Source of the DNA: an uncultured Bacteroidia bacterium
GTDB lineage: Bacteria > Bacteroidota > Bacteroidia > Bacteroidales > F082
Direction: 5' to 3'
NCBI GenBank assembly: GCA_913009755.1
Contig: CAJVWU010000001.1
Location: 60,494 to 124,493 of the forward strand
Length of the DNA stretch: 64,000 bases
In this document: positions 1 to 64,000 of the stretch, in pieces
Numbering within the stretch: the stretch's first letter is position 1
Layout: every line of letters begins with the position of its first letter
Notes under the pieces: generated by a model
Seen by the model: the letters and a program-made list of their open reading frames with translations, nothing else
What the model was told of the DNA's origin: nothing
Database searches by the model: none
Position numbers and translations under genes: made by a program

Positions 1-611
1 TCGAAAAAAGTAAAAAATCGCTTATCCTTTCCCAAACATTCAAATATTCTCAAAATGCCGATTACATTTCTTTGAACAAACAAAAAGAATTGACGCTGTT
101 ACAGGTTAATCTTGCAAAATCAGCATATATGCCAACCCTGGCGGCCAGAGTTAATTACCAAACGCAGGCTCAACGCAATTCCTGGGACTTTTTCAGTTCC
201 GAAGGCAAGTGGTATCAAAGTGGGGCGTTGGGCATTACACTGGACGTGCCGATACTTTCAAGCGGACAACGAAAAGCAAAAGTCAAACAGGCAAAAATTG
301 CTTTCGAACAGGTTGAGATCAGTGAAAAACAATTGGTAACCACACTCAACCTTCAATACCAAACAGCAAAAAATGAGTACCTGAACGCTTATCGTGTTTA
401 TCAAAACAAAGACAAAGCACGAAAAATAGCCGATAAGATTTTTACCAAGACCAGCGTGAAATTTAAAGAGGGCATGTCATCCAGTTTGGATATTTTAAAC
501 ACACAAACCCAATACCTGAAAGCGGAACAAGATTTTATTACGGCCTCACTCACCCTGCTGAAAGCCGGAGAAGACCTGAAAAAGCTATTGACCAATGCCA
601 TTAATCCCTGA
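1..611 (+). CDS. TolC-family outer-membrane efflux protein, C-terminal part (5' end outside window)
   Basis: Frame 3 is open from nt 3 to TGA 609-611. The tail (LNLQYQTAKNEYLNAYRVYQNK, LDILNTQTQYLKAEQDFITASL) looks like the OMF/TolC helical repeat. It sits upstream of the MFP and RND genes. Confidence 0.8.
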   Translation, partial: EKSKKSLILSQTFKYSQNADYISLNKQKELTLLQVNLAKSAYMPTLAARVNYQTQAQRNSWDFFSSEGKWYQSGALGITLDVPILSSGQRKAKVKQAKIAFEQVEISEKQLVTTLNLQYQTAKNEYLNAYRVYQNKDKARKIADKIFTKTSVKFKEGMSSSLDILNTQTQYLKAEQDFITASLTLLKAGEDLKKLLTNAINP

Positions 612-615
612 AACC

Positions 616-1227
616 ATGAATGAGAAACGAATAGAGATAATTGAAAAAGTCCGTGAGCTTTATGATAAATACGGTATCAGAAGCGTAACGATGGATGATG
701 TAGTTCACGAGATGGGCATTTCAAAAAAAACGCTGTATCAATATTTTTCCGATAAAACGGAATTGGTATCGGCCGTGATGGACAGTGCTTATGAAAAAAG
801 AAAAAATAGTATGATCAGTGCACTGGAAGGCAACGAAAATGCAGTTGAAGAAATGCTTACCTATTATGGCCTTCAGATGAAAATGATCAAAGACCATAAA
901 CCGACGGTGATTTATGACCTGAGAAAATATTATCCTGAGATTTATGCCAAAGTTACCGACAGAAAAAGAAACCACATCTACGAAAGTGTCCTTTTAAACC
1001 TGAAAAGGGGGAAAAAGGAAAGTTTATACAGGGATGACATTAACGAGGAAATTATTGCCCGGATGAACCTTATGCGTGTGGAAGCCATTATGTCATCGGG
1101 GATTTTCACACACGAAGAGATTATGGCCCCCGCATTTTTTAAGGAAATTTTTACCTATCACATGTATGGGATAGTCAATGATAAAGGAAGAAAAATATTA
1201 GAACAAAATCTTGATAAATTCATATAA
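616..1227 (+). CDS. TetR/AcrR-family transcriptional regulator
   Basis: N-terminal HTH GIRSVTMDDVVHEMGISKKTLYQYFSDKTELV. ATG 616 is preferred. ATG 595 would overlap the TolC stop. Confidence 0.85.
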   Translation: MNEKRIEIIEKVRELYDKYGIRSVTMDDVVHEMGISKKTLYQYFSDKTELVSAVMDSAYEKRKNSMISALEGNENAVEEMLTYYGLQMKMIKDHKPTVIYDLRKYYPEIYAKVTDRKRNHIYESVLLNLKRGKKESLYRDDINEEIIARMNLMRVEAIMSSGIFTHEEIMAPAFFKEIFTYHMYGIVNDKGRKILEQNLDKFI

Positions 1228-1228
1228 A

Positions 1229-2377
1229 ATGCTGAAAATCATGAAAAAACTTATTGTCTTGATCTTTATAAGTGTTTTACTGGCTTCTTGTGGCAATCAC
1301 GAAAACGATGCGGCGGCAATTAAAAAACAAATACGGGATTACCGGGAAGATATTGTTTCGCTCAACGATAAAATTGAAAAACTAAAGACAAAATTGGATG
1401 CTCTTGGCGACAGTAGCGATATGGCCAATGCCATTAAGGTAAGGGTTGAAAATGCTGCTGTAAAACCTTTTTCCGAATATTTTGAAGCCATTGGCGAAGT
1501 AGAGGCCAGGGATGAAGCATTCATCAGCCCGGAAGTTGCCGGACAGATTATCTCCATCTTTGTTAAAGAAGGACAAAAAGTAAAGAAAGGCCAACTGCTG
1601 GCCAAACTGGACACCAAAGTGATTGAAAAAAATATGGATGACGTGAAAACCCAGTTGGAATATGCAGAAACCCTATATAACAAACAAAAGCAACTTTGGG
1701 ACAAAAATATCGGTTCCGAACGGCAGTATCTGGACAGCAAAAATAAATATCAAACTCTGAAAAACAAACTGGCCACCCTTCAGGCCCAATACAATAGGTC
1801 GCTCATTCATTCACCCATTAACGGGTATGTGGAAGAATTGCTCCAGCAAAAAGGGGAACTGGCCACACCGGGCATACGGATGATGCATATTGTTGACCTT
1901 GATAAGTTGAAAGTTACGGCCATGATTTCAGAAGCCCACCTGCCCTCAATTCGCCCGGGTGAAATGGTTGATATCACTTTTCCCACTTTTCCCGGGATTA
2001 AATTCCACAAACCCATCACGCTTATTGGCAAGGTGGTAAACAAGCAAAACCGGACTTTTAAAATACAGGTTGAACTGGAAAACAGCGATGGAAAATTAAA
2101 ACCCAATTTGCTGGCAAACATCAGGATCAACAATTACAATTCCGACACCAACATTGTCATCCCTTCACTTGTGATCAGGGAAGACATGAAGGGATCGTAT
2201 CTTTATGTTGCCGAAAAAGAGGGCAACCACCGGGTGGCCAAAAAGAAATATCTTAAAGTCGGACGGTCTTACCGGAACAAAAGTGAAATCCTTTCGGGAT
2301 TAAACGTAGGCGACAAAGTGATTACTGACGGTTATAGCAATGTTTCGGACGGGACGATAATAAGTATTGCAGGATAA
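1229..2377 (+). CDS. RND efflux periplasmic adaptor subunit (MFP/HlyD family), lipoprotein
   Basis: Lipobox LLASC follows MKKLIVLIFISV (alternative start 1241). It has a coiled-coil segment plus a beta-barrel/lipoyl-like segment (GQLLAKLD, INGYV). It lies directly upstream of the RND pump. Confidence 0.9.
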   Translation: MLKIMKKLIVLIFISVLLASCGNHENDAAAIKKQIRDYREDIVSLNDKIEKLKTKLDALGDSSDMANAIKVRVENAAVKPFSEYFEAIGEVEARDEAFISPEVAGQIISIFVKEGQKVKKGQLLAKLDTKVIEKNMDDVKTQLEYAETLYNKQKQLWDKNIGSERQYLDSKNKYQTLKNKLATLQAQYNRSLIHSPINGYVEELLQQKGELATPGIRMMHIVDLDKLKVTAMISEAHLPSIRPGEMVDITFPTFPGIKFHKPITLIGKVVNKQNRTFKIQVELENSDGKLKPNLLANIRINNYNSDTNIVIPSLVIREDMKGSYLYVAEKEGNHRVAKKKYLKVGRSYRNKSEILSGLNVGDKVITDGYSNVSDGTIISIAG

Positions 2378-2430
2378 AAAAACACGTGCCAATCTCAACC
2401 CATTTACTTAAATAACTTTTGAAAAAGATC

Positions 2431-5400
2431 ATGGAAAACGAAAAGGATAAAAGCAAAAAAGTAATCAGGACCTTTTGGCTCTCCAACTGGGCTTTAAAAA
2501 ACAAAACCACCGTTTACCTTTTGTTGGTGGTAATAATTGCTTTTGGGCTATACTCTTATATCTCCCGCCCGAAAGAGCTGTTTCCCGAGATTAACTTTCC
2601 AACCGTCATGGTACAAACGGTTTATCCCGGAAACCCGCCTGTTGACATTGAAAACCTCATCACACGGCCCATCGAAAAGGAGGTGGAATCCCTAAAGGGA
2701 ATTAAAAAAATGACTTCCCTGTCGAGCCAGGATGTTTCCGGCATATTCATTGAGTTTCAACCCAACGTGGACATTAATAAAGCTTTGCAGGATGTAAAGG
2801 ATGCTGTGGACAAGGCGAAAAACGATTTGCCCGACGACCTGCGCGAAGACCCTTCGGTTACGGATATTGACCTTTCCGAATTCCCGGTTGTCAACATAAA
2901 CCTCAGCGGTGATTTTAACGTGAACGAACTGAAAGAATATGCCGAAGAACTGAAAGATGAAATCGAAACAATTTATGAAGTCTCCAAAGTAAACATTACC
3001 GGCATAACCGACCGCGAAGTGCGCATCAACCTGAACCCTTTTAAAATGAGCGCCCTCAAGGTGAGCTATACCGATGTTGAAAATGCCGTAAAACGCGAAA
3101 ATGTTTCCATGTCGGGCGGCGACATTAAAATGGGAAAAATCCGGCGTACCATCCGCCTTGTGGGTGAGTTTAAACACCCTTCCGAAATAGATAACATCAT
3201 CGTAAAAAGTGAAAAAGGAAACATCGTTTACATGAGGGACATCGGATCGGTGGAATTCGGCTTTGCTGATCGCGACAGTTATGCACGTTTGAATAATCAA
3301 CCGGTTGTTTCGTTGCAGGTTATTAAAAAAAGCGGAGAAAACCTGCTGTCAACCATTGCCCAGGTCAACAAAATCCTGAAGAAGGCGCAGAACGACAATA
3401 CGTTACCCGAAAAACTGGTGGTTACCATCACCAACGATCAGTCGAAAACCGTTAAGTTGCAACTCAGCAACCTGGAAAACAGCATCATCATGGGGATGAT
3501 CTTTGTCATCATCATCTTGTTCCTTTTCCTGGGAACACGAAACTCACTGATTGTTGGGCTTGCCATCCCCATGTCCATGTTCCTTTCGTTCCTGGTCATG
3601 GGGCTTCTGGGCTACAACATCAACATGATTGTTTTATTTGCCCTGATCCTTGCCCTGGGGATGCTGGTTGATAATGCCATCGTGGTAACGGAAAACATGT
3701 TCAGGTATGTCCAGCGGGGATATTCCAGGATGGAGGCTGCCCGGCAGGCTACCGGTGAAGTGGCTGTCCCCATCATTTCATCAACGGCCACCACCCTGGC
3801 TGCCTTTGTGCCGTTGTTGTTCTGGGACAGCACAATCGGTAAGTTTATGAGCTATCTGCCCGAAACCCTGATTATTGTGCTTACCTCATCCCTGGTGGTC
3901 GCCCTGGTTATTGTCCCGGTTGTGTTTAACGATTTTTATAAAAAAGGAGCCAATGTGGTATTACCCAAACGCAGAAAACATTTGATTGCAATCATCATTT
4001 TGGTATTGCTCGCCATGATATTCTTTGCATTGAAGGTTAACTGGATGGGAACCCTTCTTCTGGCTTTTGCATTCATCGGCCTGCTGGATTTGCTTTTCCT
4101 CTCGCGGCTGGCCTTATGGTTTCAGAAAGTTGGCCTGGTGTGGCTCGAAAATACCTACCTGAAGTTTGTCACTTTTGCCCTGAACGGAAAAAACCCTTAC
4201 TTGTTAATTGCAGGCACTTTTGTGCTGATGATTGTAACCATGGTTTTCTATTTTAACTCAAACCCCAACATCGTTTTCTTTCCCCAGCCTGACCCCAAAC
4301 TGATCAATATTGTTACCGAGATGCCTATCAATACCGATATTGATGTAACCGATTCGGCCATGAAAGTAATTGAGAAAAAAGTGTTTGTTGTCCTTAAACC
4401 CGATATGAAGATCGTTAATTCGGTACTGACCACGGTTGGAAAAGGTGCCGTTGGCGAAAATGCGGGTTTTGGCGGAAGGACAGGTGGATCAAACAAAGGG
4501 CTGATCACCATTAATTTTGTGGAATATGAGGACCGGGGGGGGATAAGCACCCGTAAAATCCAACATGATTTGGAAAAAAACTTTGTGGGACAGTATCCGG
4601 GCATCATCATTTCCGTTGAAGGACAAAAACACGGGCCACCCACCGGAAAACCCATCAACCTGGAAATTCACGGTAAAGATTTCAGGACCTTATTGTTTTT
4701 GTCCGATACCATCCGCTCGGTGATCAATGCTGCCGGAATACCGGGCATTGAAGCCCTGAAAATTGACCTGGATGTGGGCAAGCCCGAATTGCTGGTGAAC
4801 ATAAACCGGGAAAAAGCCAGGCGTTACGGCCTTTCCACAAGCCAGATTGGTGACGCTATACGAACGGCATTGTTCGGAAAAGAGATATCCGATTTTAAAC
4901 AAGGGGAAGACGAATATAAGATCAGGATGAAACTGGCAGACAAATACCGGTATAACCTGGAAGACCTTATCAACCAAAGGATTACCTTCAGGAGTCAGGC
5001 CAGCGGTAAAATCATCCAGGTGCCCATTTCGGCAGTGGCCGATTTTACATACAGTTCAACCTACGGGGCCATTAAACGGATTGACCGTGACCGGGTGGTT
5101 ACCATTTATTCAAATGTACTGGAAGGATATAACGCCAACAACATTAATGTTGAACTGAAAAAGATAATGGGACAATTTAAACTTCCGGCAGGTGTTACCT
5201 ACAAATTTACAGGCGAACAGCAAGACCAGCAGGAATCCATGTCTTTTCTTGAAACCGCCCTGCTGATTGCCGTTTCGCTGATTGCCCTTATTTTGGTCAC
5301 CCAGTTCAATTCGTTTGTCAAACCGGCCATGATCATCTTTACGGTAGTGCTGAGCACCATTGGTGTATTTGGCGGGCTGGCCACCTTTAAAATGGATTTC

Positions 5401-5871
5401 ATTGTGGTTATGACCGGAATAGGCATTGTATCGCTGGCCGGTGTTGTGGTGAACAATGGCATTGTACTGATTGATTATATCGGCCTTTTGAAACAACGAA
5501 AGCGTAAAGAACTTGGATTGCCCGATGGCGCCAATCTGCCAAAAGACATTGCCAAAGAATGTATTGTCGAAGGCGGCAAAACCCGCTTGCGCCCCGTATT
5601 ATTAACGGCTATCACTACTATCCTGGGGCTGTTTCCGCTGGCTGTCGGCCTGAACATTGACTTTGTTTCGTTCCTGAACACCTTCAACCCGAAAATTTAT
5701 TTCGGCGGCGACAATGTGGCTTTCTGGGGCCCGCTGAGCTGGACGGTGATTTTCGGACTGAGCTTCGCCACTTTCCTCACCTTGATTCTTGTACCGTCAA
5801 TGTATCATGTTTTGGTACTGGGGCAGACCAAAATGAAGAATGTCTTCAATAAAAATAAAACGGGAAAATAG
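2431..5871 (+). CDS. RND efflux transporter permease (AcrB/HAE1-like)
   Basis: About 1146 aa with a two-fold repeat of TM bundles and large periplasmic loops. Motifs ALGMLVDNAIVVTEN and GIVSLAGVVVNNGIVLIDY are present. ATG 2431 is preferred over TTG 2419. Confidence 0.95.
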   Translation: MENEKDKSKKVIRTFWLSNWALKNKTTVYLLLVVIIAFGLYSYISRPKELFPEINFPTVMVQTVYPGNPPVDIENLITRPIEKEVESLKGIKKMTSLSSQDVSGIFIEFQPNVDINKALQDVKDAVDKAKNDLPDDLREDPSVTDIDLSEFPVVNINLSGDFNVNELKEYAEELKDEIETIYEVSKVNITGITDREVRINLNPFKMSALKVSYTDVENAVKRENVSMSGGDIKMGKIRRTIRLVGEFKHPSEIDNIIVKSEKGNIVYMRDIGSVEFGFADRDSYARLNNQPVVSLQVIKKSGENLLSTIAQVNKILKKAQNDNTLPEKLVVTITNDQSKTVKLQLSNLENSIIMGMIFVIIILFLFLGTRNSLIVGLAIPMSMFLSFLVMGLLGYNINMIVLFALILALGMLVDNAIVVTENMFRYVQRGYSRMEAARQATGEVAVPIISSTATTLAAFVPLLFWDSTIGKFMSYLPETLIIVLTSSLVVALVIVPVVFNDFYKKGANVVLPKRRKHLIAIIILVLLAMIFFALKVNWMGTLLLAFAFIGLLDLLFLSRLALWFQKVGLVWLENTYLKFVTFALNGKNPYLLIAGTFVLMIVTMVFYFNSNPNIVFFPQPDPKLINIVTEMPINTDIDVTDSAMKVIEKKVFVVLKPDMKIVNSVLTTVGKGAVGENAGFGGRTGGSNKGLITINFVEYEDRGGISTRKIQHDLEKNFVGQYPGIIISVEGQKHGPPTGKPINLEIHGKDFRTLLFLSDTIRSVINAAGIPGIEALKIDLDVGKPELLVNINREKARRYGLSTSQIGDAIRTALFGKEISDFKQGEDEYKIRMKLADKYRYNLEDLINQRITFRSQASGKIIQVPISAVADFTYSSTYGAIKRIDRDRVVTIYSNVLEGYNANNINVELKKIMGQFKLPAGVTYKFTGEQQDQQESMSFLETALLIAVSLIALILVTQFNSFVKPAMIIFTVVLSTIGVFGGLATFKMDFIVVMTGIGIVSLAGVVVNNGIVLIDYIGLLKQRKRKELGLPDGANLPKDIAKECIVEGGKTRLRPVLLTAITTILGLFPLAVGLNIDFVSFLNTFNPKIYFGGDNVAFWGPLSWTVIFGLSFATFLTLILVPSMYHVLVLGQTKMKNVFNKNKTGK

Positions 5872-5976
5872 TGCGTGTTCTTGTCATGGTTATATCTGGG
5901 AATTTTTTTCTGAATAGTTGCCAATTAACGGGTACTTTTCTGTCTGGTGATGATAAATTTGTTTTGGACACAAATT

Positions 5977-6717
5977 TTAAAGATTAATTATCTCAGCCTC
6001 ATAATTAAAGTAGTCGGAAAGAGATTTCCCGGAAAAATTTGTCAGGCGTTTTGTTTGTTGAATTGTATAATGACTATGATTTATAAATTTTTCAGTTTCC
6101 TTAATTAATTGATCTAAAAAGTCTTGCGCCGGAAGTACTTTATTTATCAGACCCATCTCATAAGCTTCGTTTGCAGTAAAAGAATCCTTCATTAAAAACT
6201 CCATGGCCATCGAATGGTGAAGGGAATTGGAAAGAAAAAAAGGTAACCCACCGCTTGGATGCAACCTAAATTTATTATGGGCCATGATGTATATTGTGCC
6301 TTCCCGGGAATAGATTAAGTCTGCAACAAAAGCTATACCGACAAAGGGCGTTACAACTGAACCTTGTGTGCCTTAAACTACAATTATATTAAGGTTTACC
6401 AGGGATTTAATAAAGCGGTTCAGAATATTGATCTCCCGAAACCTGACATTTTTTTGATGAAAATCTGGTGTTACTGATTGATCCCCTTCCTTTGATTGAG
6501 CCATGATTCGTTTTAAAAATTTATCATAATTGTCCTCATTTACACAATCGGGATCATGGTAGAAAACGAGCGCTTTAATTTCAGTACTACTTGAAATATT
6601 TTCAAGAAAATTCATCAATTCGCCGCTTAACTCAACATCAGAAATAAAGTCAAAAACATTTTTTTTTAATTCTGACGATCGAAATTGCATCCTTTTTGGA
6701 TATTTCGAAAAATTCAT
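5977..6717 (-). pseudogene. Enoyl-CoA hydratase/isomerase (crotonase) family gene interrupted by one in-frame TAA
   Basis: ORFs 6373-6717 and 5977-6285 are in the same frame (6717-6285=432). Codon-by-codon reading shows the only interruption is TAA at 6373-6375 (..NLNIIVV*GTQGSVVTPFVGIAFVADLIYS..). The joined product of about 246 aa has crotonase length and a C-terminal ANEAYEMGLINKVLP segment. Confidence 0.7.
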
Positions 6718-6775
6718 TGTCGGTTAGTTTGTTCATGATTTTAGTTTTTTATACTATAAATAAATGATTTCTTTT

Positions 6776-8137
6776 TTAAAAACTATACTTTACTTTTAGG
6801 AACCCCATATCATAACCAATAAGGTTGTTAAACAAGTTATCGCCTTTTCCGGTAAAAACATAAGCCCCCAATTGAATTTCGGCATTATCAACAGGTTTGT
6901 ATATGATAGAAGGTGCCCAGATAACAGCATAATTGTTGCTGATGTCATTCCAGTCGGAAACAACAAATCCACCGGTCAGGGGTTCAATTTTCAATTTATC
7001 TTCAAAGAAAGTTTTGTTATACCCAAGCATGAAATAATCATTCTGGTTGCCCCTGCCCCGTTCATTGATGAATCCGTGCAAGTATTGAAAATTTATATAG
7101 GAACCGTCACGAAAAGTATAATCCATCCCTAGAACAAATTTGAGGTACAACTCATTATCAACGATAAGACTGTCCATTTCCGGGAGCGGTTGTCCGGCAA
7201 TGTCATTGGTCATTACGACCTTTCTGTCCGGTAAAAAACCGGCTGCCTCGCCCCATATACCCACACCACCAATACTACCTGCGAAATCGGCACCGAAAAT
7301 ACTTTGCCTGTAAAAACCAGTTGTTGCACGAACATTAACCCCTCCTTCAAGATTGACCGGGGTAATACTATTGTGCAAAGGTGCAGCCAACCCGTCAAAG
7401 CCGTAAACATAGCTTATTGAAAAGTCGAAACCACCAAGAAAGGCTTTAAAGCGCGCGCCTGTTGTAGCACTTTGTGTGAGGCCAAACACAGGCATGACTA
7501 AACTGTCGGATGCGGAAACAATATATGCAGGAGGTGGAAGTTGCATTTCCGGTGTAAGGGCAACAGCAAAAACGCCAATGGGCATGGTAGCGGGTTGAAA
7601 TAAGGGAATGTAAACTGCCTGTAATGAAAAATCACTGGAAAAATAGTAAATGGCATTAATACCTATTGACCCGTTATGTCGTCCAAAATCCATTATATCT
7701 TCAAGGTCATACGGGTTTAAATTATCGGTGGGATTTAGCTTATCGGCAGTTCCCCACGCAATACGTTGTTTTCCAATCTTTACATCCAGATTTTTACTGA
7801 GCAAGCCGTAAAATTCCACATAGGCTTCCCTGACAGAAAGATTATAAGGATCAACAATATCCTTGTTATAAAGTTCGGAGGCAGAAGCGATTTTTGGTAA
7901 ACCAAGATTCCTTAGCCAAACCTCTGTATAAAATTTTGCCCGGTTTTTAAATTTGGCCTCAAGTTTTAAGTTCAAGCGATTTTCATTCCATGCCCACAAC
8001 CCTTGATCCTTTAACAAAAAACGTTCATCTGTTAAAATATTGCCACTGAATTTTACTTTATTTTCCTGTGCTTTTACAGAGCCGGAAATCATGATAATCA
8101 GGAATATGAATACATAAATTATTTTTATTCGTTTCAT
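6776..8137 (-). CDS. Outer-membrane beta-barrel protein (DUF1302-like/porin-like, assignment from memory)
   Basis: Signal peptide MKRIKIIYVFIFLIIMISGSVKAQ. Alternating aromatic/polar strands throughout. It has GKQRIAWGTADKLNPTDNLNPYD and a C-terminal F (..LKVKYSF). Confidence 0.55.
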   Translation of the reverse strand: MKRIKIIYVFIFLIIMISGSVKAQENKVKFSGNILTDERFLLKDQGLWAWNENRLNLKLEAKFKNRAKFYTEVWLRNLGLPKIASASELYNKDIVDPYNLSVREAYVEFYGLLSKNLDVKIGKQRIAWGTADKLNPTDNLNPYDLEDIMDFGRHNGSIGINAIYYFSSDFSLQAVYIPLFQPATMPIGVFAVALTPEMQLPPPAYIVSASDSLVMPVFGLTQSATTGARFKAFLGGFDFSISYVYGFDGLAAPLHNSITPVNLEGGVNVRATTGFYRQSIFGADFAGSIGGVGIWGEAAGFLPDRKVVMTNDIAGQPLPEMDSLIVDNELYLKFVLGMDYTFRDGSYINFQYLHGFINERGRGNQNDYFMLGYNKTFFEDKLKIEPLTGGFVVSDWNDISNNYAVIWAPSIIYKPVDNAEIQLGAYVFTGKGDNLFNNLIGYDMGFLKVKYSF

Positions 8138-8141
8138 AGGA

Positions 8142-8828
8142 TTATTTTATTAAGATTAATTTTTTTAGCGATTTAACTATTAAATCAAAATTCTTTAACA
8201 CTGTTAAACTAATTTGATGACCTTCTTTTACAAACTCTGTCATAGCCTTAGATGTTGAGGTTTTGTTAAACTTTGTCGGGTGTTTTAGTCCGCTTAACAT
8301 GACATATTTTACTCTTTTGCCTTGTGATTGGTAATAAAGATTAATAAGTGTTTCAACTCCAAAACGTGACTTTTTCATTTTATCAACGAGCCGTAATACA
8401 TCTTTTTTCAATAATGCCCGTTCGCCTGTAAATGATTTAAATGGGTTTATGCTATAGTTGATCAATGTTTCGGTTGCCTGGCCAAGAACCATATCAGCTT
8501 CTTTATGTATAACCGGCATGAGTAATTCAAACAAGTGATCATCAATTAAGTTTGATAAATCAGCATCAATAAAAACAATGATATCACCCGTCGCATTTTC
8601 AATACCGGTTGCCATGGCAAAGCCTTTTCCTTTGTTTTTCTTCAGGTGAATTGCATTTATATCAATCGTTTGTTGTAACCTTTCTATAATACTGCTTGTT
8701 TGATCAAACGAACCATCATTCACAACAATCATTTCGTTAATCAACGGGTATTCAATGACTGCGCGGATCACATTTTCCAAAGTTTTTTCCTCATTAAATA
8801 CACATATAACCGCACTTACCTTTTTCAT
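8142..8828 (-). CDS. Family 2 glycosyltransferase (polyprenol-phosphate/lipid GT-like)
   Basis: VSAVICVFNEEKTL, VVNDGSFDQT and IVFIDADL (DxD) motifs. The small size of about 228 aa is typical of Dpm1/GtrB-like GT2 enzymes. Confidence 0.85.
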   Translation of the reverse strand: MKKVSAVICVFNEEKTLENVIRAVIEYPLINEMIVVNDGSFDQTSSIIERLQQTIDINAIHLKKNKGKGFAMATGIENATGDIIVFIDADLSNLIDDHLFELLMPVIHKEADMVLGQATETLINYSINPFKSFTGERALLKKDVLRLVDKMKKSRFGVETLINLYYQSQGKRVKYVMLSGLKHPTKFNKTSTSKAMTEFVKEGHQISLTVLKNFDLIVKSLKKLILIK

Positions 8829-9703
8829 TGAATTTCTTTGTTTTTATCAAACTTTTCTAAAAGTTCACGTGTAACAATCCTGCCTGTTTCAACAAGCTCT
8901 TTGGCCTTGTGGAAATCAAAAGTGCCGCAGGTTTGCCCGGATATATTAATGAGCAGATCGGGCGGGTTCATTTCAAGTGTCAGTTTTGATATTTGTGACA
9001 ACATCAGGCTTGTTGAAGTAACCATTAACTGAAAATAACCAATACTTTCCTTATTATTTACGGGAATAAGTTGTGCAAGTTTTTCCCGGAATATTTTTAA
9101 CCGGCCATTGGTTAAATGATCTTTATTTTCAATTTTTGTGCTTCTATGGACAGGGATTTGTGCATTCACATTGACAGCCACAAGCAAATCACCTTCTCTC
9201 CTCTTTACATGGTTCACCGGTACCGGGTTTAAAACACCACCATCAACAAAGTGCAGGCCTTCAATTTTGGTAGGTGTAATTACCAAGGGGATAGAAATAG
9301 ATGCCCTGATGGCTTCCCATAAACTCCCGGTTGAAAACACTTTTTCTTTTTTATTGCGGATATCAGTTGCTATCGCTGTAAAAGGTATGGGCAAGTCTTC
9401 AATTTTCTGATCGGGAATAAATGTCTTGATCTTTTTCAATACTTTGTCTGCTTTTATTATGCCACTTGTACTCAAAGTAAAGTCAACCAAATTAAATACA
9501 TCCATCCTGTCCAAAGCACACAACCATTCTTCATATTCGTCCAGTTTTCCTGAAGCATAAACCCCGCCAACCAATGCGCCCATTGACGAACCTGAAATGG
9601 AAGTAATCTCGTATCCATGACTAATAAGTTCACGGATCACCCCAATGTGCGCTGCTCCACGGGCTCCGCCACTTCCTAAAACAAGAGCTACTTTCTGTTT
9701 CAT
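8825..9703 (-). CDS. Patatin-like phospholipase
   Basis: Oxyanion box GSGGARGAAHIGV, nucleophile elbow GSSMG and catalytic Asp in VDGGVLNPVP. It overlaps the downstream GT2 start by 4 nt. Confidence 0.9.
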   Translation of the reverse strand: MKQKVALVLGSGGARGAAHIGVIRELISHGYEITSISGSSMGALVGGVYASGKLDEYEEWLCALDRMDVFNLVDFTLSTSGIIKADKVLKKIKTFIPDQKIEDLPIPFTAIATDIRNKKEKVFSTGSLWEAIRASISIPLVITPTKIEGLHFVDGGVLNPVPVNHVKRREGDLLVAVNVNAQIPVHRSTKIENKDHLTNGRLKIFREKLAQLIPVNNKESIGYFQLMVTSTSLMLSQISKLTLEMNPPDLLINISGQTCGTFDFHKAKELVETGRIVTRELLEKFDKNKEIQ

Positions 9704-9711
9704 TTTTCAAC

Positions 9712-10449
9712 TTACTGCATTAACTTTCTAACCGTAAAATCATCATCTGAAAGTCCCTGATCATAAACAACATCACTGACCACCATTTTTGTAACATGAT
9801 CCTTCTTCAAATCTTTCATTATTATTTCTTTTGAGGTCCAGTATTTTCCCACTTTTTCGAATTGATAAGTTGCTTCTTTGACGTTTTTTCCCACCTTATC
9901 AAAATATTCGGTAGTTACAGGATAAAAATTTTGTTTATTGATTTTCATCACCAGTTTTGAATAATCAGATTTCAATTCCGGCTTAGGAACTAACTTTAAC
10001 GTATAAGTTTCGTCATCCTGGCCAATCAGATCAGGATCATATTTTGAAGTGTACGGCTTGGCTTCCATATCATCATAAGAAAAATCTGTTCCTGCAAATT
10101 TCTGGTTCTTTACCGACGAGGCAATCCTCCTTTCTTTTCCAAAAGCAGGCATGTATAAATACATCACATCTTTGGGCAGCGATAAAAAAGCTATGCCTGC
10201 GTAAGATGCGGGACTTGTAAAACGAAACAACCGCATATTATTTCCTTTTTCCAAAACATCTGCGTTACGCGTACTTTCTTCTCCGTTCTTATCAATCAGA
10301 GTTATTGTGACCTTGTATTGTTGGTCTTTTGCCGAATACAAAACTTCATCGAGTTTTTGAAGGATTTCATTTGCATCTTGTGCTTTTGCACTAAATCCAA
10401 CTAAAAGGAATAATGCACTTACTAATACTGATAATTTTACTGTTCTCAT
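9712..10449 (-). CDS. LolA-like outer-membrane lipoprotein-sorting/carrier protein
   Basis: Signal peptide. RLFRFTSPASYAGIAFLSLP, MYLYMPAFGKERRIASSVKNQKFAGTDFSYDDME and LSDDDFTVRKL are typical of the LolA_like family that accompanies MMPL transporters. Confidence 0.75.
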   Translation of the reverse strand: MRTVKLSVLVSALFLLVGFSAKAQDANEILQKLDEVLYSAKDQQYKVTITLIDKNGEESTRNADVLEKGNNMRLFRFTSPASYAGIAFLSLPKDVMYLYMPAFGKERRIASSVKNQKFAGTDFSYDDMEAKPYTSKYDPDLIGQDDETYTLKLVPKPELKSDYSKLVMKINKQNFYPVTTEYFDKVGKNVKEATYQFEKVGKYWTSKEIIMKDLKKDHVTKMVVSDVVYDQGLSDDDFTVRKLMQ

Positions 10450-10466
10450 TTTACTTAAATTTTATG

Positions 10467-11297
10467 TTAATGATTTAATTTATATACTTGTTCTTTTACT
10501 TTTTGTGCCCACGCTCTATAGGTTAATGTATTATCAAAAGATTTATATGAAATTGGTTTTCCAATGGTGACTTTTATTGTTTTATTTCGTTTTTTATACA
10601 TTTCACGAGGCAAGAGTATCAACTCAAGAGTCGTTTTTATTCCGAATATTTGCCTGAATAAATAGATGCCATAAAACAGAATCGAATTTCTACCACTAAC
10701 CTTTATTGGTACAATGTCTCTTTTGTTTTCAATAGATTTTTTAACAAAGCTCTTTTTCCACTCTCCATCTTGAATTTTTCTTTTTTTAATTCTTGATACG
10801 ATACCGGCAGGGAAATTTGTAATAGGCAAATCGGACTCATAAACTTCTTTTAATTTTGCAATATGTTGTCTTGAATTTTTTTCAAAAACATTTACATAAA
10901 AAGTAATTGGATTTAAATTTTTAACATATTTCAAATAATCATTACTTATAATTCTTAAGTCACCATATTTTTTTCCTACTATTGAAAGTATAATTAAACC
11001 ATCAATCAAACCAAATGGATGATTGGAGACAAAAATGCAGTTTCCATTTATTGGTAAATTCGATTCTCCTGTAATATCAACTTTAACATTGAGGTACTCT
11101 AATACTTTAGGTGGAAAATCAACACCGACATAATCTGAATTATCGCAAAAAAGCTTATTAAGACTTTTTTGCCTTATAATTATGGCAATAGCTTTTATAA
11201 AGATATCCGGTAAGCTCTTCAAAAATTTTGAATCACTATTTTTAATGATAGGTGCAATATCTATAGTTTTCACACTATTTGCAATTTTGCTATTCAT
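10467..11297 (-). CDS. Lysophospholipid acyltransferase (LPLAT) family protein
   Basis: NHPFGLIDG box (a variant of the acyltransferase H..D box) and FPAGIVSR. Similar in size and motifs to OlsA/GlsA-type O-acyltransferases (from memory). Confidence 0.65.
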   Translation of the reverse strand: MNSKIANSVKTIDIAPIIKNSDSKFLKSLPDIFIKAIAIIIRQKSLNKLFCDNSDYVGVDFPPKVLEYLNVKVDITGESNLPINGNCIFVSNHPFGLIDGLIILSIVGKKYGDLRIISNDYLKYVKNLNPITFYVNVFEKNSRQHIAKLKEVYESDLPITNFPAGIVSRIKKRKIQDGEWKKSFVKKSIENKRDIVPIKVSGRNSILFYGIYLFRQIFGIKTTLELILLPREMYKKRNKTIKVTIGKPISYKSFDNTLTYRAWAQKVKEQVYKLNH

Positions 11298-11402
11298 AAC
11301 ATCAGAATTTATTTCTCTGTAATTAATTCATATATAATTATTTGCTCTTTTAAAAAATACTTTGTTTTTCTTTATTAAAAGTTAAATTATTGCCTAAACA
11401 TT

Positions 11403-13655
11403 TTATGGTTTTTCTTTTGCTTTGTTTGCAAGAATTAAGATTACGGGCAATAAGGTTAAAGCCCCGAGTCCTGAACCAACCATGCTAAGGGCAACTAACA
11501 AACCAAAATTTTGTATAGGAACGATATGTGAAAAAGTTAATACAAGAAAGCCCAATGACACTGAAATAATATTGATAATAATAGCCTTGCCGCTAATCAT
11601 AATACTGTCTTTTACTGATTCATCCATATTTTTAACTTCATCAAACTTTTTTGAAACATGAGTGATAATATGGATTGAGTAATCAATACCCATACCGAGG
11701 GCAACACTCGCCACGAGCACTGTTGCAATATCGAGTGCAATACCGCTAACTCCCATAAAGCCAAACAAAATAATAATGGTAGCTATAATGGGTATTGCCG
11801 CATATATTCCTTTTGAAAAAGAATGTAATATTAAAGCGACAATTAAAACCACTAATAAAATAGCTATTGTCAGGCTGCTGAATTGACTGCGGATTAAAGA
11901 ATTATTTAACTTTACATATACCGAAGGCATACCTGTTAAAGTTATTTGGCAGTCATTGGAAGAATTCTCTTTTATGAATTTATTCATATAGGTTACAAAA
12001 TCTTTCATGTCTTTACTGTCGGCAGAAGCAAACTTCGATTGTATTATTCCCTCATCAAGTTTTTTGGTAACCAGTTGGTCCATTACATCCTGACCGTCCA
12101 GCAAAAACCACAGGTTTTCAATTTTGGCTCTTTCATCCGGTATCTTCTTTCCTTCACCCATCACATCGTTCATCTCTTCTATTAAATCCGCCACCGATTG
12201 TGTGGTAGAAATGTCCGGGTATTTTTTCATATAATTTTCTGTTTTAACCATTTTTTTTAAAACATCCGGGCTCTGCATATCTCCCTTAAATACAACGAAA
12301 ACAGGTAATGAACCGCCAAATTCTTTCTGCATGATATCTTCCGTAACCCTGGTGGGATCATTTTTATGAAAATAGTCTGCCATATTAATGCTGGTTTTAA
12401 TATTAAATATCCCCCATATACTAATTGCCATCAAAACAATCCAGGCTACGGTAATATATTTTGGATGCTTTACAATAAGATTGGAAAAAGGGGTAAGTAA
12501 CATTTTACCCATAAAAGTATCTTCTGAACTTTTATGTTTCTTTAAAGCTTTTGTGGATTTATACATCGCAAATGCAGCGGTAACAGCGGGAGGAAATGTA
12601 ACGGAAATCAATAATGCAAATAATACCCCGAGAGAAGTAAAAATTCCAAAATCCCGGATCATGGTAAGGTATGCACCGAAAATAAATGACGCAAAACCGA
12701 ATACGGTAGTAATACCGGATAGAAATACAGGTATAATAATATAGGCTAAAGAAATTATTAATGCTTTCCGCCGGTCTTTTTCTTTACATTCGTTTATCCT
12801 GTTGATAACATGTATGGTATAAGCGCTGCCAACTGCAAGTAATATGACAGGCATATTGATTGAAACCAAATTTAATTGATAACCCAATAATTGCATAAGC
12901 CCCAAAACCCATACTATAGAAATACTTGCTGTTAAAAGAGGTAAAATAACACCACGGGCAGACCTGAAACTTATTAAAAGAACTAACATTATAACAACAA
13001 ATGCAATAGGCAATAAATTCCTCAAATCAACCAACATTAAGTTCGACACATCATTCATCATCATTGGTAAACCGCCAAAACTTATTTTTTCGGGAAGATT
13101 TAGTCTTGTGATTTTTTCTTTTACTTCTTTTGCCACTACTTGTTTATCAGCATTGTCAAGCAGGGTAAACATAACAAGGGTTGCCTTCCCATCAGCAGAA
13201 ACGATGGAACCTTTATACATATCTTTTGAAAAAACATAGTTCTTTAAACTATCTAATTTTTGTTGTGTATCGGGTAAGTCATATTCATCAACGAGTTTGC
13301 CTATTTCAATGCCGCCATCCACATTTTTTATATCAATAATATCAGTCAGGCTCGTAACTGTTGAGATTCCATCAATATATTTAATAGTATCCGTTATTTG
13401 TTTAATGTCTTCTAATACTTTGGTGGTAAAAATATTATCGGCTTGAATAATAACCATACCCATGGTATTCCCACCATATTTATTACCGATATTTGTATAT
13501 AATACCGCGGTTGAATCATCGTCAGGCAAGGAATTGATAACATCTGAATCAATTGTTAAATTTGGAAGCCGGTAACCAAAAAATACGGTTAATCCAACTA
13601 CCACCACTATTATAAACCATTTTAATTTTACTATTAGTTCTGCTAATTTGTTCAT
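11403..13655 (-). CDS. MMPL/RND-superfamily lipid exporter (12 TM, two periplasmic domains)
   Basis: 750 aa. Two repeats, each with one N-terminal TM, a soluble domain of about 170-200 aa and a 5-TM bundle. It has GMGIDYSIHI and GSAYTIHV motifs. Confidence 0.85.
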   Translation of the reverse strand: MNKLAELIVKLKWFIIVVVVGLTVFFGYRLPNLTIDSDVINSLPDDDSTAVLYTNIGNKYGGNTMGMVIIQADNIFTTKVLEDIKQITDTIKYIDGISTVTSLTDIIDIKNVDGGIEIGKLVDEYDLPDTQQKLDSLKNYVFSKDMYKGSIVSADGKATLVMFTLLDNADKQVVAKEVKEKITRLNLPEKISFGGLPMMMNDVSNLMLVDLRNLLPIAFVVIMLVLLISFRSARGVILPLLTASISIVWVLGLMQLLGYQLNLVSINMPVILLAVGSAYTIHVINRINECKEKDRRKALIISLAYIIIPVFLSGITTVFGFASFIFGAYLTMIRDFGIFTSLGVLFALLISVTFPPAVTAAFAMYKSTKALKKHKSSEDTFMGKMLLTPFSNLIVKHPKYITVAWIVLMAISIWGIFNIKTSINMADYFHKNDPTRVTEDIMQKEFGGSLPVFVVFKGDMQSPDVLKKMVKTENYMKKYPDISTTQSVADLIEEMNDVMGEGKKIPDERAKIENLWFLLDGQDVMDQLVTKKLDEGIIQSKFASADSKDMKDFVTYMNKFIKENSSNDCQITLTGMPSVYVKLNNSLIRSQFSSLTIAILLVVLIVALILHSFSKGIYAAIPIIATIIILFGFMGVSGIALDIATVLVASVALGMGIDYSIHIITHVSKKFDEVKNMDESVKDSIMISGKAIIINIISVSLGFLVLTFSHIVPIQNFGLLVALSMVGSGLGALTLLPVILILANKAKEKP

Positions 13656-13719
13656 ACTTAAATTTTATTTATCAATTTATACTTTTATTGTTTTATAGTC
13701 AGTTATTTTCAAATTTTTT

Positions 13720-14274
13720 TTAGCTATATCTCTTATCTAAAGTAAAATTCTCTGGGTACTTCCCATTTACATCTTTATACATTTCACATATTTTTGATAT
13801 TGTTTTTTTCATATCACTTGTTTCTCTAATAACCCCTTTAATTCCAATTTCTTTTTTTTTATAATCAATATAACCAACTATTATAGGTACATCTGCCTTA
13901 TTTGCCATATAGTAAAATCCTTTTTTCCAATGATCAGTTTTTGCAAGTTGTCCTTCAGGAGAAAGGACAATATGTAATCTTTCACTTTCTTTAAATAGTG
14001 CAACAATTTCATTTATATAATCTTTATTTCGTGAAACAGGAATGGAACCATATAACCTGAAAAAATACTTTAATGGGAATTTAAAGAATTCCTTTTTCGA
14101 TAAGAATTTATAAACTATATCAATTTGCATAAGTAATAGTTTCCCATAAAACGCATCCCAATAGCTTGTGTGCGGAGCAAATATGATAACAGATTTCTTA
14201 AAATTTGGGAAAAAACCCATTACTTTCCATCCTAAAACAGATGTAAGGATATATTTAGAAATCGTTTCCATCAC
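13720..14274 (-). CDS. PlsC-type 1-acyl-glycerol-3-phosphate/lysolipid acyltransferase
   Basis: H(X)4D box in FAPHTSYWD and PEG box in LSPEGQL. 184 aa. Confidence 0.75.
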   Translation of the reverse strand: MMETISKYILTSVLGWKVMGFFPNFKKSVIIFAPHTSYWDAFYGKLLLMQIDIVYKFLSKKEFFKFPLKYFFRLYGSIPVSRNKDYINEIVALFKESERLHIVLSPEGQLAKTDHWKKGFYYMANKADVPIIVGYIDYKKKEIGIKGVIRETSDMKKTISKICEMYKDVNGKYPENFTLDKRYS

Positions 14275-14322
14275 ATTATTACTTGAACTAATATCGTTTT
14301 ACAGCCTTTTAATGAAAATGAA

Positions 14323-14965
14323 TTATCTTTTTAAAACATAAAACATATACTCAAATTCTCGTGTCACAAACTTATTGTATGTCAGTGTCCCCTCTGTTGC
14401 AGCAAAATTTCTACCTAAATATTGTAGAAGCTTTGGCATCAATTTCTTTATTAATTCTAGTCTGTCCTGTGAGGTTAATTTTAAAGCTTCAACTACATTA
14501 GAGGTAATTATTTCCTCTTTAATTAATTGTAAATTTGATCTTTTCAATTGTGTGGTTAGTTTTTCAAGCTCAAGATTACTCCTAAAAGTTTAGATTTTGT
14601 GCATCTGCCTGCGAAAATTTAATTCTTTCATTTGCATAATATTTTTTACAAAATTCAATGGCTTTATTACTCAAATCAACCCCGGTTACTAAACCTGGTT
14701 CCAAATAGCGATTAATGTATGATAAACCACCACCACGTCCGCAACCTACTTCTAAAATATCTTTCCCTTTTATATCTATTCCAGTTGCAACCAAATGGTA
14801 AAGTTGTATTGAGTATCTGTTTTTTTCATCATTTTCATCAAGTTTGATCTTATGTTTATCATTCGAGTAACCATAGTTCATGAAAATTACTTGTGCATTT
14901 CTATCAATTGTACTCAGATACCAGTACCAAATTCTGAAAAGGAAATTCTTTAGTTTATCTACCAT
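14323..14965 (-). pseudogene. Class I SAM methyltransferase (phthiotriol/PDIM-methyltransferase-like) with internal deletion and frame change
   Basis: N-terminal part 14582-14965 carries motif I (ILEVGCGRGGG) and ends ..FSQADAQNLNF*. The C-terminal part (frame open from 14589 down to 14323) is in another frame (14965-14547=418). Only about 35 nt separate the two parts, where about 45 codons (post-I to motif III) are expected. Confidence 0.7.
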
Positions 14966-14982
14966 AGTTTATAAAAACTAAT

Positions 14983-15534
14983 TTATTTAGTCCCTTCAAA
15001 AATAAATACGGGTGGTACATTTAGCAATGTGGCATTTAGGCTTGATTTTGAGAATCTTTCTTTGATCAGATGATAAATTAACAAGGAATACTGATAAGTA
15101 ATAAATTTCCCATTTTCTTTGAGTAAGGAATAAGACCTGAAAATGATCCTTCTCCTTTTTTTTCTGTCGAGAAAAGTAAACGGTATCGTTGAGATAATAT
15201 AATCTACTCTTTCAATTTTATATCGGTTTTTTAAAATCATTTTTGCTTCTTCAGCATCCGCATTAATTAAGATTAACCGTTTATCATTGATTTTAATCAA
15301 TTCATTAATAAAACTTTCATTGGTTTCAAATGCAAAAAGAACAGTGTCTTCACTCATTAGGTTGAGAAGTTGCTTTGTGATTACACCTTTACCCGGTCCA
15401 TATTCAACAAATACTTTTGCTTTTTCAAAGTCAATCTTATTTATAAAATCTTTTACAACATATTTTGAGGTGGATACTATCGCTCCAACATTTTTATCTT
15501 TTATCAGTTCTTTTATCAATATCATTTCTTTCAT
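14983..15534 (-). CDS. Small class I SAM methyltransferase, phospholipid N-methyltransferase (PmtA/COG3963)-like
   Basis: VFVEYGPGKGVITKQLL (motif I) and YIISTIPF. Length of 183 aa fits the family. Confidence 0.65.
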   Translation of the reverse strand: MKEMILIKELIKDKNVGAIVSTSKYVVKDFINKIDFEKAKVFVEYGPGKGVITKQLLNLMSEDTVLFAFETNESFINELIKINDKRLILINADAEEAKMILKNRYKIERVDYIISTIPFTFLDRKKRRRIIFRSYSLLKENGKFITYQYSLLIYHLIKERFSKSSLNATLLNVPPVFIFEGTK

Positions 15535-15583
15535 AATAATTTTGTACTTAAAGTGTTTTATAGTCGGTAATACGTAAAAAAAA

Positions 15584-16168
15584 TTATTTGCCTAAACCTT
15601 TTATTAAAATTCTTAATAAATCATCAAAATGCGGACTTAGGTCATCATATTTACCCTGTAAAAAAAATGGTATTTCAAGTCCTTTTAACACCATAATGAA
15701 CACATCAAGCAAAACCTCCATATTACCATTTTGAATCCTAAAAATGTCTTCGTCAATGCCCTGAAGTATAATACTTTTAAGTTGTTCTTTTTCCCAATTA
15801 TCCAAATCGTTTCTTAAACTGTCAATAAAATCAAAATGCTCAAAAAAGTCTGCTTTCAGCGTTTCATGATAATTGGCAGCAGAATCCAAAACTTCCATTC
15901 GTTTTATCAGGTACCTTTTAATTTTTTCATCTGCTTTCAATGTATTGTCATTGACAATGACAGATAATTGAGTTTTTAAATTATTAATTTCTTTTGCTAC
16001 AACTTCTGTGAACAGTTCCTCTTTACCGGCAAAGTGATAATACAACGAACCTTTGGCTTTTCTTGCTATTTTAGCAATCTCATCCATTGATGTTTTATAA
16101 AATCCGTAACGGCCAAATAGCCTGGAAGCTACAGTTATAATTTTATTTTTTGTATCATCAACTGCCAT
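15584..16168 (-). CDS. TetR/AcrR-family transcriptional regulator (first gene of the island)
   Basis: HTH segment GFYKTSMDEIAKIARKAKGSLYYHFAGKEELF. Confidence 0.85.
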   Translation of the reverse strand: MAVDDTKNKIITVASRLFGRYGFYKTSMDEIAKIARKAKGSLYYHFAGKEELFTEVVAKEINNLKTQLSVIVNDNTLKADEKIKRYLIKRMEVLDSAANYHETLKADFFEHFDFIDSLRNDLDNWEKEQLKSIILQGIDEDIFRIQNGNMEVLLDVFIMVLKGLEIPFFLQGKYDDLSPHFDDLLRILIKGLGK

Positions 16169-16222
16169 CTTATTTATTTAATCTATTTGACTATATCTGT
16201 TTAAGAGTACAAAGAAATGATA

Positions 16223-16272
16223 TTTTTTTAAAATGTCAAAATTTATTAACGGATTTTAACATTTTAAAAAAA
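16223..16272. promoter_or_regulatory. 50-bp AT-rich palindrome, candidate TetR operator
   Basis: Arms 16223-16242 (tttttttaaaatgtcaaaat) and 16253-16272 (attttaacattttaaaaaaa) are reverse complements at 19/20 positions, with a 10-nt spacer. It lies 55 nt upstream of the TetR start at 16168. Confidence 0.4.
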
Positions 16273-16301
16273 CAGATTTCTGATTTTCTGAGAGTAATGC
16301 T

Positions 16302-16628
16302 TCATTGTCCCTTTATTTTATAAAGAAAATGAGAGGCGTCACCAAACTTTTCGAAGGGAATATTAACGTACAATCCTTCGGAGGTGGAAAAAACGTCATC
16401 ACCGCTATATATCTTTCCTTTTGTCACCACCTTTCGGCCGTCAATTGATTCCACCCAGGCTTCAACTGTTACAACTGAGTTTACGGGAAGCATTTGAATG
16501 TATTCTACAATAATTTTTGCGGCAACCACCGTTTGCCCGGCTATCCAGGCAGCAAACCCCATGGCTTCATCCAGCACGGCTGCCATGCTTCCCCCGTGTG
16601 CGTGTCCGGGAGGACCCTGCGAAAACTG
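16302..16628 (-). pseudogene. PaaI/hotdog-fold thioesterase, 5'-truncated
   Basis: The frame reads *QFSQGPPGHAHGGSMAAVLDEAMGFAAW.. from 16628 downward. The catalytic-region motif GPPGH.HGG..A..LDE is present. The expected N-terminal 40-60 aa and any start upstream of the motif are missing (stop at 16629-16631). Confidence 0.7.
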
Positions 16629-17899
16629 TCATAATAAAAACCGTTGGGATGAAATTCATTTCGACCACAGCCAGACCGGCTATGAGCTTCAGGGCAAACA
16701 CAAGGAACAAAGTTGTCGTGCCTGTCATTTTAAGCCCCTTGCCAACGGGGGCACCTTGCAACAGTTCAAGGGTTTGACAGCAAGTTGCACCCAATGCCAC
16801 AAGGATGAACACCACAACCAATTTGCAACAAACGGCAAAAGCTGGAAAATTGACAGGAAAAATATTTCGTTCGATCACAACCTCACACAATTCCCGTTGC
16901 GTGGCGTGCACCAGGATGTAAACTGTGTGACCTGCCACCCCAGTCTGGTATTTTCGGAGGCTGAACCCGAATGTATGTCGTGCCACACCGACATTCACGA
17001 ACAAACCGTCGGCTTTGAATGCGGACGCTGCCATACGACTTCATCATGGATTGTTAGCGACATTATTGATATTCACCGGCATAGCCGTTTCCCTTTGCTC
17101 GGGGCACACGTTACAGCCGACTGTTACGATTGTCACAAAACAGCTTCTCTGTTGCGCTTCGACCCTCTTGGTGTTGAATGTATTGATTGCCACCGCGACA
17201 AGTATCTGGCCGCAACCAGCCCCAACCATGTGGAAGGCGGGCTACTCCACCGATTGTTCCGAATGTCATCAGATGAATTCATTTACCTGGACAGGGCCTA
17301 ATTTTACGCACAGCTTCTTCCCACTGACCGGGGGTCATGCCATCAGCGATTGTAGCCGTTGCCATACCGACCCCAACGACTATTCAAACATTTCACCTGA
17401 TTGTTTTTCATGCCATAGTAAAGATTACAACTCCACCACACAACCCAATCACCAGCAGGCCGGGCTTTCAACCAATTGTGCAAGCTGCCACAAGGGCGAT
17501 TACGACAACACGCCCAACACTTGCGTGGGCTGCCACCAAAGTGATTACGACCAAACCACCAATCCACCTCATGCGTCCGCACAGTTTTCAACTGACTGTT
17601 CGCTTTGCCATACGGAAACCGTATGGATCCCATCTACTTTTGACCACGACGGCCAGTATTTTCCAATTTACAGTGGCAATCATAATGGGGAATGGGAACT
17701 TTGTTCCGACTGTCATACAACGCCAGGTAACTACTCGGCCTTTAGTTGTATTGACTGCCACGATCACAATAAAGCCAACATGGATGAGGAGCACAGTGAT
17801 GTCAGCGATTATGTTTACAACAGTATTGCCTGTCTTGATTGCCATCCCAACGGCAGCGAAGATTTCAACAAAACACAGACAAAGTTTAAAATAAGATAA
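16618..17899 (+). pseudogene. Multiheme cytochrome c (about 17 CXXCH), 5'-truncated and frameshifted
   Basis: CXXCH motifs: CENCH, CRACH, CTQCH, CVTCH, CMSCH, CGRCH, CYDCH, CIDCH | CSECH, CSRCH, CFSCH, CASCH, CVGCH, CSLCH, CSDCH, CIDCH, CLDCH. There is no signal peptide. The frame upstream of 16618 is the antisense of the thioesterase. Reading passes from frame 1 to frame 2 at about 17236 (extra G in gaa-g-gcg-ggc-tac). Confidence 0.75.
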
Positions 17900-19575
17900 T
17901 GAAATATTTGCTACTTTTCGGTTTATTTATTCTTTCAAACCTGAGCCTGAAAGCCCAGTCGAATGCCTCATCCATGACCGGCAGGATTTCTTATGTTACC
18001 CCTCAGCATGTTTATGTGAAATTCAGTTCCACCAAACACATTTCGGTTGGGGATACCCTTTACCTGAACCAAAACGGGGAGATGACCCCTGTACACGTGG
18101 TTACCGGGCTTTCGTCTATTTCATGTGTTGGCTCTCCCCTGTCATCCGTTTCGCTGAAACCCGGTGACACATTGGTTTTCAAAGAAAGGATAAAAGAAAA
18201 ACCAAAACCGGGGGTTAATGTACCCCGGGAAATTGTAGCTGTTTCCCCCACAACCACCGAAACAATACCGGCTTCTGACAGTGTTGTTCCCGTTAAAAAA
18301 ACCAGTCAACAAAGGGTTGAGGGCCGGCTGTCGGTATCATCCAATCCTATTTCTCCAACACCCCCGGCGCCAACAGGCAACGGATGCGTTATACTTTCTC
18401 CATGAGGGCCGATCACATTGCGGGTTCAAAGTTTTCGGCCGAGACCTACCTGTCGTTTGTGCACAGCAACAACACCTGGGAAGCCATCAAAAAGAATGTA
18501 ATGAACGGTTTGAAGATTTACAATTTTACCGTCCGTTACCAACCTGTTAAAAGCCTGGATATCTGGCTTGGCCGGCGTATCAACGCCAATATGTCAAATA
18601 TCGGAGCCATTGACGGGCTGCAGGTTGATAAGAGGTTCAAATCAATTATTGCCGGGGCATTTGTCGGGTCACGGCCTGATTATACGGATTACAGCATCAA
18701 CTTTAACTTGTTCCAGTTCGGGGCTTATGTTGGCCATGTGTATGCGAATAAGCAACACCGGGAGATGCGGACAACATTTGCTTTTGTTGAACAGAAAAAC
18801 AACGGGGCCACCGACAGGAGATTTATTTACCTGCAACATTACAACTCCCTGCTGAAAAACCTTTATTTTTTTGGTACCGCCGAAATGGACCTCTACCAAA
18901 ACATTAACGGGGCAAAGCAATCGGTATTCAACCTGACCAACCTTTACCTGACGCTGAGATACCGGGTCATCAGGCAGTTTACTTTCTCAGTATCATACAG
19001 CGCCAGGCACACACCTATTTATTACGAAACTTACAAAGACTATGTGCAACGCCTGATTGACGAAGAAACCCTTCAGGGTTTTAAGTTTCAGGTGAATTAC
19101 CGTCCCGTACGTAAACTGTCATTGGGTGTAAGGGCAGGTTACCGGGCGCGCAAAGATGACCCGAGGGCTTCGAAAAACCTGTATGTATGGGTAACCTATA
19201 GCCAGGTGCCGGGCATTGATGTGGCGGTTACCCTTTCGGCCACTATTCTCGAATCCGGCTTACCTTTCGGGAAAGATTTACAGCCTTGACCTTTCACGCG
19301 ACCTGGTTTCCGGAAAACTATATGCCGGTGCGGGATACCGCTATGTGGATTACAAATACTCGTATGTTGAGGGCAGTTTGAACCAGCATATCGGTAACAT
19401 CAATTTAACCTGGAAAATTATCAGAAAAATTTCGCTCTCCATAGCCTATGAAGGGGTTTTTGAAAAACAGCTACACCTACAACCGGATTTATGCCAACCT
19501 GACGGGACGTTTTTAGCCAGGCCAGGTGGTGACAATATCGGCAGCCTGCGGGCCAATCTTACTATTAATTTATAA
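17899..19575 (+). pseudogene. Outer-membrane beta-barrel protein coupled to the cytochrome gene, split by two frameshifts
   Basis: Signal peptide MKYLLLFGLFILSNLSLKAQ. ATG 17899 overlaps the cytochrome stop (TAATG). There are three consecutive ORFs (17899-18405, 18384-19289, 19216-19575) with barrel-like strand patterning (YLTLRYRV, FKFQVNYRP, GAGYRYVDYKY). The shifts lie between 18331-18383 and at about 19260. Confidence 0.6.
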
Positions 19576-19693
19576 ATAACCTATCAAAAAACTGCCAAAA
19601 ACAACTCATGCTCATCTCCTTGCCTTCGCTGAAACTTCAGGGACAGCGGAAGCTGAAATTTAAGTTACTCACCGGACCATGCCCAAGGCTGTG

Positions 19694-20314
19694 TTATTTC
19701 AGGGCAATCAACAGGAAAAGCCCCATCATCACCACAACACCCATCACATAACCGCCATAGACCTGCCCGGGGGTATGGGCATTCCGTTTCAGGCGTGCAA
19801 AACCGGTAAGCCCGGCAATGAAAACCAGCAAATACAACAGGTTCATGTAATCCTGATTATAGGCAATGGCAAATCCTGTCAGGGTGCCAAACAATCCGCC
19901 CTGCGCTACCATGTGGATGGATATTTTGGTGAAATAATTTACAAAAATCGAAAGGATGGCCAACAGGGTAGCCCCCAGCATAAAGATATTGAACAATGCA
20001 TAAAAAGGTTCCTGTTTCAGCAGGTAGTAAGTCCCGTAAAAAAAAAAGGAAACCGTAAACAGGGGTAACACACGCTCGCGCCGGTTTTCCATTTGTAACG
20101 ATTTAACATAACCGAACCTGTAAAGGATAAAGATGATGATCGAAGGCATGACAAACGAAATAAGGAACACCAACAACACGGTAATGTAGTTGTGTTCAAC
20201 CGGCAAAACAAAAGCCATGTTGGTTTTCAGGTTGATCAACAATAACAGGGCATAAGTAGGTACCAACAGGGGGTGAAAGACAACAGAGATGATCCGGGCA
20301 ATTGTTTTTTCCAT
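19694..20314 (-). CDS. PAP2-superfamily-like integral membrane protein
   Basis: Six predicted TM segments. KISIHM and ARLKRNAHTPGQV resemble PAP2 motifs 2 and 3. The start abuts the rpoN stop. Confidence 0.55.
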   Translation of the reverse strand: MEKTIARIISVVFHPLLVPTYALLLLINLKTNMAFVLPVEHNYITVLLVFLISFVMPSIIIFILYRFGYVKSLQMENRRERVLPLFTVSFFFYGTYYLLKQEPFYALFNIFMLGATLLAILSIFVNYFTKISIHMVAQGGLFGTLTGFAIAYNQDYMNLLYLLVFIAGLTGFARLKRNAHTPGQVYGGYVMGVVVMMGLFLLIALK

Positions 20315-21817
20315 TTAGTTCAGTTTTTTTCGAAGCCGTGCAACAGGGATATTCAGTTGTTCGCGGTATTTGGCAACCGTACGGCGGGCAATGTTGTATC
20401 CTTTTTTGTTTAAAAGTTTTTTCAGGTGCTCATCGGTGTAAGGTTTCTTTTTGTCCTCCGATTGGATGATCTCTTTTAATATGGTCTTCACCTCACGCGT
20501 AGAAACTTCTTCACCATCGTTTTTCAGCATGGATTCGCTGAAAAAACTTTTTAAAAGGAAAGTACCGAAAGGAGTTTGAACATATTTGCTGTTGGCCACC
20601 CTGGATATGGTAGAGATATCAAGTCCTATTTTCTCGGCAATATCTTTCAATATCATAGGCCTGAGGCGGGTTTCGTCGCCGGTCATAAAATAATCGTGCT
20701 GATAATCCATGATGGCTTTCATGGTTAAATAAAGAGTATTTTGCCTTTGACGGATGGCTTCGATGAACCACTTGGCAGAATCAACTTTTTGTTTGACAAA
20801 CGAATAGGCTTCCCGTTGTTTTTTTGTCTTCTTTTTCTGGCCAAAGGTAGTGATCATATCCGAATAGACATTGCTAACCCTCAGCTCGGGTGAATTCCAG
20901 GAATTCATGTACAGTTCAAGTTCACCGGTAGCATTGGAAATGGTAAAATCGGGGATAATATAATGGTTGGTCCTTGTGGTTTCACTCAGTGAATTCCCGG
21001 GTTTGGGATTGAGTTCTAAAATCAGGTCTATTGCTGCTTTTAGCTTATCTTCACTCACCTCGCCACGTTTCATGATTTTCTGGTAATGCTTTTTCGTGAA
21101 TTCATTAAAATAGCGTCCGATAATCTTAATGGCCAGGTCAAGCGCAGGAGATGTCTCTTCCCTGGCCTTTCTTTTCAGTTGAATCATCAGGCATTCCTGC
21201 AGGTTACGTGCCCCCACACCTGCGGGGTCAAACTCCTGGATAATTCCCAGGATTTCTTCCACTTCGCTTTTTGTAGTTGTAATATTTTGAGTGAATGCCA
21301 GATCGTCAACGATGGAGTCGGTGGAACGCTGCAAATAACCCGAATCGTCAATGTTACCAATAATATAAAGCCCGATTTGATATTTGTGTTCATCCAGTTT
21401 ACGATAACCCAGTTGCTGATTCAGCAATTCGGGAAAACTGGTCCCCGACACAAACGGGATTTCCCTTCTTTCATCATCAGCACTGTAGTTATTTTGCTTG
21501 AGGCGATAGTCAGGTATTTCATCATCATCCATATAATCATCCATCTGGTATTCCTCGTCACTATCTTTATATTCTTCGTAATCTTCTGGGTTTTCATTAT
21601 TTTCAGCCCTGTCATCTGTTTCAGAATCAGGATTGCTGTCGGCTAAATTCTGGTCGGTTGCTTCCGGTGAATCTATTTCCAGAGCAGGGTTTTCTTCAAT
21701 TTCCTGTTTTATGCGTTGCTCAAGGCCTATTGCAGGTATCTGCAACAGCTTCATCAACAAGATTTGCTGTGGGGACAGCTTCTGCAGAAGTTTTTGTTGT
21801 AAACGTTGATTAAGCAT
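20315..21817 (-). CDS. rpoN: RNA polymerase sigma-54 factor
   Basis: N-terminal MLNQRLQQKLLQKLSPQQ, an acidic region II, and the RpoN box ARRTVAKYREQLNIP. ATG 21817 is preferred to 21853. Confidence 0.95.
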   Translation of the reverse strand: MLNQRLQQKLLQKLSPQQILLMKLLQIPAIGLEQRIKQEIEENPALEIDSPEATDQNLADSNPDSETDDRAENNENPEDYEEYKDSDEEYQMDDYMDDDEIPDYRLKQNNYSADDERREIPFVSGTSFPELLNQQLGYRKLDEHKYQIGLYIIGNIDDSGYLQRSTDSIVDDLAFTQNITTTKSEVEEILGIIQEFDPAGVGARNLQECLMIQLKRKAREETSPALDLAIKIIGRYFNEFTKKHYQKIMKRGEVSEDKLKAAIDLILELNPKPGNSLSETTRTNHYIIPDFTISNATGELELYMNSWNSPELRVSNVYSDMITTFGQKKKTKKQREAYSFVKQKVDSAKWFIEAIRQRQNTLYLTMKAIMDYQHDYFMTGDETRLRPMILKDIAEKIGLDISTISRVANSKYVQTPFGTFLLKSFFSESMLKNDGEEVSTREVKTILKEIIQSEDKKKPYTDEHLKKLLNKKGYNIARRTVAKYREQLNIPVARLRKKLN

Positions 21818-21888
21818 TCCTAAATATATTATTCCCATCCCTGAAGGATGCAACCTGACAAATGTAAGAAAAACAAATTTTAAATGGC

Positions 21889-22541
21889 ATGATTTTAGTA
21901 ATGCAAATTTTTAAAATAATTTATTATATTCCTTGCCGGAGTTTTTTTAGATTTCACCCTGGAAAAGGGGCAAATATTTTATTCATTGTACTTTTGCAAA
22001 AAAATAACCGGTTTATTTTCAGCGATTCACTTCAGGTTGCCGTTTATGCTACACCTTCGATTGCGGGTGTCATTGTTGGTGATGCCAATGTTTGCCAAAA
22101 CACCCAGCATACTTACTCCACCACAGTTCAAGAAGGAGAGTGGTGCGCAGGGTATGTGGCCGGCGAATTGCAATCTTCCACCGATACATTCATGGTTTAC
22201 ACTTTCGGCAACCCCGGCGACTATCTGATCGAAGTCTATGCCGGGAATAACTGCGGAACAAGCAACCAGGCCCGCACTTTGATGGTAACGGCTTTTGAGC
22301 CGCCGGTGGTGTATCTGGGAAATGACACTACGATTTACGAAGGACAAAGTATCACTCTGGATGTTGGCTCATTGTTGAAGACGCCGGTTTCGAAATTCAA
22401 CAACTATCGGTTACGGACCTGTCCGGAAAAACAGTTTATAAAGGGCCGGGCGACAGGCAAATCCATCTGCCCGGAGGCCGCATCTATATTTTAATAATGA
22501 AGACTGACAAAGGTATCCTTACACGGAAAACCCCGGTTTTT
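21889..22541 (+). pseudogene. Remnant of a T9SS-secreted adhesin-like protein
   Basis: Frame 1 has one Ig/PKD-like module (ATPSIAGVIVGDANVCQN..YAGNNCGTSN..PPVVYLGNDTTIYEGQSITLDVG) with no signal peptide. At about 22370-22388, homology jumps to frame 0 and a T9SS-CTD-like tail (FEIQQLSVTDLSGKTVYKGPGDRQIHLPGGRIYILIMKTDKGILTRK). That tail has no stop before running antisense into asnS. Confidence 0.55.
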
Positions 22542-23981
22542 TTAAAATTCGCAATTCAACGGTGTGCGCGGGAAAGGGATCACATCGCGGATATTTCCCA
22601 TACCAGTCATGAAAAGCATCATTCTTTCAAAACCGAGGCCAAATCCGGAATGGGGAACACTGCCGAATTTCCGGGTTTCAAGATACCACCACATTGACTC
22701 TTCGGGGATATTCATTTCTTTGATGCGGTTGTAAAGTTTGTCGTAGTCGTCTTCGCGCTGCGACCCGCCGATGATCTCCCCGATCTGCGGGAATAAAACA
22801 TCCATCGCTCGCACCGTTTTACCGTCCTCGTTTTGCTTCATGTAAAAGGCCTTGATATCTTTTGGATAATCGGTAATGATAACCGGTTTTTTAAAGTATT
22901 TTTCAACGAGGTAACGTTCGTGCTCCGACTGAAGGTCTGCACCCCAACCTTCAATGACAAACCTGAATTTTTTCTTTTTATTTGGTTTTGAGTTGCGGAG
23001 GATGTCAATAGCACGGGTATAGGTTATCCTTTCAAAATCCTGATCAAGCACAAAGCGCAGCTTTTCAACCAATTCCATCGAACGCTCTTCCGCTTTTTTG
23101 TTTTTTTCCTCGTCCAGCAACCGTTTGCTTAAAAATTCAAGGTCATCCATGCAGTTGTCCAGTGCATATCGAATAAGATATTTAAGCATATCCTCCGCCA
23201 GGTCCATGTCATCGCGGATGTCGTAAAAAGCCATTTCGGGTTCTATCATCCAAAACTCGGCAAGGTGACGCGAGGTGTTTGAATTTTCGGCACGGAAAGT
23301 AGGGCCGAAGGTATAAACTTTGCTGAGGGCAAGAGCAGCCAGTTCGGCTTCCAATTGTCCCGAAACGGTCAGGTTGGTTGCTTTGCCGAAGAAGTCTTTG
23401 CTGAAATCCACTTCCCCGTTTTCATTTTTCGGCACATTGCTCAGATCAAGCGTAGTAACCTGGTACATCTCCCCAGCCCCTTCCGCATCCGATCCGGTGA
23501 TGATGGGTGTGTGGATGTTGTAAAATCCGTGGTCGTTAAAATAGTTGTGAACGGCAAAGATCATGGCATGGCGAACTCTTGTAATGGCGCTGAACGTATT
23601 GGTACGGAAACGCAAATGGGCTTTCTCTCGCAGGAATTCCAAAGAATGTTTTTTGGGTTGCAATGGGTATTCGTCCGGATTGGCCGGCCCGAGGATGTCA
23701 ATATTTTTTGCCTGAAGTTCAACTTTCTGTCCGCTGCCCGGCGATTCAATAACCAGTCCGTCAACCGACAAGGCCGCCCCTGTATGTATCTTGTCAAGCG
23801 TCTTTTCAGTTTCCGGGTTGATCTCTGCAACAATTTGAATATTTTTTATTGTTGACCCGTCGTTTAAGGCAATGAATGCAACATGCTTACTGCCACGTTT
23901 TGTCCTCACCCATCCTTTTACGTTCACTTCTTTCCCGTAACCGGTTGACTGCAAAAGTGTTTTTATTTCTGTTCTTTTCAC
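22542..23981 (-). CDS. asnS: Asparagine--tRNA ligase
   Basis: Class IIb aaRS motifs ([44 protein letters not shown]). 479 aa. Confidence 0.95.
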
Positions 23982-24157
23982 AAATTCACATTTTAAAACT
24001 TTGCAAAAGAACTAAAAATCAGGGATACATCCGTTGTTACCGGAATCTTTTCGGTTTTGATATTTCCCATCCCTGAAAAATCCCTTTGTCATTTTCTTTT
24101 TTGCCTATCGTGAAAAATTCGCAATTGCCGGATTGAATTTTTCAGGAAATTTAACTT

Positions 24158-25402
24158 TTACTTTGCCCGACGTTTCTTTCCGTAAGCGGGTTTTCTGTTT
24201 TTGCCGCCTTTTGCATATTTTCCGAAACCCCTCCTTCTGACTTCAACGGCTTTCGGATTCCATCTGGGTCCCTGTCCCAGGTCAACCGGCAAGATCAGTT
24301 TCATAATTTCCTGTTCCACCAATTCTTCTATACGGCGGAATTTATACATATCCTCTTCGTTGATAAACGTAACCGCCACGCCCGATGCATCGGCCCGTGC
24401 CGTTCGCCCGACCCGGTGCACATAATCTTCGGCATCGCCCGGAACATCATAATTAATGATCAGTTCAATTTCTTTGATGTCAATTCCACGGCTCAGCACA
24501 TCCGTTGCCACCAGTATTTTGGTATTCCTCGATTTGAAGCGGCTCAAAACCTCTTCCCTTTCGCGTTGTTCCAAATCGGAAGAGATGGCTTCCACCTTAA
24601 AATGAAGTTTTTTCAGGGCACGATAAATTTCCGTCACTTTTTTCTTGGTTGAGGCAAAAATGAGTACACTCTTCAGCGCATTGTCATCGGCTATCAAACG
24701 GGTAAGCAAGGCAATCTTCTGCGGGTCGTAAACCAGGTAAGCCGCCTGCAAAACACCTTCGGCAGGTTTGGCAATGGCAATGGAAATCTCGAAAGGGTTG
24801 TGAAGGATTTGCCTGGCCAGTTCCCTGATCTTGGATGGCATGGTCGCGCTGAACATCAACGTCTGACGTTTCTCAGGCAGGTAAGTGATAATCTTTTTGA
24901 TGTCATCATAAAAGCCCATGTCCAGCATCCGGTCGGCTTCATCCAGTATTAGATGTTTTAGTTTACCGAATTTTACATAACCCATATTCAGGTGCGAGAT
25001 CAGTTTCCCCGGTGTGGCAACAATGATATCCACCCCCGAGGTCAGGGCTTTTTTCTGCTGATCCCATGAAAGCCCGTCGCCCCCGCCGTAAACCGGTATG
25101 GAACCGATGTTGGTAAAATAAGTAAATCCCTGTACCTGCTGGTCAATCTGAATGGCCAGTTCACGCGTAGGCACAATAATCAGTGTGCTTGTTGCCTTTG
25201 CGTGGCTGCTCAACAGTTCGTTTAAAATAGGCAAAAGGAAGGCGGCTGTTTTTCCGGTACCTGTCTGGGCACTGCCTATCAGGTCGCGGCCTTCCATAAT
25301 CACCGGAATAGCTTGTTCCTGAATGGGCGTTGCCTTATGAAAACCAATATGGTTAATGGCTTCCAGTAATTGTTCATTCAGGCCAAATTTATCAAATTGC
25401 AT
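24158..25402 (-). CDS. DEAD-box ATP-dependent RNA helicase
   Basis: Q motif (F..FGL..ATPIQ), AQTGTGKT, DEAD (LILDEADRML), SAT, HRVGRTAR and a basic C-terminal tail. ATG 25402 (MQFDKFGL) is preferred to 25513. Confidence 0.9.
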   Translation of the reverse strand: MQFDKFGLNEQLLEAINHIGFHKATPIQEQAIPVIMEGRDLIGSAQTGTGKTAAFLLPILNELLSSHAKATSTLIIVPTRELAIQIDQQVQGFTYFTNIGSIPVYGGGDGLSWDQQKKALTSGVDIIVATPGKLISHLNMGYVKFGKLKHLILDEADRMLDMGFYDDIKKIITYLPEKRQTLMFSATMPSKIRELARQILHNPFEISIAIAKPAEGVLQAAYLVYDPQKIALLTRLIADDNALKSVLIFASTKKKVTEIYRALKKLHFKVEAISSDLEQREREEVLSRFKSRNTKILVATDVLSRGIDIKEIELIINYDVPGDAEDYVHRVGRTARADASGVAVTFINEEDMYKFRRIEELVEQEIMKLILPVDLGQGPRWNPKAVEVRRRGFGKYAKGGKNRKPAYGKKRRAK

Positions 25403-25519
25403 TTTATAAAATAGGGTTTGGTTTTGCAAAGGTCGTATTTTTACGTCTTTGTTTTTAAAAAATATTGAAACATCCCGCGAATTGAAGTATTCTACACAAC
25501 ACCAACCGGTCATTATTCT

Positions 25520-25527
25520 TAATTTTG
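25520..25527 (+). promoter_or_regulatory. Bacteroidota -7 box (TAnnTTTG) upstream of the DAHP synthase gene
   Basis: TAATTTTG at 25520-25527. It overlaps the TTG at 25525. Confidence 0.35.
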
Positions 25528-26634
25528 CATGCTGTGGGAACGAACATCAACATCTTGCCCCTGCCTGAGTGGTTTTTGGCCTCCGGGGCTCCTTTCATCA
25601 TTGCCGGGCCATGCAGCGCCGAGAATGAGGAACAGATGATGAAAACGGCGGAACTGATCTCTCAAATCCCCGAAGTCAGTGTTTTCCGTTCCGGGATATG
25701 GAAACCCCGGAGCCGTCCGGGCGAATTTGAAGGCGCCGGGGAAAACGGGCTGAAATGGCTTGAAAAAGTCAAAGAAAAGTATGCCCTTAAGACAACGGTT
25801 GAAGTTGCCGAACCCAAACATGTGGAACTGGCACTGAAATATAATGTGGACATGATCTGGATTGGTGCCCGCACGGTGGTCAATCCGTTTTCTGTTCAGG
25901 CCATCGCACAGGCACTCCGGGGAGTTGACATTCCTGTTTTGGTAAAAAACCCCGTAAACCCCGATCTGAAGTTGTGGCTTGGCGCCATCGAACGGGTTAA
26001 CCGGGCAGGGATTGATCGAATTATCGCTATCCATCGCGGGTTTCATTATTTTGAAAAATCACCTTTCCGCAATGCCCCCATGTGGGAAATCCCCATCGAA
26101 CTAAAACGGCTTGCCCCCGGCTTGCCCATGTTGGTTGACCCCAGCCACATCTGCGGCAGGACCGACCTTCTGTTACCGGTAGCACAAAAAGCCCTCGACC
26201 TGGAAATGGACGGCATTATGATTGAAACCCATTTCGATCCCCACCGGGCCCTGACGGATGCCAGCCAGCAGATAACTCCGGAAGAATTAAAAAATCTGCT
26301 GGGCCAACTGGAAATCCGTAAAAAAACAGGGGACATTGCCTTTCAAAACAAGCTGGAGGAGATGAGGACCGAAATTGATAAACTTGACGGCGAATTGTTG
26401 CAGATCCTCGCCCGGCGCATGAAGATCATAGATGAGATCGGGGATTACAAGAAAGAAAACCGGATTACAATCCTTCAGATGAAACGGTGGGCCGGCATCA
26501 TCAGCGACAGGTTGTCTATCGGTATAAACCTCGGCCTTGAAAAAAGCTTTTTAAAACGGCTGCTTAATCTCATCCACATTGAATCCATCCGTCTGCAAAC
26601 GGAAATCTTTAATAAAAAGGGTAAAAAAAATTAG
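25525..26634 (+). CDS. Bifunctional 3-deoxy-7-phosphoheptulonate synthase / chorismate mutase type II
   Basis: IIAGPCSAENEEQ, VFRSGIWKPRSRPGEFEG and VDPSH of the KDSA-like DAHPS family. The C-terminal CM_2 helix bundle has IDKLDGELLQILARRMKI. The start is uncertain (TTG 25525 or GTG 25534). Confidence 0.9.
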   Translation: MHAVGTNINILPLPEWFLASGAPFIIAGPCSAENEEQMMKTAELISQIPEVSVFRSGIWKPRSRPGEFEGAGENGLKWLEKVKEKYALKTTVEVAEPKHVELALKYNVDMIWIGARTVVNPFSVQAIAQALRGVDIPVLVKNPVNPDLKLWLGAIERVNRAGIDRIIAIHRGFHYFEKSPFRNAPMWEIPIELKRLAPGLPMLVDPSHICGRTDLLLPVAQKALDLEMDGIMIETHFDPHRALTDASQQITPEELKNLLGQLEIRKKTGDIAFQNKLEEMRTEIDKLDGELLQILARRMKIIDEIGDYKKENRITILQMKRWAGIISDRLSIGINLGLEKSFLKRLLNLIHIESIRLQTEIFNKKGKKN

Positions 26635-26861
26635 TACTTTTTTAGCCATCTCATCGTTAGTTTTTCCATTATCCCCGGTGTTTTTTGTCTGTTCTTTGAG
26701 AAATAAACCATGCCGTTCCTCTGGAACTTGTTATTCCTCTTTCTGTTTTCCAGGGCCTTGCGACCCTGGCAATAACATATCCTGCCTCCGGCAGTTTTGG
26801 AATTGCAGGTTAATACATCGTTTGATAAAGAATGAATTTTACCTGATCATAATTCAATAAC

Positions 26862-26887
26862 CGGCAAAACCATCCCATTGGGATGGC
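26862..26887 (-). terminator. Rho-independent terminator after corA
   Basis: Stem CCATCCC/GGGATGG (26870-26886), followed on the minus strand by TTTTG. It lies 6 nt past the corA stop. Confidence 0.5.
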
Positions 26888-26892
26888 ATGTT

Positions 26893-27801
26893 TTACATCC
26901 ATTTTTTTCTTCTGAAATACAAAAGCATGCCCACACTGATAATCACCATTATGCCAATGATTATCCAGAAAGCCCGGTTGTTGTGCTGGAGGGGCAAAAG
27001 AACATTCATTCCATAAAGGCCGGTTAAAAAAGTAAGTGGCAGGACAATGGAAGAGATCAGGGTGAGGATTTTCATGATCTCGTTGGTTTTGTTAGTCTGC
27101 ATCGAGTCAAAAGTGGTGGAAAGGCCTTCGATCAGTTCACCATAATCCTCGGTCATGTCCCACATCCGGTTGTAGTAGTCGAGAATATTGCCCCAATAGT
27201 CTTCCATATTATCGGCAAAACCTCTGACCACACCCGATTCAAACTTGTTGAAGACGCGCAACTGAGGCTTGAGCATGGTATTGAGCAGGATGATATTTTT
27301 ACGGGTAACGGATAATCGCTCGATGACCCGTTGGGCACGGGCACTAAAAAGTTCGCGGTTGATCAGTTCCAGTTCAAGGCCCACCTTACGCAACAGATAA
27401 ATGGTTTCATTCATCAGTTTTTCAAGGATTGCATAAAGCAGGGCATCTGATGTTCCGATTTCAAAATCCTCACCCCGCTGATCTTGTTCGTAAGCTTCCT
27501 TGAACAGATTATCAACCACCCAATGTGTTTTGCCAACGGTAATGATATAATCTTTCCCCCAGAATATTTTTACTTCCCTGGTTTTGATAAAGCGGTTTTT
27601 TTTGTCAAACACCGGAAAGTGAAGGATCAGAAAGTAATAATCATCATAAATATCAATTTTCGACCGTTGGTTGGCTTGACGGCAGTCCTCCAGGTCGAGG
27701 GGGTGAAAGTGAAAGGTGCTTTCCAGATATTCAAAATCCTCTTCGGAAGGGACGTTTATGTGCAGCCACCTGAGCCTGCCGATTTTAATGGTTTCTATCA
27801 T
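26893..27801 (-). CDS. corA: Magnesium/cobalt transporter CorA
   Basis: YGMNV (GMN) motif between the two C-terminal TM helices. 302 aa. Confidence 0.9.
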   Translation of the reverse strand: MIETIKIGRLRWLHINVPSEEDFEYLESTFHFHPLDLEDCRQANQRSKIDIYDDYYFLILHFPVFDKKNRFIKTREVKIFWGKDYIITVGKTHWVVDNLFKEAYEQDQRGEDFEIGTSDALLYAILEKLMNETIYLLRKVGLELELINRELFSARAQRVIERLSVTRKNIILLNTMLKPQLRVFNKFESGVVRGFADNMEDYWGNILDYYNRMWDMTEDYGELIEGLSTTFDSMQTNKTNEIMKILTLISSIVLPLTFLTGLYGMNVLLPLQHNNRAFWIIIGIMVIISVGMLLYFRRKKWM

Positions 27802-27950
27802 AGCCCTTCCTCCTTTGATTAATTAATAGGGTTATCAGATGAATTTACCCCATACGTTGGATTTTGCTGGCCAAAATTAATTATTTAATTGAAAGGAAAA
27901 AGGATTTTAGGGGAAATATGAACATCACCGGTTCGCCGCAGAAATTAGGT

Positions 27951-27958
27951 TATCTTTG
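27951..27958 (+). promoter_or_regulatory. Bacteroidota -7 box (TAnnTTTG) upstream of the cyclophilin gene
   Basis: TATCTTTG, 45 nt upstream of ATG 28004. Confidence 0.35.
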
Positions 27959-28003
27959 CCCGTTAAGTAAATCAACACCAAAACAAATATCATTTATAGC
28001 GTT

Positions 28004-28435
28004 ATGCATGCAGAAATCAAAACCGAAAAAGGTGTAATGAAAGTGAATTTTTATGAAAAAGATGCACCGGGAACAGTAGCCAACTTTGTTAAATTATCGA
28101 AGGAGGGTTTTTACGACGGACTTACTTTCCATCGTGTCATCCCGGATTTTATGATACAGGGCGGCTGTCCCAACGGTGACGGTACGGGTGGGCCGGGTTA
28201 TACCATTGACTGTGAACTGGATGGCGACAATCAATACCACGACAGGGGTGTATTGTCCATGGCCCATGCCGGGCGCAACACCGGGGGATCGCAGTTCTTT
28301 ATCTGTCACTACCGAACCAATACGGCCCACTTAGACAGGCAGCACACCTGCTTCGGCAAAGTTTATGAAGGCCTGGACGTGATTGACGAAATCCGTGCAG
28401 GTGACAAGATTGAGAAAATTACGATTGTAGAGTAA
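28004..28435 (+). CDS. Peptidyl-prolyl cis-trans isomerase, cyclophilin type
   Basis: FHRVIPDFMIQGG, GVLSMAHAGRNTGGSQFFI. Confidence 0.9.
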   Translation: MHAEIKTEKGVMKVNFYEKDAPGTVANFVKLSKEGFYDGLTFHRVIPDFMIQGGCPNGDGTGGPGYTIDCELDGDNQYHDRGVLSMAHAGRNTGGSQFFICHYRTNTAHLDRQHTCFGKVYEGLDVIDEIRAGDKIEKITIVE

Positions 28436-28719
28436 AACGACTCAACCTCAATCGAGGTCTCATTTATTGCACTATGGCGCATCCAACGATGCCATCTGCT
28501 GATTTCATATCCCTATCGCTGAACATGGCTTTTTTGCTCAACCTGTAGCGGGGTGCGTCGAAATTAAGAAGATTGCACCCATCTCCAAATTATCAACAAA
28601 TCAGTAACCTTATTTTTTATCATCTTTTAAAAAGGCTTATATTTAGTGAGAACTTAATTGGTGTTTGGGGTTATTAGACGAACTGCCGTTATGCAGTATG
28701 CTAGATTCAAAATATTAAC

Positions 28720-30072
28720 ATGAAATCAATCGAAATGAAAAAGTCATTGTTAATTACATTCTTTTCTTTGATAATTGTAGTAACAGCTTATAATCAACCT
28801 TGTTTACCTGGTGGGATAAGTTTCACAACGCAAGCACAAATTGACAGTTTTCCTATAAATTACCCTAATTGCACAAAAATTATTGGGAATGTTGATATTT
28901 ATGGTGACGACATTAATAATTTGGATAGTCTTATTTCGGTCACATCCTTTGATAGTTGGCTTACCATTCGGTATAACCCTACGTTAAACAGTCTGTCTGG
29001 TTTAAGCAACGTAACGTCTATTGGTATTTTGGATATTGCTGGTGACAATGATCTGACTGATTTATCCGGGCTTGAAAATGTAGACTCACTAAATAGATTA
29101 ATCATATTTCAGACTGACATTCTTAGCTCGCTGAATGGCCTGAATAACGTTTCATATATCGGTGGTGAAATTGAACTTAGGTTCAACGAGGTTTTAAAAG
29201 ATTTGAGTGCATTGAGTAATGTTGGTCCCACAATACATGGTATTACAATAAGCGACAATGATTCACTGCGAAATCTATCAGGTTTAGAAGGAATCAAATC
29301 AGTAAGTGGTGGTGTTTTCATTTTTAATAGCTATGGAATAAATGATCTAACAGGATTAGATAATCTTGACTCAATCGGAGGGGGATTCTGGTTGGTAGAA
29401 ACTTCACTTACAAATATCTCAAGTTTATCAAGCTTAGCATTTGTAGGAGAGGAAGGTTGGATCCAACGAAATTATGAGCTTACAGATCTATCGGGCCTGG
29501 AAAACCTAACTTCAATTGGAGGTTTCCTATCTATTGATGACAATGACAAAATAACCAATCTATCAGAACTAAGTAACCTGGAATCCATTAATGGCGATTT
29601 GTCAATTTCAGCCAATGAAAAACTTGCCGATATTTCTGGAATAAAAAATATAAATGCTGAATCTATTTTAGATTTATCAATTAGATGGAATCCTCTATTA
29701 TCAGCGTGTGCTGTTAAAAGTATTTGTGATTACCTTCAAAATCCAAATGGAGATATTGATATTGAAAACAACAATTCGGGGTGTAATAGTCAGGGAGAAG
29801 TTGAAGAAGATTGTCTTGTTGGCGGGTTTTTGCATACATTTTTAGATTCAAAGAGCTTGCTTTATCCTAATCCGGCAAATGACAGAATATTTCTCTCAAC
29901 CAGAGAACGACCAATTATTGAAGTAAATATCTACAATGAATTGGGACAAAAAGTCCTTTCAGTTTTACAACCATCCGAAATAATAGACATTACGTCTCTT
30001 CATTCAGGCATATACATTGTTGAGTTGAAATATAGTAACAAAAGCTTTAAGGAGAAAATAGTAATAATGTGA
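28720..30072 (+). CDS. Leucine-rich-repeat surface protein with T9SS C-terminal sorting domain
   Basis: Signal peptide (MKKSLLITFFSLIIVV). About 10-12 tandem units of about 23 aa, L(S/T)GLeNltsIgG.l.I..N..L.d. CTD: LLYPNPANDRIFL..VNIYNELGQKV..GIYIVELKY..FKEKIVIM. Confidence 0.8.
   Translation: MKSIEMKKSLLITFFSLIIVVTAYNQPCLPGGISFTTQAQIDSFPINYPNCTKIIGNVDIYGDDINNLDSLISVTSFDSWLTIRYNPTLNSLSGLSNVTSIGILDIAGDNDLTDLSGLENVDSLNRLIIFQTDILSSLNGLNNVSYIGGEIELRFNEVLKDLSALSNVGPTIHGITISDNDSLRNLSGLEGIKSVSGGVFIFNSYGINDLTGLDNLDSIGGGFWLVETSLTNISSLSSLAFVGEEGWIQRNYELTDLSGLENLTSIGGFLSIDDNDKITNLSELSNLESINGDLSISANEKLADISGIKNINAESILDLSIRWNPLLSACAVKSICDYLQNPNGDIDIENNNSGCNSQGEVEEDCLVGGFLHTFLDSKSLLYPNPANDRIFLSTRERPIIEVNIYNELGQKVLSVLQPSEIIDITSLHSGIYIVELKYSNKSFKEKIVIM
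28981..29655 (+). repeat. In-frame tandem LRR units (about 69 nt each) inside the surface-protein gene
   Basis: Repeating LSGLSNVTSIG / LSGLENVDSLN / LNGLNNVSYIG / LSALSNVGPTI / LSGLEGIKSVS / LTGLDNLDSIG / LSGLENLTSIG / LSELSNLESIN. Confidence 0.7.
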
Positions 30073-30343
30073 ATAAGCACAGTGCATAACATAATAGAAT
30101 TTAAAACCCAGTTGAGCCCAAAAAATTAGGCAGCGAGTTAAAGGAAGATTGGGGATTTTTATAGTTCGCCTTACCAAAACAGCGATACATAAACATTTAT
30201 AAGACTTGATAATAAAAACTAACCCTAACAAAAAAAATAATCCGATCTCCGGCCATGTATTGGAAATATGAAGTGTGATACATTGTTTATCCCGGGGATC
30301 ACGCCCTTGACGTGCCTTCTGATTGTTGATTGGTTGGCGGACA

Positions 30344-30383
30344 AATAAAAAGCCTCATCGTCAAATATTTGATGATGAGGCTT
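30344..30383 (-). terminator. Rho-independent terminator after tRNA-Leu
   Basis: Stem AGCCTCATC (30351-30359) / GATGAGGCT (30374-30382). The minus-strand RNA is followed by TTTTTATTT. Confidence 0.5.
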
Positions 30384-30387
30384 CCTG

Positions 30388-30471
30388 TACCCGAGGCCGG
30401 GGTCGAACCGGCACTCCCTGGAAGGAACTGGTTTTTGAGACCAGCGCGTCTACCAATTCCGCCACTCGGGC
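30388..30471 (-). tRNA. tRNA-Leu (anticodon CAA), class II with long variable arm, CCA not encoded
   Basis: Hand-folded: acceptor GCCCGAG / CTCGGGT. D arm GCG-GAATTGGTAGA-CGC. Anticodon arm CTGGT-CTCAAAA-ACCAG. 15-nt variable arm. T arm GCCGG-TTCGACC-CCGGC. Discriminator A. 84 nt. Confidence 0.9.
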
Positions 30472-30583
30472 ATAGTGAATAAATTGGGCGTGCAAAAGTA
30501 CATTTTTTTAAAGATTGTAAAAAAGGATTTGCCCTTTTCCGGGAAAACTTTTCATTGTATTTTGTAACAATGAATTAAAGTAA

Positions 30584-30591
30584 TATTTTTG
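30584..30591 (+). promoter_or_regulatory. Bacteroidota -7 box (TAnnTTTG) upstream of prs
   Basis: TATTTTTG, 41 nt upstream of ATG 30633. Confidence 0.35.
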
Positions 30592-30632
30592 CAGCGCTTT
30601 TTCAATTCGAATCATTATAAGAAAACAGCCAG

Positions 30633-31583
30633 ATGTCAGCAAAAAAATCCACTGTTAGTATTTTTTCCGGCAGGGTCAGCCACTATCTGGCTGAGAAAAT
30701 AGCCACTAATTTCGGCACGGTCCTCGGTGAGAGCATTGTTACTGAATTTTCCGACGGTGAATTCCAGACATCCTTTGAAGAAAACATCAGGGGGCGCGAT
30801 GTGTTCATTGTGCAGTCAACTATCCCTCCGGCAGATAATTTTTATGAACTTTTGATGATGATTGATGCAGCCAAAAGAGCGTCGGCAAGGAATATTATTG
30901 CCGTGATCCCTTATTTCGGTTACGGCAGACAGGACAGAAAAGACAAACCCCGTGTATCCATTGCATCAAAAATGAATGCCGACCTGCTGACAACCGTTGG
31001 TATTGACCGGCTGATCACTCTTGATTTGCATGCCGACCAGATCCAGGGGTTTTTCAATGTGCCCGTTGACCACCTTTATGCCTCCAACATTTTTGTGCCT
31101 TATATAAGGAGTCTGGATATACCCGACCTTATCTTTGCATCACCTGATACGGGAGGGACACGGCGTGCAGCCAGTTATGCCAAAGCACTGAATACCGGTT
31201 TTGTTATCAGTTACAAACACAGGACCAAACCCAATGTTGTGGGCGAGATCAGGCTGATCGGCGATGTAAAAGACAAAAATGTAATCCTTGTTGACGATAT
31301 TATTGATACGGCGGGAACCATCACCCGTGCTGCCGAAGTGATCATGCAGGGAGGGGCCAAATCTGTCCGTGCTTTTTGTACTCACCCTATTTTAAGTGGT
31401 GATGCCTGCAGGAAAATAAAAGAATCCCCTTTTACCGAAGTATTGGTTACGGATACCATTCCGATAAAAGAAAAATGTGATAAAATCACGGTTTTATCAA
31501 CAGCCAAATTGTTTGCCGAGGTGATCAAAAGGGTACAAAACAGGAAATCAATCAGCTCCCTTTTTAATTTATCGAAAATATAA
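30633..31583 (+). CDS. prs: Ribose-phosphate diphosphokinase
   Basis: PYFGYGRQDRK, DLHADQIQGFF and VLVDDIIDTAGT (PRPP-binding loop). Confidence 0.95.
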   Translation: MSAKKSTVSIFSGRVSHYLAEKIATNFGTVLGESIVTEFSDGEFQTSFEENIRGRDVFIVQSTIPPADNFYELLMMIDAAKRASARNIIAVIPYFGYGRQDRKDKPRVSIASKMNADLLTTVGIDRLITLDLHADQIQGFFNVPVDHLYASNIFVPYIRSLDIPDLIFASPDTGGTRRAASYAKALNTGFVISYKHRTKPNVVGEIRLIGDVKDKNVILVDDIIDTAGTITRAAEVIMQGGAKSVRAFCTHPILSGDACRKIKESPFTEVLVTDTIPIKEKCDKITVLSTAKLFAEVIKRVQNRKSISSLFNLSKI

Positions 31584-31609
31584 CCTTTTAATTCACAAAT
31601 ATATAAATA

Positions 31610-32245
31610 ATGAAAACAGTATCATTGAGCGGTTCGCTCAGAGCGAACGTAGGGAAAAAAGATGCTAAAAAACAAAGAAGGGAAGGTTTGATTCCCTCTG
31701 TGTTATATGGCGGAAAAGAACAAGTGCATTTTGCACTGAAAGAACTGGATTTTGATCGCCTGATTTTTTCAGCCGATGTTTATTTAATTAACCTGAACAT
31801 TGACGGGAAAGAATATCAGACCATCCTTCAGGATGTCCAGTACCATCCGGTTACAGACAAGGTTTTGCATGCCGACTTTCTTGAAACAACACCTGAGAAA
31901 CCGGTAATCATCAAACTTCCTGTTCATTTTATGGGCGATGTCCCCGGTGTTATTGCCGGCGGAAGACTGATCAAAAAGCTCAGGAAAATTCTGGTTAAAG
32001 GCCTCATTGAAGATATGCCTGATTTTATTGAGATTGACATGTCTGAACTGGATATCGGTGATAATATTACGATCAAAGATTTGCAAATTGAAAAGCTGAC
32101 ATTTCTTGAACAACCCAGATCTGTGATCGTCGGTGTGAAAACTGCCCGCGGTATTGAAGAACTTGAAGTTGAGGAAGAGGAAGAAGAAGAAGAAGGTGGT
32201 GAGGAAGGCGGAACTGCCGAAGGCGAAAAATCATCTGAAGAATAA
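31610..32245 (+). CDS. rplY: 50S ribosomal protein L25/general stress protein Ctc
   Basis: GKKDAKKQRREGLIPSVLYGG and LQDVQYHPVTDKVLHADF. Long form with an acidic poly-Glu C-terminal tail. Confidence 0.9.
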   Translation: MKTVSLSGSLRANVGKKDAKKQRREGLIPSVLYGGKEQVHFALKELDFDRLIFSADVYLINLNIDGKEYQTILQDVQYHPVTDKVLHADFLETTPEKPVIIKLPVHFMGDVPGVIAGGRLIKKLRKILVKGLIEDMPDFIEIDMSELDIGDNITIKDLQIEKLTFLEQPRSVIVGVKTARGIEELEVEEEEEEEEGGEEGGTAEGEKSSEE

Positions 32246-32268
32246 AGTACGAATAAATATTTTTTTAC

Positions 32269-32316
32269 AAAGGGATAGGATAGGGTTGTTTATTAACTTT
32301 ATCCCTTTATTTTTAA
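32269..32316 (+). terminator. Rho-independent terminator after rplY
   Basis: Stem AAAGGGATA (32269-32277) / TATCCCTTT (32300-32308), followed by ATTTTTAATTTT. Confidence 0.5.
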
Positions 32317-32340
32317 TTTTAAATTTATAAACTGACCGTT

Positions 32341-32904
32341 TTGAAATATTTAATTGCCGGCCTGGGAAATGTTGGTGCTGAGTATGCAAATACCCGGCAT
32401 AATGTTGGTTTTGTTGTGGCCGATGCACTGGTAAAAGACCTGAAAGGCAGCTTTAAAATTGAACGGCTGGCTTCGGTAAGCAAAGTAAAATACAAAGGGC
32501 GGACACTGGTGGTTATCAAGCCCACTACATACATGAACCTGAGCGGTAAAGCCGTGAAATACTGGCTCGACAAAGAAAAAATACCTATTGAAAGGCTGCT
32601 GGTTGTTGTGGATGATATTGCCATTTCCCCGGGCATCCTCAGGTTAAAGCCCAAAGGTGGCGATGCCGGCCATAACGGGCTTTCCGACATTATCCTTAAA
32701 CTGGATACAATCGACTTTGCCCGCCTGCGAATAGGTATCGGAGATGATTTTGCCCGTGGCTGCCAGACGGATTATGTGCTGGGCGAATGGACAAGCAAAG
32801 AAGTCAACCTGATGATCCCCCGCATCGAAATGGCCGTGGAAGTCATCAAAAGTTTTGTCACCGTGGGGATTGAAAAGACAATGACGGAGTTTAATAATAA
32901 ATAA
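32341..32904 (+). CDS. pth: Peptidyl-tRNA hydrolase
   Basis: TTG start. (M)KYLIAGLGNVGAEYANTRHNVGF, GGDAGHNGL. Confidence 0.9.
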   Translation: MKYLIAGLGNVGAEYANTRHNVGFVVADALVKDLKGSFKIERLASVSKVKYKGRTLVVIKPTTYMNLSGKAVKYWLDKEKIPIERLLVVVDDIAISPGILRLKPKGGDAGHNGLSDIILKLDTIDFARLRIGIGDDFARGCQTDYVLGEWTSKEVNLMIPRIEMAVEVIKSFVTVGIEKTMTEFNNK

Positions 32905-32911
32905 TTGGTAA

Positions 32912-34075
32912 TTATATTTCCTGTTCAAGAAACTCTTTCAAAGGAACAACCATAACTTTTTCGTTAAGCGGGTAAGATGATTCCACCGGAGCAATTACGT
33001 AACCCTTATCAATTTTCATATCCGACATGGCAGCATAAAAACCTTTGGATAATTTCGGAGCCGTTGTTGCTTTACATTCAATAGCGATTAGTTTTTGGCC
33101 TTTCTGCAATATCAGATCAATTTCGGCTCCGTTTGATGTCCTGTAAAAACCGGCTTCCCAGTCTTTGAGCTTTTCTAACACATTTTCGATAACAAGCGTT
33201 TCCCAGGAAGCGCCGAAAACAGGATGAGCTAATAAATCGTTCATGGATTCAATGTTAAGTAAAACGTGTAGGATACCCGTGTCGCGAATGTAAATTTTGG
33301 GCGATTTTATCATTCTTTTTTTTGTGTTTGCCCGGAACGGCGGTAATAATCTTAACATAAAAGTTCCTGCAAAAATATCCAGGTATTTTTTTACTGTTGT
33401 ATGATTATACCCCAGTGAGTCACCAAACTTTGAAGCATTTAATATTTGTCCCTGACTGTGCGCACACATTTTCCATAACCTGAATGCTGTTTCAGGAGGG
33501 ATGTTAAAGCCCATTTGCTGTAAATCCCTTTGTAAAAAAGATTCGATGAAACTTTGTCGCCATATATAGCTTATTTCCTGATTGCCGGACAGATAACTTC
33601 TTGGAAAGCCACCACGAATCATGTAATTGAAAAGTAAGTTCTCTTTTGTTATGTTAGTGTCTTTTATTTCAAGAAAAGTTAGAGGAGTAAGATAAATATA
33701 AACAATCCTGCCTGCCAGGGTTTCAGAACTCTGTTTAATAAAATCACGTGAAGCTGACCCAAGTATTAAAAATTGCCCGTTTCGATTATTCTCGTCAATA
33801 ATACTTCTCAAATCGGTAAATATTCCGGGTAATTTCTGTATTTCATCCAGGCAAACAAGCTTTTCCACATTCAGTTTGAAAAACATTTCAGGATCAGTCA
33901 AACGGGTTTTGTCCGATCTTTTCTCTAAATCAAGATAAATCGAATCGCCGAACTGTTGTACCAAATGTTTGGCAAGCGTTGATTTACCACATTGCCTGGG
34001 ACCCAGTATTGCCACTACCGGAAAATGAGACAGATATTTGATGATATCTGAAGAAATATGACGATGAATATACAT
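32912..34075 (-). CDS. AAA+ ATPase with C-terminal DUF4143-type domain (COG1373-like)
   Basis: Walker A GPRQCGKST, Walker B VCLDEIQ and a C-terminal restriction-endonuclease-like tail (EIDLILQKG..IAIECK). Confidence 0.85.
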   Translation of the reverse strand: MYIHRHISSDIIKYLSHFPVVAILGPRQCGKSTLAKHLVQQFGDSIYLDLEKRSDKTRLTDPEMFFKLNVEKLVCLDEIQKLPGIFTDLRSIIDENNRNGQFLILGSASRDFIKQSSETLAGRIVYIYLTPLTFLEIKDTNITKENLLFNYMIRGGFPRSYLSGNQEISYIWRQSFIESFLQRDLQQMGFNIPPETAFRLWKMCAHSQGQILNASKFGDSLGYNHTTVKKYLDIFAGTFMLRLLPPFRANTKKRMIKSPKIYIRDTGILHVLLNIESMNDLLAHPVFGASWETLVIENVLEKLKDWEAGFYRTSNGAEIDLILQKGQKLIAIECKATTAPKLSKGFYAAMSDMKIDKGYVIAPVESSYPLNEKVMVVPLKEFLEQEI

Positions 34076-34345
34076 TTTTTATTTACAAAAATAAGAAAAA
34101 TACTATGCATTTTGCGATGATGAATTGCATTTTGCATGGATATGTTCATGGTTGGTTTTTTCTGATCCTCGTCCCACCGGGGTCCCCTGGCGGGTGCAAT
34201 CCTGTAGCAACATCACTTTTTTTTATAATAATGTTCTGGAATTCACAAGAGTAAAGGATCGGTTCAAAACATTACCAGATATTCCGGGAGGATTTTAGAG
34301 TAAATCATGTTTCGTATCTTTTTCATAACTTTGGCCTGATTTGTT

Positions 34346-34567
34346 ATGAATGAAAAAATAAAATATTGGATTGGGTTATCTGATTACGATTACGAAACTG
34401 CTGAAGCTATGTTAAAAAGCAAGCGTTATCTTTACGTTGGCTTTATGTGCCATCAGACGATTGAAAAAGCGCTTAAAGCATATTTTGCAAAAGTAAAGGA
34501 AGGTAATCCGCCATACACTCATAACCTCACATTCATTGCCCGGAAAAGAAATGCAGGGAATTGCTAA
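34346..34567 (+). pseudogene. HEPN-domain protein, C-terminally truncated
   Basis: The N-terminal two helices (YWIGLSDYDYETAEAMLKSKRYLYVGFMCHQTIEKALKAYF..PPYTHNL) match small Bacteroidota HEPN toxins. It ends after 73 aa, before the R-x4-6-H region. Confidence 0.6.
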
Positions 34568-34727
34568 AAAACACGAAAGAATTACAAGAATGGATAAAGA
34601 AACAGCTATAGACATAGTACGTTTGTACAAACAACTATTGCAAGAATATTTTGATCTTGAAAAGGTTTACCTTTTTGGTTCTTATGCAACAGAAACCAAC
34701 AGAGAAGATAGTGATATTGAAGTTTGA
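34536..34727 (+). pseudogene. Minimal nucleotidyltransferase (MNT) fragment, C-terminally truncated
   Basis: KVYLFGSYATETNREDSDIEV is the G-S..D-x-D catalytic start of MNT antitoxins. A stop comes right after DIEV. The probable original start is MDKET at 34590. Confidence 0.55.
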
Positions 34728-34823
34728 TAACTCTTAATCTCAAAAAACCTAACTCTTTAATACATAATCCAATCAATCAAAGTGCAAAATAACTAATAAA
34801 CCAACTTTTGTTAGATGATAGAT

Positions 34824-36581
34824 CTAACTTTCCCCTTCCACAATCCTCAGCCCCAGTTCATCCAACTGTTCCTGTGAAATAGGGGAAGGCGAGTCAATCA
34901 TCACATCGCGGCCTGAATTGTTTTTTGGAAAGGCAATAAAATCGCGGATGGAATCCTGCCCGGCAAACAGGGCAACGAGCCGGTCGAACCCCAGGGCAAT
35001 GCCACCGTGAGGCGGCGCGCCATATTCGAAGGCATTCATCAGGAAACCAAACTGTGCCTGCGCTTCTTCATCCGAAAAACCAAGCAATTTGAACATTTGT
35101 TTTTGCAATTCGCGATTATGTATTCTGATGGATCCCCCGCCAATTTCCACACCATTGATGACGATGTCGTAGGCGTTGGCACTCACACTGCCAGGTTCGG
35201 TTTCCAGCAAATGTTCATGTTCAGGTTTTGGCGAAGTAAAAGGATGGTGCATGGCATGATACCTGCCTGATTCCGCATCCCATTCCAGTAGCGGAAAATC
35301 AACAACCCATAACGGTTTGAAAACTTCGGGATTTCTTAATTCCAGCCTGTTGCCCATTTCAAGGCGTAATTCATTCAGTTGCCGGCGGACAGCATCGGTT
35401 TCTCCAGAAAGTATCAGCATCAGGTCGCCGGGATTTGCCCCGAACTTTTCGGCCCAGACTTTCAGGTCTTCCTGAGAAAAGAATTTGTTAACCGATGATT
35501 TGAACGTACCGTCTTCATTGTATTTTACATACACAAGCCCTTTGGCCCCGATCTGTGGTTTTTTAACAAAATCCGTCAGTTTGTCCAGTTGCTTTCGCGA
35601 ATAGTTTCCGCAGCTTTCGGTATTGATGCCCACCACAAGTTCCGCATCATCAAACACGTTGAAACCTTTTCCTTTGGCCACATCATTCAGCTCAACAAAT
35701 TTCATCCCGAAACGGATATCCGGTTTGTCGCTGCCGTAAGTTTTCATGGCTTCGGCATAAGTCATGCGGGGTAGTTTTTCAATATTAACACCTTTAATTT
35801 CTCTGAAAAGATAACGGATCAGCCCTTCAAAAGTATCCAGCACATCCTCCTGTTCCACGAAGGCCATTTCGCAGTCAATCTGCGTAAACTCGGGCTGACG
35901 ATCGGCACGCAGATCCTCGTCGCGGAAGCATTTTACCAATTGATAATACCTGTCGTAACCTGCCACCATCAGCAACTGTTTAAAAGTTTGGGGCGATTGC
36001 GGCAGGGCATAGAACTGTCCCCGGTTCATCCTCGACGGAACCACGAAATCACGGGCGCCTTCAGGGGTGGATTTGATCAGGTAAGGCGTTTCTATCTCGA
36101 AAAAATCCTGGCTGTCCAGGTATTTCCGGGTTTCCAGCGAGAGGCGGTGGCGAAGTGCCAGGTTAGTCCTCAACGGATTTCTCCGAAGGTCAAGATACCG
36201 GTATTTCATCCTCAATTCTTCGCCTCCATCGGTATTGTCTTCAATGGTAAACGGCGGTATTTTTGATTTGTTCAGCACCTCAATACCCGTCAGGTCAATT
36301 TCAATATCGCCGGTTGGCATTTTGTGGTTTTTTGAAACACGTTCTATCACAGTCCCGCGTGCACTGATCACAAATTCACGGCCCAGTGTACGTGCTTTAT
36401 CTATCAGTTCCTGCGCCGACCTGCCTTCTTCCAGCAGCAATTGTGTAATGCCGTATCTGTCACGCAAATCAATCCATATCAGGCTGCCTTTGTCGCGTAT
36501 GCGCTGAACCCAGCCCGAAAGGGTTACTTTTTTGTTGACATCTTCAATTCGTAATTCGCCGCAGGTGTGTGAACGTAACAT
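34824..36581 (-). CDS. aspS: Aspartate--tRNA ligase
   Basis: [11 protein letters not shown].., [43 protein letters not shown]. 585 aa. Confidence 0.95.
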
Positions 36582-36899
36582 GTTGTCTCTTTGTTTATTA
36601 TTTAAAAAGTATTTTGCTCAGCATGAAACGGCGAAATTAAGAAAAAGACGATGATGCGATTAATTTAATGAGCTTTGGAAGATGAATGTTTTATTCTTCC
36701 CCGTGTAACTCCGTGTTTCCTTTGCATACCTTTGCAGAATAGCAATTTCACGAACTGCCGCAGAGAAGGTACGGAGGGACACAAAGGAAAAACATGTATT
36801 AAAATTGAATATGAGTTATTAAAAAAAGATTGATTTTATGAAAGGCTTACCGGAACAGAACGACAAATACATAAAATAATAGAATATCGCTGAAAACAA

Positions 36900-37520
36900 A
36901 TGAAACAACAACATACCGGAAAAGAAAAACAGCCAAAAGCTTTCAAAGACATGAAAAGTTGGCACCTGTCAAGAAAGTTTTTTCTTCAGTCCGTAATTAT
37001 GGGCGGAGTGCTGTCGCAATTGCCGGTTGTTAAAATATTGGGGAATACTGTAAAAGACACCTCAATCCTTTCCGAAAAGCAACTGTCCATTGTTTCATCT
37101 GTTCAGGAAATCCTTTTCCCTGCCGATGACAACGGCCCGGGAGCTTCCGATATCAACGCAAAAGAATACCTCCTGTGGGTGTTGGCTGACCCCGAAAAAG
37201 ACCCCGAAGAAGTAAAATACATCATCAACGGCATCGGGTGGGTGGATGAAACGGCGGAAGAAACACTTTCAAAACCGTATCTTGAATTAACACAACCGGA
37301 AAAAGAAAAACTGATCGAAACCATCTCGCACAAAAGCTGGGGTGAAAGCTGGCTTTCGATCATCCTGACTTTCATTTTTGAAGCCCTTTTAAGCGACCCG
37401 CAATACGGGGGAAATCCCAACGGGACCGGATGGAAATGGCTGAGTTACATCGCCGGCCAACCCCGCCCGACACCCGAACTACTTTACCCTGAAATTATTA
37501 AAACCGTGAGAAATAATTAA
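36900..37520 (+). CDS. Gluconate 2-dehydrogenase subunit 3-family protein (small partner of GMC oxidoreductase)
   Basis: FPADDNGPGASDINAKEYL and DPQYGGNPNGTGWKWL motifs. It is adjacent to the GMC flavoprotein. Confidence 0.7.
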   Translation: MKQQHTGKEKQPKAFKDMKSWHLSRKFFLQSVIMGGVLSQLPVVKILGNTVKDTSILSEKQLSIVSSVQEILFPADDNGPGASDINAKEYLLWVLADPEKDPEEVKYIINGIGWVDETAEETLSKPYLELTQPEKEKLIETISHKSWGESWLSIILTFIFEALLSDPQYGGNPNGTGWKWLSYIAGQPRPTPELLYPEIIKTVRNN

Positions 37521-37584
37521 TTGACTTCAGTTACCCAGGCCTTCAGGCCTGGGCTGAAAGCGAAAAAAAATATTAGAAGATAAT

Positions 37585-39327
37585 ATGCCCTCAAAAAGAA
37601 TCCCATCAGTTATCCGCGGCTTCAGCCGTGGGCCATCTCCTGCAACCCGGGAGTTCGACATCTGCATCATCGGAAGTGGTTCCGGTGCAGGGCCCGTGAT
37701 CTTGGAACTTGCCAAAGCCGGTTACAAAGTCGTAGTCCTGGAAAAAGGCCCCTGGCTGAAAACCAAAGATTTTGACAAGGATGAGATTGTGGCTACCCGC
37801 CGCAGCGTCTATACACCCAACCTGAAAAACGAACCCCAGGTCATTGAAAGCCCGGATGACGGTGACTGGATTGCCCGCTCCACTTACGAAACCGGTAATG
37901 ATTTCTGGAACGGGAACATGATCGGCGGCTCCTCCAACCTGATGAGCGGCTATTTCCACCGGATGAAACCCAACGATTTCAAACTCCGCTCGGTTTACGG
38001 AGCCATCGAAGGGGCCAACGTAGTGGACTGGCCCATATCTTACAAGGATTTGGAACCGTTTTTCACAAAGGTGGAAACCGAAGTGGGCGTTTCGGGACGC
38101 GTGGTCAACCATTCCACCCTTGAGCCCCGTTCCACACCGGACTTTCCCTATCCCCCGCTGGCAGAAAATATTATTTCCAAATGGATTGATTCGGCAACGG
38201 AATCGCTGGGTTACAAAGCTGTTCCCGTTCCCAGGGCCATTCTTTCACGGCCTGCAGATAACCGCAACAGTTGTTATTATTCCAACTTTTGCGGCAGCTA
38301 CGGTTGCTCGTCCGATGCCAAGGGAAGTTCCAGGGTAGCTTTGATCAACAAAGCGCTTCTGACAAAAAACTGCACGATACTCCCCAACACAAAGGTTTAT
38401 TACCTGGAAACCGACAACAACCATAAAGTTATCAGGGCCTGGTATTACGACATGAACGGGGAAAGGCAGTTTGTAGAAGCCGGAATTTTTGTGGTAGCGG
38501 CACAGGCCGTTGAAACTTCAAGATTACTGCTGATGAGTAAAAATCCCGATTTTCCCAACGGACTGGCAAACAATTCGGGACAAGTGGGTAAAAACATCAT
38601 TTTTTCCGGGGGCGGATTGGGCCAGGGCCAGTTTTTTCTGGATGATCTCCCAAATGAGGATGCTGTCCAACTAATGGCACCCGGCGTATTTGTCAACCGG
38701 GCTATTCAAAACTGGTACGAAATTGACGACCCGGATTTCGGGGGCAAAGCCAAAGGCGGCACGGTGGATTTTCTTTTCGAACATGCCAACGGAATCGGCA
38801 GGACCATCCGCCGGAAATGGGACAACAATAATAATTTAAGATATGGCAGGGCACTAAAAAAAGATTTAAAAGACTATTTCACCAAACAGCGAAAATTGAA
38901 ATTCGAGGTTTTTACGGACTGGCTGCCTACTGACAATTGCTTTGTTACGCTGGACAATAAAATAAAAGATAAGTGGGGAGATCCGGTAGCCAAAATCCGG
39001 ACGGGATTCCATCCCCATGATATCAAAGTGGGGGAATACCTGGCTGCAAAAGCGGAAAAAGTACTGGAGAAAATGGGTACTAAAAACATCAGTTCGGGCA
39101 TCAGCGGGGCGCCGCCACCCAACCTGCAGGCCGGAGGATGCCGCTTTGGTGATGATCCGGAAAATTCGGTACTGGACAAAAACTGTAAAGCGCACGAAGT
39201 GGAGAACCTGTATGTAACCGATGGCAGCTTTATGCCCACAGGCGGCAGTGTAACTTACACATGGACCATTTATGCCAATGCTTTCCGGGTAGCCGAAAAG
39301 GTTAAAGAACATGCGGCACAGTTATAA
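37585..39327 (+). CDS. GMC-family FAD-dependent oxidoreductase
   Basis: FAD fold ICIIGSGSGAGPV, C-terminal GGCRFG and NLYVTDGSFMPT. Confidence 0.9.
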   Translation: MPSKRIPSVIRGFSRGPSPATREFDICIIGSGSGAGPVILELAKAGYKVVVLEKGPWLKTKDFDKDEIVATRRSVYTPNLKNEPQVIESPDDGDWIARSTYETGNDFWNGNMIGGSSNLMSGYFHRMKPNDFKLRSVYGAIEGANVVDWPISYKDLEPFFTKVETEVGVSGRVVNHSTLEPRSTPDFPYPPLAENIISKWIDSATESLGYKAVPVPRAILSRPADNRNSCYYSNFCGSYGCSSDAKGSSRVALINKALLTKNCTILPNTKVYYLETDNNHKVIRAWYYDMNGERQFVEAGIFVVAAQAVETSRLLLMSKNPDFPNGLANNSGQVGKNIIFSGGGLGQGQFFLDDLPNEDAVQLMAPGVFVNRAIQNWYEIDDPDFGGKAKGGTVDFLFEHANGIGRTIRRKWDNNNNLRYGRALKKDLKDYFTKQRKLKFEVFTDWLPTDNCFVTLDNKIKDKWGDPVAKIRTGFHPHDIKVGEYLAAKAEKVLEKMGTKNISSGISGAPPPNLQAGGCRFGDDPENSVLDKNCKAHEVENLYVTDGSFMPTGGSVTYTWTIYANAFRVAEKVKEHAAQL

Positions 39328-39457
39328 ATCATCAATGGAGATCAACAAAATATTCTCTCTTGGAAAGATCGGGCAACTTCAAGTGAAAAACAGCTTGCTG
39401 TTTTGAGCGCAGATCAGAGGTGGTTTAAAAAATCTTCTGCTTACGGGGCATTCGGGA

Positions 39458-40138
39458 TTAAACAAAAATCAAACTTCCCCCGTCAAACAAAGGGCCGTCA
39501 TATACTTCGATGATGTTGTGATCATCAAGAAAATCCCTGACTTTTTCTCCTTCCGGGAAACGGTTCAGACTGCCTGTAAAAAATATATTGTCATCGAATA
39601 CCCCACAGGTGCCGCCTATAAAACCGTGATCAAATCCGGGCAGAAGGATACCTTTGGGATCAACATACAAAACTTCGAGGTTATGTTTTTTCAATGCTTT
39701 TTCAATCCCTTTGTCTGAAGTAATAAACCGGTTATTTTTTAACGGGATCAGATTACACCGGGTGTAACCCTGGTTGACATGAACAAACTGTTTGGCAGTA
39801 CATAATCTTTTTAAAACCGGATCGGTATAATTTTCATTGTGGATGATAAAGTCAGGCGTAACCCCTGCATTGAGCCCGGCAGTGGCAGGATAGGTATTGC
39901 CTGTTTTATTTTCAGCAAAAACAAAGCGGATTTGTTCTGTTTTTAATTCATCAATAACCGGAACCGGCAAGTTGGATGATATGATAAGCACATCATCTGC
40001 CTGGCAAAAGAAAATATCGGGATGGCCGGAAATTGCGGAATAGGTAATGTCCTTCGTTTCTATCAGGATAATCTTTTCGTACGGTTTAAGCCGGTACAGA
40101 GCCTCGTCAGGTATTTTTTTGTCGGCAATAATGACCAT
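39458..40138 (-). CDS. Conserved hypothetical protein (226 aa, no TM or signal)
   Basis: Clean ORF. Motifs GYTRCN and FDHGFIGGTCG near the C-terminus. Family not recognised with confidence. Confidence 0.5.
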   Translation of the reverse strand: MVIIADKKIPDEALYRLKPYEKIILIETKDITYSAISGHPDIFFCQADDVLIISSNLPVPVIDELKTEQIRFVFAENKTGNTYPATAGLNAGVTPDFIIHNENYTDPVLKRLCTAKQFVHVNQGYTRCNLIPLKNNRFITSDKGIEKALKKHNLEVLYVDPKGILLPGFDHGFIGGTCGVFDDNIFFTGSLNRFPEGEKVRDFLDDHNIIEVYDGPLFDGGSLIFV

Positions 40139-40285
40139 CGGTAAAATCGTTTCCGGTAAAATTTCAAAGATAAATTTTATTCAGGATTACAGAAAACCCG
40201 TTTATTCCTATTATCTTTGATGCACAAGATGAAAATTTGTCCGTTAACAGGTAACGGGCTATGTTTACACAAAATATTTTTCCCG

Positions 40286-41098
40286 ATGAAACAAAAACCA
40301 AAAGACCTGTTTGTCATACTTTTTATTTATTTGTTGGCACTGGGTGCTGCCGTTCTTGTTTTGCGGTATGCCCCCATTTCAAATATTTTATGGAAAACAG
40401 CCCTTGCAGACGGTGTTGCAACCGTCATCGTTTTTCTTTTCAGTGTAAATTATAACAACTCCAGCGTTTATGACCCGTACTGGAGTGCAGCGCCTGTTTT
40501 CATTGTATTTTACTGGCTGCTGAAATCAGGACATGAGGGTTTTCTGTTCAAGATCATCTGGATACTTATCGTATTCTGGGGCGTGCGGTTAACCTGGAAC
40601 TGGATTTTGCGGTGGGACGGTTTTCAGGATGAAGACTGGCGATATGTGAAAATCAGGAACAAAACAGGAAAATGGTACTGGCCGGTCAGTTTTCTCACCC
40701 TTCATATATTACCGACTGTTATTGTATTTGCCGGGCTGGTTCCGGTTTATTATACCATGACATCCGTTCCGGAGCACCCGGGTTCATGGCTGGCTGTGGT
40801 TGCTTATCTGTTTACAATTGGCGCCATACTACTGGAAAAAACGGCCGACGATCAGTTGAGAAGGCATCTGAAAGCCACCGAAGGAAAAAACATCCGCATT
40901 CAATCAGGTGTTTGGCTGATCTTAAAATATCCGAACTATCTGGGTGAAGTGATGTTCTGGTGGGGATTGTACTTCTTTGCAGTGGCTGTGGACCGGAACC
41001 TGTGGTGGACTTTCTTCGGACCCGCCACCATCACCTTCTTATTTTTGTTTATCAGTATTCCGATGATGAAAAAAAGGGTTGCCAACAAAACATTTTAA
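40286..41098 (+). CDS. DUF1295/steroid-5-alpha-reductase-like membrane protein
   Basis: Multi-TM. GVRLTWNW..DEDWRY and KYPNYLGEVMFWWGLY. ATG 40286 is preferred. Confidence 0.75.
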   Translation: MKQKPKDLFVILFIYLLALGAAVLVLRYAPISNILWKTALADGVATVIVFLFSVNYNNSSVYDPYWSAAPVFIVFYWLLKSGHEGFLFKIIWILIVFWGVRLTWNWILRWDGFQDEDWRYVKIRNKTGKWYWPVSFLTLHILPTVIVFAGLVPVYYTMTSVPEHPGSWLAVVAYLFTIGAILLEKTADDQLRRHLKATEGKNIRIQSGVWLILKYPNYLGEVMFWWGLYFFAVAVDRNLWWTFFGPATITFLFLFISIPMMKKRVANKTF

Positions 41099-41118
41099 TA
41101 AACCTTTTACTGTCCTTT

Positions 41119-42282
41119 ATGAGGAAAACCGGCTTTATACTTTTCTTTGTTATCATCCTGCTGATCTATGCTTCCATTAACTATTACATTATCATCCGGG
41201 GGCTGAATTTGTTTTCTCCCGGTTCTTCAATAAGAACCGCATTATTGATTATCATACTGATGGCAGCCACAGCATTTCCCGCTGGCAGGTTGCTTGAAAG
41301 AACAATGGTAAACCGTTTTACGGCCTCTCTTATCTGGATTGGCACATTCTGGCTTGCTTTTATGGTGTACCTCTTTTTACAGTTTTTGATGCTGGACTTA
41401 TTCAGCGGTGTAAGCCACCTTTTTGGGTTCATCCCGGATTTTATCTCTTCGAACCCGGATAAAACCAAAGAAATAACCGGAATCATTGTGATTTCAATTA
41501 CCATTTGTGTTGTTGTCGCCGGACACATTAATACCTGGTTTCCGGTTGTCAGAAAATATGAACTCATGATCAATAAACCGGGAGGGAAACTTGATAAGCT
41601 GCATGTTGTTGTTTTTTCAGATGTTCACCTCGGTACGACCATCGAAAAACGGCATACCCGAATCATTGTTGACAAAGTAAACGGGCTGGAACCCGATATT
41701 ATCCTCATCCCCGGCGACATCATTGATGAAGACATTGCTCCGGTATTGAAAACCAATGTGGGTGAAGTTTTAAAACAACTTCAATCAAAATACGGTGTCT
41801 ATGCCGTCACCGGTAACCATGAATACATCGGCGGAATAAAAAAAGCAAAAAAATACCTTAAAGAACATAAGATCAGTCTGCTGAACGACAGGGCCGAATT
41901 GATTGACAACAGCTTTTATGTGGTGGGCAGGGAGGATATGACCATAAGCCAGTTTACTAATATGAAGAGGAAAGTGCTGAATGAGATCGTCAAAGACCTG
42001 GATAAAAGCAAACCCATTATCCTGCTCGACCATCAACCCTTCAGGCTGGAACAGGCAGAGGAAAACGGTGTTGACCTGCAACTGTCGGGCCATACCCACC
42101 ACGGACAATTGTGGCCTTTCAATTTTATTACCAGGATAATATTCAAATTGAGTTGGGGATACAAAAGAAAAGGCGGTACCCATTATTATGTTTCCAGCGG
42201 TGTGGGAGGATGGGGGCCGCCCATTCGTACCGTAAACCGTCCGGAGATCGTTTCGATAAATCTTATCTTTAATCAAAAATGA
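41119..42282 (+). CDS. Membrane-anchored metallophosphoesterase (YkuE-like)
   Basis: N-terminal TM helices, then SDVHLG, PGDIID, GNHE, GHTHHGQ. Confidence 0.85.
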   Translation: MRKTGFILFFVIILLIYASINYYIIIRGLNLFSPGSSIRTALLIIILMAATAFPAGRLLERTMVNRFTASLIWIGTFWLAFMVYLFLQFLMLDLFSGVSHLFGFIPDFISSNPDKTKEITGIIVISITICVVVAGHINTWFPVVRKYELMINKPGGKLDKLHVVVFSDVHLGTTIEKRHTRIIVDKVNGLEPDIILIPGDIIDEDIAPVLKTNVGEVLKQLQSKYGVYAVTGNHEYIGGIKKAKKYLKEHKISLLNDRAELIDNSFYVVGREDMTISQFTNMKRKVLNEIVKDLDKSKPIILLDHQPFRLEQAEENGVDLQLSGHTHHGQLWPFNFITRIIFKLSWGYKRKGGTHYYVSSGVGGWGPPIRTVNRPEIVSINLIFNQK

Positions 42283-42632
42283 ACATCATGGAAGAGACAG
42301 AAAAGTTATTCATTTTATGGACAAGTAAGGAGATAGAGACCTTTGATGAAATGGTTTTTATTTATGCCCTCAACAGCAAAAAACAGGGATGGTGGAAAGA
42401 AGTTATTCTGATCATCTGGGGAGCTTCTGCACAGTTGGCAGGCACAGATGAGGTTGTGCAGCTAAAATTAAAGGAACTTTCGGAAAACGGGGTTCATGTT
42501 ACCGCATGCAAAGCCTGTGCCGAAGACCTGGGCGTAGCTTGTGCCCTTGAAAACATTGGTGTGGAGGTAAAATACTGGGGCAACGCATTAACGCAGGTAT
42601 TGAAATCGGGATCAACACTCATCACGGTTTAA
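42279..42632 (+). CDS. DsrE/DsrF-like (sulfur-relay fold) small protein
   Basis: 117 aa. LFILWTS.., VTACKACAEDLG. ATGA overlap with the upstream gene. Confidence 0.55.
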   Translation: MNIMEETEKLFILWTSKEIETFDEMVFIYALNSKKQGWWKEVILIIWGASAQLAGTDEVVQLKLKELSENGVHVTACKACAEDLGVACALENIGVEVKYWGNALTQVLKSGSTLITV

Positions 42633-42974
42633 CGGCTTCTAAAAACCGGTTTTATAAAAAATGACTATCATTGTAAAAGTAAAGGTTAACTTATCATATT
42701 TTAAATTTTTCAGTTAATAATTTTTCTATGATCTCTGATTTTTTTGCCCTGATAAAAGAATTTTTACCCCTGATCATTGTTTCTGTTATATTATGGACTG
42801 CCAACCGGTTATTGCTACGACGAAAAGTCAAATTAAACCCCGAAACCGTCCTGACAAAGCAAAAAAGAAATTAACCGGCGAAATTGAAATGAATGAAAAA
42901 CGGCTGGCCGGAATGGAAGGAAGAATTAAAAAACCGGATGAGGAAAGAAAGGAAGACTAAAGTCAGTAAAAATC

Positions 42975-43499
42975 ATGAAACAGATATCCCCCGATAAATT
43001 CATCCCCCGCATTCACCACCTCTGGAAAGACCAATGGTTTCTCCTCACAAGCGGTGATTTTGAAAAGGGTGATTTCAATACCATGACCGTGGCGTGGGGT
43101 TTTTTCGGTATTATGTGGAGCCGGCCTGTGGCCGCGGTAGTTGTCAGGCCCACCCGTTACACCTTCGGGTTTATGAACCGGTATGATACATTCACGCTCA
43201 CAGCTTTTAATGACAAGTATAAAAAGGACCTCAACCTGCTGGGAACCAAATCGGGCAGGGACGGCGATAAAATTGCCGAAACCCGCTTAACACCTGTACG
43301 TTCAACGGTGGTTGCCGCCCCGGCATTCAAAGAAGCCGAACTCATCGTGGAATGTAAAAAGATGTATTGGGATGATTTCAAACCGGAGCACTTCCTTAAC
43401 CCTTATATCGAAACGAAATATCCCAAAAAAGATTACCACCGGATGTATTTCGGTGAGGTAGTACATATCATCGGGGAGAAGAAGTACCAGACAGATTAG
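42975..43499 (+). CDS. Flavin reductase-like (FMN-binding split-barrel) protein
   Basis: FNTMTVAWGFFGIMWSRPVAAVVVRPTRYT. Confidence 0.7.
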   Translation: MKQISPDKFIPRIHHLWKDQWFLLTSGDFEKGDFNTMTVAWGFFGIMWSRPVAAVVVRPTRYTFGFMNRYDTFTLTAFNDKYKKDLNLLGTKSGRDGDKIAETRLTPVRSTVVAAPAFKEAELIVECKKMYWDDFKPEHFLNPYIETKYPKKDYHRMYFGEVVHIIGEKKYQTD

Positions 43500-43540
43500 A
43501 AGGCTGTTAAGCGTTTGGCTTTAAACGAAAAGGTTTTATC

Positions 43541-43990
43541 CTAATCATAAGCCAACCGTGTTTTTTCATCGGTTAGGGCAGGTTGAATAAATTCTTCCCA
43601 TTCGGGTGAATCCCAGGTTCCCAATTTTGAATGGGTAATCCTGTACTTTTCGGGAATCGGGTGCGTCCCTATAACCACTTTCATCTGGTATTTTTCTTCA
43701 ATAAACTTCTTAAAATGGTCAATGTAGGGACAAGGTGGATAACCCACAACAAAGCCTGTTGCAAGATGAATGACGTCTGCACCGTTCTTTTTCATTTCTT
43801 CGGGGGCATATTCAATGTTGCCTCCGGGGCATCCGCCACAAGTAGTGTAACCAACCAGTTCCACATCCCCATCTTTTTTATACAGTTCAAATGCCCCTTC
43901 CCTGTTTTGCAATGCTCTGAAACATTTGCCACCGGAACAATTCCGGTAGCGGCCGCAAATGATGATCCCGATTTTTGTTTTTTTGCTCAT
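43541..43990 (-). CDS. CGGC-domain protein
   Basis: IGIIICGRYRNCSGGKCF and TTCGGCPGG. ATG 43990 is preferred to 44047. Confidence 0.7.
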   Translation of the reverse strand: MSKKTKIGIIICGRYRNCSGGKCFRALQNREGAFELYKKDGDVELVGYTTCGGCPGGNIEYAPEEMKKNGADVIHLATGFVVGYPPCPYIDHFKKFIEEKYQMKVVIGTHPIPEKYRITHSKLGTWDSPEWEEFIQPALTDEKTRLAYD

Positions 43991-43994
43991 GATT

Positions 43995-44933
43995 TTATTT
44001 ATGTTTAATTTGATAAAACACACCTCTATCCTGCCAAATAGATTCAATTTTACCTTCTGCTACTAACACATCAAGATATTTATTTATCTCATTAATATGC
44101 AATCCGAGTATTTTTACAAGATCGTCAACAGTACATGGCCTTCTGGCAATGGTACCTAAAATTGCTGTTTCGGCATCCTTCCGGTACGATTGAATATTTT
44201 TTCTTTCGGGGGCAGCAGCAATGATCTCTACATTATCCAGGTTCCAATAGTCAACAACTTTTTTCAAATCCCGGTGAGTGGCAGCATGAACATCTTCTAC
44301 TGTTCCCGGACGGTCAAGTGTATTCAGTTGGATACGTTCGGGTTTTATTTTTTCAAATGCTTTTTTTAAAGCATTTAAATCATCAACGTTATCATTGTAT
44401 CCGGAAATAATAAATACTTCAAGCCATATTTGCCCTGAATATTCATTTCGAAAGTCAATGAGCCCCTGAATATAATTTCCCACTGTGAGTTGTGGTGCAG
44501 GACGGTTTATTTTTTGAAACGTGATTTCCGTTGCAGCATCAAGTGACGGCAGGACGACATTTGCATTCTTCAGTTCGTCACGGACTTTTTTATCGTAAAG
44601 CAGTGTTCCGTTGGTTAGAACGGCCACCGGAATATCGGGTTTTCTTTGTTTAATGAATTGCAGAACATCACCTATTCCCGAATTAAGGGTTGGCTCTCCG
44701 GAACCTGAAAAAGTTATGTAATCCGGGTTGGGGTTGTTTGAAAAATAATGTTCCAGTTCATTTGCAACTTTATCATAAAGGATGTATTCCTTTCTTTCTG
44801 TTGTTAATTTTGTTGTACGACCCACTTCGCAATAAACGCAGTTGAGCGAGCATACTTTTTTGGGCACCAGGTCCACTCCGAGAGACATGCCGAGGCGGCG
44901 CGAAGGTACCGGTCCGAAAAGATATTTATACAT
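43995..44933 (-). CDS. Radical SAM protein with C-terminal winged-helix-like domain
   Basis: FGPVPSRRLG..CSLNCVYCEVG (CX3CX2C), GSGEPTL. C-terminal about 60 aa: TIARRPCTVDDLVKILGLHINEINKYLDVLVAEGKI. Confidence 0.85.
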   Translation of the reverse strand: MYKYLFGPVPSRRLGMSLGVDLVPKKVCSLNCVYCEVGRTTKLTTERKEYILYDKVANELEHYFSNNPNPDYITFSGSGEPTLNSGIGDVLQFIKQRKPDIPVAVLTNGTLLYDKKVRDELKNANVVLPSLDAATEITFQKINRPAPQLTVGNYIQGLIDFRNEYSGQIWLEVFIISGYNDNVDDLNALKKAFEKIKPERIQLNTLDRPGTVEDVHAATHRDLKKVVDYWNLDNVEIIAAAPERKNIQSYRKDAETAILGTIARRPCTVDDLVKILGLHINEINKYLDVLVAEGKIESIWQDRGVFYQIKHK

Positions 44934-46263
44934 TACTTTCGTTTTTTAATTCAACTTTTTTTGAGGTGCTCCCCAGCCATACCATACCTATTATTGCTGC
45001 GATTAATGAAGCGGTCATGATGCCCACTTTTGCGATTTGCTTTAATCCGTCATCGTCAAATGCCAGTTCCGAAATAAACATGGACATAGTAAAACCGATA
45101 CCGGCCAGAAAAGCGACCCCGTAAATCTGTTTCCAGGAGACCCCTTCGGGCAGACTGGCCAGCCTGAGCTTTACCATCAGTCTGGAGAAAAGGGAAATCC
45201 CCAGGAATTTACCCAGCACCAACCCGGCAATGATGCCCAAAGAAACGGGATGAAAGATCATATCCAAAATATTGCCTTCAATATGAACGCCGGCATTGCT
45301 CAAAGCAAAAACGGGCAATATGAAAAAGGTTGTTATCGGGTGAAGGGCATGTTCCAGTTTTTGCAGCGGGGTATGGGCTTTGTCGTTCAGTTCTTCAATA
45401 CCAGATAAGAGATGAACCTGCCTTCCGGTTAAAAGTTTGTTGTCATTCGGTTTTTCACTTTCAAATTTATTGATCAGACGATTTAGTTTGTTAACATATT
45501 CATCCTCGTCTATTTTGGTGCGTGCCGGGATAGTCAGGGCCAGCAACACACCGGCAATGGTGGCATGTACGCCCGAAAAAACAAAGGCAATCCACACACC
45601 GAGAAACCCGACAACAGCATAAAAAAGCGTACGCCTGACCCCTGCAAAATTGGCCACAACCAAAACGGCAAGAAAAAAACCGGCGGTCATCAATTCATTA
45701 TAGTCAATGGATTCGGTATAAAAAATAGCGATGACCAAAACCGCCCCGAGATCGTCGGCAATGGCCAGGGCGGTAAGAAATATCTTAAGGTTCAGCGGAA
45801 CCCTTTTACCCAGCATGGCCAAAAGGCCGAGGGCAAAAGCGATATCGGTAGCCATCGGGATGCCCCAACCATGCATCAGTTCCGGGTATTTTGCCACAAC
45901 CACGGCATAAAAAACTGCCGGGACAATCATCCCGCCAAGGGCAGCCATGATAGGCAGGGAAGCTTTTTTCAAAGAGGAAAGTTCACCACCTATGATCTCA
46001 CGTTTTATCTCAAGCCCAATCGTGAAAAAGAACAAGGCCATGAGCCCGTCATTTATCCAGTGGTGCAACGAGCCGATCATTTCAAAATCACCCCAGGCAA
46101 AGCCGGCTTGAAAATCATGCCATATATAGTGGTAGCTTTCGTAAAAGGCTGAGTTGGCCCAAATCAATGCCACGATGGTAGCAAATATCAGTATTATGCC
46201 ACCGATGGTTTGTTCGTTTATGAAACGGGATATGCCGAAAACAGGAACGGGTTTGTCTTTCAT
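44926..46263 (-). CDS. nhaA: Na+/H+ antiporter NhaA
   Basis: LFFFTIGLEIKRE, ATDIAFALG, AIADDLGAV. 445 aa. Confidence 0.9.
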   Translation of the reverse strand: MKDKPVPVFGISRFINEQTIGGIILIFATIVALIWANSAFYESYHYIWHDFQAGFAWGDFEMIGSLHHWINDGLMALFFFTIGLEIKREIIGGELSSLKKASLPIMAALGGMIVPAVFYAVVVAKYPELMHGWGIPMATDIAFALGLLAMLGKRVPLNLKIFLTALAIADDLGAVLVIAIFYTESIDYNELMTAGFFLAVLVVANFAGVRRTLFYAVVGFLGVWIAFVFSGVHATIAGVLLALTIPARTKIDEDEYVNKLNRLINKFESEKPNDNKLLTGRQVHLLSGIEELNDKAHTPLQKLEHALHPITTFFILPVFALSNAGVHIEGNILDMIFHPVSLGIIAGLVLGKFLGISLFSRLMVKLRLASLPEGVSWKQIYGVAFLAGIGFTMSMFISELAFDDDGLKQIAKVGIMTASLIAAIIGMVWLGSTSKKVELKNESNV

Positions 46264-46534
46264 ATTGAGAAATTTGTTGAAATTCGGACGGCTAAGATAA
46301 TGGAAATCTTTTCGATGATATTCATGAAGCCTGTTTTCAAACCGGAAAAATACGATTGATTATCAAGTATATAGTCTGTCTATAAAAATCTTGTTGAATT
46401 TTGCCGGATGATGATGATCAATTTTAGTAAAAATGATGTAACTTTTTGCCGTACAATCAAAACCTACCCCATCCTTGTCTGTGAGGAAGATGGATTTAGA
46501 AAGATGTGACATCTGTTTTTAAACATATATCGCC

Positions 46535-46954
46535 ATGAAAAATATCCTGATTTCGTTTCTCTTATTGTCAATTTTTATTGGATGTGAAAAACCACAGGAC
46601 AAAAAAGTTGACAATGTTAAATTTTCAGAAGCAGTGCCGGGCGGTTGTGCCCTCGGCGACAGTACTCACGTTAAAGATGGAATTATTGAACCGGATACTG
46701 TTTATTTTACGCTTCAGGACGGTAACTTAAATGTTTTCGTTGGATTTAACGCCGAGTGTTGCCTTAAATTCGCCACCGATTCCCATATTGGAAATGATAC
46801 GATTTTCATGTATATCAATTACTTGCCGAGCAGTCTGTGTAATTGCCTATGTTACTATACTTATAACTTTCTGTTTACCGGCATCGTTGATCCTTATTAC
46901 TATGTTGTAAATATTGATGATTGGTTGATCTTTAATGGGCAAATCGCACCTTGA
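46535..46954 (+). CDS. Hypothetical Cys-rich lipoprotein
   Basis: Lipobox LSIFIGC. No recognisable domain. Confidence 0.45.
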   Translation: MKNILISFLLLSIFIGCEKPQDKKVDNVKFSEAVPGGCALGDSTHVKDGIIEPDTVYFTLQDGNLNVFVGFNAECCLKFATDSHIGNDTIFMYINYLPSSLCNCLCYYTYNFLFTGIVDPYYYVVNIDDWLIFNGQIAP

Positions 46955-47357
46955 AAAACAGCCAAGTCCCTTTTCCCCATTTGTGAGGATAGTGATAAGA
47001 AAACTTTTAAAATATGAGTTATCGGAAAGATGTTCATCTAAAATACTGAAAAAATCACATTTAAAAGTACATTTCTGATGAGCAACAATGGTTTGGCAGA
47101 CTCATGTATTGACACAGGTTTTATACAAAACGGGCTTTATGTAGCCCTACATTACCAGTATAAAAATGACCGGAATTACACCCCTTGTTATTCCGAGCCC
47201 GCTTCAGATAAAGTAACAAGAACAATAAATACAACGATTTATGAATACAACACGAAGTAACATCATTGAAATGCATGCTTTAACTTCCTTCACTGTATTT
47301 CTTGCATCTTATTTTGTTTGTGTGTGCCCGTGATGAAAAACAGAATGAGTATGGATT

Positions 47358-48041
47358 TTACGTACTCAACCGGCTTTGCAATTCGTCAATAATATTCTGG
47401 AATTTGCGGAGCACCCGGCCCCATTCCCGGTAGCGTTCATCACTTTTTACACTCGTCCCCGGTTTCCCCGACTCTTCGCTCACAAGCTTTACTTTGTAAG
47501 TTAAAGGATTGGTATCCCCGAGTTTTACAATCATCCTTGTGCGTATGGTATTTTGCTTAAAACTTTTCACTACCCATGCTGTTCGCAGGTATCCCGTTTC
47601 ACGGTCGGTAACTTCTATCACATCAAAGTAAGAAGTAATGATCATGCTGATCAGCTTCCAGGCCTCCAGTTCACTTTTGTTGGTTTTCAGTTCAATGTCA
47701 ACGTTGGCAATGTCGGTTTGTACCGAGGCATCATAAGCATCATCGCGGTTCATTTGAAAATAGTAGGACTTTGGTGGTGTGGCATGGTTTTTTTTGTTGC
47801 AAAAAGTAATGGTTTCGGTTAAAAAGCCCATCTTTTTCACCTGTACGGTGACACAACTCTTTGAAAGCACAATCACCTCGGTGTGGCCTTTGCCCATTAA
47901 CTGGCCGTCAATATAGATTTCCGCATCACTTTCGGATGTGCTGAGCAAAATGGTCTTTTTCCCGGCCATGGCATCAAAAGAAAATAAGGTGCCCATTAGA
48001 AACATAAACAGGAAACCCAATATTGTGTAATGTCTTTTCAT
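47358..48041 (-). CDS. Hypothetical secreted protein with N-terminal PEGA-like domain
   Basis: Signal peptide. SDAEIYIDGQLMGKGHTEVIV resembles a PEGA domain. Confidence 0.5.
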   Translation of the reverse strand: MKRHYTILGFLFMFLMGTLFSFDAMAGKKTILLSTSESDAEIYIDGQLMGKGHTEVIVLSKSCVTVQVKKMGFLTETITFCNKKNHATPPKSYYFQMNRDDAYDASVQTDIANVDIELKTNKSELEAWKLISMIITSYFDVIEVTDRETGYLRTAWVVKSFKQNTIRTRMIVKLGDTNPLTYKVKLVSEESGKPGTSVKSDERYREWGRVLRKFQNIIDELQSRLST

Positions 48042-48170
48042 GATATTATTTTTTATGGATTGAACAGGTAGTAATACGTTGAATCGTTTAAAAAGTTCTG
48101 AAAAACGGGATTGTCACCTTCCTGCGAAGATGTGGGAACCAAATGAATGTTACTTTCACATTGCAGCATA

Positions 48171-49295
48171 TCATATATAATCAACAAAATTATCAGGATT
48201 AACCAAATTGAATTTTGCATTGATATAAGCATCTGAAAAAGCTTTGGGGACTTTTACCTTTTTATTTGCATTCCATTTAAATTCGAAGGCATTGAGTTGT
48301 CCTGATGTTTCTTCTATTAAATCTATTTCCTGTTTGTCGTAAGTTCTCCAGAAATAATAGTTTGCGTGCGTTTTATTATAAGTTGCCATCTTTAATTTTT
48401 CTGAAATGCAATAATTTTCCCATAATTTTCCAATATCATCTCTTAATGAAATAGTATTATAATTTGAAATCAAACTGTTTCTTATTCCATTATCCCAAAA
48501 ATAATACCTCGGTGTTTTTGAGTATTCCTTTCTTAGATTCCTGCTAAAACCTGGCAAAGAAAAAATTATATATGATTTTTCCAGAATGTTTAAATACCGC
48601 TGAATCGTCTTTTTATTCACGTTCAGATTTGAAGCTAATTCCGAATATGAAATATCGTTTCCTATCTGAAAGGCGATTAATCGAAGTAGGTTGAAAATAA
48701 AAGTTGAATCTTTTTGATTATCCAGCTCCAGGACATCTTTCAGAAGATAACCATTTTTTATGGAGTTGAGCACATCAACTTTTCCATCCAAAGTTTTTGA
48801 TGTAATTACACGGGGATACGTACCGTAAATAAGTTTGGATTCAAGGTTTTCTTTATAGGATAGGTAGTCTTCGTTTAATTCGCTGTGAACTATCGGAAAA
48901 AGGTATAGGTAATTACTCCTGCCTGTTAAAGGTTCTCCTGTTTTATTTCTTAAATCCAAAGCCGAAGAACCGGTAATAAAAATGCTTAGATTGGCTATAG
49001 AATCAACAAGGAGTTTGAGACTTTGCCCAATATTAGGAATTTTCTGTGCTTCATCAATAAAAAGATAATCGTATCCTGAAATAAACCTTTTTAAAATACT
49101 TAACCGTTGGGATGATAGAATGTCAGCAACATCTAAATTGTCGCCCTGTACCAGGAGTACCTTGTTCTGTTTTAATTTATTTTTTATCTCATGCATCAAA
49201 ACGGTTTTGCCTGTCCGCCTGGCACCAAACAAACCTGTAACATTAGCAGGTTTTAATGAATGTAAAATTTGATTTTCAATTTTTCTTTTGATCAT
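48171..49295 (-). CDS. AAA+ ATPase with DUF4143-type domain (second, divergent copy)
   Basis: Walker A GARRTGKT, Walker B LFIDEAQ, a wHTH-like middle segment (YSELASNLNVNKKTIQRYL) and a C-terminal EIDLIEE. Confidence 0.85.
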   Translation of the reverse strand: MIKRKIENQILHSLKPANVTGLFGARRTGKTVLMHEIKNKLKQNKVLLVQGDNLDVADILSSQRLSILKRFISGYDYLFIDEAQKIPNIGQSLKLLVDSIANLSIFITGSSALDLRNKTGEPLTGRSNYLYLFPIVHSELNEDYLSYKENLESKLIYGTYPRVITSKTLDGKVDVLNSIKNGYLLKDVLELDNQKDSTFIFNLLRLIAFQIGNDISYSELASNLNVNKKTIQRYLNILEKSYIIFSLPGFSRNLRKEYSKTPRYYFWDNGIRNSLISNYNTISLRDDIGKLWENYCISEKLKMATYNKTHANYYFWRTYDKQEIDLIEETSGQLNAFEFKWNANKKVKVPKAFSDAYINAKFNLVNPDNFVDYI

Positions 49296-49482
49296 TGTAC
49301 TGCAAACCGTGTTAATACGGATAGCGTAATGCCCGAATTAATATTAATACAGGTGGCTAAAATAGTAAATAAATTTGTTTTAACAGATAAAAATCCTTAT
49401 CCTTTTATTTTTCTGCACAAGTTGAATCAAAATAAAATTTAGCCTCACTACTTTTCCTTATCCCTGAATTTGGTTAATTTAC

Positions 49483-49490
49483 TACTTTTG
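49483..49490 (+). promoter_or_regulatory. Bacteroidota -7 box (TAnnTTTG) upstream of trpS
   Basis: TACTTTTG ends 5 nt before ATG 49496, implying a very short leader or none. Confidence 0.35.
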
Positions 49491-49495
49491 CGCGC

Positions 49496-50503
49496 ATGGA
49501 AAAAAAGGCAATTGTACTGAGCGGCATACGCCCGACGGGAAACCTGCACCTCGGTAATTATTTCGGGGCGGTAAAGAACTTTGTGAAAATGCAGGACAAC
49601 TTTACCTGTTACTTTTTCATTGCGGATTATCACATGCTGACAACCCATCCGAAACCGGATGATTTACAAGGAAAAGCAAGGCAGGTGATCATCGAATACC
49701 TTGCTGCCGGCCTCGACCCGGAAATGGCCACGATTTACCTGCAAAGCGACTTGCCGGAAACGGCCGAACTCTATCTTTTTCTCAATATGAATGCCTACAA
49801 AGGCGAACTGGAAAGGGTAACCACCTTTAAGGAAAAAGCACGCAAACAGCCGAACAACATCAATGCCGGGTTGCTCACTTACCCCACGCTGATGGCTGCG
49901 GATATCCTGATCCACAAATCGCACCTGGTGCCAGTGGGCAAAGACCAGGAGCAGCATCTGGAAATGACCCGTACTTTTGCCCGTAGGTTCAACCGCATGT
50001 ACAAGACGGATTATTTTCCCATCCCGCGGGCATTCAATTTTGAGGATGAACTTGTAAAAATACCCGGACTCGACGGCTCCGGGAAAATGGGGAAAACCGA
50101 GGGCGAGGGCAATGCCGTATTCCTGGGTGAAGATATTAAATCAATACGGAAAAAAGTAATGCGTGCAGTCACTGACAGTGGCCCGGTTGAAATGAACCAG
50201 GAGAAACCGGAACCCATTCAAAACCTGTTTACCCTGATGAATGCGGTTTCTGATCCCGAAACGGTGCAATATTTTGATGATCAATACAACAACTGTTCGA
50301 TCCGCTATGGAGACCTGAAAAAGCAACTGGCGGAAGATATCATCAAATTTACAGAACCTTTCCGTGAAAGGATCAAAGCGCTTTCCGCCGACAGGGATTA
50401 CATTGACAAAGTCATAGAGATGGGTGCCGAAAAAGCCCGTGCCAGCGCCGTGCCCACCGTACGGGGCGTCCGTGAAATCATTGGTTTCAGGAAGATATAC
50501 TAA
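49496..50503 (+). CDS. trpS: Tryptophan--tRNA ligase
   Basis: GIRPTGNLHLGNY (HIGH-like), VPVGKDQEQH, KMGKT (KMSKS-like). Confidence 0.95.
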   Translation: MEKKAIVLSGIRPTGNLHLGNYFGAVKNFVKMQDNFTCYFFIADYHMLTTHPKPDDLQGKARQVIIEYLAAGLDPEMATIYLQSDLPETAELYLFLNMNAYKGELERVTTFKEKARKQPNNINAGLLTYPTLMAADILIHKSHLVPVGKDQEQHLEMTRTFARRFNRMYKTDYFPIPRAFNFEDELVKIPGLDGSGKMGKTEGEGNAVFLGEDIKSIRKKVMRAVTDSGPVEMNQEKPEPIQNLFTLMNAVSDPETVQYFDDQYNNCSIRYGDLKKQLAEDIIKFTEPFRERIKALSADRDYIDKVIEMGAEKARASAVPTVRGVREIIGFRKIY

Positions 50504-50674
50504 TTCAACTGCAATCATTGCTTCAAGTGTGGATACCTGAAGCAAATGTCACCAAATAAAAAGAAAAACCGGTTTAAGCGTTCACTGAAAGCCTTGAATC
50601 AAAATAATTAATAACTTGAAACAACTATTTTCTCCCCACCGGGGAAGATACCAAAGGCAGAGGAGGCCAGGGTC

Positions 50675-51871
50675 ATGACAGAACACCAGCTAAATACAAA
50701 AACAGAACCGGAAAAAGCGGTTTTAGTCGGGCTGATAACACAGTCTCAGGATAAAAGAAAAGTTGACGAATACCTCGACGAACTGGCATTCCTCGTTGAA
50801 ACGGCGGGAGGAATTCCTGTTAAGCGGTTTACACAATCCCTGTCCTTTCCCAACCCCAAAACTTATGTGGGAACAGGTAAACTTGAAGAGATCAGGCAAT
50901 ATGTAAAAGCCGCTGATGCCGACCTGGTGGTTTGCGATGATGAGCTGGGGCCGTCGCAAATAAGAAACCTCGAAAAAACACTGGAATGCAAAATCCTTGA
51001 CCGTACTAACCTTATCCTTGACATATTTGCCAAAAGGGCACAAACGGCACATGCCAAAGTTCAGGTTGAACTGGCACAATACCAGTATCTTCTTCCCCGG
51101 TTGACGCGGATGTGGACGCACCTTGAAAGGCAGCGGGGCGGTATCGGTTTGCGCGGACCGGGTGAAACAGAAATTGAAACCGACCGGCGGATCATCCGGG
51201 ACAAAATTTCCCTTTTAAAAAAGAAGCTGGTACAGATAGACAAACAGAAAGCCACACAGCGTAAAAACCGGGGTAAACTGGTTCGTGTTGCATTGGTTGG
51301 TTATACTAATGTGGGCAAATCCACACTGATGAATCTGATCAGCAAATCGGACATTTTTGCCGAAAACAAGCTGTTTGCCACACTGGATACCACGGTCAGG
51401 AAAGTGATCATTGAAAATCTGCCGTTCCTTCTTTCCGACACGGTGGGTTTTATCAGAAAACTCCCACACAATCTGGTTGAATCCTTCAAATCAACGTTGG
51501 ATGAAGTGAGGGAATCGGACATACTTGTCCATGTGGTTGACATTTCCCATCCTGAATTTGAGGACCAGATAAAAACCGTTAACCAAACGCTGGCTGAAAT
51601 AGGGGTGGCTGAAAAGCCCGTGATCATGGCATTTAATAAAATAGATATTTATCAGTATGTAAAAAAAGAGGAGGATGACCTTACCCCGGCCACACAAGAA
51701 AATATGAACCTCGGGCAACTGAAATCAAGCTGGATGGCCAAAGATAACCATCCCTGCATCTTTTTGTCAGCCAAAACAAAAGAAAACTACGAACAATTCA
51801 AAAAACTGCTTTACAGTCATATCCGCGATGTACATGCTGTACGATACCCGTATAATGATTTTTTATATTGA
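50675..51871 (+). CDS. hflX: GTPase HflX
   Basis: HflX N-domain (ILDIFAKRAQTAHAKVQVELAQ), G1 GYTNVGKST, G3 DTVGF, G4 NKID. Confidence 0.9.
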   Translation: MTEHQLNTKTEPEKAVLVGLITQSQDKRKVDEYLDELAFLVETAGGIPVKRFTQSLSFPNPKTYVGTGKLEEIRQYVKAADADLVVCDDELGPSQIRNLEKTLECKILDRTNLILDIFAKRAQTAHAKVQVELAQYQYLLPRLTRMWTHLERQRGGIGLRGPGETEIETDRRIIRDKISLLKKKLVQIDKQKATQRKNRGKLVRVALVGYTNVGKSTLMNLISKSDIFAENKLFATLDTTVRKVIIENLPFLLSDTVGFIRKLPHNLVESFKSTLDEVRESDILVHVVDISHPEFEDQIKTVNQTLAEIGVAEKPVIMAFNKIDIYQYVKKEEDDLTPATQENMNLGQLKSSWMAKDNHPCIFLSAKTKENYEQFKKLLYSHIRDVHAVRYPYNDFLY

Positions 51872-52039
51872 TGCGTTGCAGGGGTTTTATTAATCACGGA
51901 ACGATAGCGGATGGGTTGGATGAAAAAGGATGAATTTTGAATTTAGCAGCTTTTGTTTCAGATGGGGCACATTGTGAAAAATTTTATAAAAGAATAAAAT
52001 AAACCTTTCATCCTTAAAAAAAGATTTGATCTTTGTCAG

Positions 52040-52900
52040 ATGGCCGCTACTATAACCACAACCACCATCATCCTAGTTATCCTGTTGATTATTCTGTTTA
52101 AGAAAATGATCAGGAGCTTTGAAAATCCCAAAACAACCCACGGGCAAACACCTGCCGATGCGGGCATTGACTTTGAAGAAATTTATTTTGAAACGGCCAA
52201 CACCCGTAAATGTTACGGCTGGCTGATTCGTGAAAACAAAACATCGCCGACCCTCATTCTTGTACACGGCTGGGGCAGGAACACGGGAAGGATGTTACCG
52301 TACATCAAAAACCTTTACGGAAAAGGATTTAATCTGCTGGCTTTTGATTCCAGGAATCACGGCAACAGCGATGACGACGACCATTCCACCATGAAAAAGT
52401 TTGCCGAAGACATCTCTGCGTCCATTGATTTTATTGAGGAACATTCCGGGATTACCAATAAAAACATTGGGGTTATCGGGCTGTCCATAGGAGGTGCGGC
52501 AACCATTTATGCTACCGGCCATGATGACCGGATACATGCCGCGGTAACCGTAGGCGCTTTTGCCAATCCGCTGGACATGATGCGCCATCAGTTAAGCAGC
52601 CATTACATCCCGTTTTATCCTGTCGGGTGGCTGCTTATCAAATACCTTCAAAAACGGGTGGGATTCAGGTTTGAAGACATTGCCCCCGAAAAATTCATTG
52701 GCAAAAACAAAGCATCCGTTTTATTGATCCACGGCAAAGACGACAAAACCGTTCCTTTTTCAAATGCCGAAAGGTTGCTCGCTGTGGGAACAGGAAACAC
52801 TGCTATTTGGGGGATTTCCGGCAGGGGACATTCCGATTGCCACCTGGAAAAAGGTTTTTGGGGAAAGATTGTAAGTTTTTTAAATAAAAATCTGAAATAA
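52040..52900 (+). CDS. Alpha/beta hydrolase with N-terminal membrane anchor
   Basis: LVHGWG, nucleophile elbow GLSIGG, LLIHGKDD..GH. Confidence 0.8.
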   Translation: MAATITTTTIILVILLIILFKKMIRSFENPKTTHGQTPADAGIDFEEIYFETANTRKCYGWLIRENKTSPTLILVHGWGRNTGRMLPYIKNLYGKGFNLLAFDSRNHGNSDDDDHSTMKKFAEDISASIDFIEEHSGITNKNIGVIGLSIGGAATIYATGHDDRIHAAVTVGAFANPLDMMRHQLSSHYIPFYPVGWLLIKYLQKRVGFRFEDIAPEKFIGKNKASVLLIHGKDDKTVPFSNAERLLAVGTGNTAIWGISGRGHSDCHLEKGFWGKIVSFLNKNLK

Positions 52901-53059
52901 TTTCACGCGGCGGCGTCACAACCGCAACGTTTAAATATAAGCTGTCAAAACAAATCCGCTGCGTTTGCTGCGTGATATCCATCAAAATTTTAGGGGATGA
53001 TCAAAATAAATCACATTAAATGACCGTTCCGAATTACTATATTCGCACACTATGAACAA

Positions 53060-54679
53060 ATGAACCCCATGAAAAGAATTCATCTTTTGCTTCTTTCCAT
53101 CCTTTCAGGCCTGTTGTTTGCCCTGGCATGGCCCGAACGGGGGTTTGTCCCGTTGCTGTTTTTTGCTTTCGTTCCGTTGTTTTTTATCCAGCAACAGCTT
53201 GGTGATTCGGGCAAAAAAGGTATGTTCTGGTATGCCTGGCTGGCATTTATCATCTGGAACGCGCTGACAACATGGTGGATATGGAATTCTACCAGCGTGG
53301 GGGCTGTCCTGGCCATTGTGTTGAACTCCTTGTTTATGGCCGTTGTTTTCTGGCTTTTCCACCTTTCCAAAAAAATGCTTTATCAAAACAAACAGGGATT
53401 TTTTATTCTCGTCTTTTACTGGATCAGTTGGGAGTATTTTCACATGAACTGGGATTTGAGCTGGTCGTGGCTGAACCTGGGAAACGGGTTTGCGGCTTAT
53501 GACAAATGGATTCAGTGGTATGAATATACCGGTATTCTTGGCGGCACTTTCTGGGTGCTTGCCGTAAACATCGTGGCTTATCATTTTGTCAATTATCTGT
53601 TCTTTTTAAAAGAAAAAAAGCCGGTCATTATATATAGTATCATTTTATTTTTGCTACTTTTTATTCCCGTCACTCTTTCATATATTATTTATAATCATTA
53701 TGTTGAAAAAGGAAAACCGGTTGAAGTCGTCGTTGTCCAGCCCAATACCGATCCTTACCACGAACAATATAACCTTGCCCCCGAAACCATCCTGGAGCGG
53801 AACCTGAAACTGGCCGAAAAGAAAATTACCGACAGTACTGATTTTGTTGTTTTCCCCGAGTCCACACTTTATGACGGGAGAAACGGCATCTGGGAAGGGG
53901 CTTTGATGAGGTCACCGTTGCTGATCAAACTCAAATCATTCATTCAGGAACATCCGCAGATCACCGTAGTAATTGGTGCTTCCACTTATCGCCTGATCGG
54001 TGAAAACGAAAAAAAGACCAATGCCGCACGTAAATTCACCAACAGCAATGAGTATTATTATGCTTACAATACAGCATTGATGATTGACAAAACGGGGGTG
54101 TTTCAAATCCATCATAAATCGAAGCTGGCACCCGGAGTGGAGGTCATGCCATCGTGGGGGATTTTAAAACCGGTTGAGAAACTTGCCCTCAACCTTGGAG
54201 GGACAATTGGTACACTGAAAAAAGATAAAGGCATCGTAATTTTTACGGATAAACAGGGTATCGGCATTTCGCCCGTTATATGCTACGAATCGGTTTATGG
54301 TGAATTTGTAGGCAAAACCGTCCGCAAAGGTGCCGGCCTGATTTTCGTGATTACCAACGACGGGTGGTGGGGTAACACCCCCGGATACCGACAGCATTTT
54401 CTGTTCTCGGTACTCAGGGCCATTGAAACCAGGCGCTGCGTGGCACGTTCGGCCAATACCGGCATTTCGGCTTTTATAAACCAGCGGGGCGATGTCTTCC
54501 AAAAAACCAAATATTGGGAACCGGCAGTCATCAGGCAGAGCCTGCCGGTGAACACCCGTGAAACTTTTTATGTAAAATACGGTGATTACTTGGCCAGAAT
54601 ATCTGTTTTTATCAGTGCCTTTGTTTTTCTGATCGCCATGGTAAGGGGTTATCTTCGTAAAAGAAACAGTTTGTTTTAA
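53060..54679 (+). CDS. lnt: Apolipoprotein N-acyltransferase
   Basis: N-terminal multi-TM domain plus a CN-hydrolase domain (VVFPES, ICYES catalytic Cys, NDGWWG). Confidence 0.9.
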   Translation: MNPMKRIHLLLLSILSGLLFALAWPERGFVPLLFFAFVPLFFIQQQLGDSGKKGMFWYAWLAFIIWNALTTWWIWNSTSVGAVLAIVLNSLFMAVVFWLFHLSKKMLYQNKQGFFILVFYWISWEYFHMNWDLSWSWLNLGNGFAAYDKWIQWYEYTGILGGTFWVLAVNIVAYHFVNYLFFLKEKKPVIIYSIILFLLLFIPVTLSYIIYNHYVEKGKPVEVVVVQPNTDPYHEQYNLAPETILERNLKLAEKKITDSTDFVVFPESTLYDGRNGIWEGALMRSPLLIKLKSFIQEHPQITVVIGASTYRLIGENEKKTNAARKFTNSNEYYYAYNTALMIDKTGVFQIHHKSKLAPGVEVMPSWGILKPVEKLALNLGGTIGTLKKDKGIVIFTDKQGIGISPVICYESVYGEFVGKTVRKGAGLIFVITNDGWWGNTPGYRQHFLFSVLRAIETRRCVARSANTGISAFINQRGDVFQKTKYWEPAVIRQSLPVNTRETFYVKYGDYLARISVFISAFVFLIAMVRGYLRKRNSLF

Positions 54680-54838
54680 TAACCCCGGTCATCTCATTAT
54701 TTCCATATTCTTTTATCCGGAATTTAGCTGACAAAACGTTTTTATGAAATTTTAACCTTTTTTGAGCAGGTAAAAATGACAGTAAAATACAGTAGGCATT
54801 ATAATTGCAAAGTGAATATTTGTAATTTTGCAAATGTT

Positions 54839-55249
54839 ATGGAAGATGAAAATTTCAAAAAGGATTTAGACGAATTGTTCCACCTGTTTAAAAAGGTGGT
54901 TGAAAAACGTGACCTTAATGAAGTGCCGGGAATGGATAAGTTTATGTTGCAACAGTTTCAGTTCTTTTTCAGCAACTACGATCAGATGAAGGATCAGATT
55001 GCTGACCAGTTGCAGGGCCAGTTTGGCGATTCAATAAAAGAAATGGTGCGCTCATTGGTCATGCAACTTCGGGAAGAAGTGGGAGATGATGAGTTCCTTC
55101 CAGAAAAAGAAGAGCCCAAACCGCTTGTCGCTATTGACGAAACAGAAACAGACATAGTAAAGATTGACGAGATGCTGAAGAATCCCGACCTTACCGAAGA
55201 ACAGGTTAATGAACTTCTGGACCGGAGGGCGAACCTTTCATCCATTTAA
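54839..55249 (+). CDS. Hypothetical acidic protein
   Basis: Clean ORF, helical/acidic composition, no recognised motif. ATG 54839 is preferred to 54776. Confidence 0.4.
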   Translation: MEDENFKKDLDELFHLFKKVVEKRDLNEVPGMDKFMLQQFQFFFSNYDQMKDQIADQLQGQFGDSIKEMVRSLVMQLREEVGDDEFLPEKEEPKPLVAIDETETDIVKIDEMLKNPDLTEEQVNELLDRRANLSSI

Positions 55250-55284
55250 TTTTCCAGCAACCAGACTGATAATTTTTTAAACGT

Positions 55285-55893
55285 ATGGCATTCAATCCCA
55301 AAGCTTGGATTTCCGGCTATCTGAAAAAGAAAAAACCTTTTGCTATTGCCACGGATATTTTCTTTATCGTGTTTATTGTTCTTTTAATTATTCCCGGAAC
55401 CCGGAAAGAATTTTCTTCTCTGCTCATCCGGTTAACTTCATTGCCACCCAGCACCCTTGCCACGGATGAGCAGTATAATGTGAACAAGGCGGTAAACTTA
55501 TGGCAGTTATATGATCAAAAAGACCATCCGGTAACTTTTGGCAAACTGAATGAAAAACCGGTATTCATTAATTTCTGGGCTACCTGGTGTCCGCCCTGCA
55601 TCGCAGAGTTGCCGGGTATTTCCGAATTGTATGAAAAATATAAAGCGGATGTGAATTTTGTTTTTGTGAGCAATGAAAGCCCTGAAACCGTTAAAAAGTT
55701 TGCACTGAAGCATGATTATCAGGACTTGCCGTTTTATTTTTCCGGAACGGTTCCTCCCGATTTTGCAAGCAACAGTATCCCGGCAACTTTCATCATCAGC
55801 CGTACCGGTAAAGTGGTGGTTGTCAAAAGAGGTGCTGCCCGGTGGAATACAGGAAAAACAGAAACGATCCTAAAACAATTGATCAAAGAATAA
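55285..55893 (+). CDS. TlpA/ResA-like thiol:disulfide oxidoreductase (thioredoxin fold)
   Basis: N-terminal TM anchor. FWATWCPPCIAELP. Confidence 0.8.
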   Translation: MAFNPKAWISGYLKKKKPFAIATDIFFIVFIVLLIIPGTRKEFSSLLIRLTSLPPSTLATDEQYNVNKAVNLWQLYDQKDHPVTFGKLNEKPVFINFWATWCPPCIAELPGISELYEKYKADVNFVFVSNESPETVKKFALKHDYQDLPFYFSGTVPPDFASNSIPATFIISRTGKVVVVKRGAARWNTGKTETILKQLIKE

Positions 55894-55942
55894 TCCGTTA
55901 TTCATTCAAATAGTATCTTTGCTTTTTGAAACTTCAATAAAT

Positions 55943-56620
55943 ATGAAAAAGATATCAATCGCTTTACTTCTTTTGTCCGGAATAACCCTTTTGCAGAGTG
56001 TTAATGCACAAGTGCTTAGTGAGAGTGCCAAAAGAAAATTTACCGTCGGCATAAATCTCTATACTACATTATGGCAAACTGATTTTCTTAACCCCGAAGT
56101 TAAAACCCGCACCATTAACCAGGGAACGGATGTGTTTTTCATGTACAACATACCATTGAAAAAAGGCGGCCTTTCTTCGTTCTCAGCTGGACTGGAAATA
56201 CGAAGCGAAAATATGTACACCAACGCAACGATTCAGGATATAAAAGCCGACACCATTGTTTTTACACCCATCAAAGAAAACTACAAAAGGGCAAAAATTA
56301 ACGTAAACTACATTAATTTGCCGTTGGAACTTAAATTCAGGACCAAAGGCGGTTTTAAAGCTACGGTGGGTTTTAAAGTAGGTTACCTGATGAGCAGCAA
56401 ACAAAAACATGTGGGCGACCGCCCGGACGACAACAAACATGTAAATGAAAAATCCATTAAAATCAACCAGGTGGAAAAATTTACTTACGGGCCAAGCCTC
56501 CGTGTGGGTTATAAATGGATCAGCGTATATGCCTATTACCAGCTTTCAAAAGTTTTCAAGTCAGGGTTCGGACCGCAAATTTACCCCATATCACTGGGAA
56601 TCACGATTACTCCTTTTTGA
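55943..56620 (+). CDS. Small outer-membrane beta-barrel protein (porin-family/OMP_b-brl-like)
   Basis: Signal peptide MKKISIALLLLSGITLLQSVNA. Alternating strand pattern. C-terminal ..LGITITPF. Confidence 0.6.
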   Translation: MKKISIALLLLSGITLLQSVNAQVLSESAKRKFTVGINLYTTLWQTDFLNPEVKTRTINQGTDVFFMYNIPLKKGGLSSFSAGLEIRSENMYTNATIQDIKADTIVFTPIKENYKRAKINVNYINLPLELKFRTKGGFKATVGFKVGYLMSSKQKHVGDRPDDNKHVNEKSIKINQVEKFTYGPSLRVGYKWISVYAYYQLSKVFKSGFGPQIYPISLGITITPF

Positions 56621-56637
56621 TCTGTCTTCCATTTTCA

Positions 56638-57636
56638 TTAATCGTTATACACAACCGATAGCAAAACAATTCCGGTAATTTTCAGGCTTTCTTTATCAAT
56701 TATTGACATATTGTCACCGGTAGTATGCCAGTATTCAAAAAAGGTTTGATTCGAACTTTCGGGACGAAGGTCAATAATGTCAATTGACGGAATCTTTGCA
56801 TATTCGTTTACAAAGACATGGTCATCGCTGATGGCCGGGCCATCTTCGGAAATGAAATAATTGCCATACCCCAGGTCCTGGGCCGTGCTCCATACCTTAT
56901 CCAGATAGTAGCGGGCATAATCCCTGGAATAGCCTTCTTTTCTGAAAGTCGGGTCTTTGGCACCAACCATATCCAGCAAAATACCAAATTGGGCGGAATA
57001 TCCGTAAACATGCGGGTTTTTTGCCCAGTATTGCGAGCCCAGTCCCCAGTATTCTTCCTTGTACATTTTTAAATCGGTGGGCGGCCCCCAGTCTTCCAGG
57101 TCAAAAAGGACAATGTCAACCCCAACAGTTGGTTTTTGCAAAGTAAACTGCCGGGCCATTTCGAGCAATACGCCCACACCGCTTGCCCCGTCGTTGGCAC
57201 CGTCAATGGGGGTCCTTCGTTTTGACGGATCGGGATCATGGTCGGCAAACGGCCTTGAATCCCAATGCGACATCAACAGGATCCGTTTTTTGTTTTCGGG
57301 ATTAAAGGAAGCGATAATGTTCTCCCCGTTTCTGACCACTTTATCATAAGTCCTGGCTTTGAAATGCTGGACAATAACGGTATCACTGTATTGATCGAAT
57401 TTTTTGGTAAGCCACTTCAAACAGGCACTGTGTGCCTTGGTCCCCGGGACACGCGGGCCGAAAGACACCTGCTTGTCCACATAATAATAAGCCGAATCAG
57501 CATTGAAATGCGGAACAACAACAGTTGCTTTCCGCACAGGTTTTTCTTTGGACTGAACGGTTTTATGACCCTGGTCACAGGAAGACAATGCCGTGAAAAC
57601 AATGATCAGTATAACAAGAAAAGATTTGAATTTCAT
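56638..57636 (-). CDS. M28-family peptidase / glutaminyl-cyclase-like lipoprotein
   Basis: Lipobox LSSC. SHWDSRPFAD, GANDGASGV, VLFDLEDWG. Confidence 0.8.
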   Translation of the reverse strand: MKFKSFLVILIIVFTALSSCDQGHKTVQSKEKPVRKATVVVPHFNADSAYYYVDKQVSFGPRVPGTKAHSACLKWLTKKFDQYSDTVIVQHFKARTYDKVVRNGENIIASFNPENKKRILLMSHWDSRPFADHDPDPSKRRTPIDGANDGASGVGVLLEMARQFTLQKPTVGVDIVLFDLEDWGPPTDLKMYKEEYWGLGSQYWAKNPHVYGYSAQFGILLDMVGAKDPTFRKEGYSRDYARYYLDKVWSTAQDLGYGNYFISEDGPAISDDHVFVNEYAKIPSIDIIDLRPESSNQTFFEYWHTTGDNMSIIDKESLKITGIVLLSVVYND

Positions 57637-57669
57637 CGTTTAAAAATTATCGCCCAAAAGTAGATAAAA

Positions 57670-58266
57670 TCAAAACAAATCCGATGATTCCCCAAACTTA
57701 CCGGTAAAAACCGTTTCCTTCAAAGGCTTCCTTTTCCGTTCTTCCATCTCAGATTTTTTCATGTCCTCCGGCAGTGTATCCGCATCCCCGTAATATCCGA
57801 TGGCAGTTACTGAAATCGCCTGATAATCACCGGGAATTTCAAATAATCCGGTTGCTTTTTCCGCATCGAATCCGCTCATCTGGTGGCCAACCAACCCCTG
57901 ATTGACCACTTCTGTAACCATCATGGCCACAGCCTGCCCGGTATCATATTTGAAAGTCACGTTTTTTCGTCCTTTATATTCGTGTGTCTTTTTTCCGAGG
58001 TTCAATATCAGTACCGGCGCTTTCCCGGCCCATTGCCGGTTCCACTCCAACAGGGTTTCGAGGATCATGTCCCATGTTTTTTCACCTTTTATTCCCACAA
58101 TAAAACGCCAGGGCTGCTCATTGTAAGCCGATGGCGCCCAGCGTGCCGCTTCCAAAATACTTTGCAATTTTTCTTTTTCAACGGGCTTTTCGCTGAATGC
58201 CCTGGGACTCCAGCGTTGCTTCAACAAATCGTTAATGGGATAATTGTTGTTAATTGGTTTTTGCAT
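57670..58266 (-). CDS. Nitroreductase-family protein
   Basis: RWSPRAF, APSAYNEQPWRF. Confidence 0.85.
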   Translation of the reverse strand: MQKPINNNYPINDLLKQRWSPRAFSEKPVEKEKLQSILEAARWAPSAYNEQPWRFIVGIKGEKTWDMILETLLEWNRQWAGKAPVLILNLGKKTHEYKGRKNVTFKYDTGQAVAMMVTEVVNQGLVGHQMSGFDAEKATGLFEIPGDYQAISVTAIGYYGDADTLPEDMKKSEMEERKRKPLKETVFTGKFGESSDLF

Positions 58267-58355
58267 GTGTTTATAATTTTGAAATAATTGTTCTTCTGGG
58301 TGAACCGACGGGCCAACCCGTCTGTTCGCAGTTGTTTCATCTGATTATTTTTTAC

Positions 58356-59819
58356 TCATTTTGTCAATATCATTTTTTGAGTCGTTAAACCCGAAACGCT
58401 TTGTAGCTGAACAAAATACAATCCGGCCGGGTATTTGCTTCCGTTCCATTTATAAATATGTTGTCCCGCACCAAGTTTGCCTTGTTCAATGGTTTTAATT
58501 TTAACACCGGCAGTATTGTAAACCGAGAGGGTAACATCATCTGAACGGTTCAGTAAAAAAGAAATTTCAACTTCCCCGCAAAAGGGATTGGGTGTTGTGA
58601 TCAATTGCACCTGTTCAGGTTCGTTTTTTTCTTCGATATCGCTTAAGCAAATAAAAGCAGTAGAATATTTGAGTTGCCAATGGTCGTTTTCTTTTTCCTC
58701 CCATATATTAATAGAATAATAATTACAGGGGGATTCAAATTTTCCGGTAAAAATCTGCGGGTGTTTTACCGGATTATCAGACTTGGATATGTTTTGATAA
58801 AGGTAAACTGGTGGATTGAAGCTATAAAAACCTGAAGTGTAAATATCAATAGTATCATTATTTTGGTAAACATAAGTAGTATATCCGGGACCAAATTCTT
58901 TGCTTTTTACGAAAACCGCTCCTGAATAATACCTAGGCTGAAAAGGTTTCTGCTGGCTATTTTCCGATATATAAACCTGGTCATCTTCCAGATCGTAATA
59001 AAGAAAATGCCAGCTTGTATCGTTAAAATAATCCCAGGTCAAAATTCCGGATTGTCCCATACCTGTACAAAAAGAAAGGTTTGTGCAACTATCTCCCGTA
59101 AAAATGGTTTCTGCATCCAACCATCCGTCCTTTTTATCCTGCCGTCTTATCATAATATGAGAGCTGTCATTTAGGACTTTTATCCAGGAAACCACCGGGA
59201 TATCCCCACTCCATTCAATATCAGTTTGCACAATAGAAGGGAAAGAACAATTTCCCGAATCAATAACAAAAGGTTCTTCAAAGACATGAGTATATTCATC
59301 CAGTTTTGAGTGCATGATTCGGTTTTGTTCCATCCATACTATTCTTCCGCTATTATTACAAAGCAATTCTGTTTTTTCATTGGTAGTCTCTGTTAAGGGT
59401 GTCGGCTCCGTAAAACCGGATGAATTGTAAACGCGATAATAAATGTTATCAAAGCCCTCGATGTCCGATTCATAGAAGACATAAAACAAAGTATCATCCC
59501 ATTGGCCATGCCAGGTGTCAACCGGTTGCGGATTGGAGTAATGCACCCCATCATCACCCACAAAAACTTGTGGCTCATCGTCTTCATAAAAGTTCTTATA
59601 ATAAATCGCCGATGAAAGTGTGTCGGTGGATTTTTCCCAGAAAATGTAAAAGTCGTAAGAAGTGAATTGCAATAGCCGGATATTGGGATTGATGTTGTCG
59701 GATACCGAATCGGTAATGGAAACAGGATCGCTCCATACGGGCCACTGAGCGACTAATAAATTTGAAACCAACAAAAAAAGAATAAAAAGAGACGGGATAA
59801 AAAGATCAGGTTTTTTCAT
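58356..59819 (-). CDS. T9SS C-terminal-domain secreted protein of unknown function
   Basis: Signal peptide. C-terminal LITTPNPFCGEVEISF..LSVYNTAGVKI..GLYFVQLQS..QKMILTK. Start MKKPDLF at 59819 (alternative 59837). Confidence 0.75.
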   Translation of the reverse strand: MKKPDLFIPSLFILFLLVSNLLVAQWPVWSDPVSITDSVSDNINPNIRLLQFTSYDFYIFWEKSTDTLSSAIYYKNFYEDDEPQVFVGDDGVHYSNPQPVDTWHGQWDDTLFYVFYESDIEGFDNIYYRVYNSSGFTEPTPLTETTNEKTELLCNNSGRIVWMEQNRIMHSKLDEYTHVFEEPFVIDSGNCSFPSIVQTDIEWSGDIPVVSWIKVLNDSSHIMIRRQDKKDGWLDAETIFTGDSCTNLSFCTGMGQSGILTWDYFNDTSWHFLYYDLEDDQVYISENSQQKPFQPRYYSGAVFVKSKEFGPGYTTYVYQNNDTIDIYTSGFYSFNPPVYLYQNISKSDNPVKHPQIFTGKFESPCNYYSINIWEEKENDHWQLKYSTAFICLSDIEEKNEPEQVQLITTPNPFCGEVEISFLLNRSDDVTLSVYNTAGVKIKTIEQGKLGAGQHIYKWNGSKYPAGLYFVQLQSVSGLTTQKMILTK

Positions 59820-60057
59820 TTTGTTTGTGATAATCAATAATGAGCATTAAAAGTAGTTCTTTTTTCTGAGGGAAAAAAAGAGATCCGGATACTTTTTTAT
59901 TCATCGGTCAGCGGATGAGCATTCACGTAGCAGCTTTTTTCTTTCCACCGTTGCGTTGTTTAAATCTCTCTTTTCGATTATCAGTATGTCCGGTATAATA
60001 CCCGGCCGGTCTTTCTACTTTTGAGGATATAAACGTAATACATAAATTGGCAGAATA

Positions 60058-60101
60058 AAAAAAGCCCGCTTTCGTCTTCACTTCGTTCGACTTCAGCGGG
60101 C
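60058..60101 (-). terminator. Rho-independent terminator after tRNA-Pro
   Basis: Stem GCCCGCT (60064-60070) / AGCGGGC (60095-60101). The minus-strand RNA is followed by a T7 run (plus-strand A run 60057-60063). Confidence 0.55.
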
Positions 60102-60105
60102 AGGG

Positions 60106-60180
60106 TCGGGGTGGGGAGATTCGAACTCCCGGCCTCTACGTCCCGAACGTAGCGCGCTAACCGGACTGCGCCACACCCCG
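60106..60180 (-). tRNA. tRNA-Pro (anticodon CGG), CCA not encoded
   Basis: Hand-folded: acceptor CGGGGTG / CACCCCG. D arm GCGC-AGTCCGGTTA-GCGC. Anticodon arm CTACG-TTCGGGA-CGTAG. T arm GGGAG-TTCGAAT-CTCCC. Discriminator A. 75 nt. Confidence 0.9.
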
Positions 60181-60292
60181 TTTTGGGGCTGCAAACTTAA
60201 TAATAACCCGAATAATATCAAATGTTTTTATTTATTGTTATTTTTATGGCCGATAGTTTAAACTCTTTTTTTCCACCTAACAAAATATCATC

Positions 60293-61444
60293 ATGGCAAT
60301 AGAAAATTTTACAACATATAACCCGGTAAAGCTTCATTTCGGGAAAGGAATCGTCAGCGGGCTGGGAAAAAGCACAGCGAAATACGGGAAAAAGGTATTG
60401 CTGATCTATGGTAAGGGATCAGTTAAAAAATACGGGTATTACAATCAGGTAGTTGAACAACTCAAATCGGCAGGGCTTGAAATTGTCGAATACCCGGGCA
60501 TCAAACCCAATCCCGTTATTGAAGATGTGAGAATGGCAACCGACCTGGGCCGTCGCGAAAATATTGACGTTATAGTTGCCCTTGGCGGCGGTAGCGTGAT
60601 TGACTCGGCAAAAATCATCGCCATTGCCATGGCTTCGGGATACGACGGATGGGACATCATGAAATACAGGGTGAAACCCGAAAATGCGATTCCTTTGCTC
60701 TGTGTGCTTACCCTGGCCGCAACCGGTACTGAGATGAATGCCGGCGCCGTGGTACAAAATCACGATACGGGCGAAAAGATCGGATTTGTCAACGACCTGA
60801 ATTTTCCCAAAGAATCCTTTCTCGACCCGGCATTCACTGCTTCCGTTCCAAAAAATTACACGGTTTACGGCATCGTTGATTTAATTGCCCACGCACTGGA
60901 ATTTTATTTCGGTGAAGGCGAACCACCGGTTATTGATGCCATTACTTTCGAGATCATCAAAGACGCCATGCATTATGGACCCGGGTTACTTGATAACCTT
61001 GAAAATATTGATTTGCGCGCCAACATCATGCTGGATGCTACTTTAGCTCTCAACGGGTTGACAAGATATGGCAAGAAAAACGGGGATTGGGGAGTTCATG
61101 CCATCGGGCACGAGTTGTCGCTGTTGTACGATATGCCTCACGGTGCCTCGCTGAGCATTGTATATATTGCCTGGCTCACATTGCAAAAAGATCGAATTCC
61201 CGCACGCATCCAAAACCTGGGTAACCATCTTTTTGGGGTGGATACCGTTAATGAAACCATTGCGGCGCTGAAGACATTTTTTCAAAGTATAAATGCCCCG
61301 GTCAATCTGACGGATGAGGGCATTGGTGAAGACCAGAAAGAAATCATCATCAACCAGTTAAACAAAAATGAGGCTTCCGGCATGCACCATCAGTTAAATG
61401 ATGAAGACCGTCTGGAAATTGTCAATACAATGTTTTATCAATAA
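60293..61444 (+). CDS. Iron-containing (group III) alcohol dehydrogenase, butanol-DH/YqhD-like
   Basis: ALGGGSVIDSAK, HAIGHELS..HG metal ligands. Confidence 0.9.
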   Translation: MAIENFTTYNPVKLHFGKGIVSGLGKSTAKYGKKVLLIYGKGSVKKYGYYNQVVEQLKSAGLEIVEYPGIKPNPVIEDVRMATDLGRRENIDVIVALGGGSVIDSAKIIAIAMASGYDGWDIMKYRVKPENAIPLLCVLTLAATGTEMNAGAVVQNHDTGEKIGFVNDLNFPKESFLDPAFTASVPKNYTVYGIVDLIAHALEFYFGEGEPPVIDAITFEIIKDAMHYGPGLLDNLENIDLRANIMLDATLALNGLTRYGKKNGDWGVHAIGHELSLLYDMPHGASLSIVYIAWLTLQKDRIPARIQNLGNHLFGVDTVNETIAALKTFFQSINAPVNLTDEGIGEDQKEIIINQLNKNEASGMHHQLNDEDRLEIVNTMFYQ

Positions 61445-61457
61445 AGGATTTGATTTT

Positions 61458-62069
61458 ATGGAAATTAAAAAACGATTTAGCAAACATTATGAAAAGGGTT
61501 TTATGCCCTGGGCCCATGAAGAGCCCGATTTCAACCTTATTGAAGTAGTGGAAAACCTGCCCGTCAAACCGTGTAAAGCACTGGAACCCGGGTGCGGGAC
61601 AGGTACCGATTCCATCTGGCTTGCGCAATCCGGATTCGATGTTACGGCGTGTGATGTGGTTGAAATACCACTCAATATAGCGCGGGAAAAAGCAGAAAAA
61701 ACGGAAGCCTCTGTTCAGTTCCTTCAACTTGATTTTTTAAACGACGATATAAAAAATGCCCCTTTCGATTTTGTTTTCGACCGTGGTTATTTTCATTCCT
61801 ACGATACGCCGGGCAAAAGAAAAAATCTGGCCGGTAAAGTTGCCTCAGTATTGTCAGATAATGGTTTATGGCTTAGCCTTGTGGGAAGTTGCGACAGCCC
61901 GCCCCGCGATAGCGGCCCACCCATGCGATCGGCTAAAAATATTGTGGATGCCGTTGAAAAATATTTTGAAATTCAGTTTCTAAGGGCAGGTTTTTTCGGA
62001 AATAAGGAAGAAAAGCCTGCAAAAATATGGGTTTGCCTGATGAAAAAAAGAGCGCTCCTCCCCTGCTGA
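61458..62069 (+). CDS. Class I SAM-dependent methyltransferase (TPMT/TehB-like)
   Basis: ALEPGCGTGTDSIWLAQSGFDVTACD. ATG 61458 is preferred to 61398. Confidence 0.75.
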   Translation: MEIKKRFSKHYEKGFMPWAHEEPDFNLIEVVENLPVKPCKALEPGCGTGTDSIWLAQSGFDVTACDVVEIPLNIAREKAEKTEASVQFLQLDFLNDDIKNAPFDFVFDRGYFHSYDTPGKRKNLAGKVASVLSDNGLWLSLVGSCDSPPRDSGPPMRSAKNIVDAVEKYFEIQFLRAGFFGNKEEKPAKIWVCLMKKRALLPC

Positions 62070-62200
62070 TTTATCCACGGCAGGAAATGTGCAACCATTT
62101 TAAAAAGGTTTTTGTCATTGAAGTATAACATTGGAGGTATTTTTATATCTTGCAGGATGGAATAAATATGCGGAGTTAAAGCATATAAAATATTGTCTGC

Positions 62201-62767
62201 ATGATTTTTGATAAAGCCTTCATAATAAAATTGAAGTCCTGTGATGGGAAAACACAAAAGGCCTTTTATCAGCAACTTGCCCCAAAAATGTATGGGATAT
62301 GCCTTCGCTTTGCAGGTAGTACCGAAGAAGCAGACGATATACTGCAGGAAGGGTTTATCCGTGTTTTTAATCATTTGAAGGATTTCAGGGGTGAAGGCTC
62401 GCTGGAAGGCTGGGTGAGGCGGACGATTATCAATACGGCAATTAATATTTATAAAAAAAGGATCAAACAGGGAAAGAAAACCGAACTGGAAAATGTCAGG
62501 GAAAAAAATGAGGACAATTTATACATCATTGAAAAAATGGCAGCGGATGAACTGATCGAAGTGATCAGGGAGTTACCTGACGGATACAGGGCGGTTTTTA
62601 ACCTGAATATCATTGAAGGATATACACATAAAGAAATTGGTGAAATGCTTGAGATATCTGAGAACACATCCAAGTCGCAGTTATCAAGGGCACGAAAGTC
62701 GTTGCAGAAAAAACTGAACGCATTAAAAGAAAAAGAAAAAAAACGGATTGGAAAACAGCCCAAATAA
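62201..62767 (+). CDS. ECF-type RNA polymerase sigma-70 factor
   Basis: Region 2 (EADDILQEGFIRVF..GSLEGWVRRTIINTAIN) and region 4 (GYTHKEIGEMLEISENTSKSQLSRARKSL). Confidence 0.9.
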   Translation: MIFDKAFIIKLKSCDGKTQKAFYQQLAPKMYGICLRFAGSTEEADDILQEGFIRVFNHLKDFRGEGSLEGWVRRTIINTAINIYKKRIKQGKKTELENVREKNEDNLYIIEKMAADELIEVIRELPDGYRAVFNLNIIEGYTHKEIGEMLEISENTSKSQLSRARKSLQKKLNALKEKEKKRIGKQPK

Positions 62768-64000
62768 TATTGACCAACTGATCAAGGCAAAATTTGACGG
62801 ATTTGCCCCTGCCCCTCCCGATCATATCTGGAGTGGGATTGAAAAAGGCATTTCATCGCATCCTGCATTTTTTGTGCGGTATGCCAAACCCATTGCCGCG
62901 GCAGTTATTCTTTTGGCTGCGATACTTCTTGGAATTTTGTTGTTCACTTCGCAATCTTCAAATGGTTCTGTAAACAAATTGCAATTCACCGATTCTGTTC
63001 CCGTCAGTAAAACACTTGATGACCCGCCGGCAAACAATCAGCCCGCTACAGTAAGCGCAACTGAAATAATCGCAAATTCGGAAGAACCGGAAAATACTGA
63101 TGTTAATGTTCCGAAAAATGAATATGCCGAGACCCATGTTGCTTCCGTAAAACCAAAAGCCAATTCAAACACCGGTATTTCAGGAAACACCCAAAACTTT
63201 AACAATAATGAAACAACGGCAAGTGTTAACGGCCATGTTTCCGAACTTTCGGAAGCAAGCAGCCGTCCTGTTCAAAACAGCACTAACGAAATTTTTACTT
63301 TACCCACCCTGTCATTAACCCTGAACAACGATTTGCCAAAAGAAACCATTCAACATCAGGCCTATTCTGCTCAATCCGTCACAACAGAAACCAACTCAAG
63401 ACATAAAAGCCTTTGGTCGGTCGGATTGTATATTACTCCGGAGATGTTTTTCGAAAACTTTGATTCATTACAAATACTGCCCTCATATACATTAAGTGTT
63501 GAACCCACTTATTACATCAACAAACATTTCTTCCTGCGATTTGGTTTGGGCTTTACTTATGCCCATGACCGGGGATTTTCAAAGATCAACTATCTCAGCA
63601 ACGACCTCTTAGGGACTTATGAGGATGTTTATGATATTACATTTGACAGTGTTGACGGAGTGCTTGTCCCCACCTACTACACCAAAACAACGGAGGTTTG
63701 GGACACAGCCCGGCATGTAACAATAAAAGAACCGACAAATACTTATTTTTACGTGCAAACCCCGCTGATGTTTGGTTATTACAACCGGACGCATTTATTC
63801 AACTGGTATTTTTATGCCGGGCCGGCATTCAATTATATGGTTGGGAAAAATCTTGAAAAACCCGTTAGTGACATTGATTATGTTGAGATACTCAACATTG
63901 ACAACCATTTGCCACAGCGGTCAAATTATTATGTTCAACTCTGGTTGGGTGCAGGTATTGAAGTCAAAGCATCCAAACATATTTCCCTTTCGCTTGAACC
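62748..64000 (+). CDS. Anti-sigma-like single-TM protein with C-terminal beta-barrel-like domain (3' end outside window)
   Basis: Not in the ORF track because there is no stop in the window. The frame is open from 62727 to 64000 and the first possible start is TTG 62748, a 20-nt overlap with the ECF gene. N-terminus ..DQLIKAKFDGFAPAPPDHIWSGIE, TM KPIAAAVILLAAILLGILLF, then a Ser/Asn/Thr-rich linker and a barrel-like tail (FFLRFGLGFTYAHD, YFYAGPAFNYMVG, LWLGAGIEVK). Confidence 0.55.
   Translation, partial: MENSPNNIDQLIKAKFDGFAPAPPDHIWSGIEKGISSHPAFFVRYAKPIAAAVILLAAILLGILLFTSQSSNGSVNKLQFTDSVPVSKTLDDPPANNQPATVSATEIIANSEEPENTDVNVPKNEYAETHVASVKPKANSNTGISGNTQNFNNNETTASVNGHVSELSEASSRPVQNSTNEIFTLPTLSLTLNNDLPKETIQHQAYSAQSVTTETNSRHKSLWSVGLYITPEMFFENFDSLQILPSYTLSVEPTYYINKHFFLRFGLGFTYAHDRGFSKINYLSNDLLGTYEDVYDITFDSVDGVLVPTYYTKTTEVWDTARHVTIKEPTNTYFYVQTPLMFGYYNRTHLFNWYFYAGPAFNYMVGKNLEKPVSDIDYVEILNIDNHLPQRSNYYVQLWLGAGIEVKASKHISLSLE

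Follow-up and report, generated by a model that had tools for sequence, protein, structure and literature searches.

Organization and composition of the gene block

Within the 64-kb stretch of DNA analysed here (the window), a block of 11 genes combines lipid-modifying enzymes with the components of an export apparatus. What could such a block be for, and is it, as the preliminary description had it, a singular island defined by the absence of a synthase core?

All 11 genes are located on the minus strand between positions 5977 and 16168. From the TetR gene downwards, the intergenic gaps measure 49, 17, 34, 48, 64, 105, 17, 8, -4, 4, 58, and 87 nt. The 34-nt gap lies inside the broken methyltransferase gene MT2 and the 87-nt gap inside the broken crotonase (ECH) gene, the value of -4 corresponds to the overlap of the patatin and GT2 genes at 8825-8828, and no gap exceeds 105 nt. 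The arrangement reported earlier was thus confirmed, and the view that the genes form one TetR-headed unit of lipid-modifying enzymes and an MMPL/LolA-like/barrel export set is supported. Profile searches bore out every domain call, the barrel reaching 23.0 bits with DUF1302 at a cutoff of 23.2. Homologues of KS, ACP, SDR, or tandem-GNAT genes were found nowhere in the 64-kb window, in line with the earlier statement that synthase genes are missing in cis.

The block is indeed AT-rich. Its G+C content is 33.2% compared with 42.6% for the remainder of the window, and it falls below the minimum of 0.403 of the other 10.2-kb windows (mean 0.423, sd 0.012). GC3 is 0.20-0.37 in the island genes versus 0.52-0.56 in the flanking genes, and with the rest of the window as reference the tetranucleotide distance of the island is 0.0287, that of other chunks 0.0067-0.0103. 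The composition is therefore strongly foreign to its surroundings. Related clusters have a G+C content of about 0.33-0.37 in hosts whose flanks span 0.32-0.50. From these values we read the window copy as horizontally acquired.

The transport genes

The inner-membrane component (11403..13655) is an HAE3/MMPL-type RND transporter of 750 aa (MMPL, 164.9 bits) with the HAE3 model TIGR00921 as best NCBIfam match (294.9 bits). Among solved structures, MmpL5/4/3, NPC1/NCR1, and HpnN come closest in both sequence and fold (TM 0.62-0.69); they are carriers of lipids or other hydrophobic compounds, whereas AcrB-type pumps do not occur among the best 50 fold matches. The putative periplasmic carrier (9712..10449) is a LolA_like/TP_0789-like protein (PF17131, 168 bits) with an SPI signal peptide and without a lipobox cysteine. 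Its relatives in the PDB, 3BK5, 3BUU, 4Z48, and 9TP6, belong to the LolA superfamily; 9TP6 is LolA3 of P. gingivalis, which does not pair with LolB and for which a separate function was concluded (PMC13103446). The last core gene (6776..8137) codes for a DUF1302-like outer-membrane beta-barrel, also with an SPI signal peptide, and most of its homologues are already annotated as PF06980. The AF2 model of the barrel is all-beta (pLDDT 64.7) and led in Foldseek to porins and AlgE with TM values of 0.44-0.51, both structure models of this study being of moderate confidence only (pLDDT 65-66).

The preliminary description had taken the aryl polyene (APE) and PDIM systems as reference. The nearest described relative of the transport trio is instead AmeABCD (DUF1302/DUF1329/HAE3), which together with the orphan LolA3 represents the closest known systems. 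AmeABCD is the only studied system combining DUF1302, HAE3, and LolA-superfamily proteins, and it provides tolerance to monoterpenes as well as dye efflux (PMC6394551).

Intact and decayed enzyme genes

Five enzyme genes, like the four core genes, have the full length of their homologues. The product of MT1 (14983..15534), a small SAM methyltransferase, belongs to the lipid N-methyltransferase (PmtA/OlsG) type; its best NCBIfam matches, OlsG at 60.7 bits (cutoff 350) and PmtA at 48.8 bits (cutoff 250), stay far below both cutoffs. MT1 is a rare accessory, for which tblastn gave homologues in some six of the related loci, four of them in one protein cluster, and it adjoins PlsC in the gene maps in which it appears. 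The small PlsC-type (LPLAT) acyltransferase (13720..14274; Acyltransferase, 41.4 bits) has both the HX4D (HTSYWD) and the PEG motif. The second acyltransferase (10467..11297) is a GlsA-family O-acyltransferase (Acyltransf_2, 143.6 bits) in which the motif NHPFGLIDG was confirmed; it scores 274.9 bits with the GlsA model NF053697, barely above the cutoff of 260, and 178 bits with the N-terminal domain of OlsF. GlsA-family enzymes attach an ester-linked fatty acid onto the 3-hydroxyacyl group of lyso-aminolipids. A GlsB-type N-acyltransferase gene is not adjacent to the GlsA-like gene, and relatives of the latter with 50-53% identity pair outside the cluster with an MT2 homologue rather than with glsB. 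Since the GlsA model was passed and MT1 is closest to OlsG and PmtA, the two enzymes give a hint of amino-lipid-type chemistry, an aspect absent from the earlier reading. The remaining intact enzymes are a patatin-like lipase/acyl hydrolase of the RssA type (8825..9703; Patatin, 113 bits; RssA model 182.5 bits, cutoff 272) and a short GT2 glycosyltransferase of 228 aa (8142..8828; Glycos_transf_2, 93 bits), for which no family-level (equivalog) match was obtained. The patatin motifs are GSGGARG, GSSMG, and DGG; the first had been misread as GGGARG.

Three genes of the window copy are decayed, and the label "broken" was right for the two that lie in the block. MT2 (14323..14965; Methyltransf_25/11), an O-methyltransferase pseudogene of the Mtf2/phthiotriol type, carries a 41-codon internal deletion and a frameshift at 14585/14586; its full-length relatives reach 240 bits with the phthiotriol/PDIM methyltransferase model. 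The atypical crotonase pseudogene (5977..6717), in which ECH_1 matches the C-terminal half only, stays in one frame throughout, with a single TAA at 6373-6375 as its only interruption, and an intact homologue (254 aa) follows the barrel gene in locus L032 only. Upstream of the block, also on the minus strand, an N-terminally truncated hotdog (4HBT) thioesterase gene (16302..16622) matches residues 68-163 of the 180-aa protein of locus L061 with 66% identity. This remnant has a flank-like G+C content of 0.44, and a homologous accessory gene follows the barrel in other loci. Given these three lesions, the enzyme set of the window copy may be non-functional or decaying.

Matching sequence has been recovered from independent marine metagenome assemblies. 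The 127-aa MT2 product is also called on two other assembled contigs and the 74-aa C-terminal product on one. Because gene calling on a second, independent assembly gave the identical broken products, an assembly error is an unlikely cause of the broken genes; the third contig yields the truncated MT2 product only and stops before the ECH gene.

A conserved and modular cluster family

With the MMPL alignment, 80 related loci were found in Bacteroidota, Chlorobiota, and Marinimicrobia, and the block is one copy, partly decayed, of a modular and widely conserved family. The notion of a singular island is thereby refuted. The cultured Marinilabilia salmonicolor MSL42 (locus L047) is among the carriers. 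Common to the family is a core of four genes coding for the TetR regulator, the HAE3/MMPL RND transporter, the LolA_like (PF17131) carrier, and the DUF1302-like barrel. By tblastn and clustering, the carrier was detected in 72 loci, the regulator in 68, and the barrel in 53, always co-directional. The co-localization of the MMPL and LolA-like genes also holds for all but one of the 45 complete loci, which span TetR to barrel and on which the per-gene counts are based (LolA-like in 44).

Interchangeable enzyme modules are inserted between the core genes: PlsC (20/45) with patatin (27/45), usually adjacent and often joined by GT2 (21/45); the GlsA-family O-acyltransferase (8/45); and methyltransferases, among them MT2 (7/45). 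Fuller loci add a synthase-like module of FabH-like KS (4/45), ACP, SDR (8/45), and a tandem-GNAT protein (7/45). Taken over all loci, the anabolic accessories comprise FabH-like KS, ACP, SDR, GNAT, UppS, CDP-alcohol phosphatidyltransferase, alpha-oxoamine synthase, and acyltransferases. In L082, the closest relative, MT2-GNAT-SDR takes up the very position at which the window has the broken MT2 only. As fuller members carry the synthase-like module, the missing synthase core is a reduced or decayed state and not, as had been assumed, a defining property. At the other extreme, 14 of the 45 complete loci consist of the bare core with no enzyme, so the transporter can do without enzymes encoded in the cluster and might handle an exogenous substrate. 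A published description of the cluster was not found.

The regulator and its putative operator

The TetR-family regulator (15584..16168; TetR_N, 55 bits) is the first gene of the operon, as it is in the 68 related loci that have it. An operator-like palindrome, TTTGTACTCTTAAACAGATATAGTCAAA (16186..16213, minus strand), is situated 18-45 nt upstream of its ATG; the pattern occurs once in the 64-kb window and is intact. The palindrome precedes the TetR gene in 33 of 65 loci by a strict pattern (0.03 expected) and, as TTTGTAC-N13-15-GTACAAA, in 47 of 65 by a relaxed one (4.2 expected), with TAnn in front in 37 of the latter. Whether the half-site is of the GTAC or the GAC type follows the TetR subtype without exception. 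The palindrome, which overlaps the promoter, probably serves as the binding site of TetR. An AT-rich inverted repeat (16223..16272), its 20-nt arms 95% complementary and separated by a spacer of 10 nt, lies between the palindrome and the thioesterase remnant; it may act as a terminator-like hairpin or as a further regulatory site.

Alternative explanations

We considered several alternatives for the function of the block. RND systems under TetR control are classically efflux pumps, and the block could confer tolerance to exogenous hydrophobic compounds such as fatty acids, terpenes, hydrocarbons, or detergents, the enzymes repairing or adjusting stressed membrane lipids instead of making the transported substrate. 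The resemblance to AmeABCD, the enzyme-free loci, and a repressor with a promoter-overlapping operator, as is typical of inducible pumps, all fit this idea, and among the best NCBIfam matches of the regulator are the efflux repressors MtrR and AcrR, beside FadR, FasR, and PsrA. We nevertheless regard it as rather unlikely: more than 30 genomes have anabolic lipid enzymes, including ACP, KS, and N- and O-acyltransferases, between the transporter genes of the same operon, an arrangement typical of biosynthetic clusters that have a dedicated exporter (APE, hopanoid, PDIM), and the nearest structural relatives carry endogenous lipids or siderophores. Import is less probable still. The barrel and the carrier would then take up exogenous lipids or esters for breakdown by patatin, thioesterase, and crotonase, whose folds are hydrolytic or of the beta-oxidation type; growth of Pseudomonas putida on fatty esters, e.g. 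Tween 20, depends on DUF1302, DUF1329, BNR, and RND genes (10.1101/2020.07.04.188060). However, the proton gradient drives export by RND/MMPL pumps, ECH and 4HBT are rare as accessories and broken in the window, and most accessories (acyltransferases, methyltransferases, glycosyltransferases, KS, ACP) are biosynthetic.

That the window copy is a mere remnant, acquired horizontally and without a defined product since the loss of its synthase module, appears improbable, although the lesions in MT2, ECH, and 4HBT, the absence of the GNAT and SDR of L082, and the foreign composition point in this direction. The four core genes and MT1, PlsC, the GlsA-like gene, patatin, and GT2 are full length, the operator is intact, the identical sequence recurs in independent assemblies, and many relatives have equally small enzyme sets. 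The export half of an aryl-polyene/flexirubin cluster with its synthase genes elsewhere in the genome is largely refuted. Its functional categories do match ApeB/D/J/K/L/M, i.e. methyltransferase, LPLAT, GT2, thioesterase, LolA-like, and RND (PMC8253772). In a comparison with the APE proteins of E. coli CFT073 (a 16-protein database), however, the transporter matched ApeM in short segments of 24-25% identity only (E about 1e-3), the carrier showed no significant match to ApeL, and the GT2 was 26% identical to ApeJ. Equivalents of ApeN (DUF3261) and ApeG (COG4648) are absent, the DUF1302-like barrel standing in their place, and the synthase genes of the relatives are of the FabH-like KS, SDR, and GNAT kind, not APE-type KS/CLF/DH. 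In view of the negligible similarity to ApeL and ApeM, the earlier verdict that the block is not an aryl polyene cluster stands.

Proposed function

On balance, we favour the explanation that the block, acquired horizontally and since reduced and in part decayed, is a copy of a modular operon family of Bacteroidota and further members of the FCB group that couples lipid tailoring to a dedicated trans-envelope lipid exporter. Lipid remodelling with delivery to the outer membrane, as proposed earlier, is still the best reading, with substrate and direction of transport inferred from homology and gene context only. Most likely a lipid of the cell itself, perhaps an acyloxyacyl aminolipid, would be tailored under TetR control and then exported to the outer membrane. 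TetR would hold the operon closed until relieved by a lipid-like ligand. Cytoplasmic and inner-membrane enzymes would then make or tailor an amphiphilic lipid, in the window copy with the patatin-like deacylase, the PlsC-type reacylase, the GlsA-family O-acyltransferase, the OlsG/PmtA-like N-methyltransferase, and GT2. The proton-driven MMPL-type pump would pull the product out of the inner membrane, the soluble LolA-like protein would cover its acyl chains through the periplasm, and the barrel would accept or insert it at the outer membrane. As the FabH-like KS/ACP/SDR/tandem-GNAT module is missing, the rest of the genome would have to supply the backbone of the substrate, candidate sources being a glycerolipid pathway or a housekeeping pathway to an N-acyl amino acid (GlsB/OlsF-type).

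Gene content and composition of the block

ORF listing and translation place the block on the minus strand as an uninterrupted gene run from 16168 down to 5977, with gaps of at most 105 nt and a 4-nt overlap of the patatin and GT2 genes at 8825-8828. The gene order is TetR, first methyltransferase (MT1), second methyltransferase (MT2, a pseudogene), PlsC, MMPL, GlsA, LolA, patatin, GT2, barrel and crotonase (ECH, a pseudogene). The single co-directional gene run proposed in the preliminary description was thereby borne out, and profile searches of the block proteins recovered all of the domains named there. Among the enzymes, matches were obtained for a small PmtA/OlsG-like MT1, MT2, a PlsC-type acyltransferase, an Acyltransf_2 protein, a patatin-like lipase, a GT2 and the C-terminal half of a crotonase. 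The remaining matches were TetR, an MMPL/HAE3 RND pump, a LolA_like carrier (PF17131, now TP_0789-like) and, scoring at the DUF1302 threshold, a protein with a signal peptide, the barrel. The sequence motifs quoted earlier are present, except that the glycine-rich motif of the patatin reads GSGGARG.

The block has a G+C content of 0.332 compared with 0.426 in the rest of the 64-kb window, which is about 7.6 standard deviations under the other windows; the other 10-kb stretches never fall below 0.403. GC3 is 0.20-0.37 in the block versus 0.52-0.56 in the flanking genes (a gap of about 0.25), and in tetranucleotide distance the block exceeds all other chunks of the window three- to fourfold. Judged against the 64-kb window, the atypical composition suspected before is thus evident in all three measures. 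Homologues of KS, ACP, SDR and GNAT373, the 373-aa tandem-GNAT protein of fuller relatives, are absent throughout the 64-kb window, in line with the earlier statement that no synthase is encoded in cis.

A modular family of clusters with a conserved core

Public data contain hundreds of close MMPL homologues. A scan with one genome per species yielded 80 loci with an MMPL protein 54-82% identical to that of the window, the hosts belonging to Bacteroidales, Marinilabiliales, Lentimicrobiaceae, Flavobacteriales, Chlorobiota and Marinimicrobia and including the cultured Marinilabilia salmonicolor. In strain MSL42 of this species (locus L047) the gene order is TetR-MMPL-LolA-GNAT-SDR-PlsC-patatin-GT2-barrel. 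The loci were searched by tblastn with all window proteins and all their ORFs were clustered. By this approach an invariant co-directional core of TetR, MMPL, LolA-like carrier and barrel was identified, so that the conservation of the MMPL/LolA-like neighbourhood, a check proposed in the preliminary description, was confirmed.

Accessory genes were counted in the 45 loci that span TetR to barrel. The carrier is found in 44 of these. Fourteen loci consist of the bare core without enzymes and the remainder hold enzymes between the core genes, namely patatin (27 loci), GT2 (21), PlsC (20), GlsA-like (8), SDR (8), GNAT373 (7), MT2 (7) and FabH-like KS (4); ACP, UppS, LysE, START-like, radical SAM, CDP-alcohol phosphatidyltransferase and alpha-oxoamine synthase genes are rarer. 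The fullest form (loci L058, L052 and L020) reads TetR-MMPL-LolA-KS-MT2-GNAT-SDR-PlsC-patatin-GlsA-GT2-GT2-barrel. Between carrier and KS we also noticed UppS-like genes (L019 4088-5136, L048 4343-5101, L066 13080-13823), radical SAM/SPASM genes (L055 12278-13696, L059 13033-14481) and, in L019, an ACP gene; these insertions are further evidence of a highly variable enzyme payload. In L055 (17240-19687), L066 (19020-21414) and L072 (1171-2364) a serine-palmitoyltransferase-like alpha-oxoamine synthase adjoins the cluster, accompanied in the first two by a CDP-alcohol phosphatidyltransferase and an SDR; this arrangement may connect the cluster with sphingolipid- or capnine-type lipids.

The nearest relative on the upstream side, L082 (MMPL 81% identical), carries MT2-GNAT-SDR-PlsC-PlsC. 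Since such fuller relatives keep these modules, the missing synthase core of the window copy represents the reduced state of a family able to carry one. The earlier phrase "no synthase core" is therefore true of the window copy, but KS, SDR and GNAT genes are present in the fuller relatives. Full-text literature searches found no published description of this Bacteroidota cluster, and the modular family, which is widespread, is apparently undescribed.

Decayed genes in the window copy

Alignment of full-length relatives to the window revealed three decayed genes. In MT2, 41 codons are missing and the frame is shifted at 14585/14586. The crotonase is one frame of 246 codons interrupted by a single TAA at 6373-6375. 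Upstream of TetR, a 94-aa 4HBT ORF (homology at 16338-16622) is the N-terminally truncated remnant of a 180-aa thioesterase, which in other loci comes after the barrel. The decay of MT2 and the crotonase had been recognized before, whereas the thioesterase remnant had been overlooked. In a second, independent metagenome assembly MT2 and ECH are called in the same broken form, and on a third contig, which stops before ECH, the identical truncated MT2 product is called. Recoding at the ECH stop codon was considered and rejected; the codon is TAA and corresponds to an ordinary serine in the aligned L032 homologue, not to a catalytic position.

A putative operator upstream of TetR

The first gene of the block encodes a TetR_N domain (55 bits). 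Upstream of the TetR start, at a distance of 26-47 nt, lies a palindrome of the form TTTGTAC-N13-15-GTACAAA or TTTGAC...GTCAAA. The strict pattern occurs in 33 of 65 loci (0.03 expected in shuffles) and, with two mismatches allowed, in 47 of 65 (4.2 expected); in the window it occurs once, at 16186-16213 (28 bp). In 37 loci TAnn precedes the left arm, giving TAnnTTTG, which agrees with the -7 promoter consensus of Bacteroidota. Half-sites split perfectly by TetR clade: all ten loci with GAC arms have a TetR 35-42% identical to that of the window, and in the remaining related loci, 22 in number and carrying GTAC in one arm or both, this identity is without exception 51-70%. Because half-site and TetR covary, the palindrome is very likely the TetR operator, with the operon repressed at its own promoter. 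A scan for sigma-70 promoters and terminators was uninformative (50 sites, 47.5 expected). Directly upstream of the palindrome, at 16223-16272, lies an AT-rich, almost perfect inverted repeat whose arms are 20 nt long.

The pump, the carrier and the barrel

The best NCBIfam family for the pump is HAE3 (TIGR00921) with 294.9 bits at a cutoff of 351.9. Compared with solved structures, the pump family profile matched MmpL5/MmpL4, NCR1/NPC1, MmpL3, HpnN and Patched. A structural model of moderate confidence (pLDDT 66, pTM 0.63) superposes best on MmpL5/4 (TM 0.66-0.69), followed by MmpL3, NPC1-type proteins and HpnN; no AcrB-type pump is among its best 50 fold matches.

The carrier has an SPI signal peptide without a lipobox and matches the LolA-superfamily structures 3BK5, 3BUU, 4Z48 and 9TP6, the last of these, Porphyromonas gingivalis LolA3, with E = 4.7e-12. 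With the LolA3 model NF053579 the match covers the N-terminal 56 residues only and scores 32.9 bits (cutoff 83).

The barrel reaches 23.0 bits with DUF1302 (cutoff 23.2) and its L058 homologue 28.6 bits. Homologues are annotated as hypothetical or DUF1302, and most were pre-annotated as PF06980. The all-beta model (pLDDT 64.7) resembles 16-18-strand porins and AlgE. Neither the barrel nor GNAT373 had a match in PDB sequence searches. Conservation within the barrel family peaks at residues ~118-156 (gene at 6776-8137, minus strand), where KIGxQRIxWGTADKLNPTDNLNPYDLED..DFGRH is mostly invariant in 37 sequences; the model is least confident in this part (pLDDT 28-47). The segment may act as a plug or a latch, or as a loop that binds a partner.

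Lipid chemistry suggested by the enzyme modules

The Acyltransf_2 protein passes the GlsA model NF053697 for lyso-glycine-lipid O-acyltransferase (274.9 bits, cutoff 260), as do the homologues in L058 (278 bits) and L084 (297 bits), and it also matches the OlsF O-acyltransferase domain. The best matches of MT1 are OlsG, the ornithine-lipid N-methyltransferase, with 60.7 bits (cutoff 350), and the phospholipid N-methyltransferase PmtA with 48.8 bits (cutoff 250), so that by these profile scores its resemblance to both appears to be at the family level only. A GlsB-type N-acyltransferase was not found within the island. Outside the MMPL clusters, GlsA-like homologues (50-53% identity) are paired with an MT2 homologue (52% identical) at three loci in two organisms (L084 7001-8623; L085 7001-8626 and L086 5419-7044), again with no GlsB beside the pair. 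This pairing outside the clusters points to a mobile two-gene module, and suggests that the two enzymes make an O-methylated acyloxyacyl lipid.

For the fuller clusters we infer a coherent scheme of four steps. A 3-hydroxyacyl group would be provided by KS, ACP and SDR; an amine or amino acid would be N-acylated by GNAT373; the GlsA-like enzyme would add an ester-linked acyl chain; and the product would be O-methylated by MT2, which is of the Mtf2/phthiotriol type. The PlsC-patatin pair suggests deacylation followed by reacylation, and the GT2 suggests glycosylation or the synthesis of a polyprenyl-phosphate sugar. The assignment of GNAT373 as a GlsB-type enzyme was not upheld, as no NCBIfam family was matched beyond a very weak RimI; in Pfam it matches general GNAT models and, very weakly, two N-myristoyltransferase models.

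Origin and genomic neighbourhood

The clusters have a G+C content of about 0.33-0.37 while their host flanks range from 0.32 to 0.50, and in 33 of 41 loci the cluster lies under its flanks. The MMPL homologues are near-equidistant across three phyla. The stable low G+C content and this near-equidistance fit repeated horizontal transfer. At the insertion in the window we found no integrase, no tRNA within 14 kb, no flanking direct repeats and no Rfam family. The neighbours of the island are AcrB-like and cytochrome genes, and exact look-ups of the MMPL and of the flanking cytochrome returned only contigs with the identical arrangement and thus no empty site.

On one side an efflux operon on the plus strand (595-5871) converges on the island; it comprises a TetR gene (595-1227), a gene for a membrane-fusion protein (1211-2377) and one for an AcrB-type HAE1 pump (2419-5871). 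Its composition is host-like (G+C 0.455, GC3 0.56). AcrAB-like operons adjoin the cluster in four loci (the window, L007, L022 and L038). A functional link was rejected, since 4 of about 50 loci lies, by a rough estimate, close to the chance level and the G+C content of the operon is unlike that of the island. Directly past the island on the other side are multihaem cytochrome c genes (16498-19289, plus strand); the first of these ORFs is 267 aa long, contains eight CXXCH motifs and overlaps the thioesterase remnant at its annotated start.

Elsewhere in the window, two paralogous AAA_14/DUF4143 ATPase genes on the minus strand (32912-34075 and 48171-49295) lie in patches of low G+C (0.37 and 0.317), which may be further foreign DNA. 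A leucine-rich-repeat protein encoded at 28720-30072 (plus strand; G+C patch 0.349) ends in a type IX secretion C-terminal sorting domain, confirming a Bacteroidota host, and tRNA-Leu (30387-30471) is situated just downstream of this gene.

Comparison with known systems

The nearest described system is the AmeABCD type, represented by Castellaniella and by cofitness clusters of Shewanella and Pseudomonas. In this type an HAE3-family RND pump goes with a DUF1302-type outer-membrane protein and a periplasmic protein of the LolA superfamily; the block resembles it in having a pump whose best family is HAE3, though under the cutoff, a barrel at the DUF1302 threshold and a carrier of the LolA superfamily. 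For both the movement of hydrophobic cargo across the envelope has been proposed (PMC6394551; 10.1101/072470). The block differs in its carrier (PF17131, ~245 aa, compared with DUF1329, ~450 aa), in its barrel (~455 aa and borderline DUF1302, compared with ~600 aa), in lacking BNR/COG4447, in having a TetR gene and operator at its head and in the lipid-biosynthetic enzymes embedded in it. No DUF1329 was found, the carrier being PF17131 only, and neither the block nor the gene maps drawn for the 80 loci show a BNR-type gene.

LolA3 (P. gingivalis PGN0947, 9TP6; Flavobacterium johnsoniae Fjoh_0605) is a LolA paralogue that has a hydrophobic groove and, as does the block carrier, a signal peptide. 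It is related in sequence to the block carrier, though the latter stays far under the cutoff of the NCBI LolA3 model. P. gingivalis LolA3 is reported to bind LolB only very weakly, to lack the diagnostic LolA/LolB residues and to have a likely separate function (PMC13103446), and deletion of lolA3 in F. johnsoniae has no phenotype (PMC11885536). With neither LolB pairing nor a lipoprotein-related deletion phenotype, a non-lipoprotein cargo of LolA3 is plausible (PMC13103446; PMC11885536). AmeABCD-type HAE3 systems and LolA3 are the nearest known relatives of the family.

More distant likenesses concern the enzymes and the pump. With the GlsB/GlsA and OlsF/OlsG pathways the block shares an O-acyltransferase that scores over the GlsA cutoff and has a match to the corresponding domain of OlsF, and an MT1 that is nearest to OlsG/PmtA; it differs in that no GlsB/OlsB-type N-acyltransferase is adjacent and MT1 is far under the cutoffs. 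The pump has the architecture of MmpL3, MmpL7 (with LppX), MmpL4/5 and HpnN (TM 0.62-0.69), and the mycobacterial systems also share the PDIM-type methyltransferase family and the concept of a pump with a LolA-fold carrier. However, sequence identity is 14-17%, the block belongs to a diderm with a barrel partner, its MT2 is a pseudogene, and in this comparison the scores stay far under every equivalog cutoff.

Possible functions of the block

The APE (aryl-polyene)/flexirubin genes (ApeB, D, J, K, L, M, N; F. johnsoniae LolA2/LolB2) follow a similar logic to the block: methyltransferase, LPLAT, GT2 and thioesterase are combined with a LolA-like carrier and an MMPL-type pump, by which in their case a specialised lipid is delivered to the outer membrane (PMC8253772; PMC11885536). 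The block could accordingly have been the export half of such a cluster. The island proteins were compared with the Ape proteins of Escherichia coli CFT073 (locus retrieved as L083) by BLASTP and phmmer. The MMPL protein gave short segments of 24-25% identity with the ApeM-type RND, and the LolA-like carrier had no significant match to Ape proteins. No island protein matches DUF3261 (the LolB-like ApeN) or COG4648 (ApeG), Pfam DUF3261 included. APE-type polyketide genes are absent from all relatives, which have only FabH-like KS, SDR and occasionally ACP genes. As the similarity to the CFT073 cluster is at the superfamily level and equivalents of DUF3261 and COG4648 are missing, we rejected this reading: the proteins are non-orthologous, the outer-membrane partner is a barrel, and the block is analogous to the APE/flexirubin attachment-export genes but not a member of them. 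The preliminary description was correct that the substrate is not an aryl polyene made in cis, now also by direct protein comparison.

The main rival is xenobiotic efflux, in which the pump would remove foreign compounds. AmeABCD of Castellaniella defragrans contributes to monoterpene tolerance (PMC6394551); for the proteobacterial DUF1302/DUF1329/BNR/COG1033 set to which it belongs, and which is cofit in several species, the export of a cell-envelope component has been proposed (10.1101/072470). We consider efflux rather improbable. The best-supported reading is TetR-gated tailoring and outer-membrane export of an endogenous lipid, to which we give slightly better than even chances. The earlier interpretation is partly supported: the block is an operon for lipid tailoring and export that encodes no synthase in cis, but it is not a singular island and belongs, in reduced and partly pseudogenised form, to a widespread modular family.

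A broader and more tentative proposal, about which we are doubtful, is that the trio of HAE3 pump, PF17131 carrier and DUF1302-like barrel forms a dedicated route for non-LPS lipids from the inner to the outer membrane in Bacteroidota and relatives, with the enzyme modules specifying undescribed N-acyl lipids. These would be, for example, O-acylated, O-/N-methylated or glycosylated amino lipids. The amino-lipid literature examined, including a review, names no export system for amino lipids.

Because the window copy is reduced and partly broken, the value of the finding lies in the family and less in this locus. The family bears on how non-LPS, non-lipoprotein lipids reach the outer membrane, which is poorly understood especially in Bacteroidota, and on the roles of DUF1302 barrels, PF17131 carriers and LolA3 paralogues. 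With its regulator, operator, pump, carrier and barrel it is a candidate system that is compact, conserved and genetically separable. Many lineages from marine, sediment and gut-related settings have it, cultured strains included, and its interchangeable enzyme modules could reveal the cargo. If the efflux reading were true, the family would represent a new three-part RND pump architecture for the phylum. If the trio is a dedicated lipid route, it would assign a function to orphan LolA3-type proteins and to DUF1302 barrels, and the family would provide the first export pathway for amino lipids.

Follow-up and report, generated by a model that had tools for sequence, protein, structure and literature searches.

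A TetR-headed MMPL, LolA-like and outer-membrane barrel cassette in a Bacteroidales genome: a candidate trans-envelope exporter of an acyl-chain-bearing amphiphile

In the window analysed here (a stretch of 64,000 nucleotides from an uncultured Bacteroidia bacterium), genes for a membrane pump, a periplasmic protein and an outer-membrane barrel are interleaved with genes for lipid-modifying enzymes. This raises the question of whether the three proteins form a single lipid conveyor across the envelope, as a sequence-only reading had proposed, and whether the interleaving points to a dedicated cargo. The three ORFs were all found where that reading had placed them, on the minus strand, and encode an MMPL protein of 750 aa, a LolA-like protein of 245 aa and a barrel of 453 aa. 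They are not the only non-enzymatic products of the island, as had been claimed, because a TetR-family regulator is a fourth. A TetR gene also heads the cassette at most homologous loci. The candidate operator upstream of the TetR gene in the window has arms of 20 nt that are 95% complementary and a spacer of 10 nt. The features of the locus are as follows.

16223..16272, no strand: candidate operator, an AT-rich palindrome that lies 55 nt ahead of the TetR start
15584..16168, minus: TetR-family regulator, the operon's first gene (PF00440, 55 bits)
14983..15534, minus: small SAM methyltransferase, OlsG/PmtA lipid N-methyltransferase-like (OlsG 60.7 and PmtA 48.8 bits, both below the NCBIfam cutoff)
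14326..14965, minus: Mtf2/PDIM-type O-methyltransferase pseudogene with its middle deleted (two-piece match to a Petrimonas enzyme)
13720..14274, minus: 184-aa PlsC-type acyltransferase (PF01553, 41.4 bits)
11403..13655, minus: MMPL/HAE3-type RND inner-membrane transporter (PF03176, 164.9 bits)
10467..11297, minus: GlsA-like lyso-aminolipid O-acyltransferase (NF053697 GlsA, 274.9 bits against a cutoff of 260)
9712..10449, minus: secreted PF17131 LolA-like ('LolA3'-type) periplasmic carrier (Pfam; fold match to 9tp6 and 4z48)
8825..9703, minus: patatin-like phospholipase (RssA-like), without signal peptide (PF01734, 113 bits)
8142..8828, minus: small soluble family-2 glycosyltransferase, GT2 (PF00535, 93 bits)
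6776..8137, minus: DUF1302-related outer-membrane beta-barrel, the last transport gene
5977..6717, minus: enoyl-CoA hydratase (crotonase), split into ORFs of 114 and 102 aa; probable pseudogene

A classical TetR-MFP-AcrB pump (595-5871) is a neighbour of the cassette.

The assignment of the pump as a 12-TM MMPL/RND-type protein is borne out by its Pfam MMPL match (E 2.9e-48) and by 12 hydrophobic/TM segments, with two large periplasmic loops at residues 26-213 and 420-591. The match to the HAE3 model TIGR00921 reaches 294.9 bits, below its cutoff of 351.9. The TM10 GIDY motif is conserved, MmpL4 and MmpL5 are the best PDB sequence matches, and the protein is probably the proton-driven motor of the cassette.

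The carrier matches PF17131 at 168.2 bits (cutoff 30) and begins with a hydrophobic segment followed by ..SAKA/QD; the protein is free of cysteine. This agrees with its description as a soluble LolA-like protein with a signal peptide. Its AF2 model (pLDDT 89.2) superposes on 3bk5, 9tp6 and 4z48 at TM 0.82-0.85, and the values for the P. gingivalis LolA3 crystal structure 9tp6 (rmsd about 2.0 A) and the DUF1329-family structure 4z48 are 0.83-0.85. The crystallised LolA3-PG has a hydrophobic groove and does not bind LolB (PMC13103446). By analogy with this homolog, whose fold it shares, the window carrier would also possess a hydrophobic cavity.

The barrel likewise starts with a hydrophobic segment, followed by ..SVKA/QE, and ends in ..LKVKYSF, consistent with the proposed signal peptide and C-terminal Phe. 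It is modelled confidently as a beta-barrel (AF2 pLDDT 93.4, pTM 0.87), almost entirely beta with about 22 long strand segments. Foldseek places it among outer-membrane porins (prob 1.0, TMq 0.45) and returned no close solved relative. The Pfam DUF1302 match spans only 50 residues and scores 23.0 against a gathering score of 23.2. The loop GKQRIAWGTADKLNPTDN (barrel residues 122-139) is non-strand and nearly invariant, and is common to the window barrel, the ABC-linked barrels described below and PG1178 of P. gingivalis. The placing of the MMPL, LolA-like and barrel proteins in the inner membrane, periplasm and outer membrane, respectively, is thus supported.

The three families occur together well beyond chance. 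MMPL and LolA-like genes lie on the barrel's strand at 56 of the 57 barrel-homolog loci with at least 4.5 kb of upstream sequence, within 6.5 kb upstream at 51 of them and farther upstream at 5 more. Across 301 genomes of the phylum, 84 carry both the barrel family and the LolA-like family, 2 the barrel only, 18 the LolA-like protein only and 197 neither (Fisher p = 1e-53, ignoring phylogeny), and 102 of 112 barrel-family matches adjoin a LolA-like and/or MMPL gene. Moreover, barrel and carrier distances are correlated (r 0.85, partial 0.79), with partial correlations of at most 0.19 for every pair with the MMPL protein or the TetR control; barrel and carrier co-evolve specifically. In many genomes the same pair also works, as judged from gene neighbourhoods, with a MacB-type ABC transporter. 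Indeed, a MacB/FtsX ABC extractor accompanied the pair at 10 of 10 sampled loci, one such pair is present on contig C80 of the window's own genome, and hhalign identifies the ABC-linked barrels as homologs of the window's family (99.9%, E 5e-32). RND/MMPL and MacB-type ABC proteins are both outward extractors. The MMPL, LolA-like and barrel proteins very likely act together.

Cassettes of this kind are widespread and have been noticed before; their characterisation is poor. The suspected resemblance to DUF1302/DUF1329/RND gene sets proved, by sequence and fold comparison, to be true homology, and the triad is a distant relative of AmeABCD-type cassettes and of the P. gingivalis PG1178-PG1181 operon. 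Its proteobacterial relatives are AmeABCD from Castellaniella defragrans and the cofit DUF1302/DUF1329/BNR/COG1033-RND cassettes found in Shewanella, Pseudomonas and Kangiella, with cofitness reported among the DUF1302, DUF1329, BNR and RND genes (bioRxiv 10.1101/072470). They share with the window a DUF1302-type barrel, a LolA-superfamily periplasmic protein and a HAE3-type RND protein, and the absence of MFP and TolC. In contrast to them, the window operon lacks a BNR/Ycf48-like propeller (AmeC) gene but includes a TetR regulator and lipid enzymes of its own; its carrier is a 245-aa PF17131 protein rather than a DUF1329 protein of roughly 450 aa, and its barrel has 453 aa, just below the Pfam cutoff, against about 600. 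When AmeABCD is deleted, cells tolerate monoterpenes less well and accumulate more Nile Red (PMC6394551), and a DUF1302-DUF1329 AlphaFold-Multimer model reached ipTM 0.84 (PMC13499233).

The oral operons, PG1178-PG1181 (TetR PG1181; MMPL PG1180; LolA3 PG1179 = PGN0947 = 9tp6; DUF1302 barrel PG1178) and similar ones in Prevotella intermedia, have the window's order of TetR, MMPL, PF17131 carrier and barrel on one strand. PG1178 and the window barrel are homologs (hhalign 99.6%, E 1.5e-24; BLASTP E 4e-15); however, PG1178-81 belongs to a paralogous subfamily (identity 21-25%), and the oral operons carry two extra ABC exporter genes and no lipid enzymes. A second cassette of the window's genome, on contig C71, is nearer to the P. 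gingivalis operon than the window cassette is (C71 carrier 39%). The LolCDE-LolA-LolB pathway is alike in outline, with an inner-membrane extractor, a soluble LolA-fold carrier for acylated cargo and an outer-membrane acceptor, and the ABC-driven sister cassettes share its FtsX/MacB-type permeases. The window carrier resembles LolA only remotely in structure (TM 0.4-0.6), the acceptor is an integral barrel rather than the lipoprotein LolB, the motor is of RND type and a lipoprotein is an improbable cargo. HpnN (hopanoid), BstABC (sterol) and the mycobacterial MmpL lipid/siderophore exporters are also RND/MMPL pumps that move a cell's own lipids outward, but their periplasmic and outer-membrane partners differ, and the window MMPL scores far below the NCBIfam cutoffs for HpnN (101 against 752) and BstA (58 against 1400).

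What, then, do the enzymes say about cargo? None has a signal peptide. Where loci are loaded, the enzymes are orthologous and syntenic and co-diverge with the barrel (r 0.33-0.45), and in most a GT2 gene lies immediately upstream of the barrel. Of the 57 loci, 21 carry a PlsC-type ortholog (44-70% identity) no more than 7.5 kb upstream of the barrel, and the methyltransferase at 14983..15534 has an ortholog in locus L002. The patatin-like protein scores 182.5 bits with NF007623 (cutoff 272). The GlsA-like gene is the genome's second paralog (the housekeeping copy on contig C6, with 36% identity, reaches 334 bits) and is an insert in only 6 of 85 loci compared (5 of 84 fetched, plus the window). 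In Petrimonas, the genes added between carrier and barrel encode KAS III, GNAT-like, SDR and GlsA-like acyltransferase proteins, an O-methyltransferase and two GT2 enzymes. The interleaving is therefore real and old, though lost at least 10 times, and hints at cargo because the enzymes are long-standing, co-diverging partners of the transport genes. The further claim that it speaks for a dedicated cargo and against general efflux is weakened, because 28 of the 57 loci are a bare TetR-MMPL-LolA-barrel set, the window's nearest relative (L001, barrel 81% identical) is itself core-only, and the loaded or core state has changed at least 10 times (10-12) on the barrel tree. Since half of the loci are enzyme-free and the state has changed so often, the transport cassette can do without these enzymes in cis. 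Nor are all the flanking enzyme genes intact. The O-methyltransferase pieces cover residues 18-145 and 187-273 when aligned with the full-length enzyme from Petrimonas, with a 127-aa ORF ending past the SAM motif, and ECH_1 matches only the C-terminal piece of the crotonase, whereas intact ECH_1 genes of 248-252 aa flank the cassette in L001 and L003. With two operon genes decayed, the pathway here may be partly defunct.

Such bare loci would be expected if the cassette were, like AmeABCD, a general TetR-inducible efflux route that rids the cell of toxic hydrophobic or amphiphilic substances (free fatty acids, terpenes, lysolipids, bile-like detergents). It would then have no dedicated self-made cargo, and the enzymes would help to mend or remodel the membrane when that stress arises; patatin and acyltransferase could form a deacylation/reacylation repair pair. 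AmeABCD does act in tolerance and efflux, PG1178-81 is induced when iron or heme is limiting and also by NO, and with the Prevotella operons shows stress induction of 13- to >200-fold. The TetR-first layout and this induction suit inducible efflux equally well. Nevertheless, we regard this explanation as rather unlikely: the enzymes keep a fixed order among the transport genes, the richest loci hold a full lipid-building set (KAS III, SDR and GNAT-like proteins along with two GT2 enzymes, two acyltransferases and a methyltransferase), an open-groove soluble carrier suits acyl chains better than small solvents, and a classical pump already stands alongside. If the island were instead a horizontally acquired, decaying and non-functional one, its low GC (0.29-0.38 against 0.42 genome-wide), its two pseudogenes and the absence of the carrier and an orthologous barrel from all 7 same-order genomes would follow; yet the genes for TetR, five enzymes and all three transport proteins are intact, full-length and matched end to end by homologs, which leaves this possibility very slight.

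Two other readings give the carrier a different task, and both are improbable. In alternative lipoprotein sorting it would move lipoproteins from pump to barrel, the latter replacing LolB or exposing them at the surface, much as its database name ('outer membrane lipoprotein-sorting protein') implies and as the likeness of the ABC-driven version (FtsX/MacB permeases, ATPase, LolA-like protein) to LolCDE-LolA might suggest. However, LolA3-PG, besides not binding LolB, has neither the arginine typical of LolA nor the leucine typical of LolB, deletion of lolA3 in F. johnsoniae leaves gliding and T9SS unaffected, matches of the carrier to the LolA1 and LolA3 models of NCBIfam are confined to its signal-peptide region (32.9 bits against 83; 23.2 against 100), the family is present in only about one third of the phylum's genomes, and its operon partners are lipid enzymes rather than lipoproteins. 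Uptake of hydrophobic nutrients (fatty esters, long-chain lipids, alkanes), with the barrel as entry pore and the carrier as shuttle towards the inner membrane, would accord with the poor growth of P. putida DUF1302/DUF1329 mutants on Tween 20 and fatty esters, which has been taken to indicate a function in catabolism, and with the induction by C28 alkane of an MMPL-LolA fusion and neighbouring porin in Thalassolituus; the patatin could hydrolyse imported esters. Against this, both motors paired with barrel and carrier are of outward type, that patatin has no signal peptide, and beta-oxidation genes are absent from the operon except for the broken crotonase.

The folds and families of the parts, their conserved linkage, the specific co-evolution of barrel and carrier, and homology to AmeABCD- and PG1178-81-type sets are established. 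We infer, with somewhat more confidence than doubt, that a lipid-like amphiphile is transported outward; the best explanation, on which we are evenly divided, is a TetR-controlled unit for trans-envelope export of an amphiphilic molecule bearing acyl chains. In such a unit, the cytoplasmic enzymes (two acyltransferases, patatin, GT2 and methyltransferase) would produce a membrane lipid, or modify one, at the inner membrane, and the pump, driven by the proton gradient, would pull it into its periplasmic domains. The carrier would then hold the acyl chains in its hydrophobic groove, traverse the periplasm and dock on the DUF1302-type barrel, by which the cargo would enter the outer membrane or be released outside. 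An aminolipid-type cargo is a tentative proposal that we infer from the enzymes; in this organism the exported molecule is perhaps an acylated aminolipid or glycolipid.

The three open reading frames that the sequence-only reading had assigned to a lipid conveyor are all present exactly where it placed them, on the minus strand, and the lipid enzymes it described as interleaved with the transport genes are represented by five genes lying in between. Its statement that the island holds only three non-enzymatic proteins does not stand, as a TetR gene is a fourth.

Genes of the window operon.
5977-6717, minus strand: broken crotonase (ECH_1) gene, split into ORFs of 114 and 102 aa
6776-8137, minus strand: barrel, 453 aa, with an N-terminal hydrophobic segment running to SVKA/QE and a C-terminus ending LKVKYSF
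9712-10449, minus strand: LolA-like carrier, 245 aa (PF17131 LolA_like, 168.2 bits against a cutoff of 30)
11403-13655, minus strand: MMPL-family RND protein, 750 aa (Pfam MMPL, 164.9 bits against 20.5)
14326-14965, minus strand: Mtf2/PDIM-type O-methyltransferase pseudogene, about 41 middle residues missing
15584-16168, minus strand: TetR, non-enzymatic, heading the operon
within the operon: OlsG/PmtA-like methyltransferase, no signal peptide
within the operon: PlsC-type acyltransferase, 184 aa, no signal peptide
within the operon: GlsA-like O-acyltransferase (NF053697, 274.9 bits against 260), no signal peptide
within the operon: patatin, no signal peptide
within the operon: small GT2, no signal peptide

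The assignment of these genes to one operon follows from the short distances between them and from synteny. Intergenic gaps are mostly 4-105 nt, with one 4-nt overlap, and the sole gap of 307 nt (14275-14581) contains a remnant of the methyltransferase pseudogene. That pseudogene matches its intact Petrimonas counterpart in two stretches, residues 18-145 and 187-273. Scans for sigma-70 promoters and terminators returned counts equal to those of shuffled sequence and are uninformative on the operon boundaries. The TetR start is preceded, at a distance of 55 nt, by an AT palindrome with near-perfect 20-nt arms (16223-16272), a candidate operator. The 114-aa ORF (6373-6717) has no Pfam match and probably represents the N-terminal part of the broken crotonase; intact ECH_1 genes of 248-252 aa flank the cassette in two homologous loci (L001 and L003). 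The GC content of the island is 0.29-0.38 (window 6000-16000) against 0.42 for the genome, and neither the carrier nor an orthologous barrel was found in any of seven sampled genomes of the same order, which together suggest that the island was probably acquired horizontally. It is adjoined by a classical TetR, HlyD-type MFP and AcrB-type RND efflux operon (595-5871, plus strand), in contrast to which the cassette has neither MFP nor TolC.

The description of the 453-aa protein as an outer-membrane barrel with a signal peptide and a C-terminal Phe is borne out. It carries an AxA/Q-type N-terminus and a C-terminal aromatic β-signal (KVKYSF), and a model built on a 70-sequence alignment is nearly all-β (pLDDT 93.4, pTM 0.87). 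Foldseek matched this model to outer-membrane porins with a probability of 1.0, yet at TM scores of just 0.45/0.56, which indicates that it has no close solved relative; a sequence search of the PDB likewise found no relative. DSSP counts about 22 strand segments of at least 7 residues in the model, a figure that may include broken and non-barrel strands, and published DUF1302-family barrels have 16-18 strands. Against the Pfam DUF1302 model (PF06980) the window barrel scores 23.0 bits, marginally below the gathering threshold of 23.2, with residues 100-147 alone (some 50 residues) being matched; a six-frame search gave 21.3 bits, and most close homologs of the barrel carry a precomputed PF06980 match.

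The carrier was correctly read as a soluble periplasmic LolA-like protein with a signal peptide. Its N-terminus is MRTVKLSVLVSALFLLVGFSAKA/QD (boundary SAKA/QD) and the protein contains no cysteine anywhere, which argues for a secreted soluble protein rather than a lipoprotein; as judged from sequence, it is soluble and periplasmic with a type I signal peptide and no lipobox. The carrier model (pLDDT 89.2) superposes on 3bk5, 3buu, 9tp6 and 4z48 at TM scores of 0.76-0.86, and on 3bk5, 4z48 and 9tp6 at 0.82-0.85 with an rmsd of about 2 Å. Of these, 4z48 was deposited as a DUF1329-family protein and 9tp6 as ‘LolA3 from Porphyromonas gingivalis’. Both the HMM score and the fold of solved members thus place the carrier in the PF17131/‘LolA3’-type family. 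The 2.3 Å crystal structure of LolA3-PG shows a sheet of 13 strands bearing a hydrophobic groove, and the protein does not bind LolB and was ascribed ‘a separate function’ (PMC13103446); the carrier model overlays this groove-bearing structure with an rmsd of about 2.0 Å. A canonical LolA chaperone was rejected as an identity, the NCBIfam models LolA3_fam and LolA1_Flavo giving 32.9 bits against 83 and 23.2 against 100, over the signal-peptide region alone, and Foldseek TM scores to LolA structures being only 0.4-0.6. An aryl-polyene/flexirubin export module, of the kind that uses LolA2/LolB2, also appears unlikely: genes for a ketosynthase, an ACP and a dehydratase are all missing from the operon, and its carrier falls in another LolA family.

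The MMPL protein had been predicted to be a 12-TM inner-membrane pump of the MMPL/RND type, in agreement with its Pfam score and 12 hydrophobic segments. These follow a 1+5/1+5 layout, in which residues 26-213 and 420-591 form two large periplasmic loops and TM10 has a charged motif of the proton-relay kind. Among NCBIfam models HAE3 (TIGR00921) gives the top match (294.9 bits, E 1e-87), but below its cutoff of 351.9; the families of hopanoid (HpnN) and sterol (BstA) transporters were ruled out on score. All pump orthologs keep the TM10 motif G(I/M)GIDYSIH (GMGIDYSIH, residues 654-662, in the window), and TM4 reads AVGSAYTIH (residues 274-282), the SAY without Asp being family-wide. This asymmetry is preserved in 52/52 orthologs compared, suggesting that the proton-relay Asp may be carried by one half of the pump only.

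Co-occurrence of the three families was found to exceed chance in three independent tests (synteny, presence/absence and mirror-tree). Among 57 barrel-homolog loci with at least 4.5 kb of upstream sequence, 51 encode both an MMPL and a LolA-like protein within 6.5 kb of the barrel on the same strand; in five others the two genes lie farther upstream, behind larger enzyme inserts, and one locus alone (L035) is missing both. A search of the phylum with the single barrel sequence found 12/301 genomes and missed paralogs in its own genome, and a profile search was used instead. The barrel profile was detected in 86 of the 301 genomes and the LolA-like family in 102 (both, 84; barrel only, 2; LolA-like only, 18; neither, 197), giving a Fisher p of 1e-53, uncorrected for phylogeny, with matches in 51-60 genera. 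Moreover, a barrel-family gene lies within 8 kb of the carrier gene in 75/129 cases, always on the same strand and downstream in 74. In the mirror-tree analysis of 52 loci, barrel and carrier distances correlated with r = 0.85 (partial r = 0.79), against r = 0.34-0.47 (partial r at most 0.19) for pairs involving MMPL or the co-operonic TetR control. This pattern indicates that the two secreted proteins co-evolve specifically, and provides new quantitative support for barrel and carrier as a co-evolving core. From the sequences, the co-evolution is such as a physical carrier-acceptor contact would give, and is no proof of contact.

The proposed resemblance to the DUF1302/DUF1329/RND gene sets of Proteobacteria proved to be true homology, as judged from alignment to PG1178, the domain matches of PG1179 and the fold shared between the carrier and 4z48. 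A P. gingivalis-type metagenomic contig (L101:4542-13482) contains a segment 100% identical to 9tp6, and 7/8 published qRT-PCR primers for PG1178-PG1181 map exactly onto it, the PG1179 reverse primer having no exact match. The primers fall in the order TetR (PG1181), MMPL (PG1180), LolA3 (PG1179) and PG1178, so the crystallised LolA3 (PGN0947) is PG1179, inside the PG1178-81 operon. Two published papers on LolA3 do not mention its gene neighbourhood between PG1180 and PG1178, and the link between this orphan structure and the operon is new here. PG1178 is a true DUF1302 protein (PF06980, 38.3 bits against 23.2) and is homologous over its full length to the window barrel (379 columns of the barrel-family profile, hhalign 99.6%, E 1.5e-24; BLASTP E 4e-15). 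PG1179 scores above the cutoffs of both PF17131 and DUF1329.

PG1178-81 thus has the same co-directional order of TetR, MMPL, PF17131 carrier and DUF1302-type barrel, to which the window adds enzyme inserts. The two cassettes belong to paralogous subfamilies with 21-25% identity, and another cassette of the window genome, on contig C71, is nearer to the P. gingivalis one. PG1178-81 is a single transcription unit. Iron depletion induces it 13- to 136-fold and NO 84-fold, heme limitation is a further inducer, and three similar operons of Prevotella respond in the same way. In Proteobacteria, DUF1302, DUF1329, BNR and RND genes are cofit (bioRxiv 10.1101/072470), and an AlphaFold-Multimer model of a DUF1302-DUF1329 complex reached an ipTM of 0.84 (PMC13499233). 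The AmeABCD-type set, like that of the window, encodes a barrel, a LolA-superfamily protein and an HAE3 pump together, but also a BNR/Ycf48-like propeller that is missing from the window operon: every ORF of 5977-16168 apart from the 114-aa one was assigned to another family, no BNR match was found among them and none has room for a propeller the size of AmeC (316 aa), and no BNR propeller was seen in the homologous loci compared. Deletion of AmeABCD lowers monoterpene tolerance and raises Nile Red accumulation (PMC6394551). The cassette is a known, functionally uncharacterised gene set of P. gingivalis, Prevotella and Proteobacteria, to which the window adds a Bacteroidales variant that is loaded with enzymes and lacks the BNR component.

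The interleaving of enzymes had been taken to argue for a dedicated cargo, a view that survives in part. The commonest enzyme load is an acyltransferase, a patatin and a GT2, and a GlsA insert occurs in 6 of 85 loci compared, the window included. The enzymes are syntenic orthologs whose divergence equals that of the barrel, with which they co-diverge (r = 0.33-0.45), and on these grounds an old partnership with repeated loss fits better than repeated insertion. On this count the enzymes do hint at the cargo. Conversely, 28/57 homologous loci are core-only, with no enzyme inserts, as is the nearest relative of the window barrel (81% identity), and the loaded or core-only state changes at least 10-12 times on the barrel tree. 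As the transporter persists without enzymes in cis, a dedicated cargo is not established.

The island GlsA-like gene scores above the cutoff of the equivalog HMM of the GlsA lyso-glycine-lipid O-acyltransferase (NF053697). A stronger copy on contig C6 of the same genome (334 bits) makes the island gene a divergent second paralog, and a PF13444 N-acyltransferase candidate lies on contig C54. The richest enzyme-loaded cassette (L031) comes from a cultured, non-pathogenic strain.

NZ_JBPEHI010000023.1:14799-36172: cassette of Petrimonas sulfuriphila DSM 16547

Between its carrier and barrel genes this locus encodes a KAS III, a full-length Mtf2/PDIM-type O-methyltransferase, a 373-aa GNAT-like protein, an SDR, a small acyltransferase, a patatin, a GlsA-like enzyme and two GT2 proteins, from which families a plausible route can be drawn to an acyloxyacyl lipid that is N-acylated and carries methyl or sugar groups. 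Paralogs 41-49% identical to the GNAT-like protein are encoded in the window genome at C1:44189-45283, C1:127866-128966 (just outside the window) and C7:49479-50639. These could be N-acyltransferases giving a lyso-lipid substrate to the island GlsA-like enzyme.

Related sets elsewhere in the window genome.
C71, 4070-9679: barrel, NAD-epimerase, MMPL and carrier
C88, 3106-13929: three radical-SAM genes, 398-aa GNAT-like protein, MMPL, carrier and 756-aa membrane patatin; no barrel
C80, 7572-14996: TetR, carrier, three FtsX/MacB permeases, ABC ATPase and barrel

When 112 barrel-family genes of the phylum were sorted by their neighbours, 21 had both carrier and MMPL, 57 the carrier only, 24 MMPL only and 10 neither detected. 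The C80 architecture was present in 10/10 of the ‘carrier only’ loci sampled. The ABC-linked barrels are homologous to the window barrel family (hhalign 99.9%, E 5e-32) and share with it a near-invariant non-strand loop, GRQRIxWG...NPxD (window residues 122-139). RND and MacB/LolCDE families are outward extractors, and that both motors work in this direction is the main argument for export over uptake.

Overall, what the sequence-only reading found is real and its interpretation largely correct. In the mechanism envisaged, TetR, perhaps bound at the 16223-16272 palindrome, would control one operon; a membrane lipid would be tailored by the cytoplasmic enzymes and extracted by the MMPL pump at the expense of the proton gradient; the LolA-like carrier would shield its acyl chains across the periplasm; and the barrel would take the cargo, to be inserted or released. 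By extension, the DUF1302-type barrel and its PF17131 ‘LolA3’ carrier might form a general Lol-like delivery system for lipids, not lipoproteins, run by MMPL or MacB-type ABC motors alike. The loaded Bacteroidales cassettes would then be the first dedicated exporters that bring acyloxyacyl aminolipids to the outer membrane or vesicles, lipids that would resemble glycine or ornithine lipids and might bear methyl or sugar groups. This extended proposal is speculative and, taken as a whole, unlikely; no transporter for the outer-membrane or vesicle step is named in a 2026 review of these aminolipids.

Foremost among the rival explanations is a general efflux system for toxic amphiphiles that stress would induce, a serious contender if a doubtful one, to be set beside the induction of PG1178-81 and the AmeABCD tolerance phenotype on one side and the old enzyme partnership on the other. 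Hydrophobic-nutrient uptake by the barrel, against which the outward direction of both motors speaks, and lipoprotein sorting, with the likeness of the ABC-driven version to LolCDE-LolA in its favour and a LolA3-PG that does not bind LolB to its detriment, rank after efflux, and each is improbable. A decaying, non-functional island comes last and is very improbable; in its favour, the crotonase and one methyltransferase are broken, and against it, the three transport genes are present in full.

Lipid export by the cassette would bear on the poorly understood movement of non-LPS, non-phospholipid lipids (aminolipids, glycolipids and pigments) to the Gram-negative outer membrane. The cassette is common, a 13-sequence alignment having located a close barrel relative in at least 524 species-level genomes and the carrier family occurring in about one third of sampled genomes of the phylum; a separate search listed more than 1,300 barrel-family matches. 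In P. gingivalis it is found in an operon whose induction under iron/heme limitation and NO stress ranks among the strongest of that pathogen, and one of its components has already been crystallised, its authors assigning no function to the structure. The loaded variants, one of them in the cultured P. sulfuriphila strain, offer the best lead on the cargo at present, and the specific co-evolution of barrel and carrier predicts the first contact to examine.
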